Sequence record: OR621298 | Reading direction: 5' to 3' (one strand) | Length of the DNA: 64,000 bases | Origin: Escherichia phage vB_EcoD-Elw | In this document: one piece after another, positions 1-64,000 of the stretch | How the letters are laid out: each line of letters starts with the position of its first letter | Numbering within the stretch: position 1 is the stretch's first letter | Notes under the pieces: model-generated | What the model was told of the DNA's origin: nothing | The model's input: only the letters and a program-made list of their open reading frames with translations | Database searches by the model: none | Translations under genes and position numbers: made by a program

Positions 1-230
1 TACAAATATATTATACCAATATATACAGTAAAAAGCAACTACAATTTTAAATAAGCCTATGATATTGCATTTAAATAAAAAATTTGCTTGCTTTTAACGT
101 GAGATGTGTGATACTAGATAATCATTTTATATCGCGTGCACGAGTGCGTGATTATACAATTTTTAATAGAAATTGGCAAATAAAATTTTTTGACTCAGAT
201 CATGTTGCAGAACTTTATAGTAAAATATTG

Positions 231-259
231 TTGACATCCGCCCTCGAATGAGTTATAAT
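231..259 (+). promoter_or_regulatory. sigma70 promoter, TTGACA-17bp-TATAAT, upstream of nrdD
   Basis: TTGACA at 231-236 and TATAAT at 254-259 with 17-bp spacing; GGAG-type RBS before the ATG at 289. Confidence 0.75.
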
Positions 260-288
260 AGTAGTCTTAGTTAGAGAAGGAGAGTGTA

Positions 289-2163
289 ATGAATCGTAAT
301 GAAGAACTAAAATATAAAGAAATGCAGGCGTTAATTAGAAACTGCAAAGAGATTATCGAAGGGTCAGCGGATGAAGAGCTGCTGTTTAATAATGCCAATA
401 AACCCTCAGAACGTTTCCCTACACAGAGGGATATGCTTGCAGGTGAATTGAGTAAGTATCTGATTCTAGAAGAAATGCCAATTCAGATTCGAAATGCTCA
501 TATGATTGGGGATATTCATTTCCATGATGCTGATTATGCTGCATTAGGCATGACTAATTGTTGTCTGGTAGCTCTGGAAGATATGTTGAAGAATGGTATG
601 AAGGTTGGTAATGCTGAAATTAGCACTCCAAACTCTATCACTACTGCAGCGGCTATTACTGCTCAGATTATCACTCAAGTTAGCTCCCATCAGTATGGGG
701 GCACTTCCGTGGATCGCCTTGATGAAGTATTAGCTCCTTATGTTCGTAAATCCTATGACAAAAATCATGCGTTTGCAAAACGTTGGACTAAGGATGAAGC
801 CAAAGCATCAGTAATGGCTACGGAGATGACTGAAAAAGAAGTCTATGACGCTTGTCAGGGTTTAGAATATGAAATCAATACCATGTTCAACTCTAATGGT
901 CAGAGTCCATTTATTACCTTTGGTTTTGGTCTAGGAACTTCTTGGGAAGCACGTCTAGTACAGAAAGCAATATTGAAAGTACGCATGGATGGTTTAGGTA
1001 TCAATAAACGTACAGCTATCTTCCCGAAACTGGTATTTGTACTTCGTGATGGCGTAAATATGAAACCAGGGGATGTTAGTTATGACATCAAGAAGTTAGC
1101 TATGAAATGTACTGCTGAACGTATGTATCCAGATTATATCAGCTATGACAAGGTTGTAGAAGTTACTGGAGACTATAAAGTTTCTATGGGCTGCCGTTCA
1201 TTCCTAGCTGCTACAGAAGATGGTGAAACTGCTGGTCGTAATAACTTAGGTGTTGTTTCTGTAAACTTGCCTAGAATTGCTATCGAAGCTGAAGGAAATA
1301 TTGATCTATTCTTTGATTTGCTTGAGCTACGTGTGGATACAGCGTTAAAAGCATTGGAGTGGAGAGTTGATCGCTTAAAATACATCCAAGCTAAAGCTGC
1401 ACCCATCCTCTATATGTCAGGAGCCTTTGGGTTACGCTTGGAGCCTGATGAATATGTATTCGATCATTTCTATAACCGTGCTTCTGTATCTCTAGGATAT
1501 ATTGGTTGCCATGAAATGCTACAGTTCATGTTTGGCAAAGATGTAGATACAATGTCCGAGACCTGCATCAAGTTTGTTCAGCGTGTGCTGCAGTACATGC
1601 GAGATAGAGTCGATCAGAAGAAGGAGGAGACTAAGTTAGGTTATAGCCTGTATGCTACACCGTCGGAATCCCTATGCGATCGTTTTTGTCGTCTAGACCG
1701 TGAATATTTCCCGGAGCATGAAGATATTCTGTCCAAAGGATACTACACTAACTCTCACCACCTTGATGTGGAACGTAAAGTTGCTCCCAACGTGAAATTT
1801 GATTATGAATCTAACTTTACTCCGATTGCTTCTGGTGGGTGTATTTCCTATGTAGAACTACCGGATATGAAACGATTCCCAGATGCACTAGAATGGGTTA
1901 TTAATTATGCTGCTAGTAAAGTTCATTACTTCGGTATTAATACTCCGGTGGATTCTTGTGGTAAATGTGGATTCTTAGGTGAAACAGTAGCATCCGAAGA
2001 TGGGTTTAAGTGCCCTATCTGTGGTAATCATGACCCCGAAACTCTTGAAGTAACTCGTCGAGTTTGTGGGTATCTTGGAAATCCAGGTGCTCGTCCATTT
2101 AACCCAGGCAAACAGCATGAGGTTATGGGCAGAGTGAAACATCAGGATATTCGAGCTAAATAA
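289..2163 (+). CDS. nrdD: anaerobic ribonucleoside-triphosphate reductase (class III RNR)
   Basis: 624 aa; C-terminal glycyl-radical motif RVCGYLG and Zn-ribbon CGKCGF...CPICG. Confidence 0.85.
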   Translation: MNRNEELKYKEMQALIRNCKEIIEGSADEELLFNNANKPSERFPTQRDMLAGELSKYLILEEMPIQIRNAHMIGDIHFHDADYAALGMTNCCLVALEDMLKNGMKVGNAEISTPNSITTAAAITAQIITQVSSHQYGGTSVDRLDEVLAPYVRKSYDKNHAFAKRWTKDEAKASVMATEMTEKEVYDACQGLEYEINTMFNSNGQSPFITFGFGLGTSWEARLVQKAILKVRMDGLGINKRTAIFPKLVFVLRDGVNMKPGDVSYDIKKLAMKCTAERMYPDYISYDKVVEVTGDYKVSMGCRSFLAATEDGETAGRNNLGVVSVNLPRIAIEAEGNIDLFFDLLELRVDTALKALEWRVDRLKYIQAKAAPILYMSGAFGLRLEPDEYVFDHFYNRASVSLGYIGCHEMLQFMFGKDVDTMSETCIKFVQRVLQYMRDRVDQKKEETKLGYSLYATPSESLCDRFCRLDREYFPEHEDILSKGYYTNSHHLDVERKVAPNVKFDYESNFTPIASGGCISYVELPDMKRFPDALEWVINYAASKVHYFGINTPVDSCGKCGFLGETVASEDGFKCPICGNHDPETLEVTRRVCGYLGNPGARPFNPGKQHEVMGRVKHQDIRAK

Positions 2164-2170
2164 GCTAATC

Positions 2171-2203
2171 AGCCGGGTTGCTAGTCGACCTGGCTTTTAT
2201 TTT
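2171..2203 (+). terminator. rho-independent terminator after nrdD
   Basis: 8-bp stem agccgggt/acctggct (one G-U pair) followed by a T-tract. Confidence 0.6.
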
Positions 2204-2205
2204 AT

Positions 2206-2234
2206 TTGCTTTCAGCCAAAAATTTATATATAAT
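2206..2234 (+). promoter_or_regulatory. early sigma70 promoter with conserved leader
   Basis: TTGCTT 2206-2211 and TATAAT 2229-2234, 17-bp spacer; leader ataaatttgagaggag precedes the ATG. Confidence 0.7.
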
Positions 2235-2262
2235 AGATTTATAAATTTGAGAGGAGAAAGAT

Positions 2263-2643
2263 ATGGAATTAAAGCACTATATAGTTGAATCTACATGTGG
2301 TAGTTTCCATCTGGGTGTAGATGATGTTGCTGAGGCTGTCTTTGCTGCCACAGGTGATTACTCGCATATAGAGGGTGTTGGATACCCTACCATTATTGGC
2401 GATTGGGTGGGAACAAATCTAGATGTATCACCTTATAACCCATATTGCTTGTTTGATGAAGACAGAGATGAAGTAAAATGTAATCTTGAATTTGTGTATA
2501 ATAGAGTGTTAAAAGTATACCAACGTAGCCCCAATGGGTACGAAGATATTACTTGGAGTATTAAACAGTATCTTAAAGATGTGTACTCTAGTTTTTCTGA
2601 CGAAGACCTAGAAACAGTTGCAGTGGAGTTTAATAATGACTAA
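2263..2643 (+). CDS. hypothetical early protein
   Basis: 126-aa ORF directly behind a strong promoter and RBS. Confidence 0.55.
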   Translation: MELKHYIVESTCGSFHLGVDDVAEAVFAATGDYSHIEGVGYPTIIGDWVGTNLDVSPYNPYCLFDEDRDEVKCNLEFVYNRVLKVYQRSPNGYEDITWSIKQYLKDVYSSFSDEDLETVAVEFNND

Positions 2644-2842
2644 GAATGTGAAACACCTTAAATATCGCTTAATTTACAACGGACGTATGGAAACAGAAGA
2701 TCTGGCCCAGTTAGCTATTAATTCTAATGAGGTTACGGTGCGTGCGCTGGCAATTGAAAAGTTGCGTGCTTCTTATGAAAATCGTGTTATGGAACTAGAG
2801 GAGAAACTTTATGGCATTCTCGAAGCCGATGCTACCAGATAA
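2618..2842 (+). CDS. hypothetical small protein
   Basis: 74-aa ORF, start overlaps the upstream stop. Confidence 0.35.
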   Translation: MQWSLIMTKNVKHLKYRLIYNGRMETEDLAQLAINSNEVTVRALAIEKLRASYENRVMELEEKLYGILEADATR

Positions 2843-3032
2843 GGGTTTAAACTCCGCTTTGGAAAACGCATTAATGCAGCACTGGGAAACTGGCTATAAG
2901 GATGGTGTTGAATCCTGCGCTACTATGCTAGAAGTTATTGCTAATACCTTAATGGAGAAAGGCAATAAAGAATTAGCTGAGCTATTAGACAGTATTGGGC
3001 AAAACTTCAGAGAACAGGTGAAAAATGCGTAG
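2811..3032 (+). CDS. hypothetical small protein
   Basis: 73-aa ORF in a tightly packed operon. Confidence 0.35.
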   Translation: MAFSKPMLPDKGLNSALENALMQHWETGYKDGVESCATMLEVIANTLMEKGNKELAELLDSIGQNFREQVKNA

Positions 3033-3849
3033 ATTAATTATTATTAGCGGTGCAGGTTTGAGTGTTGAAAGTGGTGTACGAGCTTTTCGTACTGATACTG
3101 CTAGTGGTAAAGCACTGTGGGATGATTATGATCTAGAAGAAGTATGTAATATTCATGCCTTTCGTGGTAATTTTTATCATAAAACCCATATGTTTTACAA
3201 CAAGCGTCGTGAAGAGCTAAAAACTGTTGAACCTAACCTTGCGCATCTTCGTATTGGTGAGTGGTATAAACAATACCCAGGTCAAGTAGTAAACTTGACT
3301 ACCAATGTTGATGACCTTATTGAACGTGCTGGCGTTCCACATAGTGACATTCTGCACATTCACGGATATTTAAAAGAGGTTGTTGTAGCTGACAGCTACA
3401 ATAGTAGTAATAAACGAATTATTGATGTTGGGTATAACTCTATTGACCCAGATGATTATAAATGGGTTAAACCTAATGTAATCTTCTTTGGTGAGCATGC
3501 TCCAGCATATACAGAAATGTACAATGTTTTTGATGGTATTACCAGTCAAGATATGATCATTGTGGTTGGTTGCTCTAACCAAGTAATTAACTTCTACTGG
3601 GAATTATTTCCTGTTCTTAATTTGACTGCTGCCAAATTAATGGTAGTTAACTACTATGATAGTGCCCTAGCGACAGAGCCGGGCTACCAAGGTATGACTC
3701 GTAGTGAGATGTACCAGCTGGAAGAACGCGGTATCCCTTACTGGAGTAAAGGGGCTGTAGATGCCTTCAGTGACCCTGATTTTATTGCTCGTGTAGAAGC
3801 TCATCTAGAGGGTAGACCTTATATGCCGGGGAAACAAATATGTCCATAA
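3025..3849 (+). CDS. SIR2-like NAD-binding protein without a Zn-ribbon
   Basis: Sirtuin motifs ISGAGLSVESGVRAFR, TTNVDDL, IHGY, KPNVIFFGE, VVGCS; no CxxC...CxxC pair. Confidence 0.6.
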   Translation: MRRLIIISGAGLSVESGVRAFRTDTASGKALWDDYDLEEVCNIHAFRGNFYHKTHMFYNKRREELKTVEPNLAHLRIGEWYKQYPGQVVNLTTNVDDLIERAGVPHSDILHIHGYLKEVVVADSYNSSNKRIIDVGYNSIDPDDYKWVKPNVIFFGEHAPAYTEMYNVFDGITSQDMIIVVGCSNQVINFYWELFPVLNLTAAKLMVVNYYDSALATEPGYQGMTRSEMYQLEERGIPYWSKGAVDAFSDPDFIARVEAHLEGRPYMPGKQICP

Positions 3850-4022
3850 TTAAATCTGTGTATACACACCCTGATGATATATTTGTATGGGCGGACGGTA
3901 GTTGGTGTTATCGCTGTGAGTTGTGGGAAATGGACTATAAATCCGATGACTATGGTGTTATATATGTGGATACGGTTGAGTATGATACGTTCTTAGAAAG
4001 GAACAAAAATGGAAATAAGTAA
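3840..4022 (+). CDS. hypothetical small protein
   Basis: 60-aa ORF, coupled starts. Confidence 0.3.
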   Translation: MSIIKSVYTHPDDIFVWADGSWCYRCELWEMDYKSDDYGVIYVDTVEYDTFLERNKNGNK

Positions 4023-4515
4023 TACTCCAATTATTTTTCTAGACATTGATGGGGTGCTCAATTCGAGCATCTCCCACCATCATGCACCTGATGATGAAAA
4101 GATTTTCTTTGGAAGTGACTGGGTTTTCAAACCACTTCTCAAGGCTTTTCAGGACTTTATTCGTCCTTCTCCGATAATGATTGTTGGAGTATCCTCATGG
4201 TTCTCTGTCAGGAATGAGATGGAGAACGTTCAGATTATGACCGGATTAGGTCTTATCGATCGTTTTCTTGGTACAACGGATTTTACCGGGGGTGGATTAT
4301 CTAGGGGTAATTCTGTTCTTCGCTTCGTTGAAAAGCATAAGCTCAAACATTGGTGTGTGCTGGATGATGCCGGTGCTATGATGTATCAGTATCCAACGGT
4401 TATAGTCAATGGTAGAACAGGAATAAATCTTCAGGATTTAAAAGCTGTTAGCTATATGCTAGAATTTAGCCCAGATCTTGAAATGTGTAAATCCTTACAA
4501 CAATTTAAGGTGTAA
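4009..4515 (+). CDS. HAD-like phosphatase (putative)
   Basis: N-terminal IIFLDIDGVLNS (HAD motif I) and a later LDDAG motif. Confidence 0.45.
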   Translation: MEISNTPIIFLDIDGVLNSSISHHHAPDDEKIFFGSDWVFKPLLKAFQDFIRPSPIMIVGVSSWFSVRNEMENVQIMTGLGLIDRFLGTTDFTGGGLSRGNSVLRFVEKHKLKHWCVLDDAGAMMYQYPTVIVNGRTGINLQDLKAVSYMLEFSPDLEMCKSLQQFKV

Positions 4516-4517
4516 AT

Positions 4518-4946
4518 ATGTTCAATAATGTATTCTCTAAAGAAGCTAACCCAATTTTGGTTAACTTTTGGCGTACTCTCCCGGCTAGCCTGTATAATGA
4601 GGCTATTAACTCCTTGAAAATATGGTGTGAGAATAACGAAATCTCCTTTGCTTTTAAAGATGATATTGATGAGGCCCCCTGTATTGGTCTAGTTGTGCAG
4701 GTAGAGGAGGGTCTTGAAGAGATTGTGGGCTGGAAAGAGTTAGACGAAATGGGCTTAGTTTTTGCGTTAAATTATAAGCTGTTTATGCCTGCTAAGCATC
4801 GCCTAGTTGTTAACTATAAAACTAGTGAATCTCCTGGTTTTCAGGTTAATGAACGTTATGGTTGGTCTTACTCACCGGAAGAAGTAAATGATGGTATCCA
4901 AAAACTTCGTCGTTTTGGTTATCAAATTCCGGGTTTAACCGCCTAA
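4518..4946 (+). CDS. hypothetical protein, tandem paralogue A
   Basis: 142 aa; shares DEAPCIGLVV, ELDEMGLVFALNY and YQIPGLT motifs with the next ORF. Confidence 0.5.
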   Translation: MFNNVFSKEANPILVNFWRTLPASLYNEAINSLKIWCENNEISFAFKDDIDEAPCIGLVVQVEEGLEEIVGWKELDEMGLVFALNYKLFMPAKHRLVVNYKTSESPGFQVNERYGWSYSPEEVNDGIQKLRRFGYQIPGLTA

Positions 4947-4955
4947 GGGGGCATA

Positions 4956-5348
4956 ATGGAACAAGTATATTGGCGTCAGATTGATCCTAGTTTGGTGAAG
5001 CGTGCGGAGAAGCTGCTACAACGTTGGTTGGTGGTAAGACAAGTCTCCTTCACTTTTCCGGAGCAGCAAACGGATGATCCATGCATTGGCGTTTTCCTGT
5101 CTGGATATGCCGGGGAATGGGAATTGGATTGGAATGAATTGTCTGCTATGGGCTTGATTGTTGCCCTAAACTTCTCTATATTCCATCCACGTGGTTTGGC
5201 CATATGTCGTGTGCCTGATGACGGTTGTTCGCCCCATCTTTTACAGGTGGAAGATGATATTTGGGAGTACACTCCAGATATTCTCGCAGAAGCTAAAGAA
5301 CAATTAAATCGTGTTGGGATTTATGTTCCGGGCTTAAATGATGGATGA
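4956..5348 (+). CDS. hypothetical protein, tandem paralogue B
   Basis: 130 aa; DDPCIGVF, ELSAMGLIVALNF and IYVPGLN motifs parallel the preceding ORF. Confidence 0.5.
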   Translation: MEQVYWRQIDPSLVKRAEKLLQRWLVVRQVSFTFPEQQTDDPCIGVFLSGYAGEWELDWNELSAMGLIVALNFSIFHPRGLAICRVPDDGCSPHLLQVEDDIWEYTPDILAEAKEQLNRVGIYVPGLNDG

Positions 5349-5439
5349 TTTTTATTAGCTAAACTCTGATTACCGAGTCATTTTGGCTCGGTTTTATCCG
5401 TACTTAAGACCAATGATAGCACCATCCGGAAAATTTTAC

Positions 5440-5468
5440 TTGCATGATGCCCAAAATCTTGATATAAT
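5440..5468 (+). promoter_or_regulatory. early sigma70 promoter with conserved leader
   Basis: TTGCAT 5440-5445 and TATAAT 5463-5468, 17-bp spacer; leader tatttatattgaattgagag. Confidence 0.6.
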
Positions 5469-5965
5469 ATTTATATTGAATTGAGAGACATTAGTAAAAA
5501 TTGATTTTGCTAATTTTTCTTGTTTACAATCCGCGATACGGAACAGTTAGGCTGCCCCATTAAGGGTTGTTTTAACTATTACTAGTGTTTATATTGCATT
5601 AGTTAATCTTCAATTAAGTGATCTGTGTACCCTGAATTCGGAAAGGTAAATCCAAACCGTGCATATTTAGCTCGTTATATAGGCAGAGTTTTATATGGGG
5701 GTGCGAACGAAAAGAGCAGCGAATGGCGGCACGTACAGTAGTCACCTACCAATAGGATAGTGAGGACAAATAGAATCGGCTTAGCGGCCAATGACCTAGG
5801 TTCTATTCTGTATATGAGCGAAGAGAGCACAGCACTGAGATATGATAACTTATTCATATTGCTTGATGATAATTAATGTTTACGTAAATAGTAGTAATAG
5901 TTGTTCTATTCTTTCTGAATAGTCCTAAAGAAAAGATTTCGATTAACCAACACAGGAGTATTGTT

Positions 5966-8755
5966 GTGTTTTCTATTCTCCAAGGTCACGCCGGATTTTC
6001 TCGTGATTTAGCAACAGGTATTTGGCGAGAAATCAAAGCGGAAGATTATACCTTTGCCAAGCGATTCTCGAAAAAGCATCCAGAAGGTAAACCAGCTTCT
6101 ATGCCCTTCAAATTTGATGTAATAGAAGAGCATGACCCGCAAAGCCTTGCCGAAATGTTACCACTTATGAGACGTTTAACGTCTGACCCTCATATCGTTG
6201 CGGTACGAGGTCGATGTCTTGCACCTAAAAATAACGTGCGACGTAAGAAAGGTAACTTTAATGTATCTAATCCTAGTAATATTATTGCTATGGACGTGGA
6301 TGGTATCCTAGATACCGGTGGGTATGACAAGTTTAACCTTGTTGGTATGGCCCGCCACATTATTAAGATGTTGAATAGTATTAGTGAGGACATGTTCCCT
6401 CTTGATGCAGGCTTTATAGCTCATGCATCGTCTTCGGCTGGGCTTAAACCAGGTATCCGAATGCACTTAATGCTAGAATCTAACGTCAAGGTAACTCAGG
6501 GTCAGTTAAAGTTCTTATTTACATCTATCAACGATAGTAGTAAGCAAAAATTTGGTTTTGATATTGCCGACTTAGCTTATTATTCATCTGTCCAGCTCCA
6601 CTATTTTGCCGACCCCTTATTTAGTGATGGTATTGTTGATCCGTTTAAAGCGGAGAGTAAGCCACGTCTGGTGTATGTTAAAGGTTCGAAAGTAAATTTG
6701 CCCAATAATCTGGTTGACTATGAAACAACTAGAGGGGAGTTTAAGGAAGAGTTTTATTCTTTACTTGATCAAATTAAAGGCAAAAAGATCGCGTCTGATA
6801 AAGTAGAAGAAACCATCAGCGAATTGGAAGAAGCTGAGGATGGGGTGTACCTGCGTATTATCCCCAAACTATACCATAGAGCATTAGAGGATGGTGTTGA
6901 TTTTGCATGGCTAGAACGTGAGATTAAACCCGCTTTATCTGAATATATTGCAACTAAAGATAACAGTCGTAATATTCAAGATTACTTTAATAACGGTCGT
7001 AAGCAGGCTCTCAAAGCGTTTGTTAATAATTCTAAACGTGAGATTCCATTAAATCTGAAAGGTGTTCCGCTCAAGAAGTTAGAAGTGGATTCTCCACCAG
7101 AAGTTCCGTACCTGAAGATTAACATTGTGCCTCCAAAAGGCCATATAACATTTGTTAAGGCAAGTCTTGGTACTGGTAAAACTACGGCAGTAACTAAATG
7201 GCTGGACGCAGGTGTTCTTCCTGGCAACTTTTTAGCAGTTACAAATACTAGAGCACTGGTATCTTCAAACGCTAAGAAATTTAGCGCAGGACAATATGAT
7301 AAGTCTGTAGATATGCTCAACTTTAAACGTGGAGCTATTGATCGTATGTCCACAACTATTCACTCTTTGCATAAGTTCAAAAGTTTTATTGGTCAAATAG
7401 ATACCATTTTTATTGATGAATGTGATGCTGTAATGAATGATCTATTATTCGCACCTGTTGTTAAGCAACGTCGCGAATGTATTCAAGTTCTACGTGACAT
7501 CCTCATGACAGCTAAAACTGTAATTCTATCAGATGGTGATATTAGTGCCGAAACTATTGAAGCATATGGTTCTCTAATTGATTTTGATAAACCAGTAGCA
7601 TTTTATAATCATCACCGTAAGATGCTGTCAAAAGCTCATGCTTATGAGTTCCCGGATGAGTCCAGTATTTGGGTTGCACTTCAGACTTCTCTAGAGATGG
7701 GTGAGAAATCTATCCTAGTATCTGATTGTGGGCCGGATGAACTGAATGAGAAGGGCATGGCGTTGCGTCGTAATACGGGTGCATTAGTTAAGGAAATCCA
7801 CTCAAACTCTACGTCTGATGTAGATATTAGACGTATTCTGGATTACACAACTAATGAGCTAATTGACCAACAAATTGATTGCTTATTATGTAGTCCATCT
7901 GTAACGAGTGGTGTTGACTTTAACTATTTTGATAACGTATTCGTTATCACTAGAACTAGCAACCAAGCGCCAAACATGCGTTTCCAAGCAATCAGGCGCG
8001 ACCGTGGTGCTCAGAATATCTATTATTTTATTGATAAATCCACTAGTGGGTTCTCCGCAGGTTCTGAACAATATAATATTGATGAAGGTTGGCTGGAGTT
8101 AGCACAGCAATTATACGCACGTCGCAGAGAACTAGAATCTAGGAACTATACTAGTACTTTACGTTATTACTTGCTTGATCAGGGTGCAACTATTGATATT
8201 TTCAGCGAAAGCTGGGGAACTATTGAAGGTGCTGGTAAAGAATACACAGAAGAGCGAATCAAAGCTATCCTACATTCAACTCCGGATTACTGTGCACCAC
8301 GTCATGCGGATGCGTATGAGGCTAAACTACTTCTTGTTCGCTATTATCATCTTGAGTCTATTAAAGATGTAACAGTTGAGCATGTTGAACAATATATCAA
8401 AGATAAACCGAATGATCGAGCTGCATTCTTCCATAAGATGCACGAGATGTTCTGGGAAGATATTAAGAAGTGTTCAAATGTGACCATTAAACCATTCATA
8501 GAGGCTCTGAAAGGTAAGAAGAAAGACTTCTTCCTTAAAACAGGTCAGAGTGCTAACCCAAAATATGCTAGAATGTATCTTGGTATGATGGGTATTGGTA
8601 AGGATATGAACACTGAAAATATTGTAGACTGGTACAGAACCTATTGTAAAATCGAGTGTATGCCAATCCCATATAAGTTTATGACTGATGAGGAGAAACA
8701 TATGCATGATGAAGCAATGGCAGAGCTAGGTGCTAGAAATGACAGTGAAGAATAA
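5966..8755 (+). CDS. P-loop NTPase, putative helicase or replication-initiation ATPase
   Basis: 929 aa; Walker A SLGTGKTTAV and DEAD-like IFIDECD; GTG start with AGGAG RBS. Confidence 0.55.
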   Translation: MFSILQGHAGFSRDLATGIWREIKAEDYTFAKRFSKKHPEGKPASMPFKFDVIEEHDPQSLAEMLPLMRRLTSDPHIVAVRGRCLAPKNNVRRKKGNFNVSNPSNIIAMDVDGILDTGGYDKFNLVGMARHIIKMLNSISEDMFPLDAGFIAHASSSAGLKPGIRMHLMLESNVKVTQGQLKFLFTSINDSSKQKFGFDIADLAYYSSVQLHYFADPLFSDGIVDPFKAESKPRLVYVKGSKVNLPNNLVDYETTRGEFKEEFYSLLDQIKGKKIASDKVEETISELEEAEDGVYLRIIPKLYHRALEDGVDFAWLEREIKPALSEYIATKDNSRNIQDYFNNGRKQALKAFVNNSKREIPLNLKGVPLKKLEVDSPPEVPYLKINIVPPKGHITFVKASLGTGKTTAVTKWLDAGVLPGNFLAVTNTRALVSSNAKKFSAGQYDKSVDMLNFKRGAIDRMSTTIHSLHKFKSFIGQIDTIFIDECDAVMNDLLFAPVVKQRRECIQVLRDILMTAKTVILSDGDISAETIEAYGSLIDFDKPVAFYNHHRKMLSKAHAYEFPDESSIWVALQTSLEMGEKSILVSDCGPDELNEKGMALRRNTGALVKEIHSNSTSDVDIRRILDYTTNELIDQQIDCLLCSPSVTSGVDFNYFDNVFVITRTSNQAPNMRFQAIRRDRGAQNIYYFIDKSTSGFSAGSEQYNIDEGWLELAQQLYARRRELESRNYTSTLRYYLLDQGATIDIFSESWGTIEGAGKEYTEERIKAILHSTPDYCAPRHADAYEAKLLLVRYYHLESIKDVTVEHVEQYIKDKPNDRAAFFHKMHEMFWEDIKKCSNVTIKPFIEALKGKKKDFFLKTGQSANPKYARMYLGMMGIGKDMNTENIVDWYRTYCKIECMPIPYKFMTDEEKHMHDEAMAELGARNDSEE

Positions 8756-8972
8756 AAAATGGGAAACAAGGAAGTTCCCAGTAAAAGAACGTAAAGTTCC
8801 TGTTTATGATACTTCGGAAAAGCTATGTAGGGTGGTACCACGTAGATTAGCTGGTATCCCTAACATATCCGAGTGGTTACTTAAACAACGGAAAACAAAC
8901 GTGTCTCTTCGCATCGGCTTTGAATTAGATAAAGTCTATGCTGAACTTGCTTCTTTGCTCAAGGAATCGTAA
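8730..8972 (+). CDS. hypothetical small basic protein
   Basis: 80-aa ORF overlapping the preceding stop. Confidence 0.3.
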   Translation: MLEMTVKNKKWETRKFPVKERKVPVYDTSEKLCRVVPRRLAGIPNISEWLLKQRKTNVSLRIGFELDKVYAELASLLKES

Positions 8973-8980
8973 AAATTTAT

Positions 8981-9009
8981 TTGCTTTCAGGAAAAATTTT
9001 CTGTATAAT
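8981..9009 (+). promoter_or_regulatory. early sigma70 promoter with conserved leader
   Basis: TTGCTT 8981-8986 and TATAAT 9004-9009, 17-bp spacer; leader ataaatttgagagaggag. Confidence 0.7.
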
Positions 9010-9040
9010 AGATTCATAAATTTGAGAGAGGAGTTTAAAT

Positions 9041-9745
9041 ATGGCCGGTTCTCGCAGAAAGAAACATATCCATGAAATCCCGGATGAAGTCTTTAAAAAA
9101 GTTATAGAGCATCTGGAGAACGGTGGTACTAAGAAAGCAGCTTGTGAGATGCTCGGCGTATCATCCAATCCAACTATGGAAAGGATGATTGAAGAGTGGC
9201 AAGACCGCCAGATTCAAGTTGCCGAAATGAAGAAAAAGAAACGTGGCACACTCATTGAAGGTATTGAGTTGGCCAACGTTATTGAACAGTATTTATCTGG
9301 TGATTCTTTTGAAGAGATTGCCGATCGTAATTATCGCTCTGTAGCAATGGTTAAATCTGTTCTGGAACGCTATGGTGCTCTGCTTCGTTTGAACGATATT
9401 GTAGACCCGTTGAATCCTCCTATTATTCCTGATGATGCTGTAGCAGAAGAATTTGAAGTTGGTGAGCTTGTTTGGGTTCCTGGATACCAGTGTATCGGTG
9501 AAATCAAAAAAGCAATGGATAATCCTGTTGGTTGCTACCGTGTATGGCTTCTATCGGAAGGCAAACAACAGAACGTTCATTATATGAATTATGAGCTGGC
9601 TTCTGTTAAACACCTGGAAAAGTTAGGAGTTGATGTAAAATCTCTGGGGTATAAATGGACTCGGGAAGAAGTCATTACGTTGATTAACGAAGCTGTTAAG
9701 GCCGCCTTGAAACTTGATAAAGAAAAAGGAAAACGCCGTGAGTAG
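9041..9745 (+). CDS. putative HTH DNA-binding early protein
   Basis: 234 aa; N-terminal HTH-like segment GGTKKAACEMLGVSSNPTMERM. Confidence 0.45.
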   Translation: MAGSRRKKHIHEIPDEVFKKVIEHLENGGTKKAACEMLGVSSNPTMERMIEEWQDRQIQVAEMKKKKRGTLIEGIELANVIEQYLSGDSFEEIADRNYRSVAMVKSVLERYGALLRLNDIVDPLNPPIIPDDAVAEEFEVGELVWVPGYQCIGEIKKAMDNPVGCYRVWLLSEGKQQNVHYMNYELASVKHLEKLGVDVKSLGYKWTREEVITLINEAVKAALKLDKEKGKRRE

Positions 9746-9989
9746 ACTAACTGATTTACTTAAAGATGGGGAAGTAAAAACACTATATCGTAGAAGCTGG
9801 GGTAACGATAATAACGGCTTAGTATTACTAACTTTAGATGCTGACTCGGATGTAGCTACTCAGCATACCTGGGTAGCCGGTAACTATCCATATAGCGAGG
9901 TTGTTTCATTAACAGTATGCGAAGCTATTGCAGACGATTGGGAGGTTGCCAGCATCGAGGATATGCTCGCTGTTGGCCTGGTGGAGTAA
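9714..9989 (+). CDS. hypothetical protein
   Basis: 91-aa ORF. Confidence 0.4.
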   Translation: MIKKKENAVSRLTDLLKDGEVKTLYRRSWGNDNNGLVLLTLDADSDVATQHTWVAGNYPYSEVVSLTVCEAIADDWEVASIEDMLAVGLVE

Positions 9990-10006
9990 CTACTTAAAAA
10001 TTTCAG

Positions 10007-10035
10007 TTGCTTAATCCTATAATTCTTGATATAAT
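10007..10035 (+). promoter_or_regulatory. early sigma70 promoter
   Basis: TTGCTT 10007-10012 and TATAAT 10030-10035, 17-bp spacer. Confidence 0.6.
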
Positions 10036-10092
10036 ATTCTCATAGTTTGAAAGAACTATTCTGTTTAATTCTTAATTAAGGAAATATAAAAT

Positions 10093-10503
10093 ATGACTAC
10101 TCCAACTCAGTGGACTGATGAACTGTTCGAAAAAATGTCTTCCGAATACGTTGCTCGTATGGAGCAATTCCCAGAGGATGAACGTCCTGGTGTTAGCATG
10201 GAAATTGTTAGCGAAATTGCCCAGGAAAATGGTGTAACTCCGAACGGTTTTCGTATGAAGCTAACTAAAGCAGGTTTGTACATCAAGAAAGCTGCTGGCT
10301 CTGCTTCTAAATCTAGTGCATCTACTGGAGAAAAAGCTTCTGGTGGTTCTCGCACTTCTAAAGCTAAAGCTCATGCCGACCTTCGTTCCGCATTCTCTGA
10401 TGCTGGCCTAGCACCAGATTTTCTGGATGATGCAATTATTGACAAACTGACCGGTAAAGCGGCTGCTCATCTGGCAGAAGCAATCCGAGCTATCACTAAG
10501 TAA
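10093..10503 (+). CDS. hypothetical Ala/Ser-rich early protein
   Basis: 136 aa; host-optimal codons suggest high expression. Confidence 0.5.
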   Translation: MTTPTQWTDELFEKMSSEYVARMEQFPEDERPGVSMEIVSEIAQENGVTPNGFRMKLTKAGLYIKKAAGSASKSSASTGEKASGGSRTSKAKAHADLRSAFSDAGLAPDFLDDAIIDKLTGKAAAHLAEAIRAITK

Positions 10504-10540
10504 TTTTTAGATAAATCCACCAACAAAAGGAACTATAGCT

Positions 10541-10837
10541 ATGACTAAAGCTGAAATTATTGCACAGTGCGAAAAATTTGGTGAGTTTTATCTTCATTAC
10601 GAGAAACTTCGTCAGAAAGGAACCACGTACCTTCAGGGTACGATGGAATTTGATCCAGCCCAAGATAAATATCTGGCTGAGCGTATTAAACGTGAACGTA
10701 TTCGTAAAGCGAAAGATGATGAAATTCTTGTCTTCTCTCGTACTAATGATAGTTTCCGTTTTATTCCTGTCGAGAAAGTCCGTCGTGTGACTAGCCTCCA
10801 ATCAGAGTTAGATCGTGCTTCTCCAGTAGGCCGATAA
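10541..10837 (+). CDS. hypothetical protein
   Basis: 98-aa ORF with an AAGGA RBS. Confidence 0.5.
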   Translation: MTKAEIIAQCEKFGEFYLHYEKLRQKGTTYLQGTMEFDPAQDKYLAERIKRERIRKAKDDEILVFSRTNDSFRFIPVEKVRRVTSLQSELDRASPVGR

Positions 10838-10847
10838 GAAACCAATT

Positions 10848-10870
10848 AGCCCCTATATGGGGCTTTTTGT
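10848..10870 (+). terminator. rho-independent terminator
   Basis: agcccc-tatat-ggggct hairpin followed by ttttt. Confidence 0.7.
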
Positions 10871-10887
10871 GTATTTGGGATATGTAA

Positions 10888-11196
10888 ATGAGCGAACAGG
10901 TAAATCAAAACTATGAAGGACACGTTGATGACCAGTCCATCATACTTTGGGAGAAGGAGGGGGAACAAGTAAGATTAACAGTATCTGAATTTCGTGGGAA
11001 TCTATACATGGGTATTCGTTACTGGCTTCTTGATATTAATGATGAATGGTTTCCAACGAAATCTGGCTTCTCTTTTCCTTACACCCTAGAAACAACATCA
11101 CAGCTTTTCTATGCGTTTACACAGATTCTTAGCGAATCTGAGGTTTTACATGAAGTACAGAAACGAGCTGAAGAACTCAAAGCCAAGAATGCCTAG
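10888..11196 (+). CDS. hypothetical protein
   Basis: 102-aa ORF. Confidence 0.5.
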   Translation: MSEQVNQNYEGHVDDQSIILWEKEGEQVRLTVSEFRGNLYMGIRYWLLDINDEWFPTKSGFSFPYTLETTSQLFYAFTQILSESEVLHEVQKRAEELKAKNA

Positions 11197-11212
11197 TTCT
11201 TGGCTTTTTCTT
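11180..11212 (+). terminator. rho-independent terminator
   Basis: 10-bp stem aagccaagaa/ttcttggctt followed by a T-tract; the stop codon sits in the loop. Confidence 0.7.
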
Positions 11213-11223
11213 TATAAATGTAT

Positions 11224-11252
11224 TTGCTTTCAACTCAGTTTTGTTATATAAT
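11224..11252 (+). promoter_or_regulatory. early sigma70 promoter with conserved leader
   Basis: TTGCTT 11224-11229 and TATAAT 11247-11252, 17-bp spacer; leader tatttatataaattgataag. Confidence 0.7.
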
Positions 11253-11281
11253 ATTTATATAAATTGATAAGAGGATCAATT

Positions 11282-11470
11282 ATGAAAGTAACACTTCCAA
11301 AAATTCAAGCAAAGTTAAATCTAGTATCGAATGCTAGAAATAACTATCTAGATAACTTTGGTGGAATCAACGATAAAGCGTACAAAGATGCGTGGTTGAA
11401 AGAAGCACAAGAGTTAGCCGATCTCATTGCTCAGTATAATAAAGAACTACAGGTAGAAATGAATGACTAA
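11282..11470 (+). CDS. hypothetical small protein
   Basis: ATG at 11282 with AGAGGA RBS; the ORF track begins at an upstream TTG. Confidence 0.45.
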   Translation: MKVTLPKIQAKLNLVSNARNNYLDNFGGINDKAYKDAWLKEAQELADLIAQYNKELQVEMND

Positions 11471-12434
11471 TGTAAAAGACTTTATTAAACGTTGCCAAGA
11501 AGCATATTATCAAGGTATGTCTTTAATCTCTGATGAGGAGTATGATTGCCTGGTAAAACGCTTCCCACTAGAAGAAGAGATCGGGCCTAAGGGCGATATT
11601 CCACATCTGTATCGTATGTATTCTTTACAGAAAGTTTATTATAATCGTGGAGATAAACCCCCATTTAACCCATTAGGTCAGGTAGAAACTGACAAGTTAG
11701 ATGGTTGTGCGATTTCTCTACTATATATTAATGGCGAATTTGTTCAAGCACTAACTCGTGGTAATGGTATTCTAGGGAATGATGTCACAAGCAACGTAAG
11801 ATTGCTGAACATTCCTAAAAAGATTTCCCAAAAAGTACCTACTCAAATCACTGGTGAAGTTCTAATTACAAAAGAAGTAGAAAATAAACGTAACTTTGCC
11901 TCTGGTGCTATTAACCTAAAAGATAGTGATGCTTTCGTACAACGTATCGGGGAAGGTGGTTTAATCTTCGTTGCATACGGTATCCAGTGTTCTGCTGAAT
12001 CTGTAGGTATTACAGAATCATATTTAAAAGATATGCTTTGGCTAGAGAATGAAGACTTCTTAACAGTTGTTAATGTGCGTTCCTTCTTTAGATGGATTCC
12101 GACGGACGGTAAAGTTGTTCGTATTAATGACAACAACAAATTCTTCCGAGAAGGCTGGACTAATAAATTCCCTCGCGGGGCGTTCGCTATTAAAGAGGAT
12201 GAAGAAGGAGAGATTACAACTCTTACTAAAGTTGAATGGCAGGTAGGGGCTTCTGGTAAAGTAACTCCAGTTGGTTATTTCGAACCGGTAATTATTGATG
12301 ATGCTACAATTGTTAAAGCGACTCTTAATAACGTTGATTATATTAACTCTCTCGATCTAGAGATCGGTTGCCAGATTCGAGTGATTCGTGCTGGTGGTGT
12401 AATCCCGTGCATAGTAGAGCGAGTATACTATTAA
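11463..12434 (+). CDS. NAD-dependent DNA ligase, N-terminal adenylation subunit (split ligase)
   Basis: 323 aa; KxDG adenylation motif in TDKLDGCAISLLY; a separate ORF carries the C-terminal ligase domains. Confidence 0.6.
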   Translation: MTNVKDFIKRCQEAYYQGMSLISDEEYDCLVKRFPLEEEIGPKGDIPHLYRMYSLQKVYYNRGDKPPFNPLGQVETDKLDGCAISLLYINGEFVQALTRGNGILGNDVTSNVRLLNIPKKISQKVPTQITGEVLITKEVENKRNFASGAINLKDSDAFVQRIGEGGLIFVAYGIQCSAESVGITESYLKDMLWLENEDFLTVVNVRSFFRWIPTDGKVVRINDNNKFFREGWTNKFPRGAFAIKEDEEGEITTLTKVEWQVGASGKVTPVGYFEPVIIDDATIVKATLNNVDYINSLDLEIGCQIRVIRAGGVIPCIVERVYY

Positions 12435-12484
12435 TACATAACCCTTTGCTACCCATCTACCATATAGGAATTATAAAGTGGTTA

Positions 12485-12513
12485 TTGACATTTTCGCCGC
12501 TTAGGTATATACT
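12485..12513 (+). promoter_or_regulatory. sigma70 promoter in the ligase intergenic region
   Basis: TTGACA 12485-12490 and TATACT 12508-12513, 17-bp spacer. Confidence 0.5.
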
Positions 12514-12577
12514 ATTATCATTCAGTTGAGGGATAGAAAGTTATGGCGAGGGTAAGCAAAGTTAGTTAAAATTGTAG

Positions 12578-12606
12578 TTGCTAAATGCTTAAATACTTGC
12601 TATAAT
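12578..12606 (+). promoter_or_regulatory. early sigma70 promoter with conserved leader
   Basis: TTGCTA 12578-12583 and TGcTATAAT ending at 12606; leader tatttatataaattgataag. Confidence 0.65.
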
Positions 12607-12636
12607 ATTTATATAAATTGATAAGGAAGAAATTTG

Positions 12637-13416
12637 ATGAAAATCGAAATTCCAACACAATGTCCCTCTTGTGGTTCTAAGCTAGATCTTGTCAACGGAC
12701 AATTATTCTGTCGTAATAAGTCCAACTGTCCAGCGCAATCAAGCAAGTTAATTGAGAACTTCTGTTCAAAAATGAAGTTAAAGGGCTTTGGCCCAAAAAC
12801 TATTGAGAAGCTGGAGCTGACGAAGATTTCAGAACTATTTTACCTAACCGAAGAAGATTTGGTTAGAGCCGTGGGTAGCAAGGTTGCCGCTAAGTTAATT
12901 AGCGAATTAAATACTAAAGTTCGCGGAGACATTGACTTTGGTTCAGTTCTCGGTTCTTTAGGAATCCCTCTAATTGGAGAGGTTGCAGCAAAGAAATTAT
13001 CCCAAAATTGCACTAGCTTTCACGATGTGAAGGCTGACGGCAAGGCTGGAGAAAATTACAAAGCCTGGCTAAATTCCCCACAAGGCAAGGATGTTATTAA
13101 ACTACCGTGGAAATTTTCAACTGGTATTAAGGGCACTAAAGCTGACGTCATCATTACAGATGAATTAGTTGCCCAGCCAAATGGAATCGCGGTATGTATT
13201 ACCGGATCTTTGCAAGATTTTGCAAATCGAACGGATGCAACAAACTATTTAGAAGGTCTAGGATATACGGTTAAGAAATCCGTTACCAAAGACGTCAAAT
13301 ACCTAATCTGTGAGGATGAATCAAAACGTTCTTCCTCATCTTATAAGAAAGCCGAAACGAATGGGATAGAAATCCTGTCGATTAAAGAACTATTGGAGAA
13401 AAATAATAATGTCTAA
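12637..13416 (+). CDS. NAD-dependent DNA ligase, C-terminal subunit (Zn-finger/HhH/BRCT-like)
   Basis: Cys4 cluster CPSCGSK...CRNKSNCPAQ near the N-terminus; ATG at 12637 with AAGGAAG RBS. Confidence 0.55.
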   Translation: MKIEIPTQCPSCGSKLDLVNGQLFCRNKSNCPAQSSKLIENFCSKMKLKGFGPKTIEKLELTKISELFYLTEEDLVRAVGSKVAAKLISELNTKVRGDIDFGSVLGSLGIPLIGEVAAKKLSQNCTSFHDVKADGKAGENYKAWLNSPQGKDVIKLPWKFSTGIKGTKADVIITDELVAQPNGIAVCITGSLQDFANRTDATNYLEGLGYTVKKSVTKDVKYLICEDESKRSSSSYKKAETNGIEILSIKELLEKNNNV

Positions 13417-14176
13417 ACTGAACTGGAACGTAGAAGGTGTAACCGAGTCTCTGAAAGCAAAAGCCACTGCTCTGGGTGTTTCTGTAATCTCTCAAGAACA
13501 GGTAGCTGCTATCGCTGCTGAACTGGCTGCTGAAACTGGCAAAGATGTTACTGCTCGCTCTGTTGGCTCTAAACTGCGTAAAGAAGGTTTTGAAGTACAG
13601 AAAGCTAACGAAGTACAGAAATCCCCGTGGACTCCTGAGCAGGAAGCTGAACTGGTTGATTTCCTGAACGCTCATGCTGGTCAGTATACCTATGCTGAAA
13701 TCGCTGCTGCTGTAGCTGGTGGTCAGTTCGGTGCTAAGCAGGTACAGGGTAAGATCCTGAGTCTGGAAATGACCGCTTCTGTTAAACCAACTGAAAAAGC
13801 TGCTGCTGTTCGTTCCTTTACTCCGGATGAAGAAACTGATTTTGTTAATCAGGTTGTTGCTGGTGCTACTATTGAAGCTATCGCTGCTCACTTCGGCCGC
13901 AATATCAAGCAGATCCGTGGTAAAGCTCTGAGCCTGCTTCGTGAAGGTCGTATTGCTGCTATGCCGGTACAGGAAACTTCAAGTGCTAAAACTCGTGAAG
14001 ATCTGTTAGAAGGTCTGGATCTGGTTAACATGACTGTTGCTGAGATCGCTGAGAAAACCGGTAAGTCTGAGCGTGGTGTTAAATCTATGCTGTCTCGTCG
14101 TGGTCTGGTTGCTAAGGACTATGATGGTGCCGCTAAGCGTGCTAAACTGGATGCAAAAGCTGCGGCTGCTGAATAA
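13409..14176 (+). CDS. abundant early protein with four tandem HTH-like repeats
   Basis: 255 aa; repeated E(I/A)A...G(K/R)...(V/I)(K/R)...LS motifs; strongly host-optimal codons. Confidence 0.5.
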   Translation: MSKLNWNVEGVTESLKAKATALGVSVISQEQVAAIAAELAAETGKDVTARSVGSKLRKEGFEVQKANEVQKSPWTPEQEAELVDFLNAHAGQYTYAEIAAAVAGGQFGAKQVQGKILSLEMTASVKPTEKAAAVRSFTPDEETDFVNQVVAGATIEAIAAHFGRNIKQIRGKALSLLREGRIAAMPVQETSSAKTREDLLEGLDLVNMTVAEIAEKTGKSERGVKSMLSRRGLVAKDYDGAAKRAKLDAKAAAAE

Positions 14177-14195
14177 TCTGGTAAATTAAACCTAA

Positions 14196-14226
14196 GGGGA
14201 GGGGGCTATGCTCCTTCCCCTTTTTG
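14196..14226 (+). terminator. rho-independent terminator
   Basis: ggggaggggg-ctatg-ctccttcccc stem (with G-U pairs) followed by ttttt. Confidence 0.65.
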
Positions 14227-14258
14227 CATTTAGAAGGCACGAAAGCGTGCAAAGGAGA

Positions 14259-15731
14259 ATGACCTTGTTTAACGTGCAAGCTGTAGTGTTGAAGATGCTT
14301 CTAGCTTCCGAACAGAAGCAAATAGCATTGGAAACATTCTCAAAACTGCATAAAGATCATTTTAATGACGCTTTCTCCTCAATTTACCAAGCCGTCCAGA
14401 ATTATTATAAAAAATATAACACAATGCCGTCCATTGACGCACTTATGCTTGAAGCTAATAGGAACGCCCGCCTTTCTCAAGCTCTAGTCGTCTTAGCTAA
14501 CACTCAAATTCCAGAAGTGAGCATGGAACAGGCACTTGAAGTCCTAGAAGCCGAATATACACAGGATTTATTCCTGAAGCTTCTAGAAACAGACGTGCTT
14601 CAAGATTTAACAATGCTGGATCAGGGAGAAATTCTCAACCGAGTTGCCTCCCTTCACTTAAAATTAGAAGAGAAAGTAACGAATACTGGAAAAGTATTCA
14701 ACGCAGATAACATGCGTATTTTCCAGAGAGAAGAAGATACCAAACTGAACTTAATCGCTCTTGGTATTTGTAATGAGTTCGACGCTCAAATTGGTTTAGC
14801 TCGCACAGAAACGTTACTGCTTGGTGGTTGGCGTGGTACTGGTAAATCCATTATCTGTTCAAACATACAGGTTCAGCAATATTTGAATGGAGATATTGCT
14901 CCATACTTCTCAATTGAGATGAAAGAACACGAAGTATTTAGACGTAATCTAGCCATGTTAGCTGGTGTATCAGCACTAGCAATGCGTAATAATACTCTAG
15001 AAGGTGCAGCTCTGTTGAGATTAGCCAGAACTAGAGCCAGAATGTTTAATGGTGGTGAAGAGCTTTTTGATAACTTCGTTAAACAGTACACGATGGCTAA
15101 GATGAGTGATTTCTACGATATGGAGAGTAAGCTAATAGAGGGATATGAACTACATACTCCTATGATTATCGTTTATGACCCTGAACTGTCCATTACAACA
15201 GTTGACGTAGAATTAAATAAATTAGTTGCTAGATATGGTGATAAAGTTACAGTAGCTTTACTGGACTATATTAACCAAACCCGACTTCCAGATTCTAAAA
15301 CCATTGATATGTATGACTGGAAAGAACAGATGGTTGTTAGCTCGTCTTTCAAATCTATCTGCCAGAAACATAACGTGGCTGGTGTAGCTCCTTACCAGAT
15401 CGATCAAGATGGTAGAACACGTATGTCAAAGGGGATTCTTGATTCCGCAGACATGGCTGCTAATCTTAATGCTGCAAAAGCTGATAATGGTCAAGGTGCT
15501 ATTATGTTTGACTTCGTTAAGACTCGTTCTTCTGATAGCGTGAAGTTTATGCCTAAGATGAACTGGGAAACTCTGCGAATGGATAATACAACTAACCTAG
15601 CAATGGAAGATATATCTCAAATGGAAGCTGAGTTCGTTATCCCTATTGAGAAGGATAAGCCGGCTCAACCTAAACGTGCTAAGAAAGACAAAACTGAAAA
15701 TTTAACAGGTGAACAGGCCAGCGATATATGA
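14259..15731 (+). CDS. DnaB-like replicative helicase (RecA-fold ATPase)
   Basis: Walker A GGWRGTGKS; start moved to the ATG at 14259 (AAAGGAGA RBS) because the track start lies inside the terminator. Confidence 0.55.
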   Translation: MTLFNVQAVVLKMLLASEQKQIALETFSKLHKDHFNDAFSSIYQAVQNYYKKYNTMPSIDALMLEANRNARLSQALVVLANTQIPEVSMEQALEVLEAEYTQDLFLKLLETDVLQDLTMLDQGEILNRVASLHLKLEEKVTNTGKVFNADNMRIFQREEDTKLNLIALGICNEFDAQIGLARTETLLLGGWRGTGKSIICSNIQVQQYLNGDIAPYFSIEMKEHEVFRRNLAMLAGVSALAMRNNTLEGAALLRLARTRARMFNGGEELFDNFVKQYTMAKMSDFYDMESKLIEGYELHTPMIIVYDPELSITTVDVELNKLVARYGDKVTVALLDYINQTRLPDSKTIDMYDWKEQMVVSSSFKSICQKHNVAGVAPYQIDQDGRTRMSKGILDSADMAANLNAAKADNGQGAIMFDFVKTRSSDSVKFMPKMNWETLRMDNTTNLAMEDISQMEAEFVIPIEKDKPAQPKRAKKDKTENLTGEQASDI

Positions 15732-16618
15732 GTAGAATAACAGAACTACTTGATCTGAAAGGCATTGAATATAAAGACACAGGTGGGGACATCCTCATCT
15801 GTTGTCTCAATCCAGATCATGACGATAAACACCCAAGTTTGCGTATTGATCCTGAAACAGGTATTATGCACTGCTTGAGTTGTGGCTTCGGTAAAGGTAT
15901 ACCGAGCATTTACCATTATTTTAATGAGACTCAGTACCGACAGTCTCCAAGACTATCACAGGTACGTAAAAAGATTTCAGAGATTAGGAATGGATCAACG
16001 AATCTTGCAATTCCTGAATCTGCTTACCTTTTCGAAGGTGATTTCCGAGGTATAAGTTCTAAGACCTTGAAGAAATATTTTGCTTTCCAACACCAAGCAG
16101 ACTGGGAAGGCAGAATTGTATTCCCAATCACAGATGCTGTTGGACGCAATATCCTATTTTTGGGTCGTTCTATAAACAGTTCTGCCCCTCCTAAATACTT
16201 AGTAAAACCAAAACAAGTTTCACCGCCAATTTTTCCTGTACGATATAATACTCCAGTTCTTATTCTAGTTGAAGGCATCTTTGATATGCTGAACCTAGAG
16301 GATAATGGTATAGACTATGCTTCTTGCTGCTTTGGTACACATCAGTTTACTTCGGATAACATTGCAGATAAGTTCAGTCCTTATATTATTGCTGGGGTAA
16401 AAGTTGTTGTTATCTTACTAGATAATGATGCTTCTGGTAATAAAGCTGCACAAGCATTGGCTAAGCTAATTCGTACAAAAACGCGTTTAACACCTGTAGT
16501 TGCTAACTTCCTCCTGCCTGAAGGCAAAGATCCAGGTGATTTAAACAAAGATGAAATTGATATGTTAGCAAAACGTATTGAAATTTTAGTTGCTGAATCG
16601 CTTAAAGATTTGGTATAA
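15728..16618 (+). CDS. DNA primase (DnaG-like, Zn-finger plus TOPRIM)
   Basis: CHC2-type Zn finger CCLNPDHDDKHPS...HCLSCGFGKG; TOPRIM-like VEGIFDMLNLED and LLDNDASG. Confidence 0.7.
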   Translation: MSRITELLDLKGIEYKDTGGDILICCLNPDHDDKHPSLRIDPETGIMHCLSCGFGKGIPSIYHYFNETQYRQSPRLSQVRKKISEIRNGSTNLAIPESAYLFEGDFRGISSKTLKKYFAFQHQADWEGRIVFPITDAVGRNILFLGRSINSSAPPKYLVKPKQVSPPIFPVRYNTPVLILVEGIFDMLNLEDNGIDYASCCFGTHQFTSDNIADKFSPYIIAGVKVVVILLDNDASGNKAAQALAKLIRTKTRLTPVVANFLLPEGKDPGDLNKDEIDMLAKRIEILVAESLKDLV

Positions 16619-16680
16619 TATATTGGTAAGTTAGAGAAGAAACACTGAAGTTATACTTACTTACCAAGAGGAGATTAAAT

Positions 16681-19248
16681 TTGAAAATCGCAGTAGTTGA
16701 TAAAGCTCTAAACAACACTCGTTATGATAAACATTTCCAGCTATACGGCGAGGAAGTTGATGTATTCCATATGTGTAACGAGAAGTTATCTGGTCGTTTG
16801 CTTAAAAAGCACATTACTATTGGAACACCAGAAAACCCATTTGATCCGAATGATTATGATTTTGTTATACTAGTAGGTGCTGAACCTTTCCTGTACTTCG
16901 CAGGTAAGAAAGGCATTGGTGACTATACTGGTAAACGTGTAGAGTATAATGGATATGCTAACTGGATTGCGAGTATCAGCCCAGCCCAGTTACACTTTAA
17001 GCCTGAAATGAAACCAGTCTTTGATGCAACAGTAGAGAATATCCACGATATTATCAATGGTCGTGAGAAGATTGCAAAAGCTGGTGATTACCGTCCTATT
17101 ACTAACCCTGACGAGGCGGAAGAATATATCAAGATGGTGTATAATATGGTTATCGGACCTGTAGCATTCGACTCCGAAACCTCAGCACTATACTGTCGAG
17201 ATGGTTATCTGCTTGGCGTTTCTATGTCTCACCAAGAGTATCAGGGTGTATATATCGATTCTGATTGTCTCACAGAGGTTGCAGTATATTATCTCCAGAA
17301 AATTCTGGATAGTGAAAACCACACTATTGTTTTTCACAACTTGAAGTTTGATATGCACTTTTATAAGTACCATCTGGGACTTACTTTTGATAAAGCACAT
17401 AAAGAACGCAGGCTCCATGATACTATGTTGCAGCATTATGTTCTAGATGAGCGTCGTGGTACTCATGGCTTGAAATCTCTAGCAATGAAGTATACCGATA
17501 TGGGCGACTATGACTTTGAACTAGATAAGTTCAAGGATGATTACTGCAAAGCACATAAAATCAAGAAAGAAGATTTCACATATGATTTAATTCCGTTTGA
17601 TATTATGTGGCCTTACGCTGCAAAAGATACAGATGCTACCATACGTTTGCACAACTTCTTCTTACCAAAAATTGAGAAGAATGAAAAACTTTGCAGTCTG
17701 TATTATGATGTTCTAATGCCTGGTTGTGTATTTCTCCAGCGTGTTGAGGATCGTGGTGTACCTATTTCTATTGATCGTTTAAAAGAAGCTCAGTACCAGT
17801 TAACTCATAATCTGAATAAAGCTCGTGAGAAGCTGTATACTTATCCAGAAGTCGTTCAGCTAGAGAAAGATCAGAACGAAGCGTTTAACCCAAACTCTGT
17901 TAAGCAGCTACGTGTTCTTCTGTTTGATTATGTTGGCTTAACCCCAACAGGTAAATTGACGGATACTGGAGCAGACTCTACAGATGCAGAAGCTCTGAAC
18001 GAATTGTCTACGCAGCATCCAATTGCTAAGACTCTACTAGAGATTCGTAAGCTGACTAAGCTGATCTCTACTTACGTTGAGAAGATTCTTCTGAGCATTG
18101 ATGCTGATGGTTGCATTCGTACTGGCTTCCACGAACACATGACTACTTCTGGTCGTCTGAGTTCTTCTGGTAAACTGAACCTGCAACAGTTACCTCGTGA
18201 TGAATCTATTATCAAGGGTTGTGTGGTTGCACCACCTGGATACCGTGTAATCGCATGGGACTTAACAACTGCGGAAGTTTATTATGCTGCTGTTCTATCT
18301 GGTGATAGAAATATGCAACAGGTATTTATCAACATGAGAAATGAACCTGATAAATACCCTGACTTCCACTCTAACATCGCACACATGGTATTTAAGCTCC
18401 AATGCGAACCTCGTGATGTTAAAAAGTTATTCCCAGCTCTGCGTCAAGCAGCTAAAGCAATCACCTTTGGTATTCTGTATGGTTCTGGCCCAGCTAAAGT
18501 AGCTCATTCTGTTAACGAAGCTCTTCTGGAACAGGCTGCTAAGACAGGCGAACCGTTTGTAGAGTGTACTGTTGCAGATGCTAAAGAGTACATTGAAACT
18601 TACTTCGGTCAGTTCCCGCAGCTTAAGCGTTGGATTGATAAGTGCCACGATCAGATCAAGAATCATGGATTTATCTATAGTCACTTTGGTCGTAAACGTC
18701 GTCTGCATAATATCCACTCCGAAGACCGTGGTGTTCAGGGTGAAGAAATCCGTTCTGGATTTAACGCAATCATTCAGTCTGCTTCTTCTGATAGCCTCCT
18801 TTTAGGTGCGGTAGATGCAGATAATGAGATCATTTCTCTTGGCCTAGAACAAGAGATGAAGATTGTTATGCTGGTTCATGACTCCGTAGTTGCTATTGTT
18901 CGTGAGGATTTGATCGACCAATACAATGAAATCCTGATTCGTAATATTCAGAAAGACCGTGGTATCAGTATCCCTGGCTGTCCGATTGGTATTGATTCTG
19001 ATTCTGAGGCTGGAGGTTCTCGTGACTACTCCTGTGGTAAGATGAAGAAACAGCATCCATCAATCGCTTGTATTGATGATGATGAATATACTCGTTATGT
19101 CAAGGGTGTATTACTTGATGCAGAGTTCGAGTATAAGAAACTAGCTGCAATGGATAAAGAGCATCCAGATCATAGCAAGTACAAGGATGATAAGTTTATT
19201 GCTGTATGTAAAGATCTGGATAACGTGAAAAGGATTCTCGGTGCTTAA
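16681..19248 (+). CDS. family A DNA polymerase with 3'-5' exonuclease domain
   Basis: 855 aa; exo motif FDSETSALY; TTG start with AGAGGAGAT RBS; size matches the T5 polymerase as recalled. Confidence 0.85.
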   Translation: MKIAVVDKALNNTRYDKHFQLYGEEVDVFHMCNEKLSGRLLKKHITIGTPENPFDPNDYDFVILVGAEPFLYFAGKKGIGDYTGKRVEYNGYANWIASISPAQLHFKPEMKPVFDATVENIHDIINGREKIAKAGDYRPITNPDEAEEYIKMVYNMVIGPVAFDSETSALYCRDGYLLGVSMSHQEYQGVYIDSDCLTEVAVYYLQKILDSENHTIVFHNLKFDMHFYKYHLGLTFDKAHKERRLHDTMLQHYVLDERRGTHGLKSLAMKYTDMGDYDFELDKFKDDYCKAHKIKKEDFTYDLIPFDIMWPYAAKDTDATIRLHNFFLPKIEKNEKLCSLYYDVLMPGCVFLQRVEDRGVPISIDRLKEAQYQLTHNLNKAREKLYTYPEVVQLEKDQNEAFNPNSVKQLRVLLFDYVGLTPTGKLTDTGADSTDAEALNELSTQHPIAKTLLEIRKLTKLISTYVEKILLSIDADGCIRTGFHEHMTTSGRLSSSGKLNLQQLPRDESIIKGCVVAPPGYRVIAWDLTTAEVYYAAVLSGDRNMQQVFINMRNEPDKYPDFHSNIAHMVFKLQCEPRDVKKLFPALRQAAKAITFGILYGSGPAKVAHSVNEALLEQAAKTGEPFVECTVADAKEYIETYFGQFPQLKRWIDKCHDQIKNHGFIYSHFGRKRRLHNIHSEDRGVQGEEIRSGFNAIIQSASSDSLLLGAVDADNEIISLGLEQEMKIVMLVHDSVVAIVREDLIDQYNEILIRNIQKDRGISIPGCPIGIDSDSEAGGSRDYSCGKMKKQHPSIACIDDDEYTRYVKGVLLDAEFEYKKLAAMDKEHPDHSKYKDDKFIAVCKDLDNVKRILGA

Positions 19249-19738
19249 TTTCAAATTGCCCGTCTATGCGTTACGGGCATTTGTATCAATTGAGCAAGAA
19301 GGTGATTATTCCGTAATTACAACAAGATATAATAAATATGTGCTAGATAACAGGAAGTTGCCTGGCACGTTTTCTCAACGTAGGCTTATTCTATTTGAGA
19401 AACGGAAAGAATTACCATACAAGCTCTATCCTATTAGGGGTAGAATATCAATGTTGTCTCAATTAGTGGGGTCAAAGCGTAACCAATTTATAGATTCTGA
19501 TGGAAATCTTATTAATTGGAAGAAAACTACGTTCTATGATGTTGTCACCTCTAAAGTTTTGCATTCAGCTAGAATTTATAATGGAAAATACCAATGCTAT
19601 GTGGCTAAAGTTCCATATCCATTTGTATTATCCTATGTTCCAGCTTATATAAGCTATATTCTGGTAAATAATAGCCCTGTTATTTATCAAGTCCATCAAG
19701 AGGAGCCTGAAATTCCTAGACTTAGAATAAAATTATGA
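19241..19738 (+). CDS. hypothetical protein (start uncertain)
   Basis: 165-aa ORF from a GTG that overlaps a terminator hairpin; the true start may be the internal ATG near 19451. Confidence 0.35.
   Translation: MLNFKLPVYALRAFVSIEQEGDYSVITTRYNKYVLDNRKLPGTFSQRRLILFEKRKELPYKLYPIRGRISMLSQLVGSKRNQFIDSDGNLINWKKTTFYDVVTSKVLHSARIYNGKYQCYVAKVPYPFVLSYVPAYISYILVNNSPVIYQVHQEEPEIPRLRIKL
19257..19285 (+). terminator. rho-independent terminator after the polymerase gene
   Basis: tgcccgt-ctatgcgtt-acgggca hairpin followed by tttgtatcaatt. Confidence 0.5.
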
Positions 19739-21087
19739 AAGTTGTTATATCTAATAAAGCCTATTTCAAGCCCGATGATGAACTTTGGGATTATTGTAGT
19801 AAGCAAACCACTTATCACATAGAGACAATGACTAGTAAATACCCTATTATGTACAAGAATAGTGGTGTTGTTGCCAAAGAGATTAAGTGGATTCCTATTA
19901 CGCGTCTGGACTTACTAGATGCTAAAGGAGTAAAATACGAATTAGTAGATAAACGCACATTAGCTCCGGTAGCTATACCAGAACCTAAGTTCAAGCTGCG
20001 TGAAGAAGATCAGCTTCCAATATATGAAGAATGTGACGATACCTGTATTATTAATGGTAAACCTGGATTTGGTAAAACTATCCTAGCCCTTGCACTTGCG
20101 TATAAATTTGGCCAGAAAACTTTGGTAATCTGTACAAATACATCTATTCGTGAGATGTGGGCAGCAGAAGTTCGTAAATGGTTTGGGTTTGAACCAGGCA
20201 TAATAGGTTCTGGGAAATATAACATTGATCCACCAATTGTGGTCAGTAATATTCAAACAGTGAATAAACATGCGAATAATCTTTCTAAAGTATTCGGTAC
20301 TGTTATAGTTGATGAAGTTCACCATTGTGTAGCTACAACTTTCACTAACTTCCTAGAAATATCCTGTGCTCGCTATAAAATTGGACTATCCGGCACATTA
20401 AAACGGAAAGACGGTCTACAAGTTATGTTCAAAGATTTCTTTGGATATAAGATATTTAGTCCGCCGGTTAATAATACTGTTGCACCTACAATCCATAGGT
20501 ACTCCGTACCTGTTGAGTTATCAGGAAACCAAAACGTACCATGGGCATTACGTGCTAACGATGTGTATAATCATCCTGAATATCGAGAAACTATTATAAA
20601 CCTAGCACATTTATATGTGAATATGGGGCATAAAGTACTCATTGTAAGTGATAGAACAGAGTTAATCCAAACAGTACTAGAAGCTCTTGCACAGCGTGGT
20701 GTTACAACATATGAAATTATAGGGGCAACCCACTTGGATGACCGATTAAAAATTCAAGAAGATATAGCAAAAGGTGGTCCTTGTGTACTTGCAGCAGCTC
20801 AAAGTATCTTCTCTGAAGGTATTTCCCTTAATGAGCTATCTTGTTTAATAATGGGAAGCCTCATTAATAATGAATCTCTCATTGAACAGCTTGCAGGCCG
20901 TGTTCAACGTATTGTCGATGGTAAACTCGACCCTATTGTTGTAGATCTAATTATGAAAGGTGGTACTGGGCTAAGACAGGCTTCTGGGCGTATGGCAGTA
21001 TATCGTAATAACGGGTGGAAAACTATTACCATGACTCCTGAGAAAGCAGTTCAATTAGCTAAAATTGCATTTGGCAATAGCTCATAA
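19735..21087 (+). CDS. D10: SF2 DNA helicase (D10-like)
   Basis: 450 aa; Walker A GKPGFGKT and DExH-like VDEVHH; sits right after the polymerase as in T5. Confidence 0.7.
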   Translation: MKVVISNKAYFKPDDELWDYCSKQTTYHIETMTSKYPIMYKNSGVVAKEIKWIPITRLDLLDAKGVKYELVDKRTLAPVAIPEPKFKLREEDQLPIYEECDDTCIINGKPGFGKTILALALAYKFGQKTLVICTNTSIREMWAAEVRKWFGFEPGIIGSGKYNIDPPIVVSNIQTVNKHANNLSKVFGTVIVDEVHHCVATTFTNFLEISCARYKIGLSGTLKRKDGLQVMFKDFFGYKIFSPPVNNTVAPTIHRYSVPVELSGNQNVPWALRANDVYNHPEYRETIINLAHLYVNMGHKVLIVSDRTELIQTVLEALAQRGVTTYEIIGATHLDDRLKIQEDIAKGGPCVLAAAQSIFSEGISLNELSCLIMGSLINNESLIEQLAGRVQRIVDGKLDPIVVDLIMKGGTGLRQASGRMAVYRNNGWKTITMTPEKAVQLAKIAFGNSS

Positions 21088-21099
21088 ATGATGTATAAT
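21071..21099 (+). promoter_or_regulatory. early sigma70 promoter with conserved leader, no adjacent ORF
   Basis: TTGGCA 21071-21076 and TATAAT 21094-21099, 17-bp spacer; leader tatatacataaatttgagagag. Confidence 0.6.
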
Positions 21100-21170
21100 A
21101 TATACATAAATTTGAGAGAGAAAGTTTCGGATTGATAAGAAAGTCCGAAGCAGAAAAATAAAAATTTTAG

Positions 21171-21200
21171 TTGCTAAATTCTCTCGAAATCTAGTATAAT
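21171..21200 (+). promoter_or_regulatory. early sigma70 promoter with conserved leader
   Basis: TTGCTA 21171-21176 and TATAAT 21195-21200, 18-bp spacer; leader tatatacataaattcgaggag. Confidence 0.6.
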
Positions 21201-21307
21201 ATATACATAAATTCGAGGAGAAAACAAAAATTAAATTCTTCGATTATGAAAAGCTATACTTACTAGCTAGAGGAAATTCCGACCTAATTATTAAGCTATT
21301 CAAAAGA

Positions 21308-21592
21308 ATGCTTACAGAGCCTGATGCTCATCAATTATTGGTCGGTTCCTCATTCATTTTGAATGAATCAACAATAGTTGATAATCCAAATAAATTGTCT
21401 AATAGACAACTGGCAGAATATCTAGGAATTTTAAGTCTACGAAATTATGCCGAATACAAGTTTACAAACGATCCTAGTTTGGACATACAATATGTTCCAG
21501 TATGGATACCACGTTTAGTAATCGACACTAACCCACTAATCGCAATTAACAAATCGAAATTAATCTTTAAAGAGGAAATAAAATATGGCTAA
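21308..21592 (+). CDS. hypothetical protein
   Basis: 94-aa ORF with a weak RBS. Confidence 0.35.
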   Translation: MLTEPDAHQLLVGSSFILNESTIVDNPNKLSNRQLAEYLGILSLRNYAEYKFTNDPSLDIQYVPVWIPRLVIDTNPLIAINKSKLIFKEEIKYG

Positions 21593-22355
21593 GTCTTGGG
21601 GCGAAACTACTGGCGGTTCTAACGATAAAATCGAATTCCTGAAGTTCAACAACGGTATCACTCGTGTTCGTATCGTTTCTGGTGTTCTTCCACGTTATGT
21701 CTATTGGCTGACTAATAAAGAGGGTAGCGTAGCTCCTTTCGAATGTCTTCGTTTCAACCGTGACAAAGAGAGCTTTGTTCGTGGTAAAGCCGATCCGGTT
21801 CATGAGATGGGCTTCTTTGAGAAAGAGCTGGATAAAGACGGTAATCGTGTTCCGCTGAAACCGAAGAAAAACTATATCGCTTTTGTTATTGACCGTTCTG
21901 ATAACAAGCTGAAAGTAATGGAAGTCAAGGCTACTATTCTGAAAGGCATCCAGTCTATCATGAAGCAGTTGAACCTGGCAACTCCGTTTGATATTGATAT
22001 TTCTATCGAGAAAAAAGGTAAAGGTTTCGATACTGAGTATGATGTACAGCAGATTGCTGCTATGCAGTTCCAGATTAAGCTGCAAGATCCTAACAGTGCG
22101 GAATCTAAGCAATATGCTGCGGATGTAGATCTGATCGGTGAAGCTATGTGTGATGAAGATGGTGACATCATTAAGTTCGAAAAAGTTCCTTCTCTGGAAC
22201 AAACCTATCCGGTTCCTACCTATGAAGAGCAGAAAGAAGCAATTCAAGCCTTCATGGAAGGTCGTGAGAATAAAGATGATGCCAAATCTGGTAACAGCAA
22301 TGCTGGTTCCCAGAAAGGTATTGACCAAGAAGCTGCAAGCGATCTGGACGACTAA
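21585..22355 (+). CDS. putative ssDNA-binding protein (acidic C-terminal tail)
   Basis: 256 aa; acidic tail ending ...EAASDLDD; host-optimal codons. Confidence 0.4.
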   Translation: MAKSWGETTGGSNDKIEFLKFNNGITRVRIVSGVLPRYVYWLTNKEGSVAPFECLRFNRDKESFVRGKADPVHEMGFFEKELDKDGNRVPLKPKKNYIAFVIDRSDNKLKVMEVKATILKGIQSIMKQLNLATPFDIDISIEKKGKGFDTEYDVQQIAAMQFQIKLQDPNSAESKQYAADVDLIGEAMCDEDGDIIKFEKVPSLEQTYPVPTYEEQKEAIQAFMEGRENKDDAKSGNSNAGSQKGIDQEAASDLDD

Positions 22356-22362
22356 TAAATAG

Positions 22363-22386
22363 AGGGGCTTCGGCCCCTTTCTTTTT
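22363..22386 (+). terminator. rho-independent terminator
   Basis: aggggc-ttcg-gcccct hairpin followed by ttcttttt. Confidence 0.7.
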
Positions 22387-22391
22387 AACCA

Positions 22392-23369
22392 ATGAGAATA
22401 TTATTTAGTGCTGATCATCATATCAAACTAGGACAAGATAAAGTTCCAAAGGAATGGCAGAAGCGTCGCTTCCTGATGCTAGGAGAACGGTTAAATGATA
22501 TATTCCATAATCATAACTGTGATCTTCATATTGCTGGTGGTGATATACTTGATGTTGCCGACCCGTCGTCAGAAGAAATAGAACTGCTTGAACAGTTCAT
22601 GTCAAGACTTGACCATCCAGGCAAAATCTTTACTGGAAATCATGAAATGTTAACTAAAACCATTTCATGTCTATATCATTATGCGGGGGTTATTAATAAA
22701 GTAACGAGTGGTAAGTGGGAAGTAATTACCAAACCATATCGTTCCCCTGAATTTGATATTGTTCCATATGATGAGATCCATAAATCCAAATGGAAACCAT
22801 CTGAATCAAAACTATGTTTCACACATGTTCGTGGTGAAATCCCTCCACATGTAAAACCAGAAATTGATCTAACTAAGTACAACTGTTATGATACTGTAAT
22901 TGCTGGCGATTTACATTCTTATACTAATAGCCAGACTATCGGATCTACTAGACTTCTCTACCCAGGATCCCCATTAACTACATCGTTCCATAGAGAACGC
23001 ACAAAAGGTACAAATGGTTGCTTTATCATTGATACCGACACATTAAAAGTAGAATGGATTGAACTAGGTGATTTACCACAACTGATTCGTAAAACAATCG
23101 GAGCTGGTGAAGAGATGGAACCTAGTGATTATGATCGTGTAGTCTATGAAGTTACTGGTGACGTTGTTCAATTAAAGTCTATCAAAGACTCTGATTTATT
23201 AGATAAGAAGATTAATCATCGAGTCACTAAAGACGCTAAGTTAAATCTTGTTGATCTTGATATGTTAGGTGAACTTGAACTTTACTTCCGTGAAGTCGAG
23301 AAGCTATCTCAAGGCGACATTGATAGAATCTTGGCTAGAGCTGCGAAATATGTCAAAGATTACAATTAA
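22392..23369 (+). CDS. SbcD/Mre11-like metallophosphoesterase nuclease (D12-like)
   Basis: N-terminal RILFSADHH, then GDILD and GNHE motifs. Confidence 0.7.
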   Translation: MRILFSADHHIKLGQDKVPKEWQKRRFLMLGERLNDIFHNHNCDLHIAGGDILDVADPSSEEIELLEQFMSRLDHPGKIFTGNHEMLTKTISCLYHYAGVINKVTSGKWEVITKPYRSPEFDIVPYDEIHKSKWKPSESKLCFTHVRGEIPPHVKPEIDLTKYNCYDTVIAGDLHSYTNSQTIGSTRLLYPGSPLTTSFHRERTKGTNGCFIIDTDTLKVEWIELGDLPQLIRKTIGAGEEMEPSDYDRVVYEVTGDVVQLKSIKDSDLLDKKINHRVTKDAKLNLVDLDMLGELELYFREVEKLSQGDIDRILARAAKYVKDYN

Positions 23370-25188
23370 GACACTAAAATTTAGTAACGTTATGTCTTAT
23401 GGTAAGGACATCGTAATTCATTTCGATAAGAATCCAGTTACTCAACTAATTGGTGGCAATGGACTAGGGAAATCCACCATCGCTACGGTTATTGAAGAAC
23501 TATTTTATAATAAGAACTCACGCGGCATTAAGAAGGATGCTCTGTTCTCTTGGTCTTCTCCGAAGAAAGAGTATGATATGCACGCTTACTTCTCGAAAGA
23601 TGAAGATGAGTACGAACTGCATAAAGTAGTTAAGTCAACTGCTAAAGTAACCCTTATTAAGAATGGAGAAGATATTAGTGGACACACGGCAACCCAAACA
23701 TACAAGATGATTGAAGAAATTATGGGTGGTGACTTCCAAACATTCACCAAACTGATTTATCAATCGGTGGGTTCCAATCTAGATTTTCTAAAAGCAACGG
23801 ATGCAACACGTAAGGCTTTTCTGGTTAACTTGTTCAATCAAGAACAGTATAAAGAAATGTCAGAAACTATTAAGGCTGACCGTAAAGAAATAGCAAATAC
23901 CTTAAATAATTTGCAGGGCCAGATGGCTGTAATTACGAAAATCCTTAATGGGAAAAATAATCTAGGTACTTTGCAGGAACCTGTAGAAGTACCGGAGTTT
24001 GATGAAGAGCCATTAGCACAAGAACTTACTGAATCGAAAATTAAGGCGGCATTAGCCAAGTCTCAAGAGGCTAATATTACTAAATTGCGTAATTTGGACA
24101 AAGCTGTACAAGTTGCTGAACAATCTTTCGAGCCTTTCAAAAATTTACCCGCGCCCACTGACCAAAATGAAGAGATCTCAAGTGTTACGCGTGACCTAAC
24201 GATTGTGACCTCACGTGCGGGCGAAGTTAAGAAACGTTATCAGAAGTTCAAGCAAGAGGCTTCAAATACTGAATGTCCTACCTGTGGTACTCATCTGGAT
24301 ACAACTGCTGCGCAAAAAGCAATGGATATGGCTAGAATAGAATATGACCCTCTGTTCAAAGAGAAGCAATCTCTTGAAGCTAAGCTAGAACAGTTGAAGA
24401 AAGAACAACTTGAGTACGTTGCATATACTAGAGCAAAGGATGCTTTGGATAAGGCAGTAGCAGCTAGAGACGAATTCAAAAATTCAATGAGTGATACTTC
24501 TTTTGAAGAACTCAATGTGCAAAACCTACAGGTGCAAATCCGACAATTAGAACAGGAAATAGCTGATGGCCGTTCTAAGGTTGCAATTGCCAAAGAGCAT
24601 AATGCAAATGTTGAATTAGCCAATGCAAAATATAAAGCGAAACTAGAACAGATTGAGAAAGCTGAGGCAGAAATGTCTGAGATTACTTCTAAACTGGATG
24701 AGGTATCAGAAGCTGTTGCTGATCTCGATATTCTGATCGCTGCATTAAAGAATCTAGTAGGATATAAACTAGAGCATAGTGTGAAAGTATTTGAAGAGCT
24801 TATCAATAAATATCTTTCCATTATGACTGGCGGTAAGTTCGCACTTGGATTTGAACTTGATGAAACAAAATTACAAGTAGTAATTTTCAATGATGGAAAC
24901 CGTACCAGTATGGAGAACTGCTCTACTGGTCAGCAAAGTCGAATCAACCTAGCAACCCTGTTAGCTATTCGAATGCTACTAACATCTATTAGTAAAGTTA
25001 ATATTAATCTTCTATTCCTTGATGAAGTAATTAGCTTTATTGATACTAAAGGACTTGACACTCTTGTTGAACTATTAAATGAGGAAGAAAGTCTAAACTC
25101 TATCATTGTTTCTCATGGGCATACGCATCCTTTAGCTCATAAGATTACTGTCAAAAAAGATGCAGAAGGATTTTCCTACTTAGAATAA
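23350..25188 (+). CDS. SbcC/Rad50-like ATPase (D13-like)
   Basis: Walker A GGNGLGKST, long coiled-coil with central CPTCG hook, C-terminal LLFLDE; start placed at ATG 23350. Confidence 0.7.
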   Translation: MSKITIKTLKFSNVMSYGKDIVIHFDKNPVTQLIGGNGLGKSTIATVIEELFYNKNSRGIKKDALFSWSSPKKEYDMHAYFSKDEDEYELHKVVKSTAKVTLIKNGEDISGHTATQTYKMIEEIMGGDFQTFTKLIYQSVGSNLDFLKATDATRKAFLVNLFNQEQYKEMSETIKADRKEIANTLNNLQGQMAVITKILNGKNNLGTLQEPVEVPEFDEEPLAQELTESKIKAALAKSQEANITKLRNLDKAVQVAEQSFEPFKNLPAPTDQNEEISSVTRDLTIVTSRAGEVKKRYQKFKQEASNTECPTCGTHLDTTAAQKAMDMARIEYDPLFKEKQSLEAKLEQLKKEQLEYVAYTRAKDALDKAVAARDEFKNSMSDTSFEELNVQNLQVQIRQLEQEIADGRSKVAIAKEHNANVELANAKYKAKLEQIEKAEAEMSEITSKLDEVSEAVADLDILIAALKNLVGYKLEHSVKVFEELINKYLSIMTGGKFALGFELDETKLQVVIFNDGNRTSMENCSTGQQSRINLATLLAIRMLLTSISKVNINLLFLDEVISFIDTKGLDTLVELLNEEESLNSIIVSHGHTHPLAHKITVKKDAEGFSYLE

Positions 25189-25191
25189 AAC

Positions 25192-25674
25192 ATGGCTGTA
25201 GATAGTAGAGAGAAGGGTAAACGTGGAGAATATCAAGTAAGAGATATTTTACGCGAACGTACAGGTCTTGAGTGGGAACGTGTTCCAGGCTCTGGTGCTT
25301 TTGGCCAGAGCCATGGACTGAAGGGCGACATCTACCTTCCACCACAAAGCGGACACATTAGTAAATACTGCTTCGAGGTTAAGTGGTATAAAGATGATAA
25401 TATATCAAGTAATTTATTTAATGTTGGTGAATCCACTCTAGAGAAGTGGTGGCAGCAGTGCTCACGTGAAGGTGAGCAGATGAACTCCAAGCCTGCATTA
25501 ATATTCAAAAAAGACAGAGGACAGTGGTTAATAGCTTTGGATAGCTCAGACCCGATGGTTGACAACTTAATGAGTCGTACCCATATGGTGTTAAATAAGA
25601 AAGACATGGAAATCGTAATTGGTTTATTTGAGCCGTGGCTACATCATGCATCTGTTGAGGACTTAATTAAATAA
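25192..25674 (+). CDS. putative Holliday-junction resolvase-like PD-(D/E)xK nuclease (D14 position)
   Basis: 160 aa; GKRGEY...SG...GDIY...FEVK pattern resembling Hjc/RecU-type resolvases. Confidence 0.4.
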   Translation: MAVDSREKGKRGEYQVRDILRERTGLEWERVPGSGAFGQSHGLKGDIYLPPQSGHISKYCFEVKWYKDDNISSNLFNVGESTLEKWWQQCSREGEQMNSKPALIFKKDRGQWLIALDSSDPMVDNLMSRTHMVLNKKDMEIVIGLFEPWLHHASVEDLIK

Positions 25675-26549
25675 TGAGTAAATCCTGGGGAAAATTTATT
25701 GAAGAAGAGGAAGCTGAAATGGCTTCCCGTCGTAACCTAATGATTGTCGATGGAACTAACTTAGGCTTTCGCTTCAAACATAATAATAGTAAAAAACCAT
25801 TTGCCTCAAGTTATGTTTCCACTATTCAATCTCTTGCAAAATCTTATTCTGCTAGAACTACAATAGTTTTAGGAGATAAGGGGAAGTCTGTATTCCGCTT
25901 AGAACATCTCCCCGAGTATAAAGGGAACCGAGATGAGAAATACTCGCAGCGTACGGAAGAGGAGAAAGCGCTAGATGAGCAGTTCTTCGAGTATTTGAGA
26001 GATGCTTTCGAATTATGTGAAACTACATTCCCAACTTTCACCATTCGTGGTGTAGAAGCAGATGATATGGCGGCTTATATTGTTAAACTCATTGGGCATC
26101 TATATGATCATGTTTGGTTAATCTCTACAGACGGTGACTGGGATACTTTACTAACAGATAAAGTTTCTCGCTTCTCTTTCACAACACGTCGTGAATATCA
26201 TCTTCGTGATATGTATGAGCATCATAATGTTGACGATGTAGAGCAGTTCATCTCTCTAAAGGCAATTATGGGTGATTTAGGGGATAATATCCGAGGTGTT
26301 GAAGGTATTGGGGCAAAACGCGGATATAATATTATTCGTGAATTTGGTAACGTTCTGGATATTATTGATCAGCTTCCACTGCCTGGAAAACAGAAATATA
26401 TACAGAATTTAAATGCTTCGGAAGAATTGCTTTATCGAAACCTAATTCTGGTTGATTTACCTACCTACTGTGTGGATGCTATTGCTGCTGTAGGTCAAGA
26501 CGTATTAGATAAGTTTACAAAAGATATTTTGGAGATTGCAGAACAATGA
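25674..26549 (+). CDS. D15: flap endonuclease / 5'-3' exonuclease (D15-like)
   Basis: 291 aa; FEN-family acidic motifs (IVDGTNL, EADD, STDGD); position after SbcCD as in T5. Confidence 0.75.
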   Translation: MSKSWGKFIEEEEAEMASRRNLMIVDGTNLGFRFKHNNSKKPFASSYVSTIQSLAKSYSARTTIVLGDKGKSVFRLEHLPEYKGNRDEKYSQRTEEEKALDEQFFEYLRDAFELCETTFPTFTIRGVEADDMAAYIVKLIGHLYDHVWLISTDGDWDTLLTDKVSRFSFTTRREYHLRDMYEHHNVDDVEQFISLKAIMGDLGDNIRGVEGIGAKRGYNIIREFGNVLDIIDQLPLPGKQKYIQNLNASEELLYRNLILVDLPTYCVDAIAAVGQDVLDKFTKDILEIAEQ

Positions 26550-26992
26550 TTAAAATTAAATTAACTCATCCAGATTGTATGCCTAAGATCGGTTCCGAAG
26601 ATGCCGCAGGTATGGATCTGCGAGCATTCTTTGGTACTAACCCTGCTGCAGATTTACGTGCTATTGCACCAGGCAAATCCTTAATGATTGACACCGGTGT
26701 CGCGGTGGAAATTCCGCGAGGCTGGTTCGGTTTGGTAGTTCCACGTAGTTCTTTAGGTAAACGCCATCTGATGATTGCAAATACCGCAGGGGTGATCGAC
26801 TCAGACTATCGTGGGACTATTAAGATGAACCTGTTCAACTACGGTTCTGAAATTCAAACTCTGGAGAATTTTGAAAGACTTTGTCAGCTAGTAGTAGTAC
26901 CACACTACTCAACTCATAATTTTGAAATCGTTGACGAATTAGGGGAGACTGATCGTGGGGAAGGCGGATTTGGAAGTTCGGGAAGCAAATAA
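26546..26992 (+). CDS. dut: dUTPase
   Basis: 148 aa; dUTPase motifs AAGMDL, RSSLG, GVIDSDYRG and C-terminal GGFGSSG. Confidence 0.85.
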   Translation: MIKIKLTHPDCMPKIGSEDAAGMDLRAFFGTNPAADLRAIAPGKSLMIDTGVAVEIPRGWFGLVVPRSSLGKRHLMIANTAGVIDSDYRGTIKMNLFNYGSEIQTLENFERLCQLVVVPHYSTHNFEIVDELGETDRGEGGFGSSGSK

Positions 26993-27218
26993 TTTTACTG
27001 ATCCTAATATGATCGGTGTTGATACTAGTATGTCAACTTATCAGATTAAAACTGCTGAACCAGAAACGTTGGTGCTAAAAACAGATAAAGAAGGTAATGT
27101 TACTTTCTGGGACCCTGAAGGTTTTGTAGAGCTTTGTACTAATACGGATAATGAGCAGTTAAAATTACTACTAACTATTTATAATCTTGGTGTTATAGAA
27201 GGTTGTAGAAGCAAGTAA
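26955..27218 (+). CDS. hypothetical small protein
   Basis: 87-aa ORF from a GTG with AGGGGA RBS, overlapping the dUTPase 3' end. Confidence 0.35.
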   Translation: MGKADLEVREANNFTDPNMIGVDTSMSTYQIKTAEPETLVLKTDKEGNVTFWDPEGFVELCTNTDNEQLKLLLTIYNLGVIEGCRSK

Positions 27219-27226
27219 TAGAAAAA

Positions 27227-27258
27227 CCCCGGTGGACAAAATCCACCGGGGTTTCTTT
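27227..27258. terminator. bidirectional rho-independent terminator between early and late modules
   Basis: ccccggtgga-caaaat-tccaccgggg stem with A-tract upstream and T-tract downstream, between convergent genes. Confidence 0.8.
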
Positions 27259-27274
27259 GTACTATGTATATGTA

Positions 27275-30043
27275 CTATGAGTTATCTGGCTTAATAAGCT
27301 CGCTAACAAGTTTCTTCAGTTCGGTTAATTCTTGCTCAAGTTTGTTAACTTTATCAGCTTGATAACGAAATGCGCAAGCTAGATCTGCCATAATGACGTT
27401 GTTATCAAGCGCTAATGTGTCATCCGCTTTGTCAACAACAATTTGACGATCTACATACTCTTCACCCTCATCGTTAACACCTATAACATCTGCAAAGATG
27501 TCCCCGCCAGGAATTAATTTTACATATTCCGGATCTATTTTTAGCAGGTCTTGGGCTATTAAGCCGAACCGCTGAATGTCGCTGCCGTTGTATTTAAACA
27601 TTGTTGGCAGCCACTGCATAACTCGGTCATAGCTTTCTTTTCCGTCCGTATAGATGATATCATGTTTTAAGTCTCTGTCAGAGGAAGCAGCCTTTTGAAA
27701 AACGTAGTTACCAGTGGAGGACCATGTTGTTATATCATTTGACGCTGGTTGAAACTGGAAGTTGCAGAAAAACTCACCATCGCCACGAAGCCTTAACGAG
27801 CAAAAAGGCCAATTATTATTACCTTGTGCAATAAGACCCCATGTTGCGCGAAGTGGATATCCACCAGTGGATTGTGTACCCCATGAAAGGCCAGGTGCCC
27901 ATCCACCATCATTGTTAGGAATAATCTCGCCCCAAACAAGAGCATTACCCCAATAGTTAGGATCATCCCATCCCATTTGTTTGGTTTTGCCAGTGTATTG
28001 AGCAGAATGCGTTCTGCCGTCAGGGTAAAACTTGTGCATATAGGACTGTATCCCTGCTTGATACAACTCTATTCCAAAAGATTCAACGTGTGTGTCGCCT
28101 CTTCTGATTAAACCAGCGATAGCGTAATCGTCATACCAGTTGTAACGACTTACACCAGTCCATGTGTTTATTGGTGGATTCATGATTGAAAATAGTTGTG
28201 ACGCATTGCGTTCATTCCCATCTGCATAAATACCAGCCCCAGGAGCTAAGGAAATACTTTTCGCTCCTGAAAAAGTACCATTTTCATTAAACTGATAATA
28301 CTGTGATGCCCCATTATGAAATACGCCTATTGTATGCTTTCCTACGCCTACTTGAGTCTCAAAATAAGACTGAGAAGAACCAATATCTTCGCCTTGTGTA
28401 TTCTTTAATTTTGAATGATATATACCTGCATTTGCAGTAGTTGCATTTTCCGTTTCGTTTTCAACATTAAGACTTAGGAACTTTGGTGCATGTTTCTCAC
28501 CAAGCCCTATATTATTTCTGATACCATTCGCATCCTTAGCACCTGTACCACCAAATTGAATACCTAGTGGTATCCATTGATTGGTTGTAGCATCATAAAC
28601 GCCCCAATGATCCCCCTCATCTGGAATGGTTAGATACTTGTTTTTATTTGGAGAATATAAAACTGTTTCCCCAGAATTCTGAAACAGCCTATCAACTCCT
28701 AAATTATATCTAGCACCTTCAGGAGTATCTGCTCCTGTACCACCAGCCGCAGTTGATAATGGAAGAGTTTCCCATGATATTCCGTCACCTTTTGTATCTC
28801 TCTGAAGTACAATAAGACCATCATCTCTAATAACAAATCTATATAATCTATTATGTGAGTATAGAAAAGTATGAACCCCATCTTGTACAAGTGAGTCTAT
28901 AAGGAGTGTCTGACGAGAAGCATTGATATTTGACAGATCTGAGAGATTATTTTCTTTTAGTAACGATTTACTAATGATACCTTCAGCTTTTCCAGCAGCC
29001 ACTTCTGCGCGTCCGGCATCTGTAAATGCACTTTGTGCGCTACCAGCAGCATTGCCAGCTTGTTGTCCTGCTTCGATAGCGCTATTACTTGCTTGTGCAG
29101 CTGAAGCAGCAGCAGCATCTTTTAGCACTGTAGTTTCTGTTACTGCGCTATCTTTAATACTCTGTGTATCTATTTTTAATTGCTCAACATCAGATTTTAA
29201 AGCCGTTGTTTCACTTATAGTGCTGTCTTTAATTAGTTGAGTATCTGTTTTTAATTGCTCAACATCTGATTTTAAGCCTTGAATAGTAGTTACTGATTGG
29301 CTAGCTGAGGCTGCGGAATGGGCTGCATTAGTCTCACTAGTTTTTGCATTAGTCTCACTAGTTTTAGCATTTGTTTCACTAGTTTTAGCATTTGTTTCCG
29401 AGGTTTTTGCAGCAGATGCTGATGCGCCGGCTTGTGCAGAGAATATCTCCGCCTCATCTCTATAACCTTTAGAATCCGAAGCAGAAGCAGCAGCATTAGT
29501 TTCACTAGATTTTGCCTTATCTTCACTAGCTTTTGCTGCAATAGCAGAAGCAGCAGCATTAGTTTCACTAGATTTTGCCTTATCTTCACTAGCTTTTGCA
29601 TTAGTCTCACTAGTTTTTGCATTAGTCTCACTAGTTTTAGCATTTGTTTCACTAGCCTTTGCCTTATCTTCACTAGTTTTTGCGTTAGTTTCTGATACTT
29701 TAGCTGCTGCGGCTGATTCTGCAGATCTATCAGCTGATGCAGCAGATTGAGTAGCAGATGTAGCGGACTGAGCGGCAGAGGCTTCAGAAGCTCCAGCAGA
29801 AATAGCAGCTTCCTGTTCAGAGTTCTTAGCGTTAAGCTCCGAGGTTTTAGCCGCTATCTCAGAATCTTTTGCAGCAGCAGCAGACTTAGCTGCTGCCTCA
29901 ATAGAAGATACTAATTCACTTGCAGTAATAGAGCTAATAGAATTACCTAGAGTTACTGTATATCTAGGAAACTTACTAGCAGTAGCTTTAGTATCATCAA
30001 TATTTAATATTTGTTGTACAATAATTTTAGTAGTTACTGCCAT
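27275..30043 (-). CDS. ltf: L-shaped tail fibre with C-terminal intramolecular chaperone domain
   Basis: 922 aa; N-terminal Ala/Ser-rich TSETNAK repeats; C-terminal chaperone-like segment DRDLKHDIIYTDGKESYDRVMQWLP...GLIAQDL. Confidence 0.7.
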   Translation of the reverse strand: MAVTTKIIVQQILNIDDTKATASKFPRYTVTLGNSISSITASELVSSIEAAAKSAAAAKDSEIAAKTSELNAKNSEQEAAISAGASEASAAQSATSATQSAASADRSAESAAAAKVSETNAKTSEDKAKASETNAKTSETNAKTSETNAKASEDKAKSSETNAAASAIAAKASEDKAKSSETNAAASASDSKGYRDEAEIFSAQAGASASAAKTSETNAKTSETNAKTSETNAKTSETNAAHSAASASQSVTTIQGLKSDVEQLKTDTQLIKDSTISETTALKSDVEQLKIDTQSIKDSAVTETTVLKDAAAASAAQASNSAIEAGQQAGNAAGSAQSAFTDAGRAEVAAGKAEGIISKSLLKENNLSDLSNINASRQTLLIDSLVQDGVHTFLYSHNRLYRFVIRDDGLIVLQRDTKGDGISWETLPLSTAAGGTGADTPEGARYNLGVDRLFQNSGETVLYSPNKNKYLTIPDEGDHWGVYDATTNQWIPLGIQFGGTGAKDANGIRNNIGLGEKHAPKFLSLNVENETENATTANAGIYHSKLKNTQGEDIGSSQSYFETQVGVGKHTIGVFHNGASQYYQFNENGTFSGAKSISLAPGAGIYADGNERNASQLFSIMNPPINTWTGVSRYNWYDDYAIAGLIRRGDTHVESFGIELYQAGIQSYMHKFYPDGRTHSAQYTGKTKQMGWDDPNYWGNALVWGEIIPNNDGGWAPGLSWGTQSTGGYPLRATWGLIAQGNNNWPFCSLRLRGDGEFFCNFQFQPASNDITTWSSTGNYVFQKAASSDRDLKHDIIYTDGKESYDRVMQWLPTMFKYNGSDIQRFGLIAQDLLKIDPEYVKLIPGGDIFADVIGVNDEGEEYVDRQIVVDKADDTLALDNNVIMADLACAFRYQADKVNKLEQELTELKKLVSELIKPDNS
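29290..29700. repeat. tandem in-frame repeats inside the tail-fibre gene
   Basis: Repeated ~24-nt units (tttgcattagtctcactagtttt variants) encoding (K/A)(T/S)SETNAK. Confidence 0.8.
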
Positions 30044-30465
30044 TATTTAGTTACCCCATCACTGATAAATACTTTACCCTCCATTATACGAAAGGAGCTA
30101 ATTGCAGATCCTATAACATCTCTAGTCATAATTATATCATAGTATCCTGCGAATCGCTGACGAGGGTTATATTTATCTCTATCTTTAGATGCTTTAGCCC
30201 CTATATTTTCCACAGATTCTACTGGCAAACTTATAGCTACAGCCCCTTGAGCAGCATCAATAATTTTAGTAGTAAAAGATGCCAATATCTCCGCATTCTC
30301 ATCTAGACTATTTTTTACAGTACCTCTTAGAGAATATCCAGTTAAGTTAACTGGGGTATCTGTAGACGGGTAAGTACTATCATCAACGTCTAAAAACTGC
30401 ATCATTAAACCATATGGTACATTTTCGTCTATTACTAAGTCTATAACTCTATTTTCAGTACTCAT
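30043..30465 (-). CDS. tail tip collar protein (p132-like)
   Basis: 140 aa; position between fibre and pb4-like gene matches T5 order as recalled. Confidence 0.5.
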
Positions 30466-30468
30466 TAT

Positions 30469-32541
30469 TTACCTTATATGAATATACCCGTTTTGCAGGT
30501 CTATCTTCATTCTGTAATAGGCTTCCGGATTATCAGATAATGCAGCGTTTCTATCATAAATAACGTTAACACCGATCTGAGATAAGAAGGCATTATTTGC
30601 TACAATCTTACTGGCAGTTACCGTACCGTTAACTATCATATCACCATGCAGTACCATTGCTGGATTAATCCAACCGGAACCATTCCATTGACGAGTAAAC
30701 GCAGATTGCGGAGCATTACTATTAAACTCAGTCAATACGTCATATCTAACTGGTGGGCTACCAAAGTTATTCTGGAAGAAGGTATTAGCTTGCCCATCAT
30801 CCCAACCACCAAGACCTGGAATACCTAAGGAATACATGCCAGGACCTCTTTGCCCATCTGCACCGATAGTACCTTCAGTACCACTCCATTGAACTACATC
30901 AGACCAGCTAGTACCCGCAAGTAGCTTATTAGTTACTGGATCAAGCGTGCCTGTAGTCACATAGATATTTTGAGTCATATCTGTGCGATTAGGTGGGGTT
31001 TTAGACCAACCAGGAGGTGGATAATCTTGTTCTAGTGGTTTTGCTGGAAGTGCAGTTGCTAGCTTATAAACAAATACTGTTTGCTTGCCCTGTATACCTG
31101 TTTGGATATCTACATCGCCATTTGGTGTTCCAATTACTACACCACTAGAAATACGCAGAGTAGTACCATCATAACGAATCCATTGTGTAGCGTTACCAAT
31201 GTCTAATTTAGCTTTGGCAGAGGTATTATCCATACCCATCCAAATACCAGAGTTATTATCACCCCAAGATTTACCTTGAGTGTAAATTGCTGGGTTATCC
31301 TTACCAGATAAGTTGGTCATTATAAAATTCGCAGCGTTAATATCTCTAGTAATTACTTTACCATCAACGTTAACAACACGGTTTATAGGATCAAAAGAAA
31401 TAGGTGCTTTTCCCTCTTCATCTAGCAGACCAATGTTAATAGCCCCAGTAGCTGCGTCGATTAAGAATGTCTGTCTCCATATTTCTCCATCTTTCATGCT
31501 GCCCTTAATAAAGGCATAGTTAACATCAATACCCGTCTCATTGACAAAGCTGTTGTCTAGAGGGGTATCTTCATTTAATATAAATGTTACAGGAGCTGAT
31601 TCTGTTATATCTTGTTTATTTGGTCCCCAGGCAATTGACGAAACCTTAAAGGTATGTTCAACTTTCCACGGGAATGATATAATCGTTGCAGCTCTAGCAG
31701 CACCAACGTTTATCTTTTGAGCTTTAGTCCAGCCAGTCTTAGCGTATTCTTCAGAATTTATATAAGTAACCAAGAACTCACGAACATTAGCACCAGCTCC
31801 GCGTTCCCAATCCCACTCAATTCTAACATCATAGCGTTCTTTACCATCAGCAATTCGTGCAGCTTTAAAAACAATATTGATAGGTGCAGTAGGAGGAACA
31901 AAATTATAAGCTACTGTTAAAATATTAGGGAATTCATAGTACCCAGAGGAATCAACTGTAACACCATCAGGCATAGTTACTTGACCGGATATTCTGATCT
32001 TATAATCTCCGATAGGAACTCCACCAAATTTAATAGTAGAACCTAAAGCCCCCATGTAATACTTAGTCCAAGGACTGTCTTCAGTAGCTGTACTTTTTAA
32101 CTCAATAGTACAATAGCTCGCTTCACCAGTTGTTTCTACGACAACTATCGGTGCACCTACCCCAACATCCACAGGTTCTGATTCAGATCTTGCTGCAACA
32201 ATTGTTGGCTTCTCTTTTGTCTTAAAGTTGGTTTCATTAGATAGATTGATACCAATTTTAGCCTCTAGTAATTCAGAATCTATAATAGAATCATAAAAAG
32301 CCCCTTGAATCTCGTAAGAGGTTGAAGGGGTTAGATTATTAATCATTACGAAAAAAGTATCTATACCGGTATAATCACGTCTATCTATACTTTCTCCCCT
32401 CTTTAACCAAAAAGATCTACCAATAACATCATAGTCAGTATATATAGAGTGCTGGACATACGCCATTGTATATCCAGTCATTATACTATTTAAGACCATT
32501 TTGGCTGGTGCATTATTCGAAATCATTAAATGGATGCCCAC
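30469..32541 (-). CDS. central straight fibre / baseplate protein (pb4-like)
   Basis: 690 aa; synteny and size. Confidence 0.55.
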   Translation of the reverse strand: MGIHLMISNNAPAKMVLNSIMTGYTMAYVQHSIYTDYDVIGRSFWLKRGESIDRRDYTGIDTFFVMINNLTPSTSYEIQGAFYDSIIDSELLEAKIGINLSNETNFKTKEKPTIVAARSESEPVDVGVGAPIVVVETTGEASYCTIELKSTATEDSPWTKYYMGALGSTIKFGGVPIGDYKIRISGQVTMPDGVTVDSSGYYEFPNILTVAYNFVPPTAPINIVFKAARIADGKERYDVRIEWDWERGAGANVREFLVTYINSEEYAKTGWTKAQKINVGAARAATIISFPWKVEHTFKVSSIAWGPNKQDITESAPVTFILNEDTPLDNSFVNETGIDVNYAFIKGSMKDGEIWRQTFLIDAATGAINIGLLDEEGKAPISFDPINRVVNVDGKVITRDINAANFIMTNLSGKDNPAIYTQGKSWGDNNSGIWMGMDNTSAKAKLDIGNATQWIRYDGTTLRISSGVVIGTPNGDVDIQTGIQGKQTVFVYKLATALPAKPLEQDYPPPGWSKTPPNRTDMTQNIYVTTGTLDPVTNKLLAGTSWSDVVQWSGTEGTIGADGQRGPGMYSLGIPGLGGWDDGQANTFFQNNFGSPPVRYDVLTEFNSNAPQSAFTRQWNGSGWINPAMVLHGDMIVNGTVTASKIVANNAFLSQIGVNVIYDRNAALSDNPEAYYRMKIDLQNGYIHIR

Positions 32542-35375
32542 TCCACAGACTGTTCTCCATCATCTCCTTCTGCTCTAATACGAAAATATAGTTTTCTATT
32601 GATTCCTAGAGCATCACTATTATGAAGAGCAAAATCTGCCTTATTATACATTAATAAATAGTCATAAGTATACTGATTTTCAATACGTACACTTCTTAGC
32701 ATTCTATTCTGGGAATCATAGATTTCCAGAGTATAGAATATACTTTCTATTATATCTTCTTCGGGTATCCTATCCCAAGCTAGTTTTACATCTGGGCCTA
32801 CAAATTCAGTTACATCCCCAGAAGCCGTATTAGTTACCCTAAAATTAGATACTACGCTTAGGTTTTTAGCAGAGTTAAGTTCTATAGATAATGTTACTGG
32901 AGAGCTTCTTCTACCGTTTATATCCACAGCCCTTATTTCAAATATTGCTAAACCTGCGGGCTCTCCAATTATCTCTTGTATCATGCGTTCATTGGGATTT
33001 GTTTCTAGTTGCTGCACAATATAAGGTTCAGCATGACCGGAATGCACGATAGAGTAATAAACTACGTTATTAGTTAAGCTTGGAAGCCAAGATAACTCAC
33101 CATTTTTTCCTATAGAACCAACTAAACCACCTGGTGTCGGGGTATATTTAAAATCTCTAGGAGGAAGAACGTTGTTACTAATATCTGGTATATCATTACC
33201 ACTATTATCTACTTGATCAGAGTTGATAAATACATCTTCCCCATATTCCTGTAGAGTAACATTTATCTTTCCTTCTCTAGAGTTTTCTACTTCATCTACT
33301 AAAAAGTACTTCTTATCCCATCCGTAACGGTCGTATGTAAATGCAATAGCATCGTTAGGCTCAATACCAATGAATTGATATGGTAAAGAAAATGAGAGGG
33401 TTCTAGAATACCTAGATTTCTTAAGTTCTCTGTCTGCAAAACTTCTAGCAGTATAGTAGTTAGTTATATTTGCAAAAGATAATTGTAATTTTTTGTCTAA
33501 ATTTTTATCTTGTTCTTTATATTTAGAGTTGTAAAAGGTAATAGAGTTAGTTTTCCAGCTAAGAGCTGGGTCTACGATGGATGCTTGAACTGAGTTGAAT
33601 TTATTTCTACCAGTAGTATCTGATAGCTCTAAATCACCATAAGTATCCAGAAAATTAATCTCTAATGGAGTATTAGAATATTTTTCTACAGTAATCCTAT
33701 ATTGACCAGATAAGTTGTTAATAGCCCCACCGTAGGACTCTAGCAAACCTTGCACGTTTTTAAATACTGATTCAGACGTATCTAGAATAGTATTCATTTG
33801 TACTATTTGTCTATTTTCTGCTAATGGATCAGTCCACCCAACATATCTCCAGTATGGCTGCCAGGATACTTGGTAAGATTCATCTATAATATCTAAAATA
33901 GCTGCTTCCTGTATTAATTGCTGAAGGGGGAACTGATCAATGGTAATATTAGCGCCATATCTATCAGAGGTTAAGTAATCAAGTGTTTGCCAAATACCAT
34001 TTAAACTAGTACTATTAGCAGTTACTCTACCATCAGAATGATAGACTTTTACTTTTTTACCTTGAATTTCAGCACTAACTTCAGGAATCTCAGTCCTATT
34101 TTCATTAATAGTGAAACGCACCACTGCGTATGCAGTATCTAGTAGTTTATACCTAGCATCCCAGTACTCCGGTCCATTGCCATTCATATTCTGAAGGTAG
34201 AACCCACGTTCTTTAGCTATATCTACTAGTACTTCAGAAGCCGTTTGGTCAGGTTTTCCATGATACGTCCAAATCCTTATATCACCATTACCATCATTAT
34301 ACTTATATTCCTGACCATGCACAGAAGGACTACTAGAAGATATTCCTGATGCTATTCTTTGCATGGTGTCTCCGGCTACTTTTTTAACACCGAAACAGGT
34401 TCTAGCAGAGCTATCATTAGAGTCCATACAAATCATAGGGTTATCCCCAAAGGAAAAGTCAAGAAAACCGTCTATCTCTCCTTCAGCAAAAGCATATACT
34501 ACGTAAACTATATTAGGATTGTGTAATTCCGTATCCGCAAAAATAGGTATTCCAGGTATTTTCTGTACACCATAAACTACTGGTAGATACTTAGCAGCAA
34601 GGTTAAAGTCTATATCTACTTCTTTAGTAACAGTCTCGTAATACTTTTTAAGACTATAACTTCTAGATAGTCCAAATAGCTTTTTCTTAGACTTTAGCTT
34701 GTATCTTTCTTCCTGTACCTGATACTTTGCTAGAATAGAGATACTTTTATTGGCATGAAAGAAACCGTAGTCTTCTTGGTACTCAAGTCTTTTAGCCCCG
34801 TTAGATGGAAGTAATTGTCCTGCTACAACTTCAAGCCCTCTATGAGAAGCATCATCAGTAAATCTACCATTAACCCTATCAAAATCATAGAATTGGTTAG
34901 AACAATTCCAAGTAATTGTGGAGGTTCCAACTCCCGAAGTGCTAATATTATCCTTAATACCCCCACCAGTAATTCTACCTCTAAAGTATAATAAAGGCCC
35001 ATTTGTGTCTGGGTCTACAGGTAAAATAGAACCATCTTCTGTAATAATTGCTTGGTGAATTGATACTAATCTATCTAAAAAAGACACACCATTCTGCACT
35101 AATTTCAGTACTTCATCATGCGCTGTACCTGTAATAGTAAAAGATAGGCTGCCAATAGATAAATCTCTATTTTGTTTATGTGTGCTAATAGACTTAACTT
35201 TACCGGCCTGGTACAAAATACCATTATATAGTACATCTCTAAAATAGTCAGTTAAGTAAATAAAAGCAGTACTAGTACCAGTAGAGCCGGGTAATTCTAG
35301 AGAAATTAGACTAGCAGTTTTTATTCTGCTATTATTTTTTAAGTAGTTTCTAGCACTATCTAATATTTTTTTCAT
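32526..35375 (-). CDS. baseplate hub protein (pb3-like)
   Basis: 949 aa; synteny and size. Confidence 0.6.
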   Translation of the reverse strand: MKKILDSARNYLKNNSRIKTASLISLELPGSTGTSTAFIYLTDYFRDVLYNGILYQAGKVKSISTHKQNRDLSIGSLSFTITGTAHDEVLKLVQNGVSFLDRLVSIHQAIITEDGSILPVDPDTNGPLLYFRGRITGGGIKDNISTSGVGTSTITWNCSNQFYDFDRVNGRFTDDASHRGLEVVAGQLLPSNGAKRLEYQEDYGFFHANKSISILAKYQVQEERYKLKSKKKLFGLSRSYSLKKYYETVTKEVDIDFNLAAKYLPVVYGVQKIPGIPIFADTELHNPNIVYVVYAFAEGEIDGFLDFSFGDNPMICMDSNDSSARTCFGVKKVAGDTMQRIASGISSSSPSVHGQEYKYNDGNGDIRIWTYHGKPDQTASEVLVDIAKERGFYLQNMNGNGPEYWDARYKLLDTAYAVVRFTINENRTEIPEVSAEIQGKKVKVYHSDGRVTANSTSLNGIWQTLDYLTSDRYGANITIDQFPLQQLIQEAAILDIIDESYQVSWQPYWRYVGWTDPLAENRQIVQMNTILDTSESVFKNVQGLLESYGGAINNLSGQYRITVEKYSNTPLEINFLDTYGDLELSDTTGRNKFNSVQASIVDPALSWKTNSITFYNSKYKEQDKNLDKKLQLSFANITNYYTARSFADRELKKSRYSRTLSFSLPYQFIGIEPNDAIAFTYDRYGWDKKYFLVDEVENSREGKINVTLQEYGEDVFINSDQVDNSGNDIPDISNNVLPPRDFKYTPTPGGLVGSIGKNGELSWLPSLTNNVVYYSIVHSGHAEPYIVQQLETNPNERMIQEIIGEPAGLAIFEIRAVDINGRRSSPVTLSIELNSAKNLSVVSNFRVTNTASGDVTEFVGPDVKLAWDRIPEEDIIESIFYTLEIYDSQNRMLRSVRIENQYTYDYLLMYNKADFALHNSDALGINRKLYFRIRAEGDDGEQSVEWASI

Positions 35376-35986
35376 AGACTTTCCCGTAAATTTAATGAGA
35401 TGTTGGAGTATGTTCCGTTATTATTTAGTGTAGATCCAAAAGCATCACCATTCATGAGTTTTGTTCTAAATAGTATTCCATTAAATACTGGCTTCTCCGC
35501 TCCAGTAGTAGTTATAAATAAATCAGGGTATAAGTTTATAGACCATGTATTACCTGATTTGTTAAATGATGTTATTTTATATACTTTTGGGTGGTTAGAC
35601 AGCTTAAATAGATCCCCCGGTTTTGGAGTACCTGTAAGAAGTCCTTTTGTATCCATAGTTATATTAGAACCCTTCTGTCCAGCAGGTATATTTACTAGAC
35701 TAGTATTACCTCTAACTCTAAAAGCTTCGTATTGGGGTAATATAACATCTATATAACCACCAGTCCTTTTGTATTCTAGAATAAAAGCATCTAGAACACT
35801 ATATTCATCTGGAAATAATTCTGGATAAGAAATATTTATACCCCAGTATTGAGCAGATACCTTAACTTCGTTAACTTTACCATTTGGTAACTCATCACGA
35901 ATTACTGGGTCATTATCAATCAGGTTAACACTTTCGAATCCTAAGCCTGAAAGTTCTGGATTCGTGTATGGGTCTGGTAATCTCAT
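35372..35986 (-). CDS. distal tail protein (pb9-like)
   Basis: 204 aa; immediately downstream of the tape measure gene. Confidence 0.55.
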   Translation of the reverse strand: MRLPDPYTNPELSGLGFESVNLIDNDPVIRDELPNGKVNEVKVSAQYWGINISYPELFPDEYSVLDAFILEYKRTGGYIDVILPQYEAFRVRGNTSLVNIPAGQKGSNITMDTKGLLTGTPKPGDLFKLSNHPKVYKITSFNKSGNTWSINLYPDLFITTTGAEKPVFNGILFRTKLMNGDAFGSTLNNNGTYSNISLNLRESL

Positions 35987-36065
35987 AGTTAATTTCTCCT
36001 CTTTAATAACAATATTATAATAGTATTAGAAAATTTTATCAAGAAATTTTTATTTTTCCATAAAG

Positions 36066-36092
36066 AAAAGGAGGACTCAAAGTCCTCCTCCA
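36066..36092 (-). terminator. rho-independent terminator downstream of the tape measure gene
   Basis: ggaggact/agtcctcc stem; on the minus strand it is followed by a U-tract. Confidence 0.6.
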
Positions 36093-36095
36093 GTT

Positions 36096-39000
36096 TTAAG
36101 AATTTCCTAATGTTTTCAGACTAGCACCGTTCTCATTCAGAGCTAATTCTACTGCGTCTCTTAGAGCACCACTATTACTAGAAGCAAACTCTCTAAAACT
36201 TGCAGCATCCATAGCACTAATATTCAAGATGATAGGTCTTCCTGAAGTTGAGTTAGATGAGGTTTTTAGCTCATCATTAGGCGTAGCTTTCATAGGAACC
36301 ATAGGGGTAACTACTTCTGTACCATGCTCACCCATTTGATAGCTAACCCCAGGGTACATATTACCACCCTCAGCACGAGGAACGAAAGAGTTAGCACCGC
36401 CTATGCCTTTATCACCACGGATATAAGATAATTCACCAGCATTAGCAGACATAGACACATCTATATTCTTCTGACGCTCTCCTAAGGTTAGGTAACTAGT
36501 TGTATCCGCTCCAGAATCAGCAATACTTGACATACCAGATGCAGAAGATGCTTGTGCTAATGCCAATGCACCCGCTAAACCTGCCGCAACCATTAGTGGA
36601 ATAGAGAACGGATATGGAACAGCGGTGGCTGCCTGCATTACAGCTACTGCAGTTTGGATGATAATCTGCTTCTTAGCTGCGTCTTGTTGAATCTTCAGCT
36701 TTTCAGCTTCCAACTTCTTCAACTTAGCTTTAGATGCTTCTGATTTACCATCACGTTTCTGCTCTGCTGCAATAGCCTGATCAATTGCACTAACCTGCTG
36801 GTTGGTACTATACTGTATCATAGAAGATACGGTTTGCATACCAGAAGCAATCAGGGAAGTAGTATCTAAAGACCCCTGGGAGAACTGGATCATGGCATTA
36901 GTTAGATTACCCATACTTTGAGCCACAGCGGTTGCTTCAGAGTTTAGCTCAGATAATTTAGAGATTGCCTGGTCATAAGAAGCCATTCTATTTTGCATAT
37001 CAGCAAAATCTTTATCTTCTCCAGATAGTCCAGTTGTAGGAGTATATACAGCACCTACAGAAGATCCAACAGAAGCTTGCATCTCCGCATTTCTCTGTGC
37101 CCTTAAACCTGCTAGTTGTGCCCTAGTTTCAGCTATCTTTTTATTATACTCCGCTTGTGCCGCAGCATTACCTAATGTTTTCTGCTTTAAGTCTTCATAT
37201 AATTTTAGCTGTTCCTGTAAGCGCTCCGCATTTCCCATTAATGGTTTAGTAGTAAATTGTCTTTGCTGTTCTTCCTCTCTACCAGCAGCCATTGAAGCAA
37301 TCTGATCTTGGCGGAATTTCCAGATTTCACGTTCAATTTGGGCTTGAGCACGTCTAGACTGTTCCGCCTCCTTCTGTTTATCAGCTTGTTTTGTATACCA
37401 TTCGTACTTCTCTTTTTCAATGGTCAATTCAAGATTTAACTGTGCTAGACGATACTGAGTATCTGTCATAGTACGGTTATTTAAGAGAGCTATCTCACGA
37501 TCTACACCCAGGATTTTATCTGTATAATCCTTAACCTTCTTCTGGGCCTCCATACCCTGATTGGTAAGTTTAAGTTTCTCCAGCTGAATTTTTTCAATTT
37601 CTTTCTCAACAGCTTTATTTCCCTGGTTTGTTTGAAGAACACGGCGTAAAGCAGCTTCTTGCTCTTCTAACTGTTGGAGTTCTAAACGCCTACCGGCTTC
37701 CTGTGCTTTTTCTTTATCCTTAGTTTGGTTATATACATCAGCTATCTTCTGTTGAACTGCTAACTGATTTTTAGTTTCATTACCAGTTAGTTTAACATAC
37801 TCAGATAGAGCCTGAGATGCAGTTTTCATTTCAGACAGGGTGTTATAACCCAGATTAAGGTTTTTAACATATTCATCAGCACTCTTACCAGTACCTAGAG
37901 ATAGAGATTCTATGTTTTTTATAGCATCTGCTAAAGTAGCACTAGTTTTAGCAGCAGTATCTGTATTCTGAGCAACGTTCTGTATGTCATTAGCTAAGTC
38001 ACTAGCCGTTTTCTTAGTCTGATTGTACGCTTTCTGCTGCTCAGTTAGTCCTTTTAATACAGTAGAGTTAAAATCGTATACAGCATCAGGATCAGTAGTA
38101 TCTCTCTGTAGATTAATTTGCTTCTGAAACTCTGGACTAGCCTTTGCAGCAGCGGCCCCAGCAGCTTGATACGCTGATTTCCAAGCATTGAGATTCTCTG
38201 TAGAATCCTCTACTTCCTTACCAAGTCTAGTTACTTGTAGACCCATAGCTGCAGTTTCTGCTACAAATTGCTTATTGGCCTCCGAAGCACCTGCTGCTGC
38301 AAGACCAACAGGAATACCTTCACCAACTTGACGTATAGCTAATTTTGTATAGAAATCTGCTTGTTCCATTCGTTTATCGAACTCAGATTTTAGCTTATTA
38401 CGCTTATCAAGAGATTCCTTATACATATCTAGAGCTTTATTATACCCTTCTTCAGAAGCGGCTAAACTTAAAGCAACAGCACCAACGTTGGTAGGATCTA
38501 TCTGTCTATTAGTTTTTTCTTGAGCTCTAGCTGCTTCAGCAGATACAGAAGCCTGAGAAGTATAAAATACTGTGTTGATAGCATCAATTACGGGCCCTAA
38601 GTATTTAGCAGCAGCCTGCTGAATCTTTCTCAGTGCGGCATCAGCATTAGCGGCAAATTGCTCCCACGGAGTAGCACGTAAAACTTCATCTAAGTAGCCA
38701 AAACGTTTAGTAGACTCTGCTATAACAGCATTAGCATACGCCTGCTGTTTCTGGAAAGTAGTAAGGCTGTTAATATTATATGTTATACCTGTGTTTGCAG
38801 CATTTAACTGCTTAACGTAATCAGCATAAGCATCATTAAGACGAATAGTAACACCAAGTTCATCCAGAAGTTCGATTTCTTGTTTAGATACACCCTTAAT
38901 TACACGGTTAAGTGCATCAGTCATATCAACGCCAAGAACAGCAGCAGCACGACGAGCTACTAAACCAAATTTATTAAGTTGTTCGGCGTCAAATCCATAA

Positions 39001-39776
39001 GCGGACGCTGAGGATGCTTGCCTCATAGCTTCTTCAAAAGAGATTGCATAGCCAGCTGCCTCTTGTAGTGATCTAGCAAGGGACTGAACAGGAGTACCTG
39101 TCTGAGTACCTACTATAACACCAAATTTTTCTAGACGATTTAGCTGATCACCTAGTTTAAGTTGTTCAAATGCTGATTGCAAAACGAAGATGTTGGAAGC
39201 AAGAGCTGCGTACATAATAGGTAGACTACCACCGATCTTAGCCATTGCCGCAAAATCACGAGTTGCACCACGTGCTGAACCAGAAGTATTACCAATAGCT
39301 CTAGAAGCTCTACCAGCGGCACCAGCAGTATCATTAAAACCCCTAGCTGTGCCACCTAATGCTCTATTAGTATCATATAATCTATCCTGGACTTTTTCTG
39401 TTGCAGCTGCAACATCATTACCCATTGTTTTAACAGATCTAGAAACTCCATCGAATCCAATTTCTAGTTTATCTGTTACTTCAATAAGCTGGATAGCCAG
39501 GTAGTCTAGCTTATCACCAATACCATCAATGGATTTAGTGATACCAGCCATACCCCTACTAGCTTGCATTTTAGTAAGACTTTTCGCTGCTCTATCTGCT
39601 GCCCTCTCAATGGAATAAAGAGTTCTGGGCATTTTACCTAACTGCTCATTTGTCAGTTCGGAAGCAGCAGCAGCATTTTCCAACGCATCAGATACGTTTT
39701 CAATAGACTTTGCAGTACGAGTTGCCCCCTTCTGTTTAACGTCTATTAGTAATTCTCGTATTAGCTTATCAGTCAT
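36096..39776 (-). CDS. tail tape measure protein (pb2-like)
   Basis: 1226 aa; long Ala/Gln-rich coiled-coil; largest ORF in the tail module. Confidence 0.8.
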   Translation of the reverse strand: MTDKLIRELLIDVKQKGATRTAKSIENVSDALENAAAASELTNEQLGKMPRTLYSIERAADRAAKSLTKMQASRGMAGITKSIDGIGDKLDYLAIQLIEVTDKLEIGFDGVSRSVKTMGNDVAAATEKVQDRLYDTNRALGGTARGFNDTAGAAGRASRAIGNTSGSARGATRDFAAMAKIGGSLPIMYAALASNIFVLQSAFEQLKLGDQLNRLEKFGVIVGTQTGTPVQSLARSLQEAAGYAISFEEAMRQASSASAYGFDAEQLNKFGLVARRAAAVLGVDMTDALNRVIKGVSKQEIELLDELGVTIRLNDAYADYVKQLNAANTGITYNINSLTTFQKQQAYANAVIAESTKRFGYLDEVLRATPWEQFAANADAALRKIQQAAAKYLGPVIDAINTVFYTSQASVSAEAARAQEKTNRQIDPTNVGAVALSLAASEEGYNKALDMYKESLDKRNKLKSEFDKRMEQADFYTKLAIRQVGEGIPVGLAAAGASEANKQFVAETAAMGLQVTRLGKEVEDSTENLNAWKSAYQAAGAAAAKASPEFQKQINLQRDTTDPDAVYDFNSTVLKGLTEQQKAYNQTKKTASDLANDIQNVAQNTDTAAKTSATLADAIKNIESLSLGTGKSADEYVKNLNLGYNTLSEMKTASQALSEYVKLTGNETKNQLAVQQKIADVYNQTKDKEKAQEAGRRLELQQLEEQEAALRRVLQTNQGNKAVEKEIEKIQLEKLKLTNQGMEAQKKVKDYTDKILGVDREIALLNNRTMTDTQYRLAQLNLELTIEKEKYEWYTKQADKQKEAEQSRRAQAQIEREIWKFRQDQIASMAAGREEEQQRQFTTKPLMGNAERLQEQLKLYEDLKQKTLGNAAAQAEYNKKIAETRAQLAGLRAQRNAEMQASVGSSVGAVYTPTTGLSGEDKDFADMQNRMASYDQAISKLSELNSEATAVAQSMGNLTNAMIQFSQGSLDTTSLIASGMQTVSSMIQYSTNQQVSAIDQAIAAEQKRDGKSEASKAKLKKLEAEKLKIQQDAAKKQIIIQTAVAVMQAATAVPYPFSIPLMVAAGLAGALALAQASSASGMSSIADSGADTTSYLTLGERQKNIDVSMSANAGELSYIRGDKGIGGANSFVPRAEGGNMYPGVSYQMGEHGTEVVTPMVPMKATPNDELKTSSNSTSGRPIILNISAMDAASFREFASSNSGALRDAVELALNENGASLKTLGNS

Positions 39777-39778
39777 GT

Positions 39779-39799
39779 TTTATTTTTCCCAATAAAAAA
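39779..39799 (-). promoter_or_regulatory. conserved 21-nt element (copy 1) just upstream of the tape measure start
   Basis: Minus-strand TTTTTTATTGGGAAAAATAAA, identical to the copy at 44795-44815, preceded by a GC hairpin. Confidence 0.5.
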
Positions 39800-39824
39800 G
39801 GCTCTGGGCAAATCACCCAGAGCC
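39787..39824 (-). terminator. terminator-like hairpin immediately upstream of the tape measure gene
   Basis: ggctctgg/ccagagcc stem followed (minus strand) by cttttttatt. Confidence 0.55.
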
Positions 39825-39859
39825 AAGCCTCATCGTGGAACGCCCATTGGAGGAAACTT

Positions 39860-40228
39860 TTACCGTGCACGAGATCTAGCATGTGGCTTAACGTTAGGAA
39901 TCCTTCCGTTTTGCGGTTTATGCTTCTCAGCACGTTTACGTGCAGCATCTACAGCTTTAGCATCAAATATATTGATAATGTGTAGAACAAATTCTTTCTC
40001 TATAGGATCAGTAATCCCATAAATATCAAATAAAACACCTAGAGCAGCCTTATCTTTACCTATAAAGATAGGAAAGTCACCTGGTATGAAGCAGTCAATT
40101 AGACTGTTATAAATATTCATACTAGTAGCTACAATAGGTGGAAAGTCTTCAAGTTCAACAGGCATGGCCTTAGGATCAGGCTCTATACCCATTGATTCAC
40201 AAAGTATTAAATATTGTTGTTTAGTCAT
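39860..40228 (-). CDS. putative tail assembly chaperone (downstream ORF of pair)
   Basis: 122 aa; directly upstream of the tape measure gene; no clear SD; its frame is open upstream into the preceding ORF. Confidence 0.45.
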   Translation of the reverse strand: MTKQQYLILCESMGIEPDPKAMPVELEDFPPIVATSMNIYNSLIDCFIPGDFPIFIGKDKAALGVLFDIYGITDPIEKEFVLHIINIFDAKAVDAARKRAEKHKPQNGRIPNVKPHARSRAR

Positions 40229-40289
40229 TTTAGATGCTGAGCTTTTAATACACTTATCTGCAAAATCAGCAATAGCATCTAGGAGTTCT

Positions 40290-40709
40290 TTACGCTTTTG
40301 GGCTACGAAAAGTGTCTAAGTGGAACACTGTCTGGTTGATCCAAGAATCAAACGCAGCAGAGTTCTGCATGAGCATTACAGCATTATCGCGGCTAAAAGG
40401 AACTTCAGTAGCAGGATCAGCATCTGTTTCAATCAGCATCAGTTTTTCAACGTCACCTACAGTCAAACCGGTCCAACCTTTAATAGCTGCGTCAACGAAG
40501 GCTTCAATGAACTTATCATCATCCTGTACCTGAATCAAAGTACCATTAACCCATTCATCGCGTTTAGCAGAAGAAATAACACGTTTAGAGGTAGCACGAG
40601 ACATATAGTTAAGTTCTAATTTAAAGTTCGGCATACCTGGGTAGGAAAGAGTAATAGTACGAGTATCAAGAGTAATATCTTTTAAATTAATCATTTTTAA
40701 TTTCTCCAA
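40290..40709 (-). CDS. putative tail assembly chaperone (upstream ORF of pair)
   Basis: 139 aa; position between tail tube module and tape measure. Confidence 0.45.
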   Translation of the reverse strand: MEKLKMINLKDITLDTRTITLSYPGMPNFKLELNYMSRATSKRVISSAKRDEWVNGTLIQVQDDDKFIEAFVDAAIKGWTGLTVGDVEKLMLIETDADPATEVPFSRDNAVMLMQNSAAFDSWINQTVFHLDTFRSPKA

Positions 40710-41589
40710 AGAAATCTATTCTCACTGGGTCTGAAGAAGCAGTAGGTATAATATCCCACTCAACTCTATACACATCTGAGAAATCTAGGCGTTTTGTAAT
40801 ACGTGCTGAAGGAAAATCTATAGAAATATTATTATTTCTTATATTTAAAGGTACATCTGTCTCCGGTTCGATATTGTAAACCATATCTCCTGCAAAACGT
40901 TTTAAGTAATATAGAGAAATGGTTGCCGAAGCATTCATTTCATTTACATAAGCTCTTTTATTATTATAAATTTTATTTATATCAAAAACACTCTTATCCT
41001 CTCTCCAGGAGCACTGCTGTTGGAAAGATAAAGAGGCAGAAATAAGACCGGGTAAGATGCTGCCATTAGTAGAAGCTATTACTGGGCTGTAAGACATTAC
41101 TTCACCCTGTATAATAGAAGCTGCTTCTCTATAGGTAGATACTTCTGAGAATTTCCCAGACTCAATACCAACATTAAGAATTGGTATGTTCTTATCTAAA
41201 GAAAAATCTACCGTAGATACATAACAGTTTTCAAAATATGCACAGTTATTATCTTTATTTACTATATAGATATTGAACATAATAGGTTCAATATTACTAC
41301 TATATAGTGGGAGTAAGAAAGTATTACCTTTTCTATCAAAACCTAACCATTCAAAGAAGTTAGCCTCTGTAAGAGTATTACTGAAATTTATTGCTAGAGA
41401 GATAGAAGAGGGGGTTTGAGCATTTATAATAGAGTCTGCATAGTTAGTTCTACGATGAACAGTCCTACGAAGAGTCTTGAATTCCTCGTATGAAGTCTGT
41501 ATATCATAGTTTGATAGGGCATCAAAATGAAATGCCCTACCATCATACTCAACTATAACTTTTGACTCTCGCATTAGAGAGTAGTACAT
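40687..41589 (-). CDS. baseplate tube protein (p140-like)
   Basis: 300 aa; synteny and size. Confidence 0.45.
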   Translation of the reverse strand: MYYSLMRESKVIVEYDGRAFHFDALSNYDIQTSYEEFKTLRRTVHRRTNYADSIINAQTPSSISLAINFSNTLTEANFFEWLGFDRKGNTFLLPLYSSNIEPIMFNIYIVNKDNNCAYFENCYVSTVDFSLDKNIPILNVGIESGKFSEVSTYREAASIIQGEVMSYSPVIASTNGSILPGLISASLSFQQQCSWREDKSVFDINKIYNNKRAYVNEMNASATISLYYLKRFAGDMVYNIEPETDVPLNIRNNNISIDFPSARITKRLDFSDVYRVEWDIIPTASSDPVRIDFFGEIKND

Positions 41590-41593
41590 TTAT

Positions 41594-43000
41594 TTAACCA
41601 CCAGCACTAACTGTGATAGTTTTAGTACCTTCTACACCAGAACCATCTTTAGCTACAGCCTTCACAGTAACTGCACCAGTTTTAGAGGCATCAGCTGTTA
41701 ATAACCCAGATTCTGCATCAATTGTAGCTGCGTTACCACTAGAAATAGACCAAGTTACAGCCTTATTAGTAGCTTCTGAAGGTGTTACCTCAACAGACAT
41801 CTGTAAAGTATTACTATTTGTTACAGAAACAGCCTCACCTGCCGACTTAACTGTAATGGATTTAACGGGAACTGGAGGAGTTTTAGCACCATCCCCCGTA
41901 GCAATCAGATTAGCCACAGTAGTTTTTGTATACTTGTTAGAAAATCCAAGATAACCTTCGTCACCAGTATCCAAATCAGTAGGAATAGCTTTAAACTCTA
42001 CTGAAGTACCAAGTACATCATCAGTCTCAATAGTAGGGATATTAACGTGCGCCTGTTTAGCAACTAACACAGCTGCCGGACGTTCCTCGTCATATTCTCC
42101 ACCCAAAATAAGTGCGATTTCAAAACGGTTAACTACCTTAAGGGTTTTAATCAGATCTTTGTACAGTTCCATAGAACCAAGAGACTTATCATTAAGGTAA
42201 GCTGTCAAAGAACCCGTTAACTCAAACGCACCCGTAAATGAGCCGATTGGAATATTTACACGTGACATAATATTCGGGGTTAGGTACGTGATGTTGTTAT
42301 TAATGGTAAAAGTACCACCAGTAATAGGAATATCATATGCCTTATCAGAATCCATATCCTTAATTTTTAGGATAGTTAACTTGTTCTTAATGTAAGAACT
42401 CTGAATAGTCATATAAGTTTCATCATCAATGCCTAATGCATCAGGGTCAAATGGTTGGCTATCTAACGGAATGAGCTGATTACCGTTACCAGACCAAGTT
42501 ACACGACCAATATCTTCAATATCAACGTTAACTTCTGCCTGGTTGATCTGGCAAGAGTCAATGTAACTCCACGCATTGTCAGTTAGAATGTAAATATGCA
42601 GCATAGCCAGTTCGTGATATGCGTTATCTTTGAAGTTAACCATGAAGTTAGTAGCATTATTATGTGCTCCAGTATCTCCATCAAGGTTAATAGCTTTACC
42701 ACTAGAAAGTGCATGCCATAACATATAGTCAGGAACAATTTGTTTGCTAGTAGTTTTATCCATGTATGGCAGGATATAGGTGGAGAAGCTCCACTCAGCT
42801 GCATTCAAGGAATCGTTAAAACGTTTAGAACCACGAGTAGGACGCGGACCAGCTTCGTTAACAGTAATATCTGTTGAGTTACTGTCCTGACCCCAAGAAA
42901 TATCATCCTGAACTAGAATCTCTTGCGTGTTGGTCTTATCGTGACCAGTCTTAACCGTAGACACGAAGATTCGAGTATTACGTAATAGTTGTAAAGACAT
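41594..43000 (-). CDS. tail tube protein with C-terminal Ig-like domain (pb6-like)
   Basis: 468 aa; C-terminal Ig-like stretch VKSITVKSAGEAVSV...KTITVSAGG. Confidence 0.7.
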   Translation of the reverse strand: MSLQLLRNTRIFVSTVKTGHDKTNTQEILVQDDISWGQDSNSTDITVNEAGPRPTRGSKRFNDSLNAAEWSFSTYILPYMDKTTSKQIVPDYMLWHALSSGKAINLDGDTGAHNNATNFMVNFKDNAYHELAMLHIYILTDNAWSYIDSCQINQAEVNVDIEDIGRVTWSGNGNQLIPLDSQPFDPDALGIDDETYMTIQSSYIKNKLTILKIKDMDSDKAYDIPITGGTFTINNNITYLTPNIMSRVNIPIGSFTGAFELTGSLTAYLNDKSLGSMELYKDLIKTLKVVNRFEIALILGGEYDEERPAAVLVAKQAHVNIPTIETDDVLGTSVEFKAIPTDLDTGDEGYLGFSNKYTKTTVANLIATGDGAKTPPVPVKSITVKSAGEAVSVTNSNTLQMSVEVTPSEATNKAVTWSISSGNAATIDAESGLLTADASKTGAVTVKAVAKDGSGVEGTKTITVSAGG

Positions 43001-43026
43001 TTAATTATTTTCTCCTAATCTGTAAC

Positions 43027-43512
43027 TTATCTGCGAAGTGACCTACGTGGAGGCTGATACCTCACTGTTACATTTATTTCTGCTAAACCATATGGGGCCA
43101 GTAGACCCTCATCTGTACTAACTGATGTAATGCTCATATCAGTCGCCTCACATGGGAAGGTCGATCCATTAGGTTTACTAACAGTATATTCTAAATTTCC
43201 ACCTGTGTCAATAACGGTTTTTATATCCGCTACGAGTTTTTCAAGTTGCTCTTGAATGTCTGTTTTCTCTTTATCATACACCAGGATAGGAAGTTCTAAA
43301 AACATCCACTGTTGACCTGAGGGAAGATACTGCCCAGTTTCAGTTCCGATATGAACTGCAACATAAGGAAACTCTCGTATCTCCTCAAACTTATAAGTTT
43401 GACGTGAGACGTTTCCATACAAGTTATTAAAATATTCATCTGGTTGAGAGCCATCCATTTGTTTGGCTATTCGATCAACCAGAGCTTGTGCTATACTTGT
43501 TCTGTGATCCAT
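43027..43512 (-). CDS. tail terminator protein (p142-like)
   Basis: 161 aa; synteny and size. Confidence 0.5.
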   Translation of the reverse strand: MDHRTSIAQALVDRIAKQMDGSQPDEYFNNLYGNVSRQTYKFEEIREFPYVAVHIGTETGQYLPSGQQWMFLELPILVYDKEKTDIQEQLEKLVADIKTVIDTGGNLEYTVSKPNGSTFPCEATDMSITSVSTDEGLLAPYGLAEINVTVRYQPPRRSLRR

Positions 43513-43515
43513 TTA

Positions 43516-44283
43516 TTAGGTTCCTTGATTAACCTTAATTTTGTATCTGGAGTGAATTAAGTCTCTTGCAGCTTTAGCTATCGCCTCTCCAATTAGTCTT
43601 TGAGGGTTTCTAGCACCTGGGTAGGGTCGTAGTGACAATCTTCGATATGTAGATACTGCAGGATTAAATACTGAATATGGACGTACCATATAATTATATG
43701 TAACGTTTAATTCCGGAGCACCTTTGCTAGTTCCAGCATCTCTAAGCATAACATCTTTAACTTTTAGAGAGTTTGCAAAACGACCTGTTCTAAATTTAAG
43801 TGGAGCTCCTGCTTTTTTCATATCCTTTATTAAGTATTCTTTAGCAACCAACTCCAGAATAACCTTCATATTACTATTTGATACAAAACGACCAGAAGCA
43901 CCTGTTACTGCACCAGAATATCCATCTTCTACGTCTCTAGGATCCCCAAAGTTTACTTGAACTCTACCAGTAGAACGTTTTTTACCTACAGCAGATTTTT
44001 TACCAGCGGTTGCTTGTATTAAATTCTCTAGAGCACCTAAATCTCCTGTTAGATCTAAGCTAGAAGAAACTGCTTTTAGAATAGAAGCGGTCCTAACATT
44101 AAGGAGATCTTGGGATACAGGTTTTGAGAATTTAAAAGATACCTGAGCAACAGTACCATCTCTAGTAGGATCTTTCAGTCCTGTTTCAACAGAATATACA
44201 ACAGTATTCTTATTGTTCTCGGAACGCCCAACATTATCTAGCTGCTCCTTAATAATTTGTGTAGCTAAATCAGAAAGAGACAT
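43516..44283 (-). CDS. tail completion protein (p143-like)
   Basis: 255 aa; synteny and size. Confidence 0.5.
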   Translation of the reverse strand: MSLSDLATQIIKEQLDNVGRSENNKNTVVYSVETGLKDPTRDGTVAQVSFKFSKPVSQDLLNVRTASILKAVSSSLDLTGDLGALENLIQATAGKKSAVGKKRSTGRVQVNFGDPRDVEDGYSGAVTGASGRFVSNSNMKVILELVAKEYLIKDMKKAGAPLKFRTGRFANSLKVKDVMLRDAGTSKGAPELNVTYNYMVRPYSVFNPAVSTYRRLSLRPYPGARNPQRLIGEAIAKAARDLIHSRYKIKVNQGT

Positions 44284-44795
44284 TATACTCTCCTGTAAAC
44301 TTCAATAATAGTACGAATATGCTCTGGAATACCAGACTTAGTATTATTAAAAGTAACTGTTTCTCCGCCAATTGTTTTAGCTTGACGGTAATCCTGTTTA
44401 TGCCAATGATCTACTAGCATACATGCTGCAAGTTTGAGATCCTCAGGTATTGGATTAAATCCACCTTGTGTGTATTCTACATCCATATAACCTTCTGGGG
44501 GATTAAATTTAAGAAGTATAACCCCATCAGAATACAACTTATATTGTTCTGGATCTATCTCCTTGTCGTTAATAGTCATTTTGGTTACTGAAGTAGCCGA
44601 GGGAGAACTTAAGAAGTATTTTTTACGAGTAGGTTTTGTATTGATTAACTGGTCTACCGCATCAGCATCATCCATACCTAAAAGGCTAGTAATCAGCGCA
44701 TTGGCAGCAGTAATCATCATCTCTACTCCAGATTCTAGTTCAGGTCGTTTTAACCCACCATATAATCTATAGTCTTCAGCTGTGATTATTTGCAT
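44283..44795 (-). CDS. head completion protein (p144-like)
   Basis: 170 aa; synteny and size. Confidence 0.5.
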   Translation of the reverse strand: MQIITAEDYRLYGGLKRPELESGVEMMITAANALITSLLGMDDADAVDQLINTKPTRKKYFLSSPSATSVTKMTINDKEIDPEQYKLYSDGVILLKFNPPEGYMDVEYTQGGFNPIPEDLKLAACMLVDHWHKQDYRQAKTIGGETVTFNNTKSGIPEHIRTIIEVYRRV

Positions 44796-44815
44796 TTATT
44801 TTTCCCAATAAAAAA
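44795..44815 (-). promoter_or_regulatory. conserved 21-nt element (copy 2) overlapping the p144-like start codon
   Basis: Minus-strand TTTTTTATTGGGAAAAATAAA, identical to the copy at 39779-39799. Confidence 0.5.
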
Positions 44816-44833
44816 GGAGAGCCGAAGCTCTCC
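44808..44833 (-). terminator. rho-independent terminator downstream of the major capsid gene
   Basis: ggagagc-cgaa-gctctcc hairpin followed (minus strand) by a U-tract. Confidence 0.7.
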
Positions 44834-44854
44834 TTATCGGCTGAAAAGCCTGTA

Positions 44855-46231
44855 TTAAGATGCAGCGTAAGCACCAGATACAACGCCATTTGCAAAGTAA
44901 CGTTGCAGGTTAACACGCTGAGTAACGTAGTATGCGTCACGCTGTTTACCAGCTTGGCGCTCACGTTCAACAGTAACAGCACGCTGGCGTGGCATTACGA
45001 AGTTATCTTTATAAACAATAACTGCGAACTCTGCGGAAGTAGCTTTAGCTGGGAAGTACTCAGAAACTACAACCGGCAGACCATAAATACGACCAACCTG
45101 ACCCTGCAGTTTAACAGCATCATTACCAACTTGGGCAACATCCTGCCATTCTTCATCTTCCAGCAGATCATAGTAAGCATCCATAGATACAATCAGTACC
45201 AGTTTGCTCAGTTTCAGACCATGACGGCCCAGTTTACGACGCAATTTAGAGATAGTTTTAGCAGTTACCAGTACGGAACCATCAGCTTTAGCTTCAGTAA
45301 TAACTTTAGCACTATCTTCACTAGCAAGAGTCAGCAGACCTTTCGGTTTACCGGAACCATCACCAGTCATGAAGGCTTCTTCAATAGAAACAGCGTGTGC
45401 TTCGATCAGACGCTTACGAAGCAGTGGCAGCAGGGAGAAGATTGCATCTTCTTCAGTTTCATCAGTAATGAAGGACTTAGCAGCCAGTTTGTAAGTACTG
45501 AAGTGGATTTCTTTAAGAGCACCTTTAACTTCATCACCAGTAGTTGCATCAGTACCATAAGTAGAAGCAGCAACCCAAGTAGCTTTACCAGCATCCGGTT
45601 CAACCAGCATAGTAAGAATCTTACTGGACATCGGCAGTTCTTCGAACAGTGCGCCAACTACAAGCTCTTTCTGCAGGTCACGGATAATACGCTGAGAGAA
45701 AATAGTTTCATAGCTTTCACTAGAAACTTCTACAGAAGAAGACTGATTCACTGCTTTCAGGTGTTTTTGACCGTGTTCGGTCTCGAATACGCCCTTTTCC
45801 ATTACATAAGATAACAGAACCAGTTTTTCAACTTCATCTTCAAAGTTTTCCTGAGTACCGTATAGTGCTTTAGCAACACTATCACCAACGAAGGAACGAC
45901 CTTCACGAGCTGTCAGCAGAGATTTAATTTCATCCTGAAGACCAACAATAGTTTCCTGTTGTTTTTCTACAGTTTGTGCAAACAGTTCTGCGCTCTTCTT
46001 AGATTTCTCATCCAGAGACTTAACCAGATCCAGAGCCTCTTCCAGACGCTTACGATCTTCGCCAACTGCTTTAGAAACCAGGTCATTCATACGAGCCAGT
46101 TCTTTTTCTTCCTGCTCTTTACGCATACGTTCAGCTTCCTGAGCTTTCTGAGCAGCGGTCAGACCTTCCAGAGATTTAGCCAGATCACCCAGACCAAGTT
46201 CTTCTTTCAGCTTATTAATATCAATAGTCAT
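44855..46231 (-). CDS. major capsid protein (pb8-like, HK97 fold)
   Basis: 458 aa; host-optimal codons; position after protease and decoration genes. Confidence 0.8.
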   Translation of the reverse strand: MTIDINKLKEELGLGDLAKSLEGLTAAQKAQEAERMRKEQEEKELARMNDLVSKAVGEDRKRLEEALDLVKSLDEKSKKSAELFAQTVEKQQETIVGLQDEIKSLLTAREGRSFVGDSVAKALYGTQENFEDEVEKLVLLSYVMEKGVFETEHGQKHLKAVNQSSSVEVSSESYETIFSQRIIRDLQKELVVGALFEELPMSSKILTMLVEPDAGKATWVAASTYGTDATTGDEVKGALKEIHFSTYKLAAKSFITDETEEDAIFSLLPLLRKRLIEAHAVSIEEAFMTGDGSGKPKGLLTLASEDSAKVITEAKADGSVLVTAKTISKLRRKLGRHGLKLSKLVLIVSMDAYYDLLEDEEWQDVAQVGNDAVKLQGQVGRIYGLPVVVSEYFPAKATSAEFAVIVYKDNFVMPRQRAVTVERERQAGKQRDAYYVTQRVNLQRYFANGVVSGAYAAS

Positions 46232-46248
46232 TTTTAAATAATTCTCCG

Positions 46249-46881
46249 TTATTCTTTAACGTAGCCTAAAGCTATCGCAAGTTTTTCTAGTTCAGAAAGA
46301 TTACGTTCTTGAGCTGGGACAGCTTTAGAACTTATTGCAGTAAAAGATTTACGCCATTCAGTATAATCATGACCATTCATGCTCTTAGCGAGATTGAACG
46401 TTGAGTCCTGATTACAAGGTACAGAAACTACCGAAACTTCGTATAGTTCTAAATCTTTAATAATAAATATATCAGTAGCTTCATCCCACTCTGCATCTAG
46501 GCAGCGGAATCCGATACTAAAAGTTTTCAGTACACCGTTTTTAATTAGTGAAAAGATAGCCGGGTCAGAACTTTCATAGATCTCGCATTCGATTTCGAGA
46601 CCCATTTCAGTAGGGTTAAGATCAATACACTTACCGATTGGACGACGATGATCGTGTCCGAAAAGAATAATCGGGTTTTTCATATAGTTAGTAAGTGCAT
46701 TAGATGTTTTCCACGCAGAAGCCGGAATTACATCACCAGCGCGATCTTTACTAATTGTATTAGCGAATCCACGGATTTTTACAACGCCCTCTTTGGATTC
46801 GCTATCAATAGATTTAATATAAGCATCTAAATGAACGGGTGCTGATTTTAACTTGTTATAGTCAATAGCAGCTTGTGTCAT
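46249..46881 (-). CDS. prohead protease (pb11-like)
   Basis: 210 aa; immediately upstream of the capsid gene. Confidence 0.65.
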   Translation of the reverse strand: MTQAAIDYNKLKSAPVHLDAYIKSIDSESKEGVVKIRGFANTISKDRAGDVIPASAWKTSNALTNYMKNPIILFGHDHRRPIGKCIDLNPTEMGLEIECEIYESSDPAIFSLIKNGVLKTFSIGFRCLDAEWDEATDIFIIKDLELYEVSVVSVPCNQDSTFNLAKSMNGHDYTEWRKSFTAISSKAVPAQERNLSELEKLAIALGYVKE

Positions 46882-46884
46882 TTA

Positions 46885-47379
46885 TTAGCCTCCAGGAACA
46901 GTAGGATTAACTGTCACAGCACATGCAGTAGAATCCTTACTTACTTGCTTACTATCTGTTACAGTTACTTTATAAGAGCCGGCATCCTCTGCTGCTGCTG
47001 TAGGCTTAGTATAGGTAGCTCCTGAAGCTTCCGGAATAGGAGAACCATCTTTAGTCCATGCATAAGTATATGGACTAGTACCACCAGTTGCAGTAACAGA
47101 AAGTGTTAATGCTGCTCCCTCTTCAACTGACATGCTCGCAGTTAAATCTTTAGAAAGAGTTAATGGTGGAGCCGGTGGAGCAGGAGGAACTGCTTTACCA
47201 TAAGCCTCTACAAATTTCTTCCATACTTTACGGTTAGTATGCGCAGATGAAAGCCCTAGTTCTCTACGCAGAAAAGCATAGCTAGGAACATATTTATGCG
47301 CAGCAACCGTAGCAAAGAAGATATGAGATTCTGGTAGTTTTTCACCAAAAATGGTCTTTAGACCATTATAATCAATCAT
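46885..47379 (-). CDS. capsid decoration protein with Ig-like domain (pb10-like)
   Basis: 164 aa; Ig-like segment SVTATGGTSPYTYAWTKDGSPIPEASGATYTKP. Confidence 0.65.
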   Translation of the reverse strand: MIDYNGLKTIFGEKLPESHIFFATVAAHKYVPSYAFLRRELGLSSAHTNRKVWKKFVEAYGKAVPPAPPAPPLTLSKDLTASMSVEEGAALTLSVTATGGTSPYTYAWTKDGSPIPEASGATYTKPTAAAEDAGSYKVTVTDSKQVSKDSTACAVTVNPTVPGG

Positions 47380-48593
47380 TCTTTATCTCCCTCGGTGGAA
47401 CCTTGAGGTCTACCACCTTCTTGACCAGATACACCTGTTGCAGAACCAGCAACGTTAGCAGGAATACGAATCCTATCCATCTGCTCATCATCTAAAGGTT
47501 CAAGGTTCAGCTCTAAACGAGCTTCGTTACCAGTCATAATACCATTATTAACCAATGAGGTTAAATGTTTAGCCTCAGCTTCTTTATCTGGTGTTAATGC
47601 AGCTACCTCCTTAGTATTAGGAGTAATCTTATAACCAAAAAAGAAAGTAAGAGAACTAGTCAGTTTGTTCAGCATAGGAATGATAGTCATATAATAGAAC
47701 AATTCGATGTTTGGTCGAATATTCGCGTTATTACCACCATCAAGCAGTACTTGCGGAACTCCAAAGGCTAGACAAATAGATTTATTAAATCCTTCGATGT
47801 CTTCCTTAAAGTCTAGATCTTTAAAAGAGGATATTTGGGAGTACGGTTTAGCTTTCATACCACCATCTAGAATCAGGACAGAAGACTGACCAGTACTAGG
47901 ATTATAATCGAGTTGTAATTCTTCTTGTTTACGCTCACGCAATTTCTTGTTCAGGATTTCATCCGTTTCAAGAATAAGACCAATCACGGTTCCGTTATCG
48001 AGGAATTTCTCTTTAAAGTTAAGCATCTTAGAACGCTTCTCAAGAGAATCAATAACAGTAGCAACACGAGATTGTCCAGAAATTTGAGAATTTGTGCCAC
48101 ACACGTAACTGTTATCCTTTATAAAGATAATCTCATCTACGCGATAGTCTATCTGATTATTAAATATAAATTTTTTGATAAACTTATTGGCATCTGCCTC
48201 GACCTGCATAAGAGCAGCCGGGACGTGGTAAAGCGATGTGCCATCCCAATAGATGTATGCACAACCTTCAAAAAGTAGGTCAGTGACTACAAGTCTACGG
48301 AATGTGCTTATATCCATGAATGGATTAGGTCGTACATTTAAGAGAGTGTCTAGAGTCTTTGTTTTGACGCCATTAGCGTACGTAACAATATTATATTTAT
48401 CTCCGACAGTATAAGAACACTCCGCCGCACTATCTATAACCATATTAGCAGTTCTATTGAGAATCTCAATTTTACTGTAGGCTTGTCCAGTGGTAAAAGG
48501 CTTACGGTTAGTGCGATGACTAACTGGTTCCATGTCTCTTATAATACGTTGACCCGGATTTAGCTTTTCAGTAATCCAGCTTTTAAAACCCAT
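47376..48593 (-). CDS. portal protein (pb7-like)
   Basis: 405 aa; sits between terminase and head genes. Confidence 0.7.
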   Translation of the reverse strand: MGFKSWITEKLNPGQRIIRDMEPVSHRTNRKPFTTGQAYSKIEILNRTANMVIDSAAECSYTVGDKYNIVTYANGVKTKTLDTLLNVRPNPFMDISTFRRLVVTDLLFEGCAYIYWDGTSLYHVPAALMQVEADANKFIKKFIFNNQIDYRVDEIIFIKDNSYVCGTNSQISGQSRVATVIDSLEKRSKMLNFKEKFLDNGTVIGLILETDEILNKKLRERKQEELQLDYNPSTGQSSVLILDGGMKAKPYSQISSFKDLDFKEDIEGFNKSICLAFGVPQVLLDGGNNANIRPNIELFYYMTIIPMLNKLTSSLTFFFGYKITPNTKEVAALTPDKEAEAKHLTSLVNNGIMTGNEARLELNLEPLDDEQMDRIRIPANVAGSATGVSGQEGGRPQGSTEGDKE

Positions 48594-49030
48594 TATAAGA
48601 ACCTTGCGAATCCTGATTTTGTTTCAGTCTTGACTTGTGTCTTTTCTTGAGGATTCTGTAATTTGTCTTTCTGCTTTTGAACCCACACTTTTTGCTTATT
48701 AGCAGAAAATAAAGGAGGTTCTTTTGTGTAAACCTTATGTAATAATTGGTGATGGTGTACACAGAGGGTAACAGTGTCTTCTACTAGCTCATGCCTATAT
48801 CGATCATAGAATGCCGTCCTATTTGAAAGGACTGTTTCTTCGTCAGTGAAATCCAATTGGAGTTCTTTAGCAAATTTTTTAACTAGTAGAGACACCGTAT
48901 GGTAATGATGAAGCTCTAATTCTTCAGCACAACCGCAGATAGCACATTGAGAGTCTTTTTTATATTGACTTTTTATTCCGTCTCTCATAAGGGATATAGC
49001 ATCGCGTTTATATTTTATATTGCTTGCCAT
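48593..49030 (-). CDS. HNH-like zinc-binding endonuclease-family protein
   Basis: CAICGC...ELHHYH...CVHHHQLLH motifs; start placed at the internal ATG with GAGGAG RBS. Confidence 0.45.
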   Translation of the reverse strand: MASNIKYKRDAISLMRDGIKSQYKKDSQCAICGCAEELELHHYHTVSLLVKKFAKELQLDFTDEETVLSNRTAFYDRYRHELVEDTVTLCVHHHQLLHKVYTKEPPLFSANKQKVWVQKQKDKLQNPQEKTQVKTETKSGFARFL

Positions 49031-49144
49031 AGTGTTCTCCTCAACTGTATGAATATAGTATACATAATCGTATCGAATTTGTAAAGGGGATTTTAAAATA
49101 CAGGAATGGGATACCAACTGAGTAGTATCCCATCCTATACTTAT

Positions 49145-50461
49145 TTATTTACCACGGGAAATAGAATAAATTCCATAGCGGAGCGCATCACAAAGGTGAG
49201 AGTTAGCATCATGACGTGGTTTTTCACGTGATAATTTCTCTTCACCTTCTTGGAAGTCCCACTTGTAATTCTGCAATGCATGAATTAAGGAGGAACATGA
49301 GGCATTTACAATAATCTTGCCCTGTTGGAACAGTGCTTGCAGGCATGCTAGGCCATCTAGGACAGATTTTTTAGCTGGAGCTGAGGCAATTTCATGCTCA
49401 TAAGCTAAGTCCTGGCGGAACTGAGCTGCTGCAGAGTCAACAAAAATACGATCAACTTTATAACGATCTATACAGTGCTGAATATAAGCAGCATGCTGAG
49501 CTGTAGTTTTCTCCGCCTGCTGGTACTCTTCTAATACATAGTAAGTATCCGTATCGTAATGATATTTAATAGTAAGAACTGCTGTAGGATCACGATAACC
49601 AACGTCAATACCAAGCAACGTTTCGAATGCTTCATCATCTTTAAAGAAGTGACGCATACCTTTGAGATCTTTAACATGATCGATAGCATTAAAGGTATCA
49701 AATATCTGTCCTTCGAATACAGAGAAGTCAGCTTCGTATTCTTGGCGGAAGTAGTTTTTACTAACCGTACGGCGTGCCTCCTCAATGTCATTCAAATCAG
49801 CACGTGGGTTATCACGATATGTACCATGAATAGACACCCAGTTAGGTAACGTATCATCGAATCCGTAGGCGTAAAACTCTTTAAACCAGTTACCTCCGCG
49901 AGGGGTGGAAATAAATAGAGCCTTAGAATTAGGCTTATCTAGGGTAGGACGCAGCTGAACCCTGAAGGCATCACCACCCACATCGGAAATTGCCGCCTCG
50001 TCAAAGATGATAAAATCATATGAACGTCCAACCGCGGAGTCAGCCTGAGCCGCGGAAGCTAGTTTAAATAGAGAACCATTAGCTAACTCAATCTCTTTAT
50101 CTTTAGCGTTTTCACGTTCGGTTTGTAGGCCGTACTTCTTAATAAGACCACGAATCTGAGACCATCCGATATTAGCTAGTGAATAGTTAGGGGCAACTAC
50201 TAGTACCTTCACATTAGGTTCCAGCAATTTTAGGAACCCAAGTGTATACGCTATAAAAGATTTACCTACACGGCGTGATACACATGCCGTTACAAAACGA
50301 TGTCTAGGGTCTTCTAGGGCATTGATAATTGCTATTTGAGGGCCATTAGGTGTGATACCCTCTTGTGCTAGTATTCCGGAAACGGGTAAACGAAAGAAAC
50401 GCTTATCTATTCCGAAATCAATAACATCTACTGTATTAACATAGGGTCTTGATACTTCCAT
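49145..50461 (-). CDS. terminase large subunit
   Basis: 438 aa; P-loop-like VSRRVGKS in the N-terminal half; synteny. Confidence 0.75.
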   Translation of the reverse strand: MEVSRPYVNTVDVIDFGIDKRFFRLPVSGILAQEGITPNGPQIAIINALEDPRHRFVTACVSRRVGKSFIAYTLGFLKLLEPNVKVLVVAPNYSLANIGWSQIRGLIKKYGLQTERENAKDKEIELANGSLFKLASAAQADSAVGRSYDFIIFDEAAISDVGGDAFRVQLRPTLDKPNSKALFISTPRGGNWFKEFYAYGFDDTLPNWVSIHGTYRDNPRADLNDIEEARRTVSKNYFRQEYEADFSVFEGQIFDTFNAIDHVKDLKGMRHFFKDDEAFETLLGIDVGYRDPTAVLTIKYHYDTDTYYVLEEYQQAEKTTAQHAAYIQHCIDRYKVDRIFVDSAAAQFRQDLAYEHEIASAPAKKSVLDGLACLQALFQQGKIIVNASCSSLIHALQNYKWDFQEGEEKLSREKPRHDANSHLCDALRYGIYSISRGK

Positions 50462-50943
50462 TACTTCTTACCTCCAGTAGCTAGGGAAGTAATTAAATCC
50501 ATGTAGTTTTGATCCCCGGCTCCAGCAATAATGTTATTCTGGATATTAGTCTGATTAGCAGGAGCTCGGACGGCAGCTTTAGCTTTTTCTAACTCCACCA
50601 TCATCTTCATTTCTTCCATCTTCATTTTGTGTGCTTTCCAGAGAATATCCATAATATCCTGGTCAGAACCCATGCCAGTTTCTTCTAGTTCCTCCAGCTT
50701 ACGCTTAATAACTTCATCCAGAACACCAAATAAACGATCCCTATTACGGAAACCACTCTCCATAAAAATATCATTTAAGTAGTTCTTAACCTCACTACGA
50801 TTCATAATATCTCGGAAAGCAATTTCGGACATTCCAAGACTACGTGCGGCAGAAGGCACATCGCTGCCGCACTGTAAATAAGCTTCAATTACATCCATCC
50901 CTTCAGGGGACATAAGATCTGGTACTAATACATCATTTGCCAT
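50461..50943 (-). CDS. putative terminase small subunit
   Basis: 160 aa; upstream of and coupled to the large-subunit gene; AGGAGG RBS. Confidence 0.45.
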
Positions 50944-50953
50944 ATTTCCTCCT

Positions 50954-52876
50954 TTAGGTAAGGCGTTGAATTATAAGTTTAATATTTGGTAAGCATGCTT
51001 TCATGCCAATTATATTGCTCATAGAGGATTCTAACCAAATAGAGATATTATTATTTCCATCATTTCTCATATAGTATGTTAGAGTATAGTAACCCGTTTG
51101 ACCTACGGATCCTGGCAACCCAGATACCCAGTACGGAGTTGGAGTATACCCAGCAGCCTGTAATTTACAAGCATTTACTACAGTACCTTTAATAGTAAAA
51201 AATGGTACATATTCTCCTGCAGGTAGGGACAATATTTGGTGAAGTTTTTTATCAATAGTATTGCCACCCATTCTAAACCTACTATCGCCATATTCAGCGC
51301 CTTTAGATAGCATTTCCGTAGGATTAAAGCAGCCAATACCTCCTGCAGACAACCATGTGTCATCTAGGAACTCCATAGTACATACAATTGCACCATTTCT
51401 ACTACTATTAAGATCTAGTCCCACGGTACCAACATGCACGGAACCATTACCCTGAAATACTATGTTACCAGATAGTACAGTACTTCCGCTACCACCTAGA
51501 AGTCTTAAAGGTAGAAGATTTTCACTCCAAACGTCCCCATAATTACTCCCTATTTTTGGAGGATTACTAGAAACATACCAAGATGCTGAAGGTAAAAAGT
51601 TATAAATACTAACTACATTAGTATTTAAACCACCAACGTTACCACCCTTAATACTTGGTGCGTTATTGCTTTCTGTGGTTGGTAGTCCAAATGTTGCTAT
51701 GCCAGAGATCCCAGTAGAGGGGCCACCCATACTCAAGTTACACCCAACATCACGAAAATCAGCTCTGCTCCCTACATTAAAGTTTTTCTCAACAAAGTTG
51801 ATAAACTTCCAAGATGTATTATTAACGTTAATACCTTTAATAATAAATTCAGTGGGGCTTAATTTTATATCATTACCTGTAAATAATCCAGCATCAATAC
51901 TATAACCTGAACCATTATACACTAAGTTAGTAACATACCAGGTAATTTTAGATGGATAAATACCGAGGTGCTCACTATATATACCTATGGGCCCATTAGC
52001 AGCATCATTCGGATCACCCATACTTTCCCAATACGCATAGTTAGTGGGATCAGCACGTGCGAAACCTACAGAGTACTTAGGAGCCGAGGGATTGCTAGGA
52101 TTAGACATAAAGTTAAGAGCCCCTGAACTCGACGCCCCATGTACAGCTCCAGCAGTGGTGTAGTTGGGCCCTTCCATACCATAAAGAACTCTATTACAAG
52201 ACCTACCACGAACATATATGGCGTTAAATCCAAAGTTTCTAGCTCCGGGATGCCTAACGTAGTCGCTAGGGATAGTTAGAGTTCCTGAATCCGGCACTAC
52301 ATATCCTGAACCATCCCAGGCAGACTTATAAAGAGCGGCACCCCCTAAATACATTGCACTAGATGCAAACCCTCTACGCCCACTAAAGGCGCCAAACATA
52401 TGCTGACATCCAGTACCGTCTCTTAATTTCTGGGGGATCGTACCGCTAGTACCACTATTAAAATAGCCTACATCAAGAGATAGATCAGCACTAGCTGTTA
52501 TTTGTGTTTTTAAACCACCTTGAGACATGACCTGCGGATTTATAATTCCATACGCTTTAGCTCCTACCCCCATAGACATGCCAGATAGCATATGTCTAGA
52601 GCCATCTGAGAACTCAATCTCTGTCAGCACAACCCTATTAGGATCATTATTATGTAACTGGGTAATTCTGCTAGGCATATCAGACCAGTAGTAATCTCCA
52701 GCACCTTGATCTAGCCTCAACCCTGTGGAGTGAGTTTCTGTTATGATAACATGGGGCATATCTGAATGGAATATGGTCTGAGAGTCAGGATTAATATGTT
52801 GATTAGTATCTCCGCCACTACCCCTGCGTAGAGAGAGTATAGATTTGTTATTTAGCTTGCCAGCGAAAAAACTCAT
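50954..52876 (-). CDS. oad: receptor-binding tail protein (pb5-like)
   Basis: 640 aa; Gly/Ser/Asn-rich beta-type sequence; last late gene, beside an llp-like lipoprotein gene as in T5. Confidence 0.7.
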
Positions 52877-52895
52877 AAGTTCTCCAAAAATTTAA

Positions 52896-52924
52896 TTGCT
52901 TATGTTGCTATAATTCTGTATAAT
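52896..52924 (+). promoter_or_regulatory. sigma70 promoter for the llp-like gene
   Basis: TTGCTT 52896-52901 and TATAAT 52919-52924, 17-bp spacer; leader ataaattaaacagaggag. Confidence 0.65.
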
Positions 52925-52955
52925 AGTATTATAAATTAAACAGAGGAGAATGTAA

Positions 52956-53189
52956 ATGAAAAAATTATTTTTAGCTATGGCAGTGGTACTTCTTTCGGCT
53001 TGCTCTACTTTTGGGCCTAAAGATATTAAATGTGAGGCCTACTATGTACAAGATCATGTGAAATATAAGGCTAATGTTTTTGATAGAAAAGGGGATATGT
53101 TCCTGGTGGCACCAATCATGGCCTATGGATCTTTCTGGGCTCCAGTAAGCTACTTTACCGAGGGGAATACATGTGAAGGAGTTTTCTGA
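52956..53189 (+). CDS. llp: lipoprotein Llp-like (receptor-blocking superinfection exclusion)
   Basis: 77 aa; lipobox LLSAC; convergent with the receptor-binding gene. Confidence 0.75.
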   Translation: MKKLFLAMAVVLLSACSTFGPKDIKCEAYYVQDHVKYKANVFDRKGDMFLVAPIMAYGSFWAPVSYFTEGNTCEGVF

Positions 53190-53301
53190 GGAGAATCCCT
53201 CCCATAAACCCATGCCACTTAGGGTGGATCCTAGGTCAAAACTAGTTCACAATGCAATTGAGGTCATTCAGAACACCATATAAGATAAAATGTTATGACT
53301 T

Positions 53302-53487
53302 GTGCAATTGCTAGAATATTCCAAATACCACATTTACGGGAGTATGAAAGACATGTCAAACGGCAACAAAAGAAAGAACAGACGTGGAGAAGTGTACGAT
53401 AGCTGGATTAATAGCTTTGGGTTCGGAACTATTCTATTCTTTATTTTCGTAGGTTTTTGGTTAGCAGCTATGGCGGGGTGGATCTAA
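53302..53487 (+). CDS. small membrane protein (start uncertain)
   Basis: 61 aa with a C-terminal hydrophobic helix; internal ATG at 53344 is an alternative start. Confidence 0.4.
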   Translation: MQLLEYSKYHIYGSMKDMSNGNKRKNRRGEVYDSWINSFGFGTILFFIFVGFWLAAMAGWI

Positions 53488-53594
53488 TGGACTGGGTAAT
53501 TATTGCACTACTGGGGATTGTGATTATTGGGCAATGTATCTTAGATAATCACTTAGCTAGAATCGAAACCTTACTATCGGAGAAACGTAAATGA
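53487..53594 (+). CDS. small membrane protein, 35 aa (not in ORF track)
   Basis: ATG 53487 overlaps the upstream TAA; encodes MDWVIIALLGIVIIGQCILDNHLARIETLLSEKRK. Confidence 0.35.
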   Translation: MDWVIIALLGIVIIGQCILDNHLARIETLLSEKRK

Positions 53595-53785
53595 TGGAAG
53601 TGGCAATTACACTAATGGTAATATTAGTCTGGGCAGTTTTCATTATTTATTACACCGTGTACGTTCGCCTAAAAACGCTAGAAGCTCAAGTGAAGCAACA
53701 GCAATTTGCTATAGAAAAACTATCAGAATTGCAACGTTGTGATAGTACCCGTATTCTGCAAATTGGGAGGGAATTAGATGTTTAG
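53591..53785 (+). CDS. small membrane protein
   Basis: 64 aa; N-terminal TM helix; ATGA overlap with the upstream stop. Confidence 0.4.
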   Translation: MMEVAITLMVILVWAVFIIYYTVYVRLKTLEAQVKQQQFAIEKLSELQRCDSTRILQIGRELDV

Positions 53786-54023
53786 TATTGTAATTGCTTT
53801 TATTATCGGGATACTCGCGGGGGTTTTCGGGACAACTGCGGCAATCAACAAGCATCGTAAATATATTGCGGGAGTGACGCGGGAGATTGCGGAAAGGGAG
53901 CGGAAGTTTGACGAGAAACGTGCGGAGTTTGAGCGAGAATGGTCGGATGGATCTCGGGCGTCGCGGAAGAGATTTCGTGAGTTTAGACCTGAACATCTGT
54001 TTGATGACCCTTCTATGCGCTAA
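53778..54023 (+). CDS. small membrane protein with charged C-terminus
   Basis: 81 aa; N-terminal TM helix and Arg/Glu-rich tail; may straddle a terminal-repeat boundary. Confidence 0.35.
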   Translation: MFSIVIAFIIGILAGVFGTTAAINKHRKYIAGVTREIAERERKFDEKRAEFEREWSDGSRASRKRFREFRPEHLFDDPSMR

Positions 54024-54174
54024 TTTGACTTTTGCCAAATTTCATAAGATTACACATGGAGGTGTGTCCACTGGCTGGCTAGATGAGAATGAGTCTCATT
54101 ACCGCCCGGTACTTAGCAGGCTAATAGTCACGGCATGTTATCATTACACACCGTGACTATTTCAACTTTAATTA

Positions 54175-54909
54175 TTACGCAACTTTTAATTTCTCAATAT
54201 ATTGTTGCGGGCTGCAACTATATTCTGCGCGTTCTTCCTCGGTCATACTTTCCCAACATAATTGCAGGCGGTCGGCTAGGAACTGATAATCATTATCATC
54301 CTCAAGAGATTCATCAATAAAGGTTTCACCTATCAATGTAACCCCAATCGATAGAATATCGTTAACGGCTTGCGCGTCCAGCGTTTTAAATCCGTATGAT
54401 GCCGCCGCTGATAGCACGCCTTTATGATCATCAATCATCGTGAAATCAGCGTTCGGATATAATTGTTTAAATAACTCAAAGTAATGGCTTTTATAAATAG
54501 CGTCTTTGCTGTGGTATATCTCGCTAACTTTATCAGCCTCAAAATATTTGTGTAGTGTATCGCGGGAAAATACACGGATATTACTATCCCCACGCCCTCG
54601 CAATCCTTGTTTGCGCAAATAATAATAATCCGACTTGCTCATTAGTCGAGCGGTGCAAATAATGTTTAACGTGTTAACGTCATTCATACATTGGCGCATA
54701 TATGTAACAAGGGGCAATAGTGTATCTTGCATTATTAAATCATGTTTGCAGGCTTCATTTTTATACTTATTTAAATCTAAATTGCCCTCGCTATCAAAGC
54801 AAGGCGCTACGCGATGGAAAGAATTAATGATAGTGCCGTCCAGATCCCAAATCATGACGCGGGAAATATGCGGGAAATTACGGGTAATATTCGTTTTAAC
54901 TTGATTCAT
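54175..54909 (-). CDS. dmp: HAD-family 5'-deoxyribonucleotidase (dmp-like)
   Basis: 244 aa; HAD motif I WDLDGTII and C-terminal MIDDHKG; first gene of the pre-early block. Confidence 0.7.
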   Translation of the reverse strand: MNQVKTNITRNFPHISRVMIWDLDGTIINSFHRVAPCFDSEGNLDLNKYKNEACKHDLIMQDTLLPLVTYMRQCMNDVNTLNIICTARLMSKSDYYYLRKQGLRGRGDSNIRVFSRDTLHKYFEADKVSEIYHSKDAIYKSHYFELFKQLYPNADFTMIDDHKGVLSAAASYGFKTLDAQAVNDILSIGVTLIGETFIDESLEDDNDYQFLADRLQLCWESMTEEERAEYSCSPQQYIEKLKVA

Positions 54910-54989
54910 TTTGTTACGTTCTCCATTTAAGGGATTAGATTAATTCAGCATTACCCGCTATTTATAAGCGGGTAATAATAAATTAACTA

Positions 54990-55382
54990 TTAAAGACCAT
55001 ACGCCAACGCATCAGCAATAAAACTAATATCTTCACCAGATACACCGGAACGAATGCCCGCGCAGGTATATACCTTTGCGCTGGTCAATTGATCATCGAG
55101 GCAAGCGGGGCAAGGCGCGACAACTGCAAAGGCTAGGCCGGATTTTACGGCGTCGATGATAATCGTTTCTTGTTTCACAGTGTCAACATAAACACCTTTT
55201 GCTTTAATATGGCTAGTTAGTTTACCTTGCGTATAGGCAAAGGTAGTAACCTGCAAAGCGTCGTTAAAGTCCAATAGCTCATCAATAACGTGCCCCGCCT
55301 CGACGTGGTAACGTTCACCATTAGAATAAACCAGAACAATGGAAGATTGAGCGCGATCGAATGGGATATTTTGCTTTTTCAT
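54990..55382 (-). CDS. hypothetical pre-early protein
   Basis: 130-aa ORF. Confidence 0.45.
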   Translation of the reverse strand: MKKQNIPFDRAQSSIVLVYSNGERYHVEAGHVIDELLDFNDALQVTTFAYTQGKLTSHIKAKGVYVDTVKQETIIIDAVKSGLAFAVVAPCPACLDDQLTSAKVYTCAGIRSGVSGEDISFIADALAYGL

Positions 55383-55422
55383 ATTTATAAAACTCCAATT
55401 AATTTAATAAAGGGTATTTAAT

Positions 55423-55680
55423 TTACTTGATAATAATCTGCATTTGATACGGCGTTAATTCACCATTTACGGGTAAATTATTATCGCTTAGCCACTCATA
55501 AAAAGCGTCATCATCGTCAAAAGGGATAATATCATTATCACGATAATCGACCGTAATAATCCCATCCGTATTAGTTTTGGCGGCTAGGATAGGCCCGAAG
55601 CTGTAAACTTTATCGGATTCCATTTCATCCGGTGAAATAAATGCTTTTTCGTCCAGCGTTTTGGGTAATGTAACTTTCAT
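55423..55680 (-). CDS. hypothetical acidic pre-early protein
   Basis: 85-aa ORF. Confidence 0.45.
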   Translation of the reverse strand: MKVTLPKTLDEKAFISPDEMESDKVYSFGPILAAKTNTDGIITVDYRDNDIIPFDDDDAFYEWLSDNNLPVNGELTPYQMQIIIK

Positions 55681-55736
55681 TCTAATTTAGCTCCTATAAT
55701 AGCGGCTATATTTCAAGCCGCTAGGGTATTAATTAT

Positions 55737-57401
55737 TTACGCAAAAAATTTACCGTTCTTAAAATCGATCAAAGTACGCTGACCATTTGCATAGGTAATT
55801 AAATGCGTTTGTGTCCAGCTTGACGCGCCAACGTTGTAACCCATGTCCAGACTACCAGCCACGCCAGCGGTATATACCCCGCCGTAAATGCTGGCGGTAT
55901 GAGTGTGCCCCGTGTTTAATTTGCCCAATTTCTTAAACTGTTTCGGATTGCCACGGCTGCCGTTTATGCCATTGTGACCGTGTACGCCGCATTCAATGCC
56001 TGCAATTTTAAATGATTGGTCAGTCGTTAGGAAAATGGCGTTAAACTCGCAACCTGCAACCTTACGCAGCGCATAATCTAGCACGTTGAAAGTATCGTCT
56101 TTTTCTGCAATAGCTCCGTAAATCGCGGCATTCAGGCGGTGATATAGTTCCGCGTTCGCTGGGTCGTCTTTAATGTTAGCATTACGATCATCAAGCCAAC
56201 GGGATAGCGCCAAATCGTGATTCGATTCAACAATGATTGTTTGCGAGAAATCGCGCTCCATTGATTCCAGTACGCGCCCCGTATCGATGAGATCATCCAG
56301 AACTTTATCACGTCCGGCGGCGTATTGTTTTGCTAGGAATACACCCGAAGCGCGGTTGTGATGGTTGCGTGATGTAAAATCGTGAACGTCATGGATAAAC
56401 TGATATTTTGGTTTAAGAATATCAAGCAAGCTATTTTCGCCAGCCCATGACGCAATGGCACAATCATCATCAAGTTTTTCGGCGTGTATGTCGCCATATT
56501 GCAAGCCTAAAACATGCCCCGATGTTTCATAGCATCCGGCGGGAGTAGCGCAAACATTCAGATCATAAAACACCCCGCTTTCGTCCATTGTTTCAAGCTG
56601 GCGAACAAAAAACTCACCGTCTTCGTCGAACTCAACAATCAGCGCACCGAAGTTATGCAGTGCTTCCGCTTTCTGTCCTGCTTTCTGCTGGATGTAATTT
56701 TTAAGCGTTGCCGTGCCAGTTGAATACATGCGGCGCACTACTTCACCTTTTAAAGCTGGCACGCTTTCGGCGGTGATTTTAGCGTGACCAATTGCCAGAC
56801 CTTCCAGATTAAGCGCGGTTGCAGTTTCAGCGAATCCAGAAAGCGGATAATCTGCGGTGGGCAAAACATTAATTTCAGCCATGAAAGCAAAACGGCGATT
56901 ATTCAAAAACACGTTTTTGCTGCAAATATATTTATCGAACGCGGAATCATATTTTATTCCATCCGCGCCCTCGCCATTTTGGAATCCGTTTTTATTATAA
57001 ATATACTTGCTAACCAGCAAATCAGCGCCGATATATTTAGCAAATTGCTCCAGTGAGGCTAAAAAGTTTTTATGCGGGAACGTATTATTCTGAATCGATG
57101 TAATAATAAAGCGTTTGCCTTGTTTTACTTCCCAGCTTTCCACCGTGCTAGAAACAATCCCCGCCGCTTCTGGGCGCTCATCGTTTTTAATGGCTTTTGC
57201 TACTTTCGCCGCTTTCGGTTTCGCTGGTTTATTTGCTTCCAGCCAATCACAAATAGCGGTGGAATGTTTTGGAGTATCGTAAACCGCTTTTGATATATCG
57301 TCACAAACTTCCAATTTAGTGGCGCGCAGGCGTTTACCGTAGAAATTAAAGTCAGCGGCCATTTTCAGGATAACGGTTTGTTTTTCTGCGGAAATAATCA
57401 T
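55737..57401 (-). CDS. A1: A1-like pre-early protein, metallophosphoesterase-fold nuclease
   Basis: 554 aa; calcineurin-like motifs GDIH, ESNHD, HGH, GHTH; size close to the 556 aa I recall for T5 A1. Confidence 0.7.
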   Translation of the reverse strand: MIISAEKQTVILKMAADFNFYGKRLRATKLEVCDDISKAVYDTPKHSTAICDWLEANKPAKPKAAKVAKAIKNDERPEAAGIVSSTVESWEVKQGKRFIITSIQNNTFPHKNFLASLEQFAKYIGADLLVSKYIYNKNGFQNGEGADGIKYDSAFDKYICSKNVFLNNRRFAFMAEINVLPTADYPLSGFAETATALNLEGLAIGHAKITAESVPALKGEVVRRMYSTGTATLKNYIQQKAGQKAEALHNFGALIVEFDEDGEFFVRQLETMDESGVFYDLNVCATPAGCYETSGHVLGLQYGDIHAEKLDDDCAIASWAGENSLLDILKPKYQFIHDVHDFTSRNHHNRASGVFLAKQYAAGRDKVLDDLIDTGRVLESMERDFSQTIIVESNHDLALSRWLDDRNANIKDDPANAELYHRLNAAIYGAIAEKDDTFNVLDYALRKVAGCEFNAIFLTTDQSFKIAGIECGVHGHNGINGSRGNPKQFKKLGKLNTGHTHTASIYGGVYTAGVAGSLDMGYNVGASSWTQTHLITYANGQRTLIDFKNGKFFA

Positions 57402-57442
57402 AGTAATAAAACTCCATTAAAGGGATTAAAAAACGTTTGTTA

Positions 57443-57486
57443 TTGGCAAATATTGCCAAATATAACGCCTATTATTTGAGGCGTTA
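57443..57486. promoter_or_regulatory. two palindromes upstream of the A1-like gene
   Basis: ttggcaa-ata-ttgccaa (57443-57459) and taacgcct-8nt-aggcgtta (57463-57486). Confidence 0.4.
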
Positions 57487-57498
57487 TAATTTGCAACA

Positions 57499-57744
57499 TT
57501 AATTTAAAGGCATAAGGCTAGAACTAACACCACAAACAACGGCGGCAATAAAACAAATCAGACCTAAACGCTTTGCTAACTTAGATTTACGTTTAAAATA
57601 ATATGAATCTAAATCATTTTGAAAATAAGCGAATAGTAATGAGGCCGCCATAATAAATAAGCCTAGAATTAAGGATTCAGTAGGGTAAAAGATCATTTTA
57701 ATAACTCCAGTCAAAGGGAAATTATAGTGGGGAATATTCCCCAC
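57499..57744 (-). CDS. small two-helix membrane protein
   Basis: 81 aa with two hydrophobic segments. Confidence 0.45.
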   Translation of the reverse strand: MGNIPHYNFPLTGVIKMIFYPTESLILGLFIMAASLLFAYFQNDLDSYYFKRKSKLAKRLGLICFIAAVVCGVSSSLMPLN

Positions 57745-57753
57745 TAATTAAAT

Positions 57754-58170
57754 TTATTCGCCTGCGGCTTGTTTCACTTCATCGGCAACGCCTAACAGTT
57801 GCGCCACGGCGTCCAGCGTTTCCAGTTTTGCGCTTTCCAGTGATGCCAGATCGTCGGCGTCTTTGATAATGCCGGAATCGATAGCGTGTTTTGCAATAAC
57901 GCGCACATAATGCGCTTTGCGGATTGAGCTACCGCCGCCAACTTTGCGCGGCTTATCGCTTTTCTGATACGCTTTTGCGCTGGTCAATTTTGAGCGAACG
58001 GACACGGGGGAGGCCGCGCCAACTGCTTTTGCAATCTCTTTCAGGCCGTCGCTATTTGCGAAATCTAAACCGTTTTCATTAATTAACTGCTGGTACATGG
58101 TAACAGCTTTTTGGGTGTTTTCTTCATTCCATGCAAATTTTGCGGATTTTTCGGTTTTAACGTTAGCCAT
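57754..58170 (-). CDS. A2-like pre-early protein (putative)
   Basis: 138 aa; position directly upstream of A1; assignment by synteny only. Confidence 0.4.
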   Translation of the reverse strand: MANVKTEKSAKFAWNEENTQKAVTMYQQLINENGLDFANSDGLKEIAKAVGAASPVSVRSKLTSAKAYQKSDKPRKVGGGSSIRKAHYVRVIAKHAIDSGIIKDADDLASLESAKLETLDAVAQLLGVADEVKQAAGE

Positions 58171-58269
58171 GATTGTAGCTCCTATTAGTTTAATTTAAGG
58201 GATAAGATTAACATAATGTTAATCGTTATATCCCCCGAACTACTAGGGGGATATAAAGTTAACACTAAA

Positions 58270-58521
58270 TTATAAAACAGCTTCCCATTTTTCGTTACGC
58301 TGGACAACCTTTACAACGTCGCCGGATTTAACGCGAACGCTAAAAACGGTTTTGCCGTTGTTACTCCGTTCCGTTTCAGCGTATACCGCGTCGATTGTAT
58401 CGAACGGCATAAGCGCCGCGCCTTTAATGCGTTCGGCCTTTCCGGTTAATTCATCCGTTTTAGTAACGAAAGGAATAAAAACGGATTGACCAACTTTCGG
58501 CGCGGTAATAACGTTTTGCAT
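58270..58521 (-). CDS. hypothetical pre-early protein
   Basis: 83-aa ORF with AGGAG RBS. Confidence 0.45.
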   Translation of the reverse strand: MQNVITAPKVGQSVFIPFVTKTDELTGKAERIKGAALMPFDTIDAVYAETERSNNGKTVFSVRVKSGDVVKVVQRNEKWEAVL

Positions 58522-58556
58522 AATATAAACTCCTAGTTATTTGGGGATTGTTCCGC

Positions 58557-58586
58557 ATTACCTGCTAGAAAGTAACAGCAGGTAAT
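58557..58586. promoter_or_regulatory. palindrome upstream of the 83-aa ORF
   Basis: attacctgct-agaaagtaac-agcaggtaat, perfect 10-bp arms, no U-tract. Confidence 0.4.
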
Positions 58587-58719
58587 AAGTAACAATCCGC
58601 TCGCCAATATAATCAATTTAAAGAACTCCACGCAGGCCGCTATATCCCAGTTAGGGGGCGGGGCACATTATGGTAAGTGCCGACCGTCAAATTTTATCAA
58701 GTTATCGCTCTTATCGAAC

Positions 58720-58744
58720 TGGGTACATCTTAAAGCCTATCGGC
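58720..58744. repeat. 25-bp perfect inverted repeat, copy A
   Basis: tgggtacatcttaaagcctatcggc; exact reverse complement of 58988-59012. Confidence 0.85.
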
Positions 58745-58751
58745 TAGGGTG

Positions 58752-58955
58752 TCAAACAATTTTTTGCAGTTTTTTATGATTTTCTTTTAAGTCAATCATA
58801 ATATTACGCCAGATCATTTCCAGACCTTGCTGGCGGCCTTTCTTGTACTGCTTAAATCGATATTTTACCGATCTTTGCGCTACTGTCAACAAATTTTTTG
58901 TTTTGCTGTCCAGTGCCTTGCTAGGTTTACCAGTGATCAATAAAGTTTGTTTCAT
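58752..58955 (-). CDS. small basic protein enclosed by the 25-bp inverted repeats
   Basis: 67 aa, Lys/Arg-rich; ATGA-type overlap with the upstream ORF. Confidence 0.4.
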   Translation of the reverse strand: MKQTLLITGKPSKALDSKTKNLLTVAQRSVKYRFKQYKKGRQQGLEMIWRNIMIDLKENHKKLQKIV

Positions 58956-59242
58956 ATCGTCGATTCCTTATAATGTATAAGTTTACCGCCGATAGGCTTT
59001 AAGATGTACCCAATTTTTAAAGAGCGCGGCGGTAAACTTCCCGCCGTGTAGTTCGTCATTGCCGCCCTACGAGATAAATAATAGGGGATTCCCGAAAATG
59101 GCGCAACCTTATTTTTGTAAAGAAATGTAAAGACAAACGCCACCGGACACCATGCGGCGACCGGGGCGCGGCGCATTAAAATTAAAAGAAACGGGCGCGC
59201 GAATACCATAAAACCCAGCAGGTTGGCAAGTAATTTTTTCAT
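58952..59242 (-). CDS. hypothetical protein with N-terminal hydrophobic segment (doubtful)
   Basis: 96-aa ORF; weak RBS; its coding sequence contains inverted-repeat copy B. Confidence 0.3.
   Translation of the reverse strand: MKKLLANLLGFMVFARPFLLILMRRAPVAAWCPVAFVFTFLYKNKVAPFSGIPYYLSRRAAMTNYTAGSLPPRSLKIGYILKPIGGKLIHYKESTI
58988..59012. repeat. 25-bp perfect inverted repeat, copy B, with nested local stem
   Basis: gccgataggctttaagatgtaccca; flanked by gtttaccgcc (58981-58990) and ggcggtaaac (59028-59037). Confidence 0.85.
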
Positions 59243-59411
59243 TTATATTTGCCTTGCCCTACTTGACAAAACTTAAAAAGCTCGTGGTAGCGATAAACGA
59301 GGGTAGGCAATGCAATGGCATGGCTAAAACTTTCATCGCGTTCTAGGGCGTTTTAGGCGCATTCTAGCCTTGTTGATAACTTATCCCCAAAAGCAAAAAT
59401 GAAATTTTCCT

Positions 59412-59448
59412 AGTTATCCACTTGACTTTTATTTTCCAGTGGATAACT
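59412..59448. promoter_or_regulatory. inverted pair of DnaA-box-like sites
   Basis: agttatccac-17bp-gtggataact; each half is TTATCCACt, one mismatch from the consensus TTATCCACA. Confidence 0.5.
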
Positions 59449-59594
59449 ACTTATTTTATGAAATAAATTAATTGACTTTTATTTGTTAGTATGCATCGGA
59501 AGAATAGCAGACTAATAATTACTAGAATAATAATCATGCTGGTGGATTGTAACGGCCTAAACTATCAGCAGACTATTAATCACGAAAAATCTCG

Positions 59595-59625
59595 TTAGCT
59601 AACTAACTATTTCATGATGTATAAT
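59595..59625 (+). promoter_or_regulatory. candidate sigma70 promoter with early-type leader
   Basis: TATAAT at 59620-59625 followed by atacatataaatt, as in the early promoters; -35 weak. Confidence 0.35.
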
Positions 59626-59741
59626 ATACATATAAATTAATGAGAAATAATAATTATAATAAATAATAACTACAGTAAATAATAACTATAAGAAACTATC
59701 GGCCTAAGTGAGAACCACTATCATTTAAGTTATACACAAAG

Positions 59742-59811
59742 TTATCCACAGCACTTTTTGACTTTACACGATAGGCGGCGATATAAGGACTTTTACACAG
59801 ACTTATCCACA
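59742..59811 (+). promoter_or_regulatory. two consensus DnaA boxes bracketing a candidate promoter
   Basis: TTATCCACA at 59742-59750 and 59803-59811; TTGACT 59758-59763 and TATAAG 59782-59787 lie between them. Confidence 0.5.
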
Positions 59812-60104
59812 GGTTATTCCACTGTATAAATATACAGGGTAAAAAGGTAGTGTTAACAACTGCAATCAATTTTAAGCGGCTTAAATCGCATTCTAACGAG
59901 CTAAACGCTGCGGGGTAATATTAAAGTAAAGCCTTAATGCGTCACCCTGGTGGCTTCGCCGTGGTTTGCTCTTTATTGCACCGCTGCGCGGTTAGCATAA
60001 AAATAGGCGCTAGGCAAGGAAAATAAAAAGGTAAAATAATATTTGCCTATGCTAGAAATTTACCTTTATCATTCACTCACCGATTAACGAGGGAGGCCGA
60101 ACAA

Positions 60105-61115
60105 ATGAGGCTTTATAAACCTGATAATGCCACCGTTTTAAAAGGTGCATTGCGCAACCTGCTGGATGGTAGCAAGTCAACCAGCATTAAACATTTTATT
60201 AACAAGATTGAAACTATTCATCAAAACTTTTTTGATGATTATGACGCTTATGATATGGATAGTTTTCTACCCTTATATAGACAAGGGGCAACGCTAGTTT
60301 TATATAATCGGGATTGCCATATCTTTACAGGCAGGGGAGCGGGGCCGGATACCGATTTTATTGTTGCGCAGGGTAATAATATTGTTGCGTATCATAGCAA
60401 TTCAGGCCGTCAATCATTTAATATAAATAGTTTTGAGCTTATTGGACTTGATCTGATAAATGGACTTTCTAGCATTGAGGGATTTTTAGATGTTATCTGG
60501 AAGTATTTACCCGCTGGATGGCATAAGCCGGATAACGACGGATCTCAATATACCGGTATAATGGCTTTTGATGGCGACGGTAATTTTTTGTTACCACGGG
60601 AGCTATACCCATATATTTATGATGGGGATATAGAAAGCGCTGGTTTTTCTTTCTGGAAAGATGAAGATCAGATTATTGACAGCGTAGAAAACCATGCTGT
60701 AAATTCTAACACTCAAAGCGTTAACACTCAAACTACTGAAAACAAAGGAAAAAACACTATGACCAAGATTGCTAACATCGTTGCCGCTAATAAATCCGCC
60801 GTTGTAAATGCTGCAAAACTGGAAGCGGGTAAAATTGCACTGACTCAAATTACGAAAGTAGCGGCTAAAAAAGCACCGTTTATGATTAAAGGTTATATTG
60901 ATACACCTATCGGTCGAGTAGTGATTGCCAACCTGCTGGGCGTAGCGGTTGACCAGTACGCCACAAGTAACCAAAAGGCGAAAGCGGTGGCAGGTGCAGC
61001 TATGGAAGCGGCTATGTTAGAAATGGTGCAAAGTTTTAACATCGCTGAGATGATTGATGAAATGGTAAAAGGTATTGATATTTCTACTTTTACCACTAGC
61101 ACCGAAAGCGAGTAA
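60105..61115 (+). CDS. hypothetical pre-early protein
   Basis: 336 aa; first gene of the rightward cassette; GGGAGG RBS. Confidence 0.55.
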   Translation: MRLYKPDNATVLKGALRNLLDGSKSTSIKHFINKIETIHQNFFDDYDAYDMDSFLPLYRQGATLVLYNRDCHIFTGRGAGPDTDFIVAQGNNIVAYHSNSGRQSFNINSFELIGLDLINGLSSIEGFLDVIWKYLPAGWHKPDNDGSQYTGIMAFDGDGNFLLPRELYPYIYDGDIESAGFSFWKDEDQIIDSVENHAVNSNTQSVNTQTTENKGKNTMTKIANIVAANKSAVVNAAKLEAGKIALTQITKVAAKKAPFMIKGYIDTPIGRVVIANLLGVAVDQYATSNQKAKAVAGAAMEAAMLEMVQSFNIAEMIDEMVKGIDISTFTTSTESE

Positions 61116-61180
61116 TAATATTAAGCGGGGATTGTTACCCCGCTTTACTATTCCCTTGTTAACTAATAGGAGGCTAATAA

Positions 61181-61675
61181 ATGGCTGATGAAAAATATGG
61201 CTTCTCACTGGGAGAAGTGAGCACGGCAAAACATGATATGATCATTTTGGTCGATTGTCATACTGGCTATTGCGGGGAAGGGAACACCGAGGAATATTTT
61301 GTTCCTGCTGGTACGGATCTGGACGCTTTCGCTCAGGAAATGGCTATTGATAATGCTTCTCGTTTTGGTAGCGATGGTTACGAAGACGAAGAAACTGGCG
61401 AATGGTATGAAAATGAAAACGTATATGCAAGCCTTTATCATTATCAATTAAGTAAATCCGGCACATATGTAAACGGCGGCGATCCTATTAATTCCGTCAT
61501 GAGATTAATTATTAAATATGGCGGCGTCGAGATAGTTGGTAACAAAGCGGTAATATACGCAAATCGATTAAAACAGCTTGTTTATATTCCTGATAGTACC
61601 CGATGGGATGAATATGCTGTTTTGCATGACGAATTGAAACGATGTTTCAATATTGAATCCTTACAAGTAGTCTAA
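61181..61675 (+). CDS. hypothetical strongly acidic pre-early protein
   Basis: 164 aa, about 29 Asp+Glu versus 11 Lys+Arg; AGGAGG RBS. Confidence 0.55.
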   Translation: MADEKYGFSLGEVSTAKHDMIILVDCHTGYCGEGNTEEYFVPAGTDLDAFAQEMAIDNASRFGSDGYEDEETGEWYENENVYASLYHYQLSKSGTYVNGGDPINSVMRLIIKYGGVEIVGNKAVIYANRLKQLVYIPDSTRWDEYAVLHDELKRCFNIESLQVV

Positions 61676-61780
61676 TGTAAAGTTTTGTAAAGGTCGCCTT
61701 TTATGGTGGCCTTTTTTGTTATAATGCCTTTACACCGTTTGAGGACGGTTGAAAATTTTCCCAAAAATTGGAGGCTTAAA

Positions 61781-62011
61781 ATGGTTGCTTATTCTTCTGC
61801 TAGTCATCTGTTCACCGCTCAAGGCTGGGTATCTAACCGCGTTATTATTCACGAAATGGTGCAAGAATATGGCATTGCTAAAACATACAATACCATTCAG
61901 GCGCTTTATGATAATGATCAAATCGATCAGCAAACGGCGGGCTTTTTGCTGGATACCCTGAAAGCAGAACATTGCACCAAAAAACAAGCGGCTAAAATTG
62001 TTTTAATGTAA
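61781..62011 (+). CDS. hypothetical small protein
   Basis: ATG at 61781 with GGAGG RBS; the ORF track starts further upstream. Confidence 0.45.
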   Translation: MVAYSSASHLFTAQGWVSNRVIIHEMVQEYGIAKTYNTIQALYDNDQIDQQTAGFLLDTLKAEHCTKKQAAKIVLM

Positions 62012-62052
62012 TTAATAACGGGGCGTTATTTTCGCCCCACTAACTAGGGGGA

Positions 62053-62208
62053 ATGAAAATGGTTATTTTTCGAGCTATTTTAGCGGGTATCTTGGGCGCT
62101 ATTTTATCGTTGTTTGCAATAGCTTTCGGCGTTCACGCGGTTATTATTGGCGCGGGTATCGCTGCATTTTCTTATCTGCTGGGCTGCATGACTAGTAAAG
62201 GAGAATAA
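62053..62208 (+). CDS. small hydrophobic membrane protein, 51 aa (not in ORF track)
   Basis: ATG 62053; MKMVIFRAILAGILGAILSLFAIAFGVHAVIIGAGIAAFSYLLGCMTSKGE. Confidence 0.4.
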   Translation: MKMVIFRAILAGILGAILSLFAIAFGVHAVIIGAGIAAFSYLLGCMTSKGE

Positions 62209-62210
62209 AA

Positions 62211-62423
62211 ATGATCCGCAATGTTTCCCTTGCCCGTTCGAAAGGCTTTAAGCTGGTGGATGTTAACACGTTCGAGCGTGAAGATTGTAAAATCGAATAT
62301 GTAGCACGTAATAAGAATGCCTTTCGTGTTACAGAAAAGAAATTTGACAAGCGCGGCAACGTGATCGCTGAAACGGTTAAACACTTTGCCACCTTTTACG
62401 CTGCGTTTCGTGGGGTGTTATAA
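62211..62423 (+). CDS. hypothetical small protein
   Basis: 70 aa; AAAGGAGAA RBS. Confidence 0.5.
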   Translation: MIRNVSLARSKGFKLVDVNTFEREDCKIEYVARNKNAFRVTEKKFDKRGNVIAETVKHFATFYAAFRGVL

Positions 62424-62424
62424 A

Positions 62425-62769
62425 ATGGTTATTTATGAGGGCAACCGCTTTGTTGCTAATTGCCGCCCTGCATTGCTAGCAAATTACTTAAATCAGCTTT
62501 CACCAGCTTATAAGGGCGTTATTAATATTTATGAAGGCAAGGCGCATTATAAAATCAATGCGGTCGTTGCCCGTGAACTAGCGTTTCAATTTTTGACCTT
62601 TGCATCTTGTGACGTTCAGGTCATGGGTGAAGCGTTAATTGCAGAAAATGAAGATGATTTTATTAATATTTTTCGCAAGATATGCACCGAGCGCCTGATA
62701 ATGAAAGGCGCTTATATTCAATCCACTGCGGATAGTATTGAAACAGCGTTTCGAAAGGTGGCGCAATGA
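62425..62769 (+). CDS. hypothetical protein
   Basis: Start placed at ATG 62425, just after the upstream stop. Confidence 0.45.
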   Translation: MVIYEGNRFVANCRPALLANYLNQLSPAYKGVINIYEGKAHYKINAVVARELAFQFLTFASCDVQVMGEALIAENEDDFINIFRKICTERLIMKGAYIQSTADSIETAFRKVAQ

Positions 62770-62969
62770 GCAATAAAATTGTTGTAACCAAAATCAGTAC
62801 AATGGTTGATGTTTTTTACGTGCCCGATACGCCGGAAAACCGGCAAGCGGTCGAGCGTGGCGAGTATGATAAAGTGATTTATGATCACGATGGTTATTAT
62901 CAGCATTTGGTCGATTCCTATGGGGAAGAGGAAAAGATCACGCATCAATTACCGGAGGATGGTTTATGA
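62766..62969 (+). CDS. hypothetical small acidic protein
   Basis: 67 aa; overlapping start and stop. Confidence 0.45.
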   Translation: MSNKIVVTKISTMVDVFYVPDTPENRQAVERGEYDKVIYDHDGYYQHLVDSYGEEEKITHQLPEDGL

Positions 62970-63221
62970 AACGATGGTTTAATCACTGGTATAAGCGGTT
63001 TTTAGTACGCCGTCGCAAATCTAGACATCAAGATGAGTGGCGGGAGTGGGCAAAGCGTAACGGTTGCCCGCTACTCTGAGAACGACGGGGATTAGCTCCC
63101 CGTTTTTCCATGCCTCCAGTTAAATACCCCCTTGTTTTAGTATCCCCACCAAAATTAAACGCGTTAGAATGCGATCTAGGACGTTTTAGCGGTATATTAG
63201 AATTATTCACTACATAGGAAT

Positions 63222-63332
63222 ACTGTATATTTATACAGTAGGATAAGCTGTGGATAAGTCTGTTAATAACGCCTCAAAATGGCTAGGATTCTGTCAAGTC
63301 AAATCGTGCTGTTAATAAGTCTGTGGATAACT
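63222..63332. promoter_or_regulatory. DnaA boxes (inverted orientation) and palindrome
   Basis: TGTGGATAA at 63249-63257 and 63322-63330; palindrome actgtata-tt-tatacagt at 63222-63239. Confidence 0.55.
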
Positions 63333-63344
63333 TAAATAATAGTG

Positions 63345-63506
63345 TTTCTCACTTCCATTCTTAAATGCAAATCATTATCATTCGCATTTCACTTTCTAAA
63401 TGAGAATCATTTCACTTCTTGAATAGTTCTCATTTCACTTTTTAAATGCGAATTATTATCATTCTCATTTCGCTTTTTAAATGATTCTTATTATCATTCG
63501 CATTCA
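63345..63506. repeat. five degenerate ~30-bp direct repeats
   Basis: Units of form tt(t/c)tTAAATG(c/a)gAAT(t/c)ATTATCATTCGCATTTCAC, imperfect, no unique spacers. Confidence 0.7.
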
Positions 63507-63509
63507 GGC

Positions 63510-63536
63510 GCGCAGGGCAATTGCCCTGCGCTTTTG
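63510..63536 (+). terminator. GC-rich palindrome with T-tract
   Basis: gcgcagggc-aatt-gccctgcgc followed by tttt. Confidence 0.45.
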
Positions 63537-63757
63537 TGCAAATCCGACATTGCTCCACGGGTGTTACGTGCGGGCGTGTATGTGCGAATCCGACAATTTT
63601 TGGTAGTGTGCAAATCCGACCCGAAAAATTTTTATAGTGTGCAAATCCGACAATGAATTTTCCCAAAAACTCCAGCAATCCGATGCTGCGCATCAATCCT
63701 GTGGAATTAGCTAGAATATGTGCAAATCCGACATGGGTTTATTTGTGCGAATCCGAC
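63536..63757. repeat. six direct 13-bp iterons GTGC(A/G)AATCCGAC
   Basis: Copies at 63536, 63582, 63608, 63639, 63720 and 63745, same orientation; degenerate copy near 63674. Confidence 0.75.
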
Positions 63758-64000
63758 AAGATTTTTGTGACTTTGATTGGAGGGTGTGTGATTGTATGGG
63801 TTTGAGGAGAAGATGAGAGAGCGAGAAAAATTTGAGGGAACTGTGAGAGGGGCGCAGGATTGGTGCGGAGCACCTGATTTGCGGGGATTTTGGGGAAGAG
63901 TTGAGATAATTTGGGAAGATTTGGGATAGGTGCAGATAAAGTAAAATTTTATTAGCAAAACGAGGCAAAATAGCTTGACAAGTGAAAATTTCTGTGGCTC

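Follow-up and report, generated by a model that had tools for sequence, protein, structure and literature searches.

What stops T5 DNA after 8% of the genome has entered the cell, and what restarts its transfer, has been a question since about 1960, and the non-coding repeats at the transfer boundary are the only cis-acting candidates. The right end of the genome of Escherichia phage vB_EcoD-Elw, a T5-like phage, carries a cluster of DnaA boxes in one such repeat, and the question here is what these boxes are for. The window analyzed (OR621298, 64,000 nucleotides) ends with a terminal repeat at 54052-64000. Gene order and alignment to T5 and BF23 place within this repeat a leftward dmp-A1-A2 operon, a gap, and a rightward operon. 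The gap between the flanking ORFs measures 862 bp (59243-60104), in agreement with the ~860 bp of an earlier note on this DNA.

That note had described the gap as a divergent pre-early control region with a cluster of DnaA boxes and a candidate promoter gated by DnaA. All of the features that it listed are present where it placed them. Its interpretation stood in part: the cluster of DnaA-type sites is genuine and conserved, while the lack of a T at -7, the pattern of conservation, and the mapped promoters speak against the DnaA-gated promoter.

The repeat module and its DnaA boxes

The stretch 59706-59852 aligns with the T5 sequence AY587007 from 6022 on, where IRC (6022-6060) and IRD (6112-6152) are annotated. 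Together with 63208-63354 it forms an inverted repeat of 147 nt that is 76% complementary. By this alignment, the stretch is the repeat module already described in T5 with eight paired DnaA boxes (Davison 2020, bioRxiv 10.1101/866236; Wang 2005 annotation), and the DnaA boxes in it are not new. As in T5, the module lies in the terminal repeat between the pre-early operons, includes palindrome D, and has an inverted partner, a copy of ~131 bp in the non-coding injection-stop region. The boxes of a pair (DnaA or DnaA*) are separated by 3 bp, successive pairs start 61 bp apart, and their positions are fixed in both copies. Since the distal copy sits just before the pause point of first-step transfer, the two modules bracket the rightward pre-early operon. 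The features are as follows.

59706..59852, + strand: proximal module, T5 'IRC-spacer-IRD' (Repeat Region 2) with palindrome D
59730..59750, + strand: double DnaA box 1-2, TTATACACA-aag-TTATCCACA
59791..59811, + strand: double DnaA box 3-4, TTTTACACA-gac-TTATCCACA, starting 61 bp after the first pair
59814..59822, + strand: half-box, TTATTCCAC, 2 bp past box 4, overlapping the first bases of the LexA operator-like palindrome
63208..63354, - strand: distal partner module, T5 'IRD'-spacer-IRC'', in the injection-stop region
63249-63269 and 63310-63330, - strand: distal double boxes
59411..59449, unstranded: convergent pair of 8/9 DnaA boxes, TTATCCACT at 59414-59422 (+) and 59438-59446 (-)
59371..59389, unstranded: back-to-back near-boxes 1 bp apart, TTATCAACA at 59371 (-) and TTATCCCCA at 59381 (+), in the territory of T5 'Repeat Region 1'

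Both perfect TTATCCACA boxes reported in the gap (59742-59750 and 59803-59811, both +) are there, and the remaining two in the window are at 63249 and 63322 (both -). The window thus holds four perfect boxes against 0.6 expected, a number that none of 100 shuffles reached. When one mismatch was allowed, seven boxes fell within 441 bp (59371-59811), whereas 300 Markov simulations gave at most three per 450 bp. Chance falls far short of explaining such clustering. All four perfect boxes derive from a single duplicated unit, however; as a count of independent events the raw number is therefore too high, and conservation across phages is the stronger evidence.

Both modules contain two tandem double boxes in the same orientation, with 3-bp linkers, and in the proximal module the perfect box comes second in either pair. 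This pairing, the near-boxes at 59371 and 59381, the palindrome at 59820-59839, and the inverted partner at 63208-63354 had escaped the earlier note. Four boxes of the proximal module match TTATCCACA or TTWTNCACA, and two of its distal partner are perfect; the linkers and spacers have diverged between the two paralogous modules. The half-box reads TTATCCTAC in most relatives; of its sequence, TTATYC alone is box-like. Tandem boxes 2-3 bp apart are the arrangement that E. coli DnaA requires for binding in vivo (Stringer, Fitzgerald & Wade 2024, PMC11317965), and the 3-bp spacing found here fits this rule. The E. coli chromosomal double boxes, for example upstream of purH, are likewise tandem 9-mers 2-3 bp apart, usually with one perfect box and the other within about two mismatches (PMC11317965). 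Those chromosomal sites regulate the genes downstream of them, whereas the phage has two pairs together with a LexA-like site, duplicated in inverted orientation, in a virulent phage and with no validated promoter adjacent.

Elw differs from T5 in several respects. All four proximal boxes are in consensus in Elw, whereas T5 lost one by a 2-bp deletion; Elw does not have the HNH insertion of T5; and it carries four extra upstream near-boxes (59371-59446) that are absent from T5. Two of these are the inverted pair that had been noticed at 59412-59448. Each matches at 8/9, and they lie in an inverted repeat with 15-nt arms (59411-59449; DNA fold -9.2 kcal/mol, z = -6.2). About 13 of 32 distinct T5-like phages, T5 not among them, have the cassette to which the near-boxes at 59371-59389 belong. 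A perfect 16-bp inverted repeat at 59214/60925 was also considered, but the pair is not kept in any relative and is probably due to chance.

Several DnaA sites of high and lower affinity, in fixed orientation and spacing, are also found in oriC, datA, and DARS, and the cluster could be read as an oriC-like origin with an AT-rich unwinding element. A block of 10-13% G+C (59610-59699) does lie immediately left of the module boxes, and there are more boxes at 59371-59446. In T5, however, the HNH-endonuclease insertion replaces the sequence left of the module, including the AT-rich block, so that no adjacent unwinding element is conserved. The IHF consensus WATCARNNNNTTR had nine matches in the window (10.9 expected) and none in the terminal repeat, and thus an IHF partner in the style of datA, DARS, or oriC is not supported. 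Moreover, a published T5 mutant with a deletion from hegG to gene 017, which removes the whole proximal module, is viable and forms smaller plaques, indicating that this module is at most accessory. The origins of T5 have been mapped near the genome centre, and its replication genes are absent during first-step transfer (Davison, bioRxiv 10.1101/866236). An oriC-like origin at this place is therefore extremely improbable.

Promoters of the pre-early region

The perfect boxes in the gap bracket the element in which the earlier note saw a candidate DnaA-gated promoter. It would be a rightward sigma-70 promoter, switched by DnaA occupancy so as to time pre-early transcription. This element and the promoters mapped around it are listed below.

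59758..59787, + strand: promoter-like element, TTGACT (59758-59763), 18-bp spacer, TATAAG (59782-59787)
60043..60072, + strand: P11 homologue, TTGCCT-18-TATCAT, promoter of the rightward operon
58755->58727, - strand: P_D/E20 homologue, TTGACA-17-TAAGAT
58889->58862, - strand: P_H22 homologue, TTGACA-16-TAAAAT
59829..59856, - strand: leftward promoter-like site (candidate), TTAACA-16-TATATT, 10/12, with its -10 inside the LexA operator-like palindrome

The two hexamers exist between the perfect boxes, 18 bp apart and at 10/12, and DnaA is a known transcription factor (PMC11317965). Against a promoter, TATAAG has a G at -7 in place of the conserved T, and for this reason the sigma-70 scan did not list the element. 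Among 31 distinct related modules, the 10/12 version occurs in three; about 12 lack any such element at this place, and no module has a -10 with a final T. The corresponding sequence is ATGATT in BF23 and TTAACT-19-TATAGC in T5, and the distal paralogue has TTTGAG where the -10 would be. A TTGACA hexamer is conserved, but no -10 lies in register with it. Judged by hexamers 16-18 bp apart with A at -11 and T at -7, and by conservation in relatives, TTGACT-18-TATAAG finds no support as a sigma-70 promoter. In addition, the first gene downstream lies at a distance of ~320 bp and is served by a validated promoter of its own, P11, and the whole module can be deleted in T5. A DnaA-gated promoter at 59758-59787 is thus very improbable. 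DnaA regulates the promoters of dnaA and mioC and lambda pR, and the control region of uvrB contains a LexA box and a DnaA box together. The sites in these examples lie on or close beside a mapped promoter, unlike those at the proposed phage promoter.

The recurrence of TTGACTTTW at 54025, 59422, 59472, and 59758 was also confirmed, with seven copies in the window against 2.45 expected. It was rejected as a recurring -35: those at 59422 and 59472 are part of a 13-nt direct repeat (TTGACTTTTATTT), and neither is paired with a -10, while that at 54025 falls outside the terminal repeat by ~27 bp.

Three pre-early promoters of T5 have been characterized experimentally, P_H22, P_D/E20, and P11. The homologues of P_D/E20 and P_H22 were placed by mapping T5 4664-4738 and 4810-4867, and that of P11 corresponds to the promoter that T5 annotation gives at 6411-6489 and 6422-6490. 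The activity of P11 was shown in T5 by primer extension (PMC7472727); the supplement of that paper does not give its sequence. Since all three map elsewhere, the region 59400-59850 is a long spacer between promoters and not the divergent control region that had been proposed.

A predicted LexA operator

Next to the second double box in each module is a palindrome that resembles the LexA (SOS) operator.

59820..59839, unstranded: LexA operator-like palindrome, CACTGTATAAATATACAGGG, T5 'palindrome D', CTGT-N8-ACAG with an all-A/T centre
63221-63240, unstranded: distal LexA operator-like palindrome, TACTGTATATTTATACAGTA, 19/20 to the consensus

The proximal site matches the LexA consensus TACTGTATATATATACAGTA at 16/20 and the distal site at 19/20; in 300 simulations the scores were usually 12-14, with a maximum of 17. 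In 62 modules and 11 sites from six distant clades, CTGT and ACAG are invariant or nearly so and the centre varies. The sites therefore have the CTGT-N8-ACAG form with an A/T-rich centre, and their contact bases are kept while the centre drifts, as in a LexA operator. The palindrome begins 8-10 bp past the second double box of the module, and in five clades it is 7-9 bp from the last DnaA box. It is missing or degenerate in some modules, such as the proximal cluster of Vibrio phage Noelle and the locus L054. From these features we predict that LexA probably binds the module.

The predicted LexA site at palindrome D is the only new lead of this analysis. No mention of palindrome D as a LexA operator was found in the T5 literature, of which our coverage was incomplete, and an earlier mention is possible. 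E. coli SOS operators have the same kind of CTGT-N8-ACAG palindrome, also with an A/T centre. In particular, the distal variant of the T5 type, TACTGTATAAATATACAGTA, which is the form in T5 and most relatives, differs by one base from the tisB operator TACTGTATAAATAAACAGTA, which has been used in LexA binding studies (PMC3159453). The host sites overlap promoters, whereas the distal phage copy has no promoter-like flank. Moreover, since the phage is virulent, there is no lysogenic switch for the site to control.

Alternatively, the module might be an operator through which LexA and DnaA repress a leftward promoter located at its right edge. There are two candidates, TTAACA-16-TATATT (59856->59829) and TTTACC-(16-bp SOS box)-TGGAAT/TAGGAT. 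Breakdown of host DNA would relieve repression by LexA and yield a transcript towards the small ORFs upstream of P_H22. The first candidate is a 10/12 match with A2 and T6, its -10 lies inside the LexA operator-like palindrome, and ~20 of 31 proximal modules have it, 18 of them with all 10 of the 12 matches. A -35-like TT(T/G)ACC abuts the palindrome in T5-like, Proteus, and Aeromonas modules, and SOS genes classically have their operator over the core of the promoter. TTAACA-16-TATATT is nevertheless missing in T5, in about a third of the relatives, and in every distal copy. Since the distal modules retain the LexA-like site and the DnaA boxes but lack a promoter-like flank, promoter control cannot explain the whole module. 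We regard this leftward promoter as rather unlikely.

Conservation in Demerecviridae

A copy of the module was present in 42 of the 43 T5-like loci examined; the exception, L036, has no detectable module. Across 246 box instances from 62 distinct modules, box positions 1, 2, 4, 8, and 9 are at least 96% invariant. Variation falls mainly on positions 3 (A/T) and 5 (any base), which are degenerate in TTWTNCACA; apart from these, only a C-to-A change at position 6 is frequent. The 3-bp linker differs among phages while the boxes are kept. In most phages the 2-4 kb between the modules contain no DnaA boxes.

The motif was found again in distant relatives that infect Vibrio, Aeromonas, and Proteus. 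In an unbiased 9-mer census of the pre-early regions of the seven Demerecviridae clades sampled, TTATCCACA was the only 9-mer repeated in all seven (26 copies), and the best of 1,680 permutations of the same composition reached seven copies. The LexA-like palindrome came next in the census, in six of the seven clades. Loci of ~25 kb from Aeromonas and Vibrio phages have five or six perfect boxes each against ~0.2 expected, with the same polarity as here. The preservation of motif and polarity in relatives on these hosts argues for a host factor over a phage protein. Since the convergent pairs of perfect boxes in the Aeromonas and Vibrio relatives have unrelated spacers, the conserved unit is the box and not the hairpin. 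Scans with single proteins added only nine loci. Rhizobium phage RHph_Y2_11, which has an A1 homologue, was used as a host-switch test for the LexA motif, but its genome is not T5-organized and hence was uninformative.

These comparisons also bear on whether the likeness to DnaA and LexA sites is incidental. The sites could be read by a phage protein such as the DNA-binding A2, or the DNA structure itself could be what counts, with long inverted repeats serving pairing, recombination, or cruciforms. The modules are indeed long inverted repeats with several further conserved blocks, among them AGTGAGAAACACT and TTGAC(A/G), which the DnaA and LexA reading does not explain, and A2 is conserved in every clade. 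Conservation of the GAC linker as far as the Vibrio phages suggests that the whole unit is of common descent. On the other hand, the identity of A2 between clades is only 28-40%, whereas the E. coli DnaA 9-mer is kept exactly, as is the CTGT-N8-ACAG frame, and variation falls where DnaA and LexA tolerate change. The divergence of the spacers between the paralogues (76% identity) speaks against selection for pairing as such. A phage protein or structure alone is thus quite unlikely to account for the sites. An Rfam scan of 58500-64000 returned chance matches below threshold only.

Possible roles in first-step transfer

The element itself is real, and binding of host proteins to it is very probable. 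DnaA in particular is quite likely to bind the module. We lean towards 59706-59852 being the promoter-proximal copy of a conserved landing pad of ~140 bp for host proteins, and not a promoter. While the first 8% of the genome is entering, host DnaA would load on each module, one dimer per double box and ~4-5 protomers in all, and a LexA dimer would load beside it. The resulting nucleoprotein complexes might organize or hold the DNA of first-step transfer. Pairing of the two modules, a tether made by DnaA, or a block to polymerases coming out of the operon are possible means. The boxes farther upstream (59371-59446) would be an accessory of the same kind, specific to the lineage.

The earlier note had also suggested that DnaA anchors the incoming DNA. 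This is plausible but not new, since it is Davison's published hypothesis (bioRxiv 10.1101/866236; PMC10644984). What is added here is that the double-box geometry needed for DnaA binding in vivo is recognized at the T5-type boxes, that motif and polarity are conserved on Vibrio, Aeromonas, and Proteus relatives, and that a consensus-grade LexA-like site lies beside the boxes. Two named host proteins, DnaA and LexA, are now candidates.

A role of the modules in the transfer pause is doubtful at best. Proteins bound to DNA that has already entered present no obvious stop to further entry, which counts against such a role. A more specific version, which we consider unlikely, is that the modules are composite DnaA and LexA operators, family-wide in Demerecviridae, that hold or organize the first 8% during the pause, and that release or remodelling of the complexes leads to resumption of transfer or to pre-early shut-off. 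Remodelling could be brought about by A1/A2, or through A1-driven breakdown of host DNA that frees or cleaves DnaA and LexA. T5 grows on recA1 laboratory strains and has been reported not to need host DnaA for replication. If this holds, neither cleavage of LexA nor initiation driven by DnaA can be essential. The T5 mutant deleted from hegG to gene 017 leaves one module per repeat and provides a minimal background.

Genomic setting and identity of the module

A sequence search with positions 59000-60200 of the window matched 387 phage records, every one T5-like, and the top match was Escherichia phage SP15 (94%). Alignment to T5 (AY587007) and BF23 placed the complete terminal repeat at 54052-64000, the T5 repeat end aligning with the final base of the window. 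The order of genes is the same as in T5:

54175-54909, leftward, dmp
55737-57401, leftward, A1
57754-58170, leftward, A2
reaching 59242, leftward, small ORFs
from 60105, rightward, gene-011 homologue

An earlier note had described a DnaA-box cluster and a candidate DnaA-gated promoter at 59400-59850, where host DnaA might time transcription or anchor the incoming DNA; its coordinates were all correct. From ~59706/59707 on, the sequence aligned with T5 6022 onward, which is annotated in the T5 record as inverted repeats C and D. This proximal module (59706-59852) has an inverted partner of the entire 147-nt block 3.4 kb rightward (distal module, 63208-63354), which the earlier note missed and which aligned with T5 D' and C' in the annotated injection stop signal. 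The first T5 DnaA box was reported in 1987, and exactly this arrangement was described in 25 T5-like phages (Davison 2020, bioRxiv 10.1101/866236): eight DnaA or near-DnaA boxes, invariably paired with 3 bp between them. IRC, IRD, IRD' and IRC' hold two boxes apiece, and the spacer is constant. Davison also proposed that the entering DNA is held by membrane-bound DnaA. Since both the core finding and the anchoring idea were published there, the element is already known, and only its conservation across the family and the putative LexA operator beside it may be new.

The boxes as probable DnaA sites

The boxes found were:

59371 and 59381, two further near-boxes, missed by the earlier note
59414 (+) and 59438 (-), inverted pair of TTATCCACT within a 15-nt inverted repeat
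59742 and 59803, perfect TTATCCACA boxes
63249 and 63322, opposite strand, the other two perfect TTATCCACA boxes in the motif count across the window

Four perfect boxes were thus observed in the window vs 0.6 expected. Sites with at most one mismatch numbered 7 in 441 bp, and the maximum per 450 bp in 300 simulated sequences was 3. Every perfect box has a tandem partner box 3 bp upstream of it, and beyond the last box comes a 16-bp palindrome; both features had been overlooked. The boxes at 59371-59446 fall in Repeat Region 1 of the T5 workers. This upstream cassette occurs in ~13 of 32 distinct T5-like phages, among them BF23, but not in T5, whose sequence at that place is unrelated.

We aligned 62 distinct module copies, proximal and distal, from ~30 phages. 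Among the 246 box instances, positions 1, 2, 4, 8, and 9 were 96-100% invariant, position 3 was A or T, position 5 was any base, and the sole other frequent change was C to A at position 6. As judged from the alignment, this pattern of variation is that of the published TTWTNCACA consensus. The proximal 3-bp linker took seven different sequences with the boxes unchanged, and the 22-bp spacer was wholly different between the proximal and distal paralogues. In a 2024 ChIP-seq study (PMC11317965), E. coli DnaA was bound in vivo almost only at tandem boxes 2 or 3 bp apart, and one added base between the boxes abolished binding; every phage module contains this pair geometry twice. The earlier interpretation was half right, in that host DnaA is likely to bind the module, and half wrong, in that no credible promoter lies between the boxes.

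Promoters around the module

The hexamers of the proposed TTGACT-18-TATAAG promoter are present at 59758-59787, and copies of TTGACTTTW were found at 54025, 59422, 59472, and 59758. However, the TATAAG -10 lacks the -7 T, the element was unlisted in a sigma-70 scan, and its conservation is poor: a 10/12 form occurs in only 3 of 31 distinct proximal modules, ~12 of the 31 have nothing at its place, and a -10 with a final T is found in none. The conserved spacer hexamer is instead TTGAC(A/G), out of register by 3-4 bp, and it had no -10 at any allowed distance in the aligned modules. Three pre-early promoters are experimentally supported in T5, namely P_H22 and P_D/E20, which are leftward and overlap gene hdi, and P11, directly upstream of gene 011. 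Their homologues and one further candidate are:

58889->58862, leftward, P_H22 homologue, TTGACA-16-TAAAAT
58755->58727, leftward, P_D/E20 homologue, TTGACA-17-TAAGAT
60043-60072, rightward, P11 homologue, TTGCCT-18-TATCAT
59856->59829, leftward, candidate promoter, TTAACA-16-TATATT, -10 within the putative LexA operator

P11 is 230 bp from the boxes and the leftward promoters are >800 bp away. The candidate TTAACA-16-TATATT occurs in ~20 of the 31 proximal modules but is absent from T5 and from every distal copy; it would be a better candidate than TTGACT-18-TATAAG.

Conservation in distant relatives

Outside Davison's sample, we examined A1-containing phages of Pectobacterium, Klebsiella, Proteus, Aeromonas, and two Vibrio lineages, whose A1 is 33-74% identical to that of the window. 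The pre-early regions of these distant Demerecviridae (loci L044-L049 and L052-L060) hold clusters of perfect boxes, with 6 in Aeromonas AhSzq-1 and 5 per Vibrio phage (~0.2 expected per locus), often with a LexA-like palindrome beside them. The Aeromonas and Vibrio clusters have the same two-cluster layout and polarity as the window and T5. A census covering every 9-mer showed that TTATCCACA alone is repeated in the pre-early regions of 7/7 clades, with 26 copies; the best of 1,680 same-composition permutations had 7. Because A2, the phage DNA-binding protein, shares only 28-40% identity between the clades, a conserved host protein would be the more economical reader of the unchanged motif.

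Palindrome D as a putative LexA operator

In the 9-mer census, second place in breadth of sharing went to sequences of palindrome D, the T5 name for the palindrome ending each module:

59820-59839, proximal copy, CACTGTATAAATATACAGGG
63221-63240, distal copy, TACTGTATATTTATACAGTA
6135-6154 and 9330-9349 of the T5 locus, near-consensus LexA/SOS operator-like copies

The distal TACTGTATATTTATACAGTA agrees with the E. coli SOS-box consensus TACTGTATATATATACAGTA in 19/20 positions, vs a best of 17 and usually 12-14 in 300 simulated windows. TACTGTATAAATATACAGTA, the variant of T5 and most relatives, differs at a single position from the tisB operator, which has served in LexA binding studies (PMC3159453). 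Across the 62 modules and 11 sites from six distant clades, little or no change is seen in CTGT and ACAG, and the centre drifts (AAAT/ATTT, GGAT, ATCC), a conservation pattern that, at the sequence level, behaves like that of LexA sites. The palindrome starts 7-9 bp past the last DnaA box in the T5-like, Klebsiella, Pectobacterium, and Proteus phages and one Vibrio lineage; it is absent or degenerate in a few modules. Davison treated the palindromes as possible restriction sites, and neither LexA nor SOS is named in that preprint. No LexA site is annotated in the T5 GenBank records. Literature on LexA and T5 did not contain this reading, but papers of 1987, 2005, and 2015 were not covered and priority is uncertain.

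Dispensability and possible roles

In a 2026 preprint, T5 deleted 'from hegG to 017', with further left-side deletions, was viable with smaller plaques. The published primers map this deletion to ~5394 to 9160 of AY543070 (~59449-62970 in the window), so that it takes out P11, genes 011-017, and all of the proximal module and spares the distal one. Thus, the proximal module is not essential in T5.

The module is most likely a platform on which host DnaA and, very probably, LexA bind, with one copy beside the leftward operon and the other at the transfer boundary. The complex might hold or pair the first-step DNA, tether it as in Davison's model, or block polymerases leaving the bracketed operon. 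Proteins on DNA already inside the cell would not obviously stop further entry, which limits such models. T5 is able to grow on recA1 strains, and LexA cleavage would therefore not be a required trigger. Origin function is unlikely: in T5 the HNH-gene insertion takes the place of the left flank with its AT-rich block (59610-59699), T5 origins map elsewhere, and the terminal repeat contains no match to the IHF consensus. The conservation across the family and the putative LexA operator next to the boxes make the old T5 transfer-pause question more directly testable.

Other repeats and conserved blocks

Two blocks conserved in both paralogous modules and in Klebsiella modules are explained by neither DnaA nor LexA: AGTGAGAAaCACT (59714-59727 and 63333-63346), and TTGACTTGACA (minus strand, 63295-63305) with its proximal counterpart TTGACTTTACA (59758-59768). 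Proteus retains AGTGAGAAACACT and Pectobacterium My1 retains TTGAC(G); TTGACA is a perfect -35 hexamer without a -10 partner.

In T5, hegG, an HNH homing-endonuclease gene that brings its own promoter (5419-6021 of the T5 locus, L002), occupies exactly the place taken here by 230 bp of non-coding, AT-rich DNA (59477-59706). A direct repeat, AGCAGACTAATAATTACTAGAA / AGCAGACTATTAATCACGAAAA (59506-59527 and 59567-59588), lies in a stretch where T5 has the insertion. Its 61-bp spacing is identical to that of the box pairs and it has the CAGACT motif in common; it may be a decayed third module.

The perfect 16-bp inverted repeat CCCAGCAGGTTGGCAA (59214-59229 / 60925-60940, 1.7 kb apart, arms within ORFs) is probably fortuitous, since none of the relatives examined keeps the pair. 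A non-coding block of ~150 bp from the module to P11 (59870-60020) is highly conserved with T5 and BF23 and had no Rfam match; 59874-59905 pairs with 63155-63186 (T5 inverted repeat B'), which directly precedes the distal module on its left side. To the right of that module, 63346-63520 and 63526-63764 contain dense direct repeats and palindromes, with 58-nt units and TGTGC(A/G)AATCCGACA in at least 6 copies. These arrays correspond to the DRC/DRE/DRD repeats of the T5 injection-stop region, and 9-mers of the second repeat also occur in Pectobacterium, Klebsiella, and one Vibrio relative.

Follow-up and report, generated by a model that had tools for sequence, protein, structure and literature searches.

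The rightward pre-early operon of a T5-like phage: probable accessory host-takeover genes and two conserved acidic proteins that are probably not the restriction-insensitivity determinant

The pre-early genes T5.011–T5.017 of phage T5 are the closest described counterparts of the locus analysed here, and they have been screened earlier for toxicity and dispensability. T5.011 is toxic to E. coli and disorganises the nucleoid; its toxicity is so strong that the wild-type gene is uncloneable. T5.013, a two-TM peptide, causes membrane damage and lysis in E. coli. T5.012 was non-toxic in T5 screens, and T5.017 is both non-toxic and dispensable in T5. In one study, 008, 011 and 015 were found to be toxic and 015 was identified as an Ung-dependent nickase, which associates with host Ung and introduces nicks at AP sites of dUMP-containing DNA (Mahata et al. 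2021). In another, 011, 013 and 015 were toxic, and the segment from hegG to 017 could be deleted from T5 on a laboratory host, with a smaller plaque as the only effect (Annor 2026). Both T5 and Bas33 are restriction-insensitive, while the genus Epseptimavirus is sensitive to R-M systems; as of 2023, the gene behind the insensitivity of T5 was still unidentified in the literature (PMC10644984).

We analysed 64,000 nucleotides of Escherichia phage vB_EcoD-Elw (OR621298), hereafter the window, and focused on the interval 59243–62969. [quoted passage not shown] A sequence search matched 440 phage records, with 93% nucleotide identity to ECOP18, oldekolle and MM-1, and the annotations of T5, MM-1 and oldekolle agree on the identity of the block. 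When aligned with T5, positions 54156–64000 of the window were collinear with T5 105–10219, and the end of the window was the exact end of the T5 terminal repeat. The T5 alignment and the inverted-repeat arms also place the operon in the LTR position, with the divergent promoter region on one side and the injection-stop repeats on the other. The features of the locus, with amino acid identities to the T5 orthologues, are as follows.

59243–60104, no strand: non-coding control region between two divergent pre-early operons
59706–59852, no strand: left arm of a 147-nt inverted repeat with TTATCCACA (DnaA-box-like) motifs; the arms are 76% complementary (repeat search)
60043–60072, plus strand: sigma70-type promoter-like site, TTGCCT-18-TATCAT (consensus scan), preceded by an A/T-rich stretch and lying upstream of the operon
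60105–61115, plus strand: 336-aa T5.011 orthologue (Pfam DUF7566), 90% identity, dN/dS 0.15
61123–61145, plus strand: GC-rich hairpin in the gap that separates the 164-aa gene from the T5.011-like gene, within a segment absent from T5
61181–61675, plus strand: 164-aa acidic protein, net charge -16, pI 4.41, of a small family confined to Demerecviridae; function unassigned
61689–61714, plus strand: terminator-like hairpin with a T-run, corresponding to the terminator annotated after T5.011 (T5 7534–7559)
61781–62011, plus strand: 76-aa T5.012 orthologue, 88% identity, phrog_5145, dN/dS 0.15
62059–62208, plus strand: 49-aa membrane protein with two hydrophobic segments (GRAVY 1.69), T5.013 orthologue, 67% identity, phrog_5607
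62211–62423, plus strand: 70-aa basic protein, pI 10, T5.014 orthologue, 100% identity
62425–62769, plus strand: 114-aa T5.015 orthologue, 93% identity over 114 aa, dN/dS 0.06
62766–62969, plus strand: 67-aa acidic protein, net charge -8, pI 4.52, T5.017 orthologue, 87% identity, phrog_6973, dN/dS 0.19
62966–63079, plus strand: 37-aa very basic ORF, net charge +9, pI 11.6, with a GGAGG site; its start codon and the stop codon of the 67-aa gene overlap (ATGA)
63208–63354, no strand: right-hand arm of the 147-nt inverted repeat, where a repeat-rich injection-stop region begins (repeat search)

The genes form a single plus-strand operon of eight small genes downstream of about 860 bp of non-coding control DNA, with the orthologues in the same order as in T5. 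Seven credible plus-strand genes were found within 59243–62969, and the 37-aa ORF lies just outside it. The sequence-only reading had counted at least a dozen small ORFs; this number holds for the whole pre-early block (about 54.1–63.1 kb), though not for the interval. Shine-Dalgarno sites were present upstream of the operon genes, all of which are under purifying selection (dN/dS 0–0.30 against T5 and relatives), and a PHROG family was found for every one except the 37-aa ORF. The antisense ORFs had no PHROG family. The small ORFs in 59243–60104 had neither a ribosome-binding site nor a PHROG family, none being credible as a gene, and an Rfam search of this region gave nothing above threshold. 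The view that part of the small ORFs arose by chance in AT-rich DNA fits the unsupported ORFs of the control region and the many more tiny ORFs annotated here in pharokka-style records such as that of MM-1, but it is highly improbable for the eight plus-strand ORFs, with their ribosome-binding sites, purifying selection and conserved families, and with transcripts of their orthologues seen in Bas33.

The control DNA also resembles that of T5. The promoter-like site maps onto the promoter annotated before T5.011 (T5 6411–6489). The homing endonuclease gene hegG (T5.010) is missing, T5 5419–6098 being replaced by 59476–59707 of the window. The operon is bracketed by the two inverted-repeat arms, which correspond to the IRC-spacer-IRD and IRD'-spacer-IRC' repeats (Davison 2020); at the right arm, the T5 annotation has the iss region (9140–10149). 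Further inverted (I4/I5) and direct (D7) repeats were found in the repeat search. The operon would be expressed before second-step transfer, as suggested by the promoter-like site here and by the transcription of the orthologous genes at the FST stage in Bas33.

The sequence-only reading had seen no recognisable domain in these ORFs, which did not hold for two of them. The 336-aa protein matched PF24450 (DUF7566) over residues 2–336 (E 3.4e-113, 379 bits against a gathering cut-off of 27). Its C-terminal part of about 125 aa was nearly invariant among 34 homologues, and its AF2 model was poor (pLDDT 58). The 114-aa protein belongs to the T5.015 nickase family. EFG4537521.1, cited by Mahata 2021 as an 015 homologue, corresponds to this 114-aa protein; the UniRef name of its family is “DNA-(apurinic or apyrimidinic site) endonuclease”, with a precomputed PF26847 match on the L004 member. 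By its sequence, the 114-aa ORF is a putative AP-site nickase that would bind Ung and cleave at AP sites. The label “Ung nickase”, or “Ung-dependent endonuclease”, is attached to the 70-aa ORF in PHROGs, RefSeq and pharokka-style records, but this is the wrong neighbour, the nickase family being that of the 114-aa ORF. The 70-aa gene itself differed from T5.014 by 16 synonymous and 0 non-synonymous substitutions.

For the 76-aa gene, a GGAGG ribosome-binding site was present only at the start at 61781, and the alternative 102-aa reading from 61703 had none. The 37-aa ORF was 86% identical to T5 9154–9264, unannotated there, with a dN/dS of 0.23, and it is annotated in oldekolle and MM-1. Several tiny membrane proteins had been noted from the sequence; the interval has one, the 49-aa protein, and the leftward operon contains two more hydrophobic ORFs. 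Host takeover is already known for part of the block, since T5.011, T5.013 and T5.015 are toxic and the nickase activity of T5.015 has been published. Because the block is dispensable in the laboratory and three of its products (011, 013 and 015) attack the cell, it is almost certainly a set of accessory host-takeover effectors. The host-takeover role proposed from the sequence is thus borne out. Orthologues with assigned functions exist for some of the ORFs, and the two acidic ones are not among them.

Both acidic ORFs pointed out in the sequence-only reading are real, and we infer that their products are true and conserved proteins of the pre-early stage. Neither T5 nor Bas33 has the 164-aa gene; in T5, an indel (61120–61671 of the window, relative to T5 7509/7514) marks its place. 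Its product is predicted to adopt an orphan α/β fold, modelled well, and its negative charge is concentrated in residues 33–80 (net -14). The T5.017 family comprises 30 clusters, of which those with a named source all come from T5-like phages, Epseptimavirus included; the My1 homologue is 51% identical to the 67-aa protein. Among the 71 ORFs of the window, the 67-aa protein ranks second and the 164-aa protein fifth in acidity per residue, about 1.5–2 sd below the mean. Elsewhere in the pre-early DNA, the ORF at 55423–55680, which had not been flagged, has the lowest pI (4.05) and a per-residue acidity about equal to that of the 67-aa ORF.

The acidic proteins are probably not the determinant of T5-type restriction insensitivity, as the phyletic pattern of their genes fails to track this trait. 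Epseptimavirus Bas29 carries both acidic genes and Bas27 carries the 164-aa gene; homologues in restriction-sensitive phages were 82%, 56% and 80% identical, and presence does not by itself prove that the alleles are equivalent. T5 may owe its insensitivity to several genes or to redundant ones, and the acidic ORFs may have another anti-defence role. A 2025 anti-defence catalogue had no entry for Demerecviridae. The only right-operon families kept in My1 are those of the 164-aa protein, the C-terminal module of T5.011 and T5.017, and the 164-aa and T5.011 families also persist in Sugarland. The retention of these three in distant phages argues for a conserved host target. Given that the acidic proteins are small and conserved and have no enzyme-like relatives, our leading suggestion, which is tentative, is that they are stoichiometric binders of conserved host proteins and not mimics of the Ocr or ArdA type. 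The conserved TGxCGE and NGGDP loops, together with Zn-ribbon inserts present in relatives, may just as well point to a site that binds a ligand or nucleic acid.

It is doubtful that the 164-aa protein works together with the upstream toxic T5.011-family protein, modulating, targeting or neutralising it. Tequintavirus, Epseptimavirus and My1 all retain a T5.011-family gene followed by a 164-aa-family gene, and Sugarland does so with one gene in between; in My1, the invariant C-terminal module is the only part of T5.011 present, and hardly any other gene of the right operon is shared. A partner would also suit a protein whose wild-type form is too toxic to clone. However, T5 and Bas33, which carry T5.011 and no 164-aa gene, are fully viable; the genes of a phage operon often keep their order even when their products do not interact physically; and the two families have no sequence relationship.

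On the sequence-only reading, one or both of the acidic proteins were candidate DNA mimics that act against restriction. Such proteins would bind in place of DNA on restriction enzymes, or perhaps on BREX or RecBCD, and so confer T5-type insensitivity. Their acidity ranks and the cluster of negative charge in the 164-aa protein are compatible with this, as is their production ahead of the bulk of the genome; moreover, the gene for insensitivity is thought to be encoded in the FST DNA. However, at -0.10 (164 aa) and -0.12 (67 aa) per residue, the two proteins are among the most acidic of the window but not extreme; Ocr, at about -0.24 per residue, has more than twice their charge density. For both acidic ORFs, neither Ocr (PF08684) nor ArdA (PF07275) nor any other Pfam family was found at E ≤ 1, and there was no NCBIfam or PADLOC match and no sequence relative in the PDB. 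Structure prediction, proposed earlier as a way to recognise DNA-mimic folds, gave a 164-aa model for which the structure search found no structural relative, and no similarity to the fold of a solved DNA mimic was seen. DNA mimics are diverse and lack a common fold, so this negative search is not decisive. The distribution of the genes also speaks against mimicry, since the insensitive T5 and Bas33 lack the 164-aa gene and restriction-sensitive Epseptimavirus phages have both genes. In addition, the T5 proteins that PARIS senses as it does Ocr are the early ORF094 and ORF103, outside the block. With these results, we regard DNA mimicry as the source of insensitivity as quite improbable.

Equally improbable is a role of the acidic proteins in the phage's own programme (injection pause or restart, pre-early shut-off or protection of the DNA from A1) instead of host defence. 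The phenotypes assigned to the FST DNA outnumber its genes, the DnaA-box inverted repeats that flank the operon have been implicated in the injection stop, and the T5.017 family is conserved up to My1. In T5, however, second-step transfer and the productive cycle need only A1 and A2, the right operon can be deleted with only the plaque becoming smaller, and CRISPRi-ART ranks only A1 and A2 (plus dmp, as cited by Annor) as important. Overall, the data are very probably best explained by a right-hand pre-early operon of Tequintavirus in which the acidic proteins are products of conserved genes and not the restriction determinant.

Finally, the locus can be set beside the known systems. Compared with Ocr (T7 gp0.3) and ArdA, the acidic proteins are alike in small size, acidity and production at the very start of infection; they differ in having no sequence match to them and, for the 164-aa model, no structural match. 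The T5 proteins Ptr1 and Ptr2 (ORF094, ORF103), which trigger PARIS, are likewise small and highly acidic proteins of the T5 family, but they are not homologous and come from early genes that lie beyond the terminal repeat; the PARIS escape selection did not bring up the pre-early acidic ORFs. The 164-aa ORF is a member of the My1_018/Shivani/chee24 ORF family: it is 39% identical to My1_018 over 100 aa (E 2e-13) and 93% identical to the chee24 ORF, and in BFVD its fold matched that of the Shivani protein (TM 0.95). This family had been noticed as “having no homolog in T5” (Davison 2020) and was not characterised. The 114-aa ORF matches T5.015, the Ung-dependent AP-site nickase (PF26847, Phage_T5_AP_Endonuclease), over its full length and falls in the AP endonuclease cluster. 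With T5.011–T5.017 of T5 (NC_005859, 6495–9157), the block has in common its strand, terminal-repeat position, promoter and terminator layout and flanking inverted repeats, as well as six orthologues with 67–100% amino acid identity. It differs from T5 in having an additional 164-aa gene, placed between its 011 and 012 orthologues (a 552-bp indel), and in lacking T5.016 and the hegG homing endonuclease.

The interval 59243-62969 is almost certainly the right operon of a T5-type pre-early region. It matched 440 phage records, the best of which (Tequintavirus ECOP18, oldekolle and MM-1) aligned over the full length at ~93% nucleotide identity. Bas31 (DaisyDussoix), a Tequintavirus with the 164-aa gene, was also matched over the entire interval. 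When aligned with T5 (NC_005859), window positions 54156-64000 were collinear with T5 105-10219, and the window's last position was precisely the counterpart of the terminal-repeat end in T5 (T5 10219). Since 54 kb of genome precede it, this copy of the repeat is the right-hand one, at the end of the genome. The interval itself comprises a divergent control region and a rightward operon, the counterpart of T5.011-T5.017; neither the homing-endonuclease gene hegG (T5.010), which in T5 occupies the control region, nor T5.016 was present in the window in the T5 alignment. GC skew was positive over the rightward operon; over the leftward one it was slightly negative for the most part.

Features of the pre-early region (positions are those of the window)
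54175-54909, minus strand: dmp, leftward operon
55737-57401, minus strand: A1, leftward operon
57754-58170, minus strand: A2, leftward operon
58752-58955, minus strand: hdi-like gene, leftward operon
59706-59852: left arm of an inverted repeat, 147 nt, 76% complementary, with TTATCCACA DnaA-box-like motifs
60043-60072, plus strand: sigma70-like promoter, coinciding with the promoter annotated upstream of T5.011
60105-61115, plus strand: 336-aa gene, T5.011 orthologue
61181-61675, plus strand: 164-aa gene, no T5 orthologue
61781-62011, plus strand: 76-aa gene, T5.012 orthologue
62059-62208, plus strand: 49-aa gene, T5.013 orthologue
62211-62423, plus strand: 70-aa gene, T5.014 orthologue
62425-62769, plus strand: 114-aa gene, T5.015 orthologue
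62766-62969, plus strand: 67-aa gene, T5.017 orthologue
62966-63079, plus strand: 37-aa ORF just past the interval, conserved in T5 and unannotated there
63208-63354: right arm of the inverted repeat, partner of the arm at 59706-59852

The positions of the two arms mean that the repeat brackets the whole rightward operon; the equivalent T5 repeats were described by Davison. The region 59243-60104 contained no credible gene, its small ORFs having neither a ribosome-binding site nor a PHROG family. Downstream of the operon, 63346-63764 is dense in direct and inverted repeats (a 58-nt unit present three times and a 30-31-nt unit with a GTGCRAATCCGAC core present four to six times), with a strong terminator-like hairpin at 63510-63531. 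This region corresponds to the injection-stop-signal region of T5.

The sequence-only reading had counted at least a dozen small ORFs, several of them tiny membrane proteins. The count holds for the pre-early block as a whole, while the interval has seven plus-strand genes and a single tiny membrane protein. The block, its gene families and even its exact proteins are already in public records: the 164-aa protein is on record in vB_EcoD-Elw, and the exact 114-aa and 67-aa proteins also occur in vB_EcoS_FFH_1. On the minus strand, 55423-55680 encodes an 85-aa protein (phrog_8297; net charge -10) whose pI of 4.05 is the lowest of the pre-early proteins, below those of both acidic ORFs of the right operon. 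It stands at the T5.003 locus and is not homologous to T5.003, for which the window gave no match; the locus resembles an accessory cassette with alternative alleles.

Several T5 orthologues have published functions. Of 13 pre-early genes of T5 cloned by Mahata et al. (2021), 008, 011 and 015 were toxic; the 015 product was reported to bind Ung and to nick DNA containing dUMP at the AP sites that Ung generates. With all 17 genes cloned, Annor et al. (2026) found dmp, A1, hdi, hegG, 011, 013 and 015 to be toxic: 011 gave uneven nucleoids, and 013, with two TM segments, made cells lose integrity as in lysis. In the same study, T5 deleted from hegG to 017 was viable with smaller plaques. T5.012, T5.014 and T5.017 are non-toxic and dispensable. 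CRISPRi-ART was concordant in ranking A1 and A2 as important. In the Tequintavirus Bas33 blocked after first-step transfer, RNA-seq detected transcripts of the orthologous genes. Host takeover is thus an already published role for some of these genes. In all likelihood, the right operon supplies dispensable effectors of host takeover, expressed from the DNA that is injected first; the activities known for them are disruption of the nucleoid, damage to the membrane and nicking coupled to Ung.

The T5.011 family is modular. Its C-terminal ~125 aa, made of Ala/Lys/Val-rich helices, are almost invariant among 34 close homologues and 53% identical in My1_019, and the N-terminal domain is variable or exchanged for another; phrog_16673 has only the C-terminal module in common with the family (window 60105-61115; 9525-10487 in another compared phage sequence, L008). 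In MM-1, the annotation splits the orthologue (6026-7035) into two CDSs (6026-6805 and 6802-7035), and tblastn covered only 76% of it in a single frame. This points to a frameshift or an error of sequencing in a gene of known high toxicity. The 37-aa ORF is very basic (net +9), Trp/Arg-rich and has a good ribosome-binding site. Its start overlaps the stop of the 67-aa gene (ATGA), and T5 9154-9264 matches it at 86% aa identity (dN/dS 0.23). The acidic 67-aa and basic 37-aa proteins, as a translationally coupled pair, might form a complex.

Automatic annotation of this operon contains a misplaced label. The 70-aa T5.014 is called "endonuclease nicking abasic sites generated by host Ung" in phrog_4227, RefSeq T5 and many pharokka-style records, whereas UniRef and the newer Pfam PF26847 (Phage_T5_AP_Endonuclease) place the nickase label on the 114-aa T5.015. 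Mahata et al. cited EFG4537521.1 as a 015 homologue, and an exact look-up returned the 114-aa protein; by sequence, 62425-62769 is therefore the predicted orthologue of the Ung-dependent nickase. Accession numbering had suggested that the 70-aa protein was Mahata's 015, which the cited accession ruled out. UniRef Q5DMS9, from another T5 record, names the 70-aa protein "ORF015", so the slip looks like a mix-up of ORF015 and T5.015 numbering. That this widely propagated label is misplaced in widely used annotation resources is modestly new, and it will mislead the choice of candidates from automatic annotations. The protein at 62211-62423 (pI 10) and T5.014 share 100% identity: the 16 differences between their genes are all synonymous, none non-synonymous. 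The protein is under the strongest constraint in the block, though non-toxic in T5 screens. PDB sequence searches with the 114-aa, 67-aa and 70-aa proteins and with both family profiles returned no match.

The 164-aa gene lies within a clean 552-bp segment (61120-61671) that is missing from T5 in the alignment and has its own upstream hairpin, with the T5 terminator just downstream. In Bas33 the gene is likewise not present, the gap between the 011 and 012 orthologues being only 118 nt. Davison (2020) noted an ORF family of My1, chee24, Shivani, EPS7 and Stitch with "no homolog in T5", and My1_018 proved to be a member of the 164-aa family (39% over 100 aa, E 2e-13). The family is small, with 18 clusters among 5.8 billion proteins and, by profile search, 32 representatives among 1.84 billion; these 32 relatives had no informative domain, a few giving weak Zn-ribbon matches to an insert. 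Among phage records, 346 carry the family, 245 of them at no less than 60% identity. Set against 442 records with a Markadamsvirinae-grade A1, the 245 indicate that about half of T5's close relatives, or more, have the gene. T5 itself lacks it, so that T5-based toxicity and deletion studies, and T5-based screens in general, have missed it.

The confident AF2 model of the 164-aa protein (pLDDT 86.6, pTM 0.81) superposed at TM 0.95 on an independent BFVD model of the Shivani protein. A Foldseek search of BFVD (E <= 0.001) returned only phage proteins that were unnamed or uncharacterised, those with a name coming from T5-like phages, and no fold relative was found. The sole functional hints are the conserved loops TGxCGE, NGGDP and RLKQLVYIP and a variable acidic loop. 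In this acidic loop (equivalent to residues 62-80 of the window protein), many family members have a CxxC...CxxC zinc-ribbon insertion, with weak Pfam Zn-ribbon matches in a few; the window protein has just an Asp/Glu-rich linker there. As a conserved orphan-fold pre-early protein invisible to T5-centred work, the family is modestly new. It is rather doubtful that the protein, kept together with the T5.011 module and T5.017 throughout Demerecviridae, founds a novel class of pre-early factors for host takeover or anti-defence by neutralising a conserved enterobacterial defence or DNA-metabolism protein; if it did, this could be why T5 and its relatives differ in their sensitivity to defences.

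In My1 (Mccorquodalevirinae), only three right-operon families are kept: My1_019 is the C-terminal module of T5.011 (53% over 110 aa), My1_018 adjoins it immediately downstream, and My1_016 is a T5.017 homologue (51%). Both acidic ORFs thus belong to the most widely kept part of a fluid operon, which argues for a conserved target. The most likely mechanism, proposed tentatively, is that they are stoichiometric binders of a conserved host protein. Sugarland (L009) also keeps T5.011-like and 164-aa-like genes, and a functional link between these two families is a possibility; nevertheless, that the 164-aa protein is the partner of a T5.011-family toxin is quite unlikely, given that T5 and Bas33 have 011 without the 164-aa gene. 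Hhalign detected no relationship of the 164-aa family to the T5.011 family or to Sugarland gp013. The latter is an extra 164-aa gene (2866-3360) between T5.011-like gp014 and 164-aa-family gp012, which despite its equal length is not a relative of the family (hhalign probability 0.1).

The means by which T5-like phages acquire insensitivity to restriction enzymes and CRISPR, once the first 8% of their DNA is inside the cell, have been a question since 1979, and the answer is thought to lie among the small pre-early genes; our analysis narrows the field without solving it. The proposal that the acidic ORFs are DNA-mimic anti-restriction proteins gained no positive evidence, and family, fold and phyletic data speak against it. 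Neither ORF belonged to Ocr, ArdA or other Pfam, NCBIfam or PADLOC families or had a sequence relative in the PDB, and NCBIfam, PADLOC and Rfam gave nothing above noise. Tequintaviruses, including T5, show broad insensitivity to type I-III R-M except where FST (first-step-transfer) DNA contains the sites, whereas Epseptimaviruses are sensitive (PMC10644984). The Epseptimavirus Bas29 has homologues of every right-operon gene but the 37-aa ORF, and Bas27 has the 164-aa gene. With T5 and Bas33 lacking the 164-aa gene and Epseptimaviruses carrying homologues of the acidic ORFs, the phyletic pattern argues against a role in restriction insensitivity, and classical DNA mimicry giving such insensitivity is very unlikely. 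The "obvious" acidic candidates thus fit the comparative data poorly, which is modestly new. DNA mimics share no common fold, and another anti-defence role for the acidic ORFs is possible. The most diverged pre-early proteins between the two genera are T5.011 (55%), T5.005 (35-42%) and a T5.009-like ORF, a lead only. PARIS senses the acidic T5 ORF094 and ORF103 (Ptr1, Ptr2) as it does Ocr; both are early genes outside the pre-early block. The 2025 EVADES catalogue (268 anti-defence proteins) has no T5-like entries, and the accessory-gene screen and HIDEN-SEQ did not include T5-like pre-early genes.

There is little chance that the acidic proteins instead serve the phage's own injection or transcription programme. 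A non-coding artefact is highly improbable: all eight right-operon ORFs have a Shine-Dalgarno site, all except the 37-aa ORF have a PHROG family, dN/dS was 0-0.30 against T5 or close relatives, and no PHROG family was found for antisense ORFs.

The two flagged ORFs are indeed acidic (164-aa ORF: net charge -16, pI 4.41; 67-aa ORF: net -8, pI 4.52), as the sequence-only reading stated, though not exceptionally so. Per residue they rank fifth and second, respectively, among the 71 ORFs of the window, with charges of -0.10 and -0.12. T7 Ocr has a charge per residue of about -0.24; relative to that value, both acidic ORFs have less than half the charge density of Ocr.

Follow-up and report, generated by a model that had tools for sequence, protein, structure and literature searches.

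The window analysed here, the whole 64,000-nt stretch from Escherichia phage vB_EcoD-Elw (sequence record OR621298), contains near its right end a leftward A2-A1 operon and a rightward pre-early operon of seven ORFs, which are bordered by non-coding DNA rich in repeats (Table 1). Scans against PHROG and Pfam placed all seven ORFs in T5-type pre-early families; apart from the homologues of gene 011 and of gene 015, which encodes the Ung-dependent nickase, they are small ORFs of unknown function. The functions of the T5 genes are those given in bioRxiv 10.64898/2026.04.02.716235.

The rightward operon is bracketed by the two arms of an inverted repeat carrying DnaA boxes, as had been recognised in the sequence-only reading. 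In the direction of the operon, each arm comprises a conserved AAGTGAGAAnCACTAT..ATTTAAG block, DnaA pair 1, a spacer in which TTGAC is invariant, DnaA pair 2, and a palindrome preceded and overlapped by a DnaA-like box (TTATCCTAC or TTATTCCAC). The boxes of a pair are 3 bp apart, and the two pairs are spaced by 61 bp, start to start, in both arms. Since the arms are inverted, the two arrays are opposite in orientation and both face inward to the operon. The perfect box TTATCCACA occurs four times in the 64-kb window, and all four copies lie inside the two arms. Just inside each arm the repeat is extended by a segment containing the motif CGCATTCTAA, which is present in three copies in the window (the third at 59358-59367) against 0.34 expected; Klebsiella, Serratia and Vibrio relatives carry a similar but non-identical motif (CATTCTAAGCG or GATTCTAAGC).

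Table 1. Features of the pre-early region of the window
Feature	Position	Strand	Basis and remarks
A1	55737-57401	leftward	Homology
A2	57754-58170	leftward	Homology
Left arm, equivalent of T5 IRC-spacer-IRD (Repeat Region 2)	59706-59852	+	Repeat search, alignment, Davison 2020
Left DnaA pair 1	59730-59750	+	TTATACACA 59730-59738, 3 bp, TTATCCACA 59742-59750
Left DnaA pair 2	59791-59811	+	TTTTACACA 59791-59799, 3 bp, TTATCCACA 59803-59811
Left third DnaA-like box	59814-59822	+	TTATTCCAC; overlaps the LexA-type box
Left LexA-type (SOS) box	59820-59839		CACTGTATAAATATACAGGG; 16/20 against consensus TACTGTATATATATACAGTA; 21.3 bits
Predicted leftward sigma-70 promoter-like site	59829-59856	-	TTAACA, 16 nt, TATATT; consensus matches only (10/12)
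Left repeat extension with CGCATTCTAA motif	59874-59905	+	Partner of 63155-63186
Rightward pre-early operon, 7 ORFs	60105-62969	+	Between the arms
T5 gene 011 homologue (DUF7566)	60105-61115	+	Family match
Homologue of Ung-dependent nickase gene 015	62211-62423	+	Family match
Probable intrinsic terminator of the rightward operon	63086-63108	+	cggggattagctccccg then ttttt; read by eye
Right repeat extension with CGCATTCTAA motif	63155-63186	-	Partner of 59874-59905
Right arm, equivalent of T5 IRD'-spacer-IRC', start of Repeat Region 3 (proposed injection-stop region)	63208-63354	-	Alignment, Davison 2020
Right LexA-type (SOS) box	63221-63240		TACTGTATATTTATACAGTA; 19/20 against consensus; 25.2 bits
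Right DnaA-like box	63238-63246	-	TTATCCTAC; overlaps the right LexA-type box
Right DnaA pair 2	63249-63269	-	TTATCCACA 63249-63257, TTATTAACA 63261-63269
Right DnaA pair 1	63310-63330	-	TTATTAACA 63310-63318, TTATCCACA 63322-63330
Non-coding repeat field beyond the right arm	63346-63764	+	Context, outside the inverted repeat

The left arm is non-coding and lies between the two operons, and the -10 element of the leftward promoter-like site predicted there falls within the left LexA-type box. A consensus scan of the right arm revealed no convincing promoter. When the aligned arms were inspected by eye for a spacer promoter directed toward the LexA-type box, the conserved TTGAC (as a -35 or extended -10 element) was found to have no consistent partner hexamer. 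The likely promoter of the gene 011 homologue (TTGCCT, 18 nt, TATCAT; 60043-60072) is located about 200 bp from the LexA-type box. The probable terminator of the operon was unlisted by the consensus scan and resembles a hairpin at 61126-61154. The sequence that we take to be P_H207 occurs neither in the window nor in the LTR of T5 itself, and the one that is presumably P_D/E20 matches 36014-36042, outside the pre-early region. Of T5, three pre-early promoters have been characterised experimentally, and these are placed in or beside hdi and upstream of gene 011 (bioRxiv 10.64898/2026.04.02.716235).

The right arm is separated from the end of the terminal repeat by about 650-790 bp. The repeat field in this interval consists of A+T-rich 58-nt repeats (63346-63519), which adjoin the right arm only, a G+C-rich hairpin (63510-63531) and TGTGCRAATCCGACA repeats (63526-63764); the DRE and DRD repeats of Davison are cited as its counterpart (10.1101/866236). 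No 13-mer-type unwinding element was identified at the DnaA-box arms, and the best matches to Rfam families were far under their gathering scores.

Extent and identity of the inverted repeat

The arms form a gapless inverted repeat of 147 nt (59706-59852 and 63208-63354), with 111 of 147 positions identical (76% complementarity), and a MAFFT alignment of both regions likewise contains zero gaps. In 20,000 shuffles of one arm, 40 ± 5 matches and at most 59 were obtained (z = 13.5 for the observed 111), so a chance origin of the match is excluded. The similarity thus extends well past the 9-bp DnaA boxes, and the initial estimate of about 45 bp proved too short, particularly as the 32-nt extension of the repeat (59874-59905 and 63155-63186; 78%) has to be added. 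Of the two exact matches from which the repeat had been noticed, the reverse complementarity of 59798-59812 (cagacttatccacag) to 63248-63262 was borne out; the second is real but measures 11 nt rather than 12 (59741-59751 and 63321-63331) and lies one 12-bp DnaA-box step off the register of the full alignment. In view of the 147-nt gapless arms, both are fragments of a far longer repeat. The palindrome reported at both loci is also present, as CTGTATAAATATACAG (59822-59837) and CTGTATATTTATACAG (63223-63238).

A megablast search with 59000-64000 retrieved 470 phage records, nearly all of T5-like phages of Escherichia and Salmonella, the best at about 92%. The same segment corresponds to positions 4963-10407 of phage MM-1, in which the LTR is annotated at 1-10407, so the end of the window is the end of the terminal repeat. 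With A1 and A2 upstream, this location inside the LTR identifies the region as the pre-early, first-step-transfer DNA of a T5-like phage. A plasmid origin was also considered and was rejected, as a search of PLSDB with the region returned zero plasmid matches.

In T5, Davison (2020; bioRxiv 10.1101/866236) described a 131-bp IRC-spacer-IRD element in Repeat Region 2, the inverted copy of which opens Repeat Region 3, with eight DnaA or DnaA-like boxes arranged in four pairs 3 bp apart at constant spacing. The arms of T5 itself can be aligned in register with the window's, which are placed as in T5, to the right of dmp-A1-A2 and with the right copy close to where the repeat ends. The segments are therefore the IRC-spacer-IRD and IRD'-spacer-IRC' elements that a T5-like phage (Tequintavirus group) carries in its terminal repeat. 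In common with the T5 repeats they are located between A2 and the terminal repeat's end, are inverted about the right half of the pre-early region, which is variable, and have four DnaA/DnaA-like pairs 3 bp apart whose internal spacing is constant. The two do not differ in structure; the window arms have eight DnaA-type boxes and T5 seven. The distance between the two copies, 1.6-4.1 kb among the relatives compared here, agrees with the 1851-4258 bp given by Davison (10.1101/866236). Together with the 1987 report and the 2005 genome sequence that he cites as earlier descriptions, his account means that the inverted repeat pair is already known and that the window contains another phage's copy of it.

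Davison further noted that the repeat sits just left of the shear point defining the first-step (FST) DNA, that the arms resemble oriC and that some T5-like phages carry the right copy only, and he proposed, as a hypothesis, that membrane-bound DnaA holds the sites and halts injection, the element being part of the stop signal (10.1101/866236). Papers of 2023 and 2026 describe the region in terms of repeats, palindromes and DnaA boxes, and the stop mechanism was poorly understood as of 2026.

The LexA-type palindrome and its conservation

The palindrome in each arm looks like a LexA (SOS) box, near-perfect in the right copy. The right box (TACTGTATATTTATACAGTA) is one position off the textbook consensus TACTG(TA)5CAGTA and is the only match in the window to a consensus search allowing up to 3 mismatches, for which 0.01 matches are expected. 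An approximate LexA matrix was derived from 26 E. coli SOS boxes and symmetrised over both strands; with it, the two palindromes obtained the two top scores (25.2 and 21.3 bits) among about 64,000 positions of the window, where the background is -27 ± 9. The training boxes themselves score 12.8-23.5 bits (median 19.9), so that the right box exceeds all 26 of them. In the literature covered by our search, no link of LexA to the first-step DNA of T5 or T5-like phages was found. The reading as a LexA box, the depth of its conservation and its occurrence in other phages appear to be unreported, as far as we have checked.

A family-wide census of IMG/VR loci was made by alignments and pattern searches. 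The arm alignment comprised 31 left and 31 right arms of 31 phages, taken from IMG/VR genomes and MM-1, and was almost gap-free (213 columns for sequences of 211 nt). A LexA-type box is kept in 62 of 62 arms, with scores of 16.6-25.2 bits on the left and 23.0-25.2 bits on the right. The half-sites of the palindrome are invariant or nearly so, while the four central bases alternate between AAAT and its reverse complement ATTT; such a flip between fixed half-sites is the pattern expected of a site for a symmetric dimer. In 12-20-kb loci of the relatives, CTGT-N8-ACAG is essentially confined to the arms, as are nearly all perfect DnaA boxes. The earlier suggestion of paired protein-binding sites fits this picture of a fixed DnaA-box array and a candidate LexA box held in register in 31 relatives.

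More distant relatives were chosen by following the A1 protein, which is 74% identical in a Klebsiella phage, 61% in Serratia phage Kamaji, 34% in Vibrio phage 234P1 and 33% in Vibrio phage Chester. Their loci contain two, three, five and five perfect DnaA boxes, respectively, against about 0.15 expected (estimated in three loci), and all four have CTGTAT-N4-ATACAG boxes; both kinds of box lie in non-coding DNA beside the divergent operon. They are present on both sides in the Klebsiella phage and 234P1; in Kamaji and Chester only one side was found to have an exact LexA-type box. In three of the four, the operon is still bracketed by inverted repeats of 65-96 nt. In a joint alignment with these arms, the only columns invariant throughout were the LexA half-sites and one DnaA box. 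The surviving sites belong to two host proteins that keep the same specificity throughout Gammaproteobacteria, which favours binding of host proteins over a fast-evolving phage-specific site. A phage of a host with a different LexA motif was also compared: in the alphaproteobacterial-host phage RHEph10 of Rhizobium, the A1 homologue is located among lysis and replication genes, outside a T5-like first-step region, which makes that comparison uninformative.

The association of the two kinds of site was also sought in other genomes, using TTATCCACA followed after 6-14 nt by CTGTAT-N4-ATACAG as the query. This composite was found in 58 IMG/VR stretches, mostly of T5-like genomes; an 86-kb contig has an A2-like gene. 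In bacterial genomes it gave 7 matches in 596 Gb, which is about chance (2-10 by our own estimate). Two further groups of contigs do not look T5-like in the stretches examined: those of about 45 kb carry genes for DNA polymerase A, a primase-helicase, CobT/CobS-like proteins and tail fibres, and those of about 37 kb carry terminase, portal and endolysin genes. In both groups the composite is located in a divergent intergenic region, and tandem TTATCCACAGGTTATCCACA, not demanded by the query, abuts the LexA-type box, sometimes on both sides; in the 45-kb group the composite also abuts a very A+T-rich stretch. These occurrences suggest that the composite is a recurrent phage module. Its presence in apparently unrelated phages weakens a reading purely in terms of T5 injection and points to a more general regulatory or replication role.

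Possible functions of the arms

In the reading that we prefer, with a probability of about 0.6, the arms would be landing pads for host proteins that mark and hold the boundaries of the first-step DNA, the right arm being the core and the left arm an auxiliary. Each arm would offer fixed sites for the pre-existing host proteins DnaA and LexA, whose binding we infer from the motifs, and the complexes would mark and hold the two boundaries that delimit the right half of this first-step-transfer DNA. Situated at about 7.8% of the genome, the right arm would form the core of the region for injection stop and pre-early control, and the left arm would be a dispensable copy. LexA may make the complex sensitive to the phage-triggered breakdown of host DNA. 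T5 destroys the host chromosome within minutes (bioRxiv 10.64898/2026.04.02.716235), and it is a matter of speculation that this destruction, through activation of RecA and removal of LexA, gives a readout of successful takeover.

The right arm is probably the important one in this preferred reading. It is more conserved between phages than the left arm (90% versus 83%), always has a near-perfect LexA box, and is placed some 9.15-9.3 kb in from the left end, approximately at the point where transfer stops. In T5, a mutant with a deletion running from hegG to 017 is viable and forms small plaques (bioRxiv 10.64898/2026.04.02.716235). The HNH endonuclease gene that Davison places between Repeat Regions 1 and 2 (10.1101/866236) is probably hegG, and since the left arm would then be situated between hegG and gene 011, it is probably lost in this deletion too. 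Given this probable loss in a viable mutant and the existence of T5-like phages with the right arm only, looping or pairing from arm to arm, as envisaged in the sequence-only reading, is probably not essential. A counterpoint to the role in the stop is that proteins seated on DNA that has already entered have no obvious way to block further entry.

The main rival to the preferred reading is plain transcriptional control, which we regard as unlikely. The arms would then be purely operators at which DnaA and LexA co-repress pre-early promoters, with no role in DNA transfer, and part of the pre-early programme would be freed after host DNA damage, by LexA cleavage, or upon a change in DnaA status. 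This would agree with the place of the left arm within a divergent control region, with the leftward promoter-like site (10/12) whose -10 is inside the LexA-type box, with a DnaA-like box overlapping the LexA-type box as at uvrBp3, and with the divergent intergenic setting of the composite in other phages; but the better-conserved right arm (90%, LexA box of 23-25 bits) lies downstream of a probable terminator and has no convincing promoter, the three characterised T5 promoters at hdi and upstream of gene 011 are placed elsewhere, and the likely gene 011 promoter is some 200 bp away from the box. A rather unlikely joint reading takes the arm as a composite DnaA-LexA operator in which cleavage of LexA would be the remodelling signal. 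T5-like phages would thereby recruit the replication initiator and the SOS repressor onto their first-entering DNA, and loss of LexA after the A1-dependent destruction of the host chromosome might bring about release of the second step or a switch in pre-early expression; the module, shared with apparently unrelated phages of about 37 kb and 45 kb, would be an undescribed general phage device for reading the state of the host. It is improbable that the palindrome is instead the operator of a phage protein, although A2, a dimer and perhaps assisted by A1, could be the binder in place of LexA, with the likeness to an SOS box due to coincidence or mimicry. A2 is a DNA-binding dimer needed for second-step transfer, and Davison lists such palindromes as candidate cleavage sites, with the idea that a site is cut or recognised to restart transfer (10.1101/866236); A2 is also conserved, with 42% identity between E. 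coli and Vibrio phages. Against this, the right box agrees with the 20-bp LexA consensus at 19 of 20 positions, outer TA included (0.01 expected per window), this type of box is present in contigs without A2 in the examined stretch, and a centre that varies between fixed CTGTAT and ATACAG half-sites is the pattern of LexA sites.

An origin-like or recombination module, formed by the right arm and its neighbours and serving early replication or the joining of terminal repeats, with the left arm as a duplicated remnant, is quite improbable. The order of a LexA box, four DnaA boxes, A+T-rich 58-nt repeats and a TGTGCRAATCCGACA run recalls iteron plasmid origins, and the composite of the 45-kb phages also adjoins very A+T-rich DNA; PHROG and Pfam scans of the ORFs, however, detected no replication-initiator gene adjoining the repeats. 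LexA boxes are not known as a feature of replication origins. The likeness to oriC pointed out by Davison speaks for such a module, but by the same account the T5 origins map close to the genome centre, and expression of the replication genes is absent in the first-step stage (10.1101/866236). The least probable interpretation regards the arms as ends of a once mobile cassette, as had been raised at the outset, or mainly as recombination sites for the swapping of modules. The inverted repeats do flank a gene block that varies from 1.6 to 4.1 kb among relatives and whose genes at both ends differ between phages, so that the block is modular in a weak sense. Its core, by contrast, is fixed in order and orientation: in two relatives, versions of 1.7 kb and 4.1 kb share the collinear core phrog 5145-5607-4227-4379, the differences being a loss of the first two genes or the presence of extra ones, and the arms are found at the same site in 31 of 31 phages, with no presence/absence polymorphism. 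The mobile-element reading was rejected from the ORF scans, the comparison of flanks and the identities of paralogous and orthologous arms. PHROG and Pfam revealed no transposase, integrase or recombinase among the seven inter-arm ORFs, the flanks (CTATCGGCCT... and ...CCATTCTTAA) contain no direct repeat that would represent a target-site duplication, and the arms consist of host-protein sites still found in Vibrio phages. The two arms of one phage are about 70% identical, less than orthologous arms (83% left, 90% right), which makes the duplication older than the radiation of these phages, and there has been almost no gene conversion (0.710 for arms of the same phage versus 0.703 for arms of different phages; permutation p = 0.007). 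As judged from these alignments, the arms are ancient paralogues, kept by selection on their shared motifs and not products of recent transposition or gene conversion.

Comparison with known systems

The inverted repeat itself is a further example of a documented T5 feature. That T5 injects its DNA in two steps was first described about 60 years ago, and the repeat pair is the leading cis-acting candidate. Within it, conservation reaches deepest in the near-consensus LexA box, which recurs beside DnaA boxes in other phages; the published accounts examined for T5 name palindromes (palC, palD) and DnaA boxes, never LexA or SOS. The box opens a cheap test of both Davison's DnaA-anchoring model and the SOS-sensing alternative.

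The closest arrangement in the host is that of E. coli uvrB, where DnaA and LexA co-repress via overlapping boxes (Wurihan et al. 2018, PMC6015884). As at uvrB, DnaA and LexA boxes are interleaved in the arms with one overlap, TTATCCTAC lying over TACTGT of the LexA-type box, so that competition or cooperation of the two proteins is possible. Unlike uvrB, a host promoter whose transcription starts have been mapped, the phage arms (the right one above all) do not coincide with mapped promoters, and the phage composite (a DnaA box 6-14 nt from CTGTAT-N4-ATACAG) occurs in bacteria at about the chance level (7 in 596 Gb).

With oriC, iteron origins and DnaA-titrating sites the arms share several DnaA boxes in the same orientation with fixed helical phasing, two opposed arrays, and adjacent A+T-rich and iteron-like repeats. 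They differ from oriC and iteron origins in that 3.4 kb separates their arrays, which do not fit into about 250 bp, and in having a LexA box attached. Further LexA-controlled switches are those of CTX-phi and coliphage 186 tum. In the LexA switch of phage GIL01 (PMC4551915), as in the arms, a site of the host SOS repressor is found in the control DNA of a phage. Switches of the GIL01 type belong to temperate phages, in which LexA senses damage for induction, whereas T5-like phages are virulent and carry their LexA-type boxes in the first-entering DNA, beside DnaA boxes.

LexA-type palindromes and the DnaA-LexA module

In the arms of 31 T5-like phages (alignment A2), the centre of the LexA-type palindrome (columns 133-136) reads AAAT or ATTT, each being the reverse complement of the other, and the switch between them occurs independently among phages, in left as well as in right arms. 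At this centre, the two arms of T5 therefore read identically along one strand instead of being inverted relative to each other. The third-best match of the window to the LexA matrix, which also includes the DnaA-like TTATCCAGA, may be due to chance.

The same module as in the window, tandem TTATCCACAGGTTATCCACA adjoining a CTGTAT-N4-ATACAG box, is present in metagenomic phage DNA (alignment A4; L068, 10574-10609; L091, 6464-6500). The contigs, of ~45 kb and ~37 kb, have no T5-like appearance within the stretches examined; the module is located in divergent intergenic regions, one of which is extremely A+T-rich.

Table. Repeats and box-like sequences of the window
Feature	Position	Details
LexA-type match	17831-17850	AGCTGTATACTTATCCAGAA; third-best score, 16.3 bits (approximate matrix)
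Perfect inverted repeat, 16 nt	59214-59229, 60925-60940	CCCAGCAGGTTGGCAA / TTGCCAACCTGCTGGG
CGCATTCTAR, three copies	59358-59367, 59887-59896, 63164-63173	
Further DnaA-like boxes	59371-59389	one mismatch each
Inverted repeat, 15 nt, 93%	59411-59449	two convergent DnaA-like boxes TTATCCACT, 9 nt between
Non-coding repeat field	63346-63764	A+T-rich 58-nt repeats, G+C-rich hairpin, TGTGCRAATCCGACA copies, in this order
Perfect G+C-rich hairpin	63510-63531	GCGCAGGGCAATTGCCCTGCGC, then TTTT

Intragenic repeat and promoter-like match

As read from the sequence, one copy of the perfect inverted repeat lies in a leftward ORF of 96 aa and the other in the homologue of gene 011, each on the coding strand of its own gene, and both would specify one shared peptide, LANLLG. 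A chance origin is unlikely, with an estimated ~0.003 such repeats expected per 5 kb.

A one-mismatch match to TTGATAAAATTTTCCAATACTATTATAAT, which we take to be the strong T5 promoter P_D/E20, is found on the minus strand at 36014-36042, distant from the pre-early region. The P_D/E20 promoter has been placed next to hdi (2026 preprint, bioRxiv 10.64898/2026.04.02.716235). Either the sequence taken here for the promoter or its naming differs.

Non-coding repeats around the arms

The DnaA-like boxes at 59371-59389 and 59411-59449, situated in non-coding DNA leftward of the left arm, probably correspond to Repeat Region 1 of Davison (2020; bioRxiv 10.1101/866236). The CGCATTCTAR motif, expected 0.34 times, is confined in the window to pre-early non-coding DNA and is a candidate protein site. 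Relatives infecting Klebsiella, Serratia and Vibrio carry CATTCTAAGCG or GATTCTAAGC, a motif that resembles CGCATTCTAR without matching it and is frequently arranged as short inverted repeats.

The repeat field contains at least six copies of TGTGCRAATCCGACA, after the hairpin. Lying beside DnaA boxes, this field looks in its arrangement like the origin of an iteron plasmid.

Follow-up and report, generated by a model that had tools for sequence, protein, structure and literature searches.

Candidate protein-binding modules in the injection stop signal homologue of the T5-like Escherichia phage vB_EcoD-Elw

What is the function of the repeats that lie between the last pre-early gene of a T5-like phage and the end of its genome? 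The two-step transfer of T5 DNA has been without a mechanism since its first description more than 50 years ago, and the cutting and packaging of genomes with 10-kb exact repeats in T5 is also an open question. In this study, the repeat region was analysed in a stretch of 64,000 nt (hereafter the window) from the T5-like (Tequintavirus) Escherichia phage vB_EcoD-Elw (sequence record OR621298), for which a preliminary description had proposed an array resembling the injection stop signal. As repeats, these sequences are already known. Three leads from the sequence, namely the candidate host partners Fur, LexA and DnaA, an iteron found from coliphages to a vibriophage, and iteron arrays that coincide with the genome end, make both questions experimentally tractable, and tools for the engineering of T5 exist (PMC8108384).

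Identity and genome position of the repeat region

When positions 63000-64000 of the window were compared with other phages, the segment was found to be 96.3% identical to phage FFH1 and, over 100% of its length, 88.2% identical to positions 9188-10219 of T5 (AY543070). Beneath this match, the T5 record carries the features 'injection stop signal (iss)' (9140-10149) and 'major DNA single-chain interruption' (9748/9749). A further T5 record, AY587007, annotates the homologous DNA with two copies of direct repeat B, four of direct repeat C, nine of direct repeat D and palindromes C-J, and marks 'major single-stranded nick 1, 7.9%' at palindrome J. The set of B, C, palindrome J and D occurs here in the same order as in T5. 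As judged from these alignments, the region is almost certainly a homologue of the T5-type iss, or 'Repeat Region 3', and the feature is thus an already annotated and published element of T5-like phages. The proposal that its site, at the distal end of the A1/A2/dmp block, matches that of the T5 iss was borne out by the homology to the annotated iss and by the shared repeat order. The element reaches past the 63340-63770 interval first delimited; its upstream limit is at about 63217, and relatives carry extra iterons beyond the window end.

The name 'Repeat Region 3' comes from a comparison of 25 T5-like phages (Davison 2020, bioRxiv 10.1101/866236), which cites the 2005 genome paper and the first description of the sequence, from 1987. 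In that work it was proposed that membrane-bound DnaA on paired DnaA boxes stops injection, and the function of the other repeats was called 'impossible to guess' (10.1101/866236). The T5 iss label itself is positional, referring to a site beside the shear point, and a deletion or genetic analysis of the region was not found in the literature.

The non-coding region starts at the first hairpin listed in Table 1. From 63084 to 64000, no conserved ORF was detected; stops occurred in every frame in 11/11 aligned phages, and the best open frame shifted strand and phase from phage to phage in this 11-phage alignment. A hidden gene, suggested by a 177-aa minus-strand ORF that crosses the array in some records, was rejected on the same grounds (stops in all frames, best frame inconstant). 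A known RNA family was likewise rejected, the top Rfam match reaching 22.9 bits against a threshold of 100. The view that 63340-63770 is non-coding was therefore upheld by the stops in all frames of 11 phages and by the Rfam result. A promoter scan of 62900-64000 returned none that was convincing (top sites 9/12; 7 found versus 3.0 expected).

The gene order in the window (structural genes, terminases, dmp, A1, A2), with a 640-aa ORF between the small-terminase candidate and dmp, matches the T5 map at its right end. The final pre-early ORF stops at about 63080, and dmp, A1 and A2 lie upstream of the repeat region. Alignment of 11 phages placed the final base of the window (...CTGTGGCTC) opposite position 10219 of AY543070, where the T5 terminal repeat is annotated to end. 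The same base is the PhageTerm-determined repeat end of Salmonella phages Sepoy and Sw2, and two records place the repeat end about 200 nt earlier, at window position ~63793. The final 100 nt showed a majority identity of 0.90, and the conserved tail carries 3.4 copies of GGGAAGATTT at 63893-63926. Because the window end is the genome terminus, and because of the gene order, the copy examined here is most likely that of the right terminal repeat, and the window would be the right-hand 64 kb of the genome record. The first 104 nt of T5 gave no match in the window; the left repeat boundary could not be placed. Since the right-end copy enters the cell last, it cannot itself act as a stop, and only its identical left-end twin could stop injection. 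In the left-end context of T5, three further iterons follow the repeat end, at 10306, 10341 and 10478.

Table 1. Features of the window, with T5 counterparts or remarks.
Feature	Position	Strand	T5 counterpart or remark
Large terminase	49145-50461		
Small-terminase candidate	50461-50943		PHROG 3802, E = 1e-90
dmp	54175-54909		
A1	55737-57401		
A2	57754-58170		
Inverted partner of the DnaA/LexA module	59742..59837	+	T5 'Repeat Region 2' (Davison 2020)
GC hairpin and T-run, putative terminator of last pre-early operon	63084..63107	+	T5 'palindrome C / terminator'
LexA SOS-box-like palindrome TACTGTATATTTATACAGTA	63221..63240	.	T5 'palindrome D'; 19/20 to TACTGTATATATATACAGTA
Two pairs of DnaA-type boxes	63249..63330	-	T5 direct repeat B / IRD'-spacer-IRC' (Davison 2020)
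Five degenerate 23-35-nt AT-rich repeats	63346..63509	+	T5 direct repeats C/E, palindromes E-I
Fur-box-like cores	63361-63385, 63398-63412, 63447-63466, 63477-63501		
Perfect 22-nt GC palindrome and TTTT	63510..63535	+	T5 palindrome J; terminator-like
Iteron array, GTGCRAATCCGAC x6	63536..63757	+	T5 direct repeat D, copies 1-6
Purine-rich conserved tail	63758..64000	+	Extends as far as the repeat terminus (...TTGACAAGTGAAAATTTCTGTGGCTC)

Anatomy and conservation of the repeats

About 100 nt upstream of the AT-rich repeats lie a LexA-like palindrome and DnaA boxes. The established consensus sequences of the Fur box and the LexA SOS box served as references. At three or fewer mismatches, the LexA-like palindrome was the sole match in 64 kb (0.01 expected), and it was kept in 16 of the 17 relatives surveyed, Vibrio phage Noelle included. 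Perfect DnaA boxes (TTATCCACA) were found at 63249-63257 and 63322-63330, each paired, 3 nt off, with TTATTAACA (63261-63269 and 63310-63318). Four perfect DnaA boxes occur in the window, compared with 0.6 expected, and all are in the repeat region of the genome; the inverted module has TTATCCACA at 59742 and 59803, together with CTGTATAAATATACAG, a second CTGT-N8-ACAG, at 59822-59837. When 63200-63520 was scanned with a panel of 20 transcription-factor consensuses, only LexA, DnaA and Fur stood out, plus ArgR, which was set aside; its sole good match was the LexA-like palindrome itself. For 17 other host-factor consensuses in the panel, including CRP, FNR, IHF, Fis, TyrR, PurR and MatP, no match rose above expectation. 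Judging from the match, LexA is fairly likely to bind palindrome D in vitro. Neither Fur nor LexA is mentioned in the text of Davison 2020 (10.1101/866236), and full-text searches of the openly searchable literature gave no paper that ties Fur or LexA to the first-step region of T5.

The five degenerate direct repeats of about 30 bp in the preliminary description were recognised by eye as five units of 23-35 nt sharing CACTTnnTTAAATGnGAAT. Tandem Repeats Finder reported a 35-nt unit in 3.8 copies at 63361-63504 (consensus TTAAATGAGAATCATTATCATTCGCATTTCACTTT) and a nested 23-nt unit in 3.2 copies at 63385-63457, and a repeat search returned 58-nt copies starting at 63346, 63427 and 63462. GC content in 63340-63510 was 29%. 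When the repeat region was folded as single-stranded DNA, a z of -7.4 was obtained relative to shuffled sequence. Copy number of the AT-rich repeats differed between phages by whole units.

The repeat consensus TTAAATGAGAATCATTATC matched the Fur consensus GATAATGATAATCATTATC at 15/19 positions, the outer Fur-box positions being unmatched, and the individual copies (four or five sites) matched the Fur box at 14-15/19 and the 7-1-7 motif at 12/14. With up to five mismatches to the Fur consensus allowed, five positions were found in 63361-63501, a count that none of 2000 shuffles of the region reached; as the repeats derive from a single duplicated motif, the five together weigh about as much as one independent resemblance. 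Across the 64-kb window there were 12 such positions, all within 54085-63501 (the repeat part of the genome); a Fur-like sequence at 58212 lies just upstream of A2. A perfect 7-1-7 box (TGATAATCATTATCA), conserved in T5, was found inside dmp at 54284-54298, and T5's own core TGAGAATCATTATCA is one mismatch from the 7-1-7 motif. Related Fur-like cores are present in phages Sealy, KEY and My1; they are absent from Kpn02 and from Noelle, which has an 8-bp tandem array instead. At the Fur-like sites only weak promoter-like matches (9/12) were seen, none of them recognisable as a promoter. On the strength of this resemblance, Fur may bind the AT-rich repeats in vitro, which we consider a little less probable than not binding.

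A perfect GC palindrome with a T-tract had also been reported, and was confirmed: GCGCAGGGCAATTGCCCTGCGC spans 63510-63531, its 11-nt arms are 100% complementary, and TTTT follows at 63532-63535. The structure passed a plus-strand terminator scan (9-bp stem with eight GC pairs, then TTTTGTGCAA), with an uninterrupted T-run of only 4 nt. The right arm of the palindrome has the sequence of the T5 nick motif, CCCTGCGC, and the site corresponding to the 7.9% nick of T5 lies between 63531 and 63532 on the minus strand. Among the annotated major nicks of T5, three of the four directly follow CCCTGCGC, and the fourth follows CCCGCGC. The stem GCAGGGC/GCCCTGC was constant among the phages, the loop varying from 4 to 14 nt; this constancy despite loop change points to selection for the hairpin, as read from the alignment. 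A CCTGCGC motif is found 3-4 nt from the first iteron in T5 and in Noelle. As a general rule, the idea that the iteron is the recognition site for nicking was rejected: no iteron is close to the 18.5% and 32.6% nicks, and the copies in D13 are 378 nt away from the 64.8% nick. In the older literature, nick-less T5 mutants still show two-step transfer. When T5 DNA is ejected in vitro, pauses occur at the nick positions, and many particles still eject all of it (review PMC2771126). Since ejection in vitro can run to completion, a firm stop in vivo needs a cellular factor.

The six same-orientation copies of GTGC(A/G)AATCCGAC noted earlier proved exact and lie on the plus strand, starting at 63536, 63582, 63608, 63639, 63720 and 63745 (start-to-start spacing 46, 26, 31, 81 and 25 nt). 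With two or fewer mismatches allowed, nine copies were counted in the window, compared with 1.32 expected, and none of 100 shuffles reached nine. Conservation of iteron number and spacing was then the point on which the preliminary description could have failed on alignment; the iterons and their spacing were kept in relatives down to Pectobacterium and Vibrio phages, and absence was not seen there. In 10 Markadamsvirinae the 46/26/31/81/25 spacing was followed by steps of about 343 and then 35 nt, with the element order also kept, and iteron columns were 93% conserved compared with 85% for the spacers. In phages KPP2018, DT57C and UTK0009, iteron 5 has moved by exactly 10 bp (71/35 compared with 81/25) with the total distance unchanged; such a shift is one helical turn, by which the helical face would be kept.

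The 13-mer was also recovered in more distant relatives, from Klebsiella, Erwinia, Pectobacterium and Vibrio. Sugarlandvirus phages (Kpn02, Sealy), Erwinia phage KEY and Pectobacterium phage My1 carry 8-12 same-strand copies of the 13-mer, and Noelle, whose A1 is 33% identical, has GTGCAAATCCGA(C/T) twice, plus variants, within 180 nt of its record end. The iteron, the DnaA boxes and the LexA-like palindrome persist in Sugarlandvirus, KEY, My1 and Noelle, where the flanking DNA can no longer be aligned. Aeromonas phage AhSzq-1 has the variant iteron GTAGAAATTCGAC, and Proteus phage 1 has a different array, of 15-18 nt, in place of the iteron. In IMG/VR, multi-copy arrays of TGTGCAAATCCGACA were found only in T5-like contigs of 104-123 kb. 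Isolated exact copies far from any end were seen in D13 and T5.019. This pattern of conservation bears the marks of a site for a putative sequence-specific protein. Alteration or replacement of the iteron in the Aeromonas and Proteus relatives is expected for a site that evolves with a phage protein, and because some genera have replaced it, a partner encoded by the phage seems more likely than a host factor common to all. Co-variation was uninformative as to the binder: identity of A2 is 42% for the iteron-bearing Noelle and 41% for Proteus phage 1, in which the iteron is lacking; the small terminase is 44% identical in Noelle. The homology, the anatomy, the conservation and the position of the terminus were thus all observed.

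Possible functions of the region

The events considered from here on, meaning every binding event and the stop itself, are what we infer. The region is very probably a platform of specific protein-binding sites, and not a structure only. More specifically, we marginally favour its reading as a composite row of putative protein-binding modules at the repeat boundary of the T5-type iss copy. Module 1, just upstream of 63340, would comprise the LexA-box-like palindrome and the paired DnaA boxes; module 2, the four or five Fur-box-like AT-rich repeats; module 3, the GC hairpin bearing the nick motif; and module 4, the same-orientation 13-mer iterons, serving a factor that is probably phage-encoded. 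At the left-end copy, abundant pre-existing host proteins would load on the last ~300 bp of the emerging first-step DNA, the host candidates being DnaA, as Davison proposed, and LexA and Fur, which are added here. The nick and the hairpin would contribute a mechanical pause. The iterons, which go on beyond the repeat end, would be bound by a phage protein, A2/A1, leading to the restart of transfer; alternatively, the small terminase would bind the iterons where the same sequence serves as the genome end.

A T5-type iss would be expected to act in cis and halt transfer once about 8% of the genome has entered. That first-step arrest is set in cis by part of 63217-63757 in the left-end copy is, in our judgement, as likely as not. 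Proteins on DNA already inside the cell would not obviously have a hold on DNA still in the tail, and that either Fur or LexA matters for the arrest is, at best, quite unlikely. The modules might also form a two-part switch at the repeat boundary, with a host LexA/DnaA/Fur landing pad and a phage-read iteron array bracketing the genome end, and we regard this fuller version as rather unlikely. If it were true, arrest would depend on host proteins already present, and one and the same sequence would control injection when at the left end and serve packaging when at the right.

Instead of acting in the stop, the iterons and the conserved end motif could be a terminase recognition or cutting signal that makes the right end and starts packaging, their closeness to the stop point being secondary. 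The end that is injected first should be packaged last (the last-in-first-out principle), and since the left end of T5 is injected first, packaging should start at the right end; a small-terminase candidate is encoded at 50461-50943. One homologous base marks the physical end in the T5 record, in the PhageTerm results for Sepoy and Sw2, and in the window, whose last base it is; iterons flank this end on both sides in T5, Sepoy and Sw2, with copy 6 starting about 255 nt before it and copy 7 starting 87 nt after it. Similarly, the annotated repeat end of My1 lies between two iteron clusters and has a related motif (GGGGCAAAA..TTGACAA.TGAAAA../AAAAAC, with the slash at the end), and the iterons of Noelle are 36-180 nt from the record end. 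With iterons on either side of the terminus, packaging or end formation would explain them no less well than a part in the stop, and is a serious rival to it. The distance from iteron to cut, however, ranges from 36 to 500 nt between genera, the isolated exact copies in D13 and T5.019 are far from ends, and two records annotate the earlier repeat end given above. The packaging signal, so described, is a reading we hold possible without favouring it, and the narrower claim of a main role for the iterons in forming the end or in packaging is of the same doubtful standing. Initiation and termination of T5 packaging are described as poorly understood in a 2026 review; in Davison 2020 (10.1101/866236) a packaging role for the repeats was not considered, the terminase being named once, in passing.

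The remaining alternatives to the composite row of modules are less probable again. Davison's model might be sufficient, with membrane-bound DnaA on the upstream boxes stopping transfer and the repeats of 63340-63770 acting through DNA shape alone (cruciforms, bends, a 'knot'), rather than as sites for specific binding. The conserved and paired perfect DnaA boxes, the single-stranded fold far better than that of shuffled sequence (the same z of -7.4) and the hairpin stem retained despite loop insertions and deletions all fit such a view; yet the 13-mer is non-palindromic and is conserved as sequence, not as structure, across genera with diverged flanks, and DNA shape alone leaves the common orientation of all iteron copies unexplained, so that we judge the model decidedly unlikely to suffice. 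An iteron-type replication origin, in which the AT-rich stretch would unwind, bound by a phage initiator such as a 929-aa protein akin to herpesvirus origin-binding helicases, is more improbable still. The layout, with DnaA boxes, a 71% A+T block and then iterons, does resemble plasmid and oriC origins, and an ORF at 5966-8755 matches Pfam Herpes_ori_bp (E = 1.3e-7), but only in the helicase part (profile positions 46-197 of 820), with no DNA-binding domain. TTCGCAC, present in the G-variant iteron when read as its reverse complement, is taken to lie within the HSV UL9 box I sequence CGTTCGCACTT, a resemblance that was noticed post hoc. Iteron origins have regular spacing, usually with iterons of 17-22 bp at about two helical turns, and sit beside an initiator gene. 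Here, DnaA boxes and an AT-rich region were found next to the iterons, but a 13-nt core recurs at irregular intervals of 25-81 nt and no initiator gene adjoins the array, there being no ORF in or beside the region. The region has been called 'reminiscent of oriC', and electron-microscopy studies cited in the same work place the T5 origins near the middle of the genome (Davison 2020, 10.1101/866236). Equally improbable is transcription control, in which pre-early transcription would be switched off or insulated at the edge of the repeat by a back-up terminator and operators. The palindrome with TTTT does score as a plus-strand terminator, Fur- and LexA-like sites are normally operators, and Fur-like sequences are enriched over the whole pre-early block, including the site upstream of A2; however, 62900-64000 yielded no convincing promoter (best 9/12), no gene lies downstream before the genome end, and a stronger terminator, at the start of the non-coding region, already closes the operon.

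Comparison with known systems

Arrays for terminase recognition at genome ends include the R sites of lambda cosB, SPP1 pacL/pacR and the short-repeat arrays beside the T7 terminal repeat. With these the present array shares short repeats on both sides of a precisely conserved cut, at the end expected to be packaged first; it differs from them in being longer and farther from the cut, and in having isolated copies elsewhere in the genome. To our knowledge, binding of the small terminase to the array is not known for T5. The iteron-type origins are represented by P1 oriR, F ori2, pSC101 and RK2 oriV, and oriC is also comparable. DnaA boxes, an AT-rich repeat block and direct iterons are common to these and to our region, whereas the region here has a 13-nt core, irregular spacing and no adjoining initiator gene. 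When compared with the Fur operators (for example, the aerobactin iucA promoter) and the LexA SOS boxes of Enterobacteria, the repeat consensus agreed at 15/19 positions and palindrome D at 19/20, and unlike those operators, the sites here were not seen to overlap a recognisable promoter.

The closest counterpart is the iss, or Repeat Region 3, of T5, with which this phage has in common palindrome D, the DnaA-box repeats B, repeats C/E, palindrome J with the nick motif, and repeats D. Several differences were also seen. This phage has two perfect DnaA boxes, whereas T5 has one; one C-type repeat unit of T5 is missing in this phage; and its Fur-like cores score slightly below TGAGAATCATTATCA of T5. 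Palindrome J is perfect here, whereas the left arm differs in T5 (GAGC for GCGC), and iteron copies 7-9, which are present in T5, would lie beyond the end of the window. The 46/26/31/81/25 spacing of the iterons is the same in both phages, and the repeat ends at the same base.

Right genome terminus and iteron placement

The window stops, at base 64000, precisely where T5-type genomes physically end on the right (...CTGTGGCTC), a position that has been determined in T5 and in the Salmonella phages Sepoy and Sw2; it thus represents the right-hand end of a record. In relatives, the repeat end is followed (positions 3650-3800 of the relative's locus L001, and its equivalents, just beyond the window end) by a hairpin of sequence GGGCCTTCGGCCC, by iterons 7-9, and by TAACCGCCCT, another conserved short repeat, which is present three times. 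In the record of Klebsiella phage KPP2018 (NC_110934; 137,988 bp), about 40 nt beginning exactly at the repeat end are unlike all relatives, a divergence that may represent an assembly join at the terminus.

Within the array, iteron 5 was moved by exactly 10 bp in KPP2018, UTK0009, and DT57C, which belong to different genera, at a position equivalent to 63700-63757 of the window. The total distance to iteron 6 was unchanged in all three phages. Iteron copies were also detected outside the array. The two tandem copies in the D13/SbcC-like ORF (see table) are 15 nt apart, share the orientation of the array, and encode a VQILQVQIRQ coiled-coil stretch; both are kept in T5, at 78936/78951. One additional exact iteron is located in T5.019 of T5, at 12154.

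Coordinates of individual features in the window
Feature	Position	Detail
Herpes_ori_bp-matching ORF	5966-8755	929 aa
Two tandem iteron copies	24517-24544	one exact; inside D13/SbcC-like ORF 23269-25188
Small-terminase candidate ORF	50461-50943	
Fur-like matches	54085, 58212, 61343, 62883	
Perfect Fur 7-1-7 box, TGATAATCATTATCA	54284-54298	within dmp coding sequence
Second CTGT-N8-ACAG site	59822-59837	
Near-perfect LexA SOS-box-like palindrome	63221-63240	19/20 to consensus

LexA-like and Fur-like sequences

Each of the two LexA-like sites is adjoined by a DnaA-box pair. The near-perfect palindrome is kept in relatives out to a Vibrio phage, and no mention of it was found in the searchable T5 literature. 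When the 64-kb window was scanned for Fur-like sequences, every match fell in the terminal-repeat (pre-early) part, including one immediately upstream of A2, and the perfect box within dmp was also kept in T5.

Related records and likeness to a herpesvirus origin-binding protein

The T5 record M62847 ("sciB: putative") terminates within the small-terminase candidate, covering its first 21 codons. If sci stands for single-chain interruption, a nick-related locus adjoins the packaging genes. In the phage collection, the records of Listeria phages LM 4-14-1 and LM 4-11-1 and Campylobacter phage C13 were found to contain T5-like sequence (84-98% identity), and their host labels look doubtful.

For the 929-aa ORF, the match to Pfam Herpes_ori_bp was confined to the helicase part. 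Read on the opposite strand, the iteron includes TTCGCAC, a heptamer that also lies within the HSV UL9 box I; this likeness is probably a coincidence.
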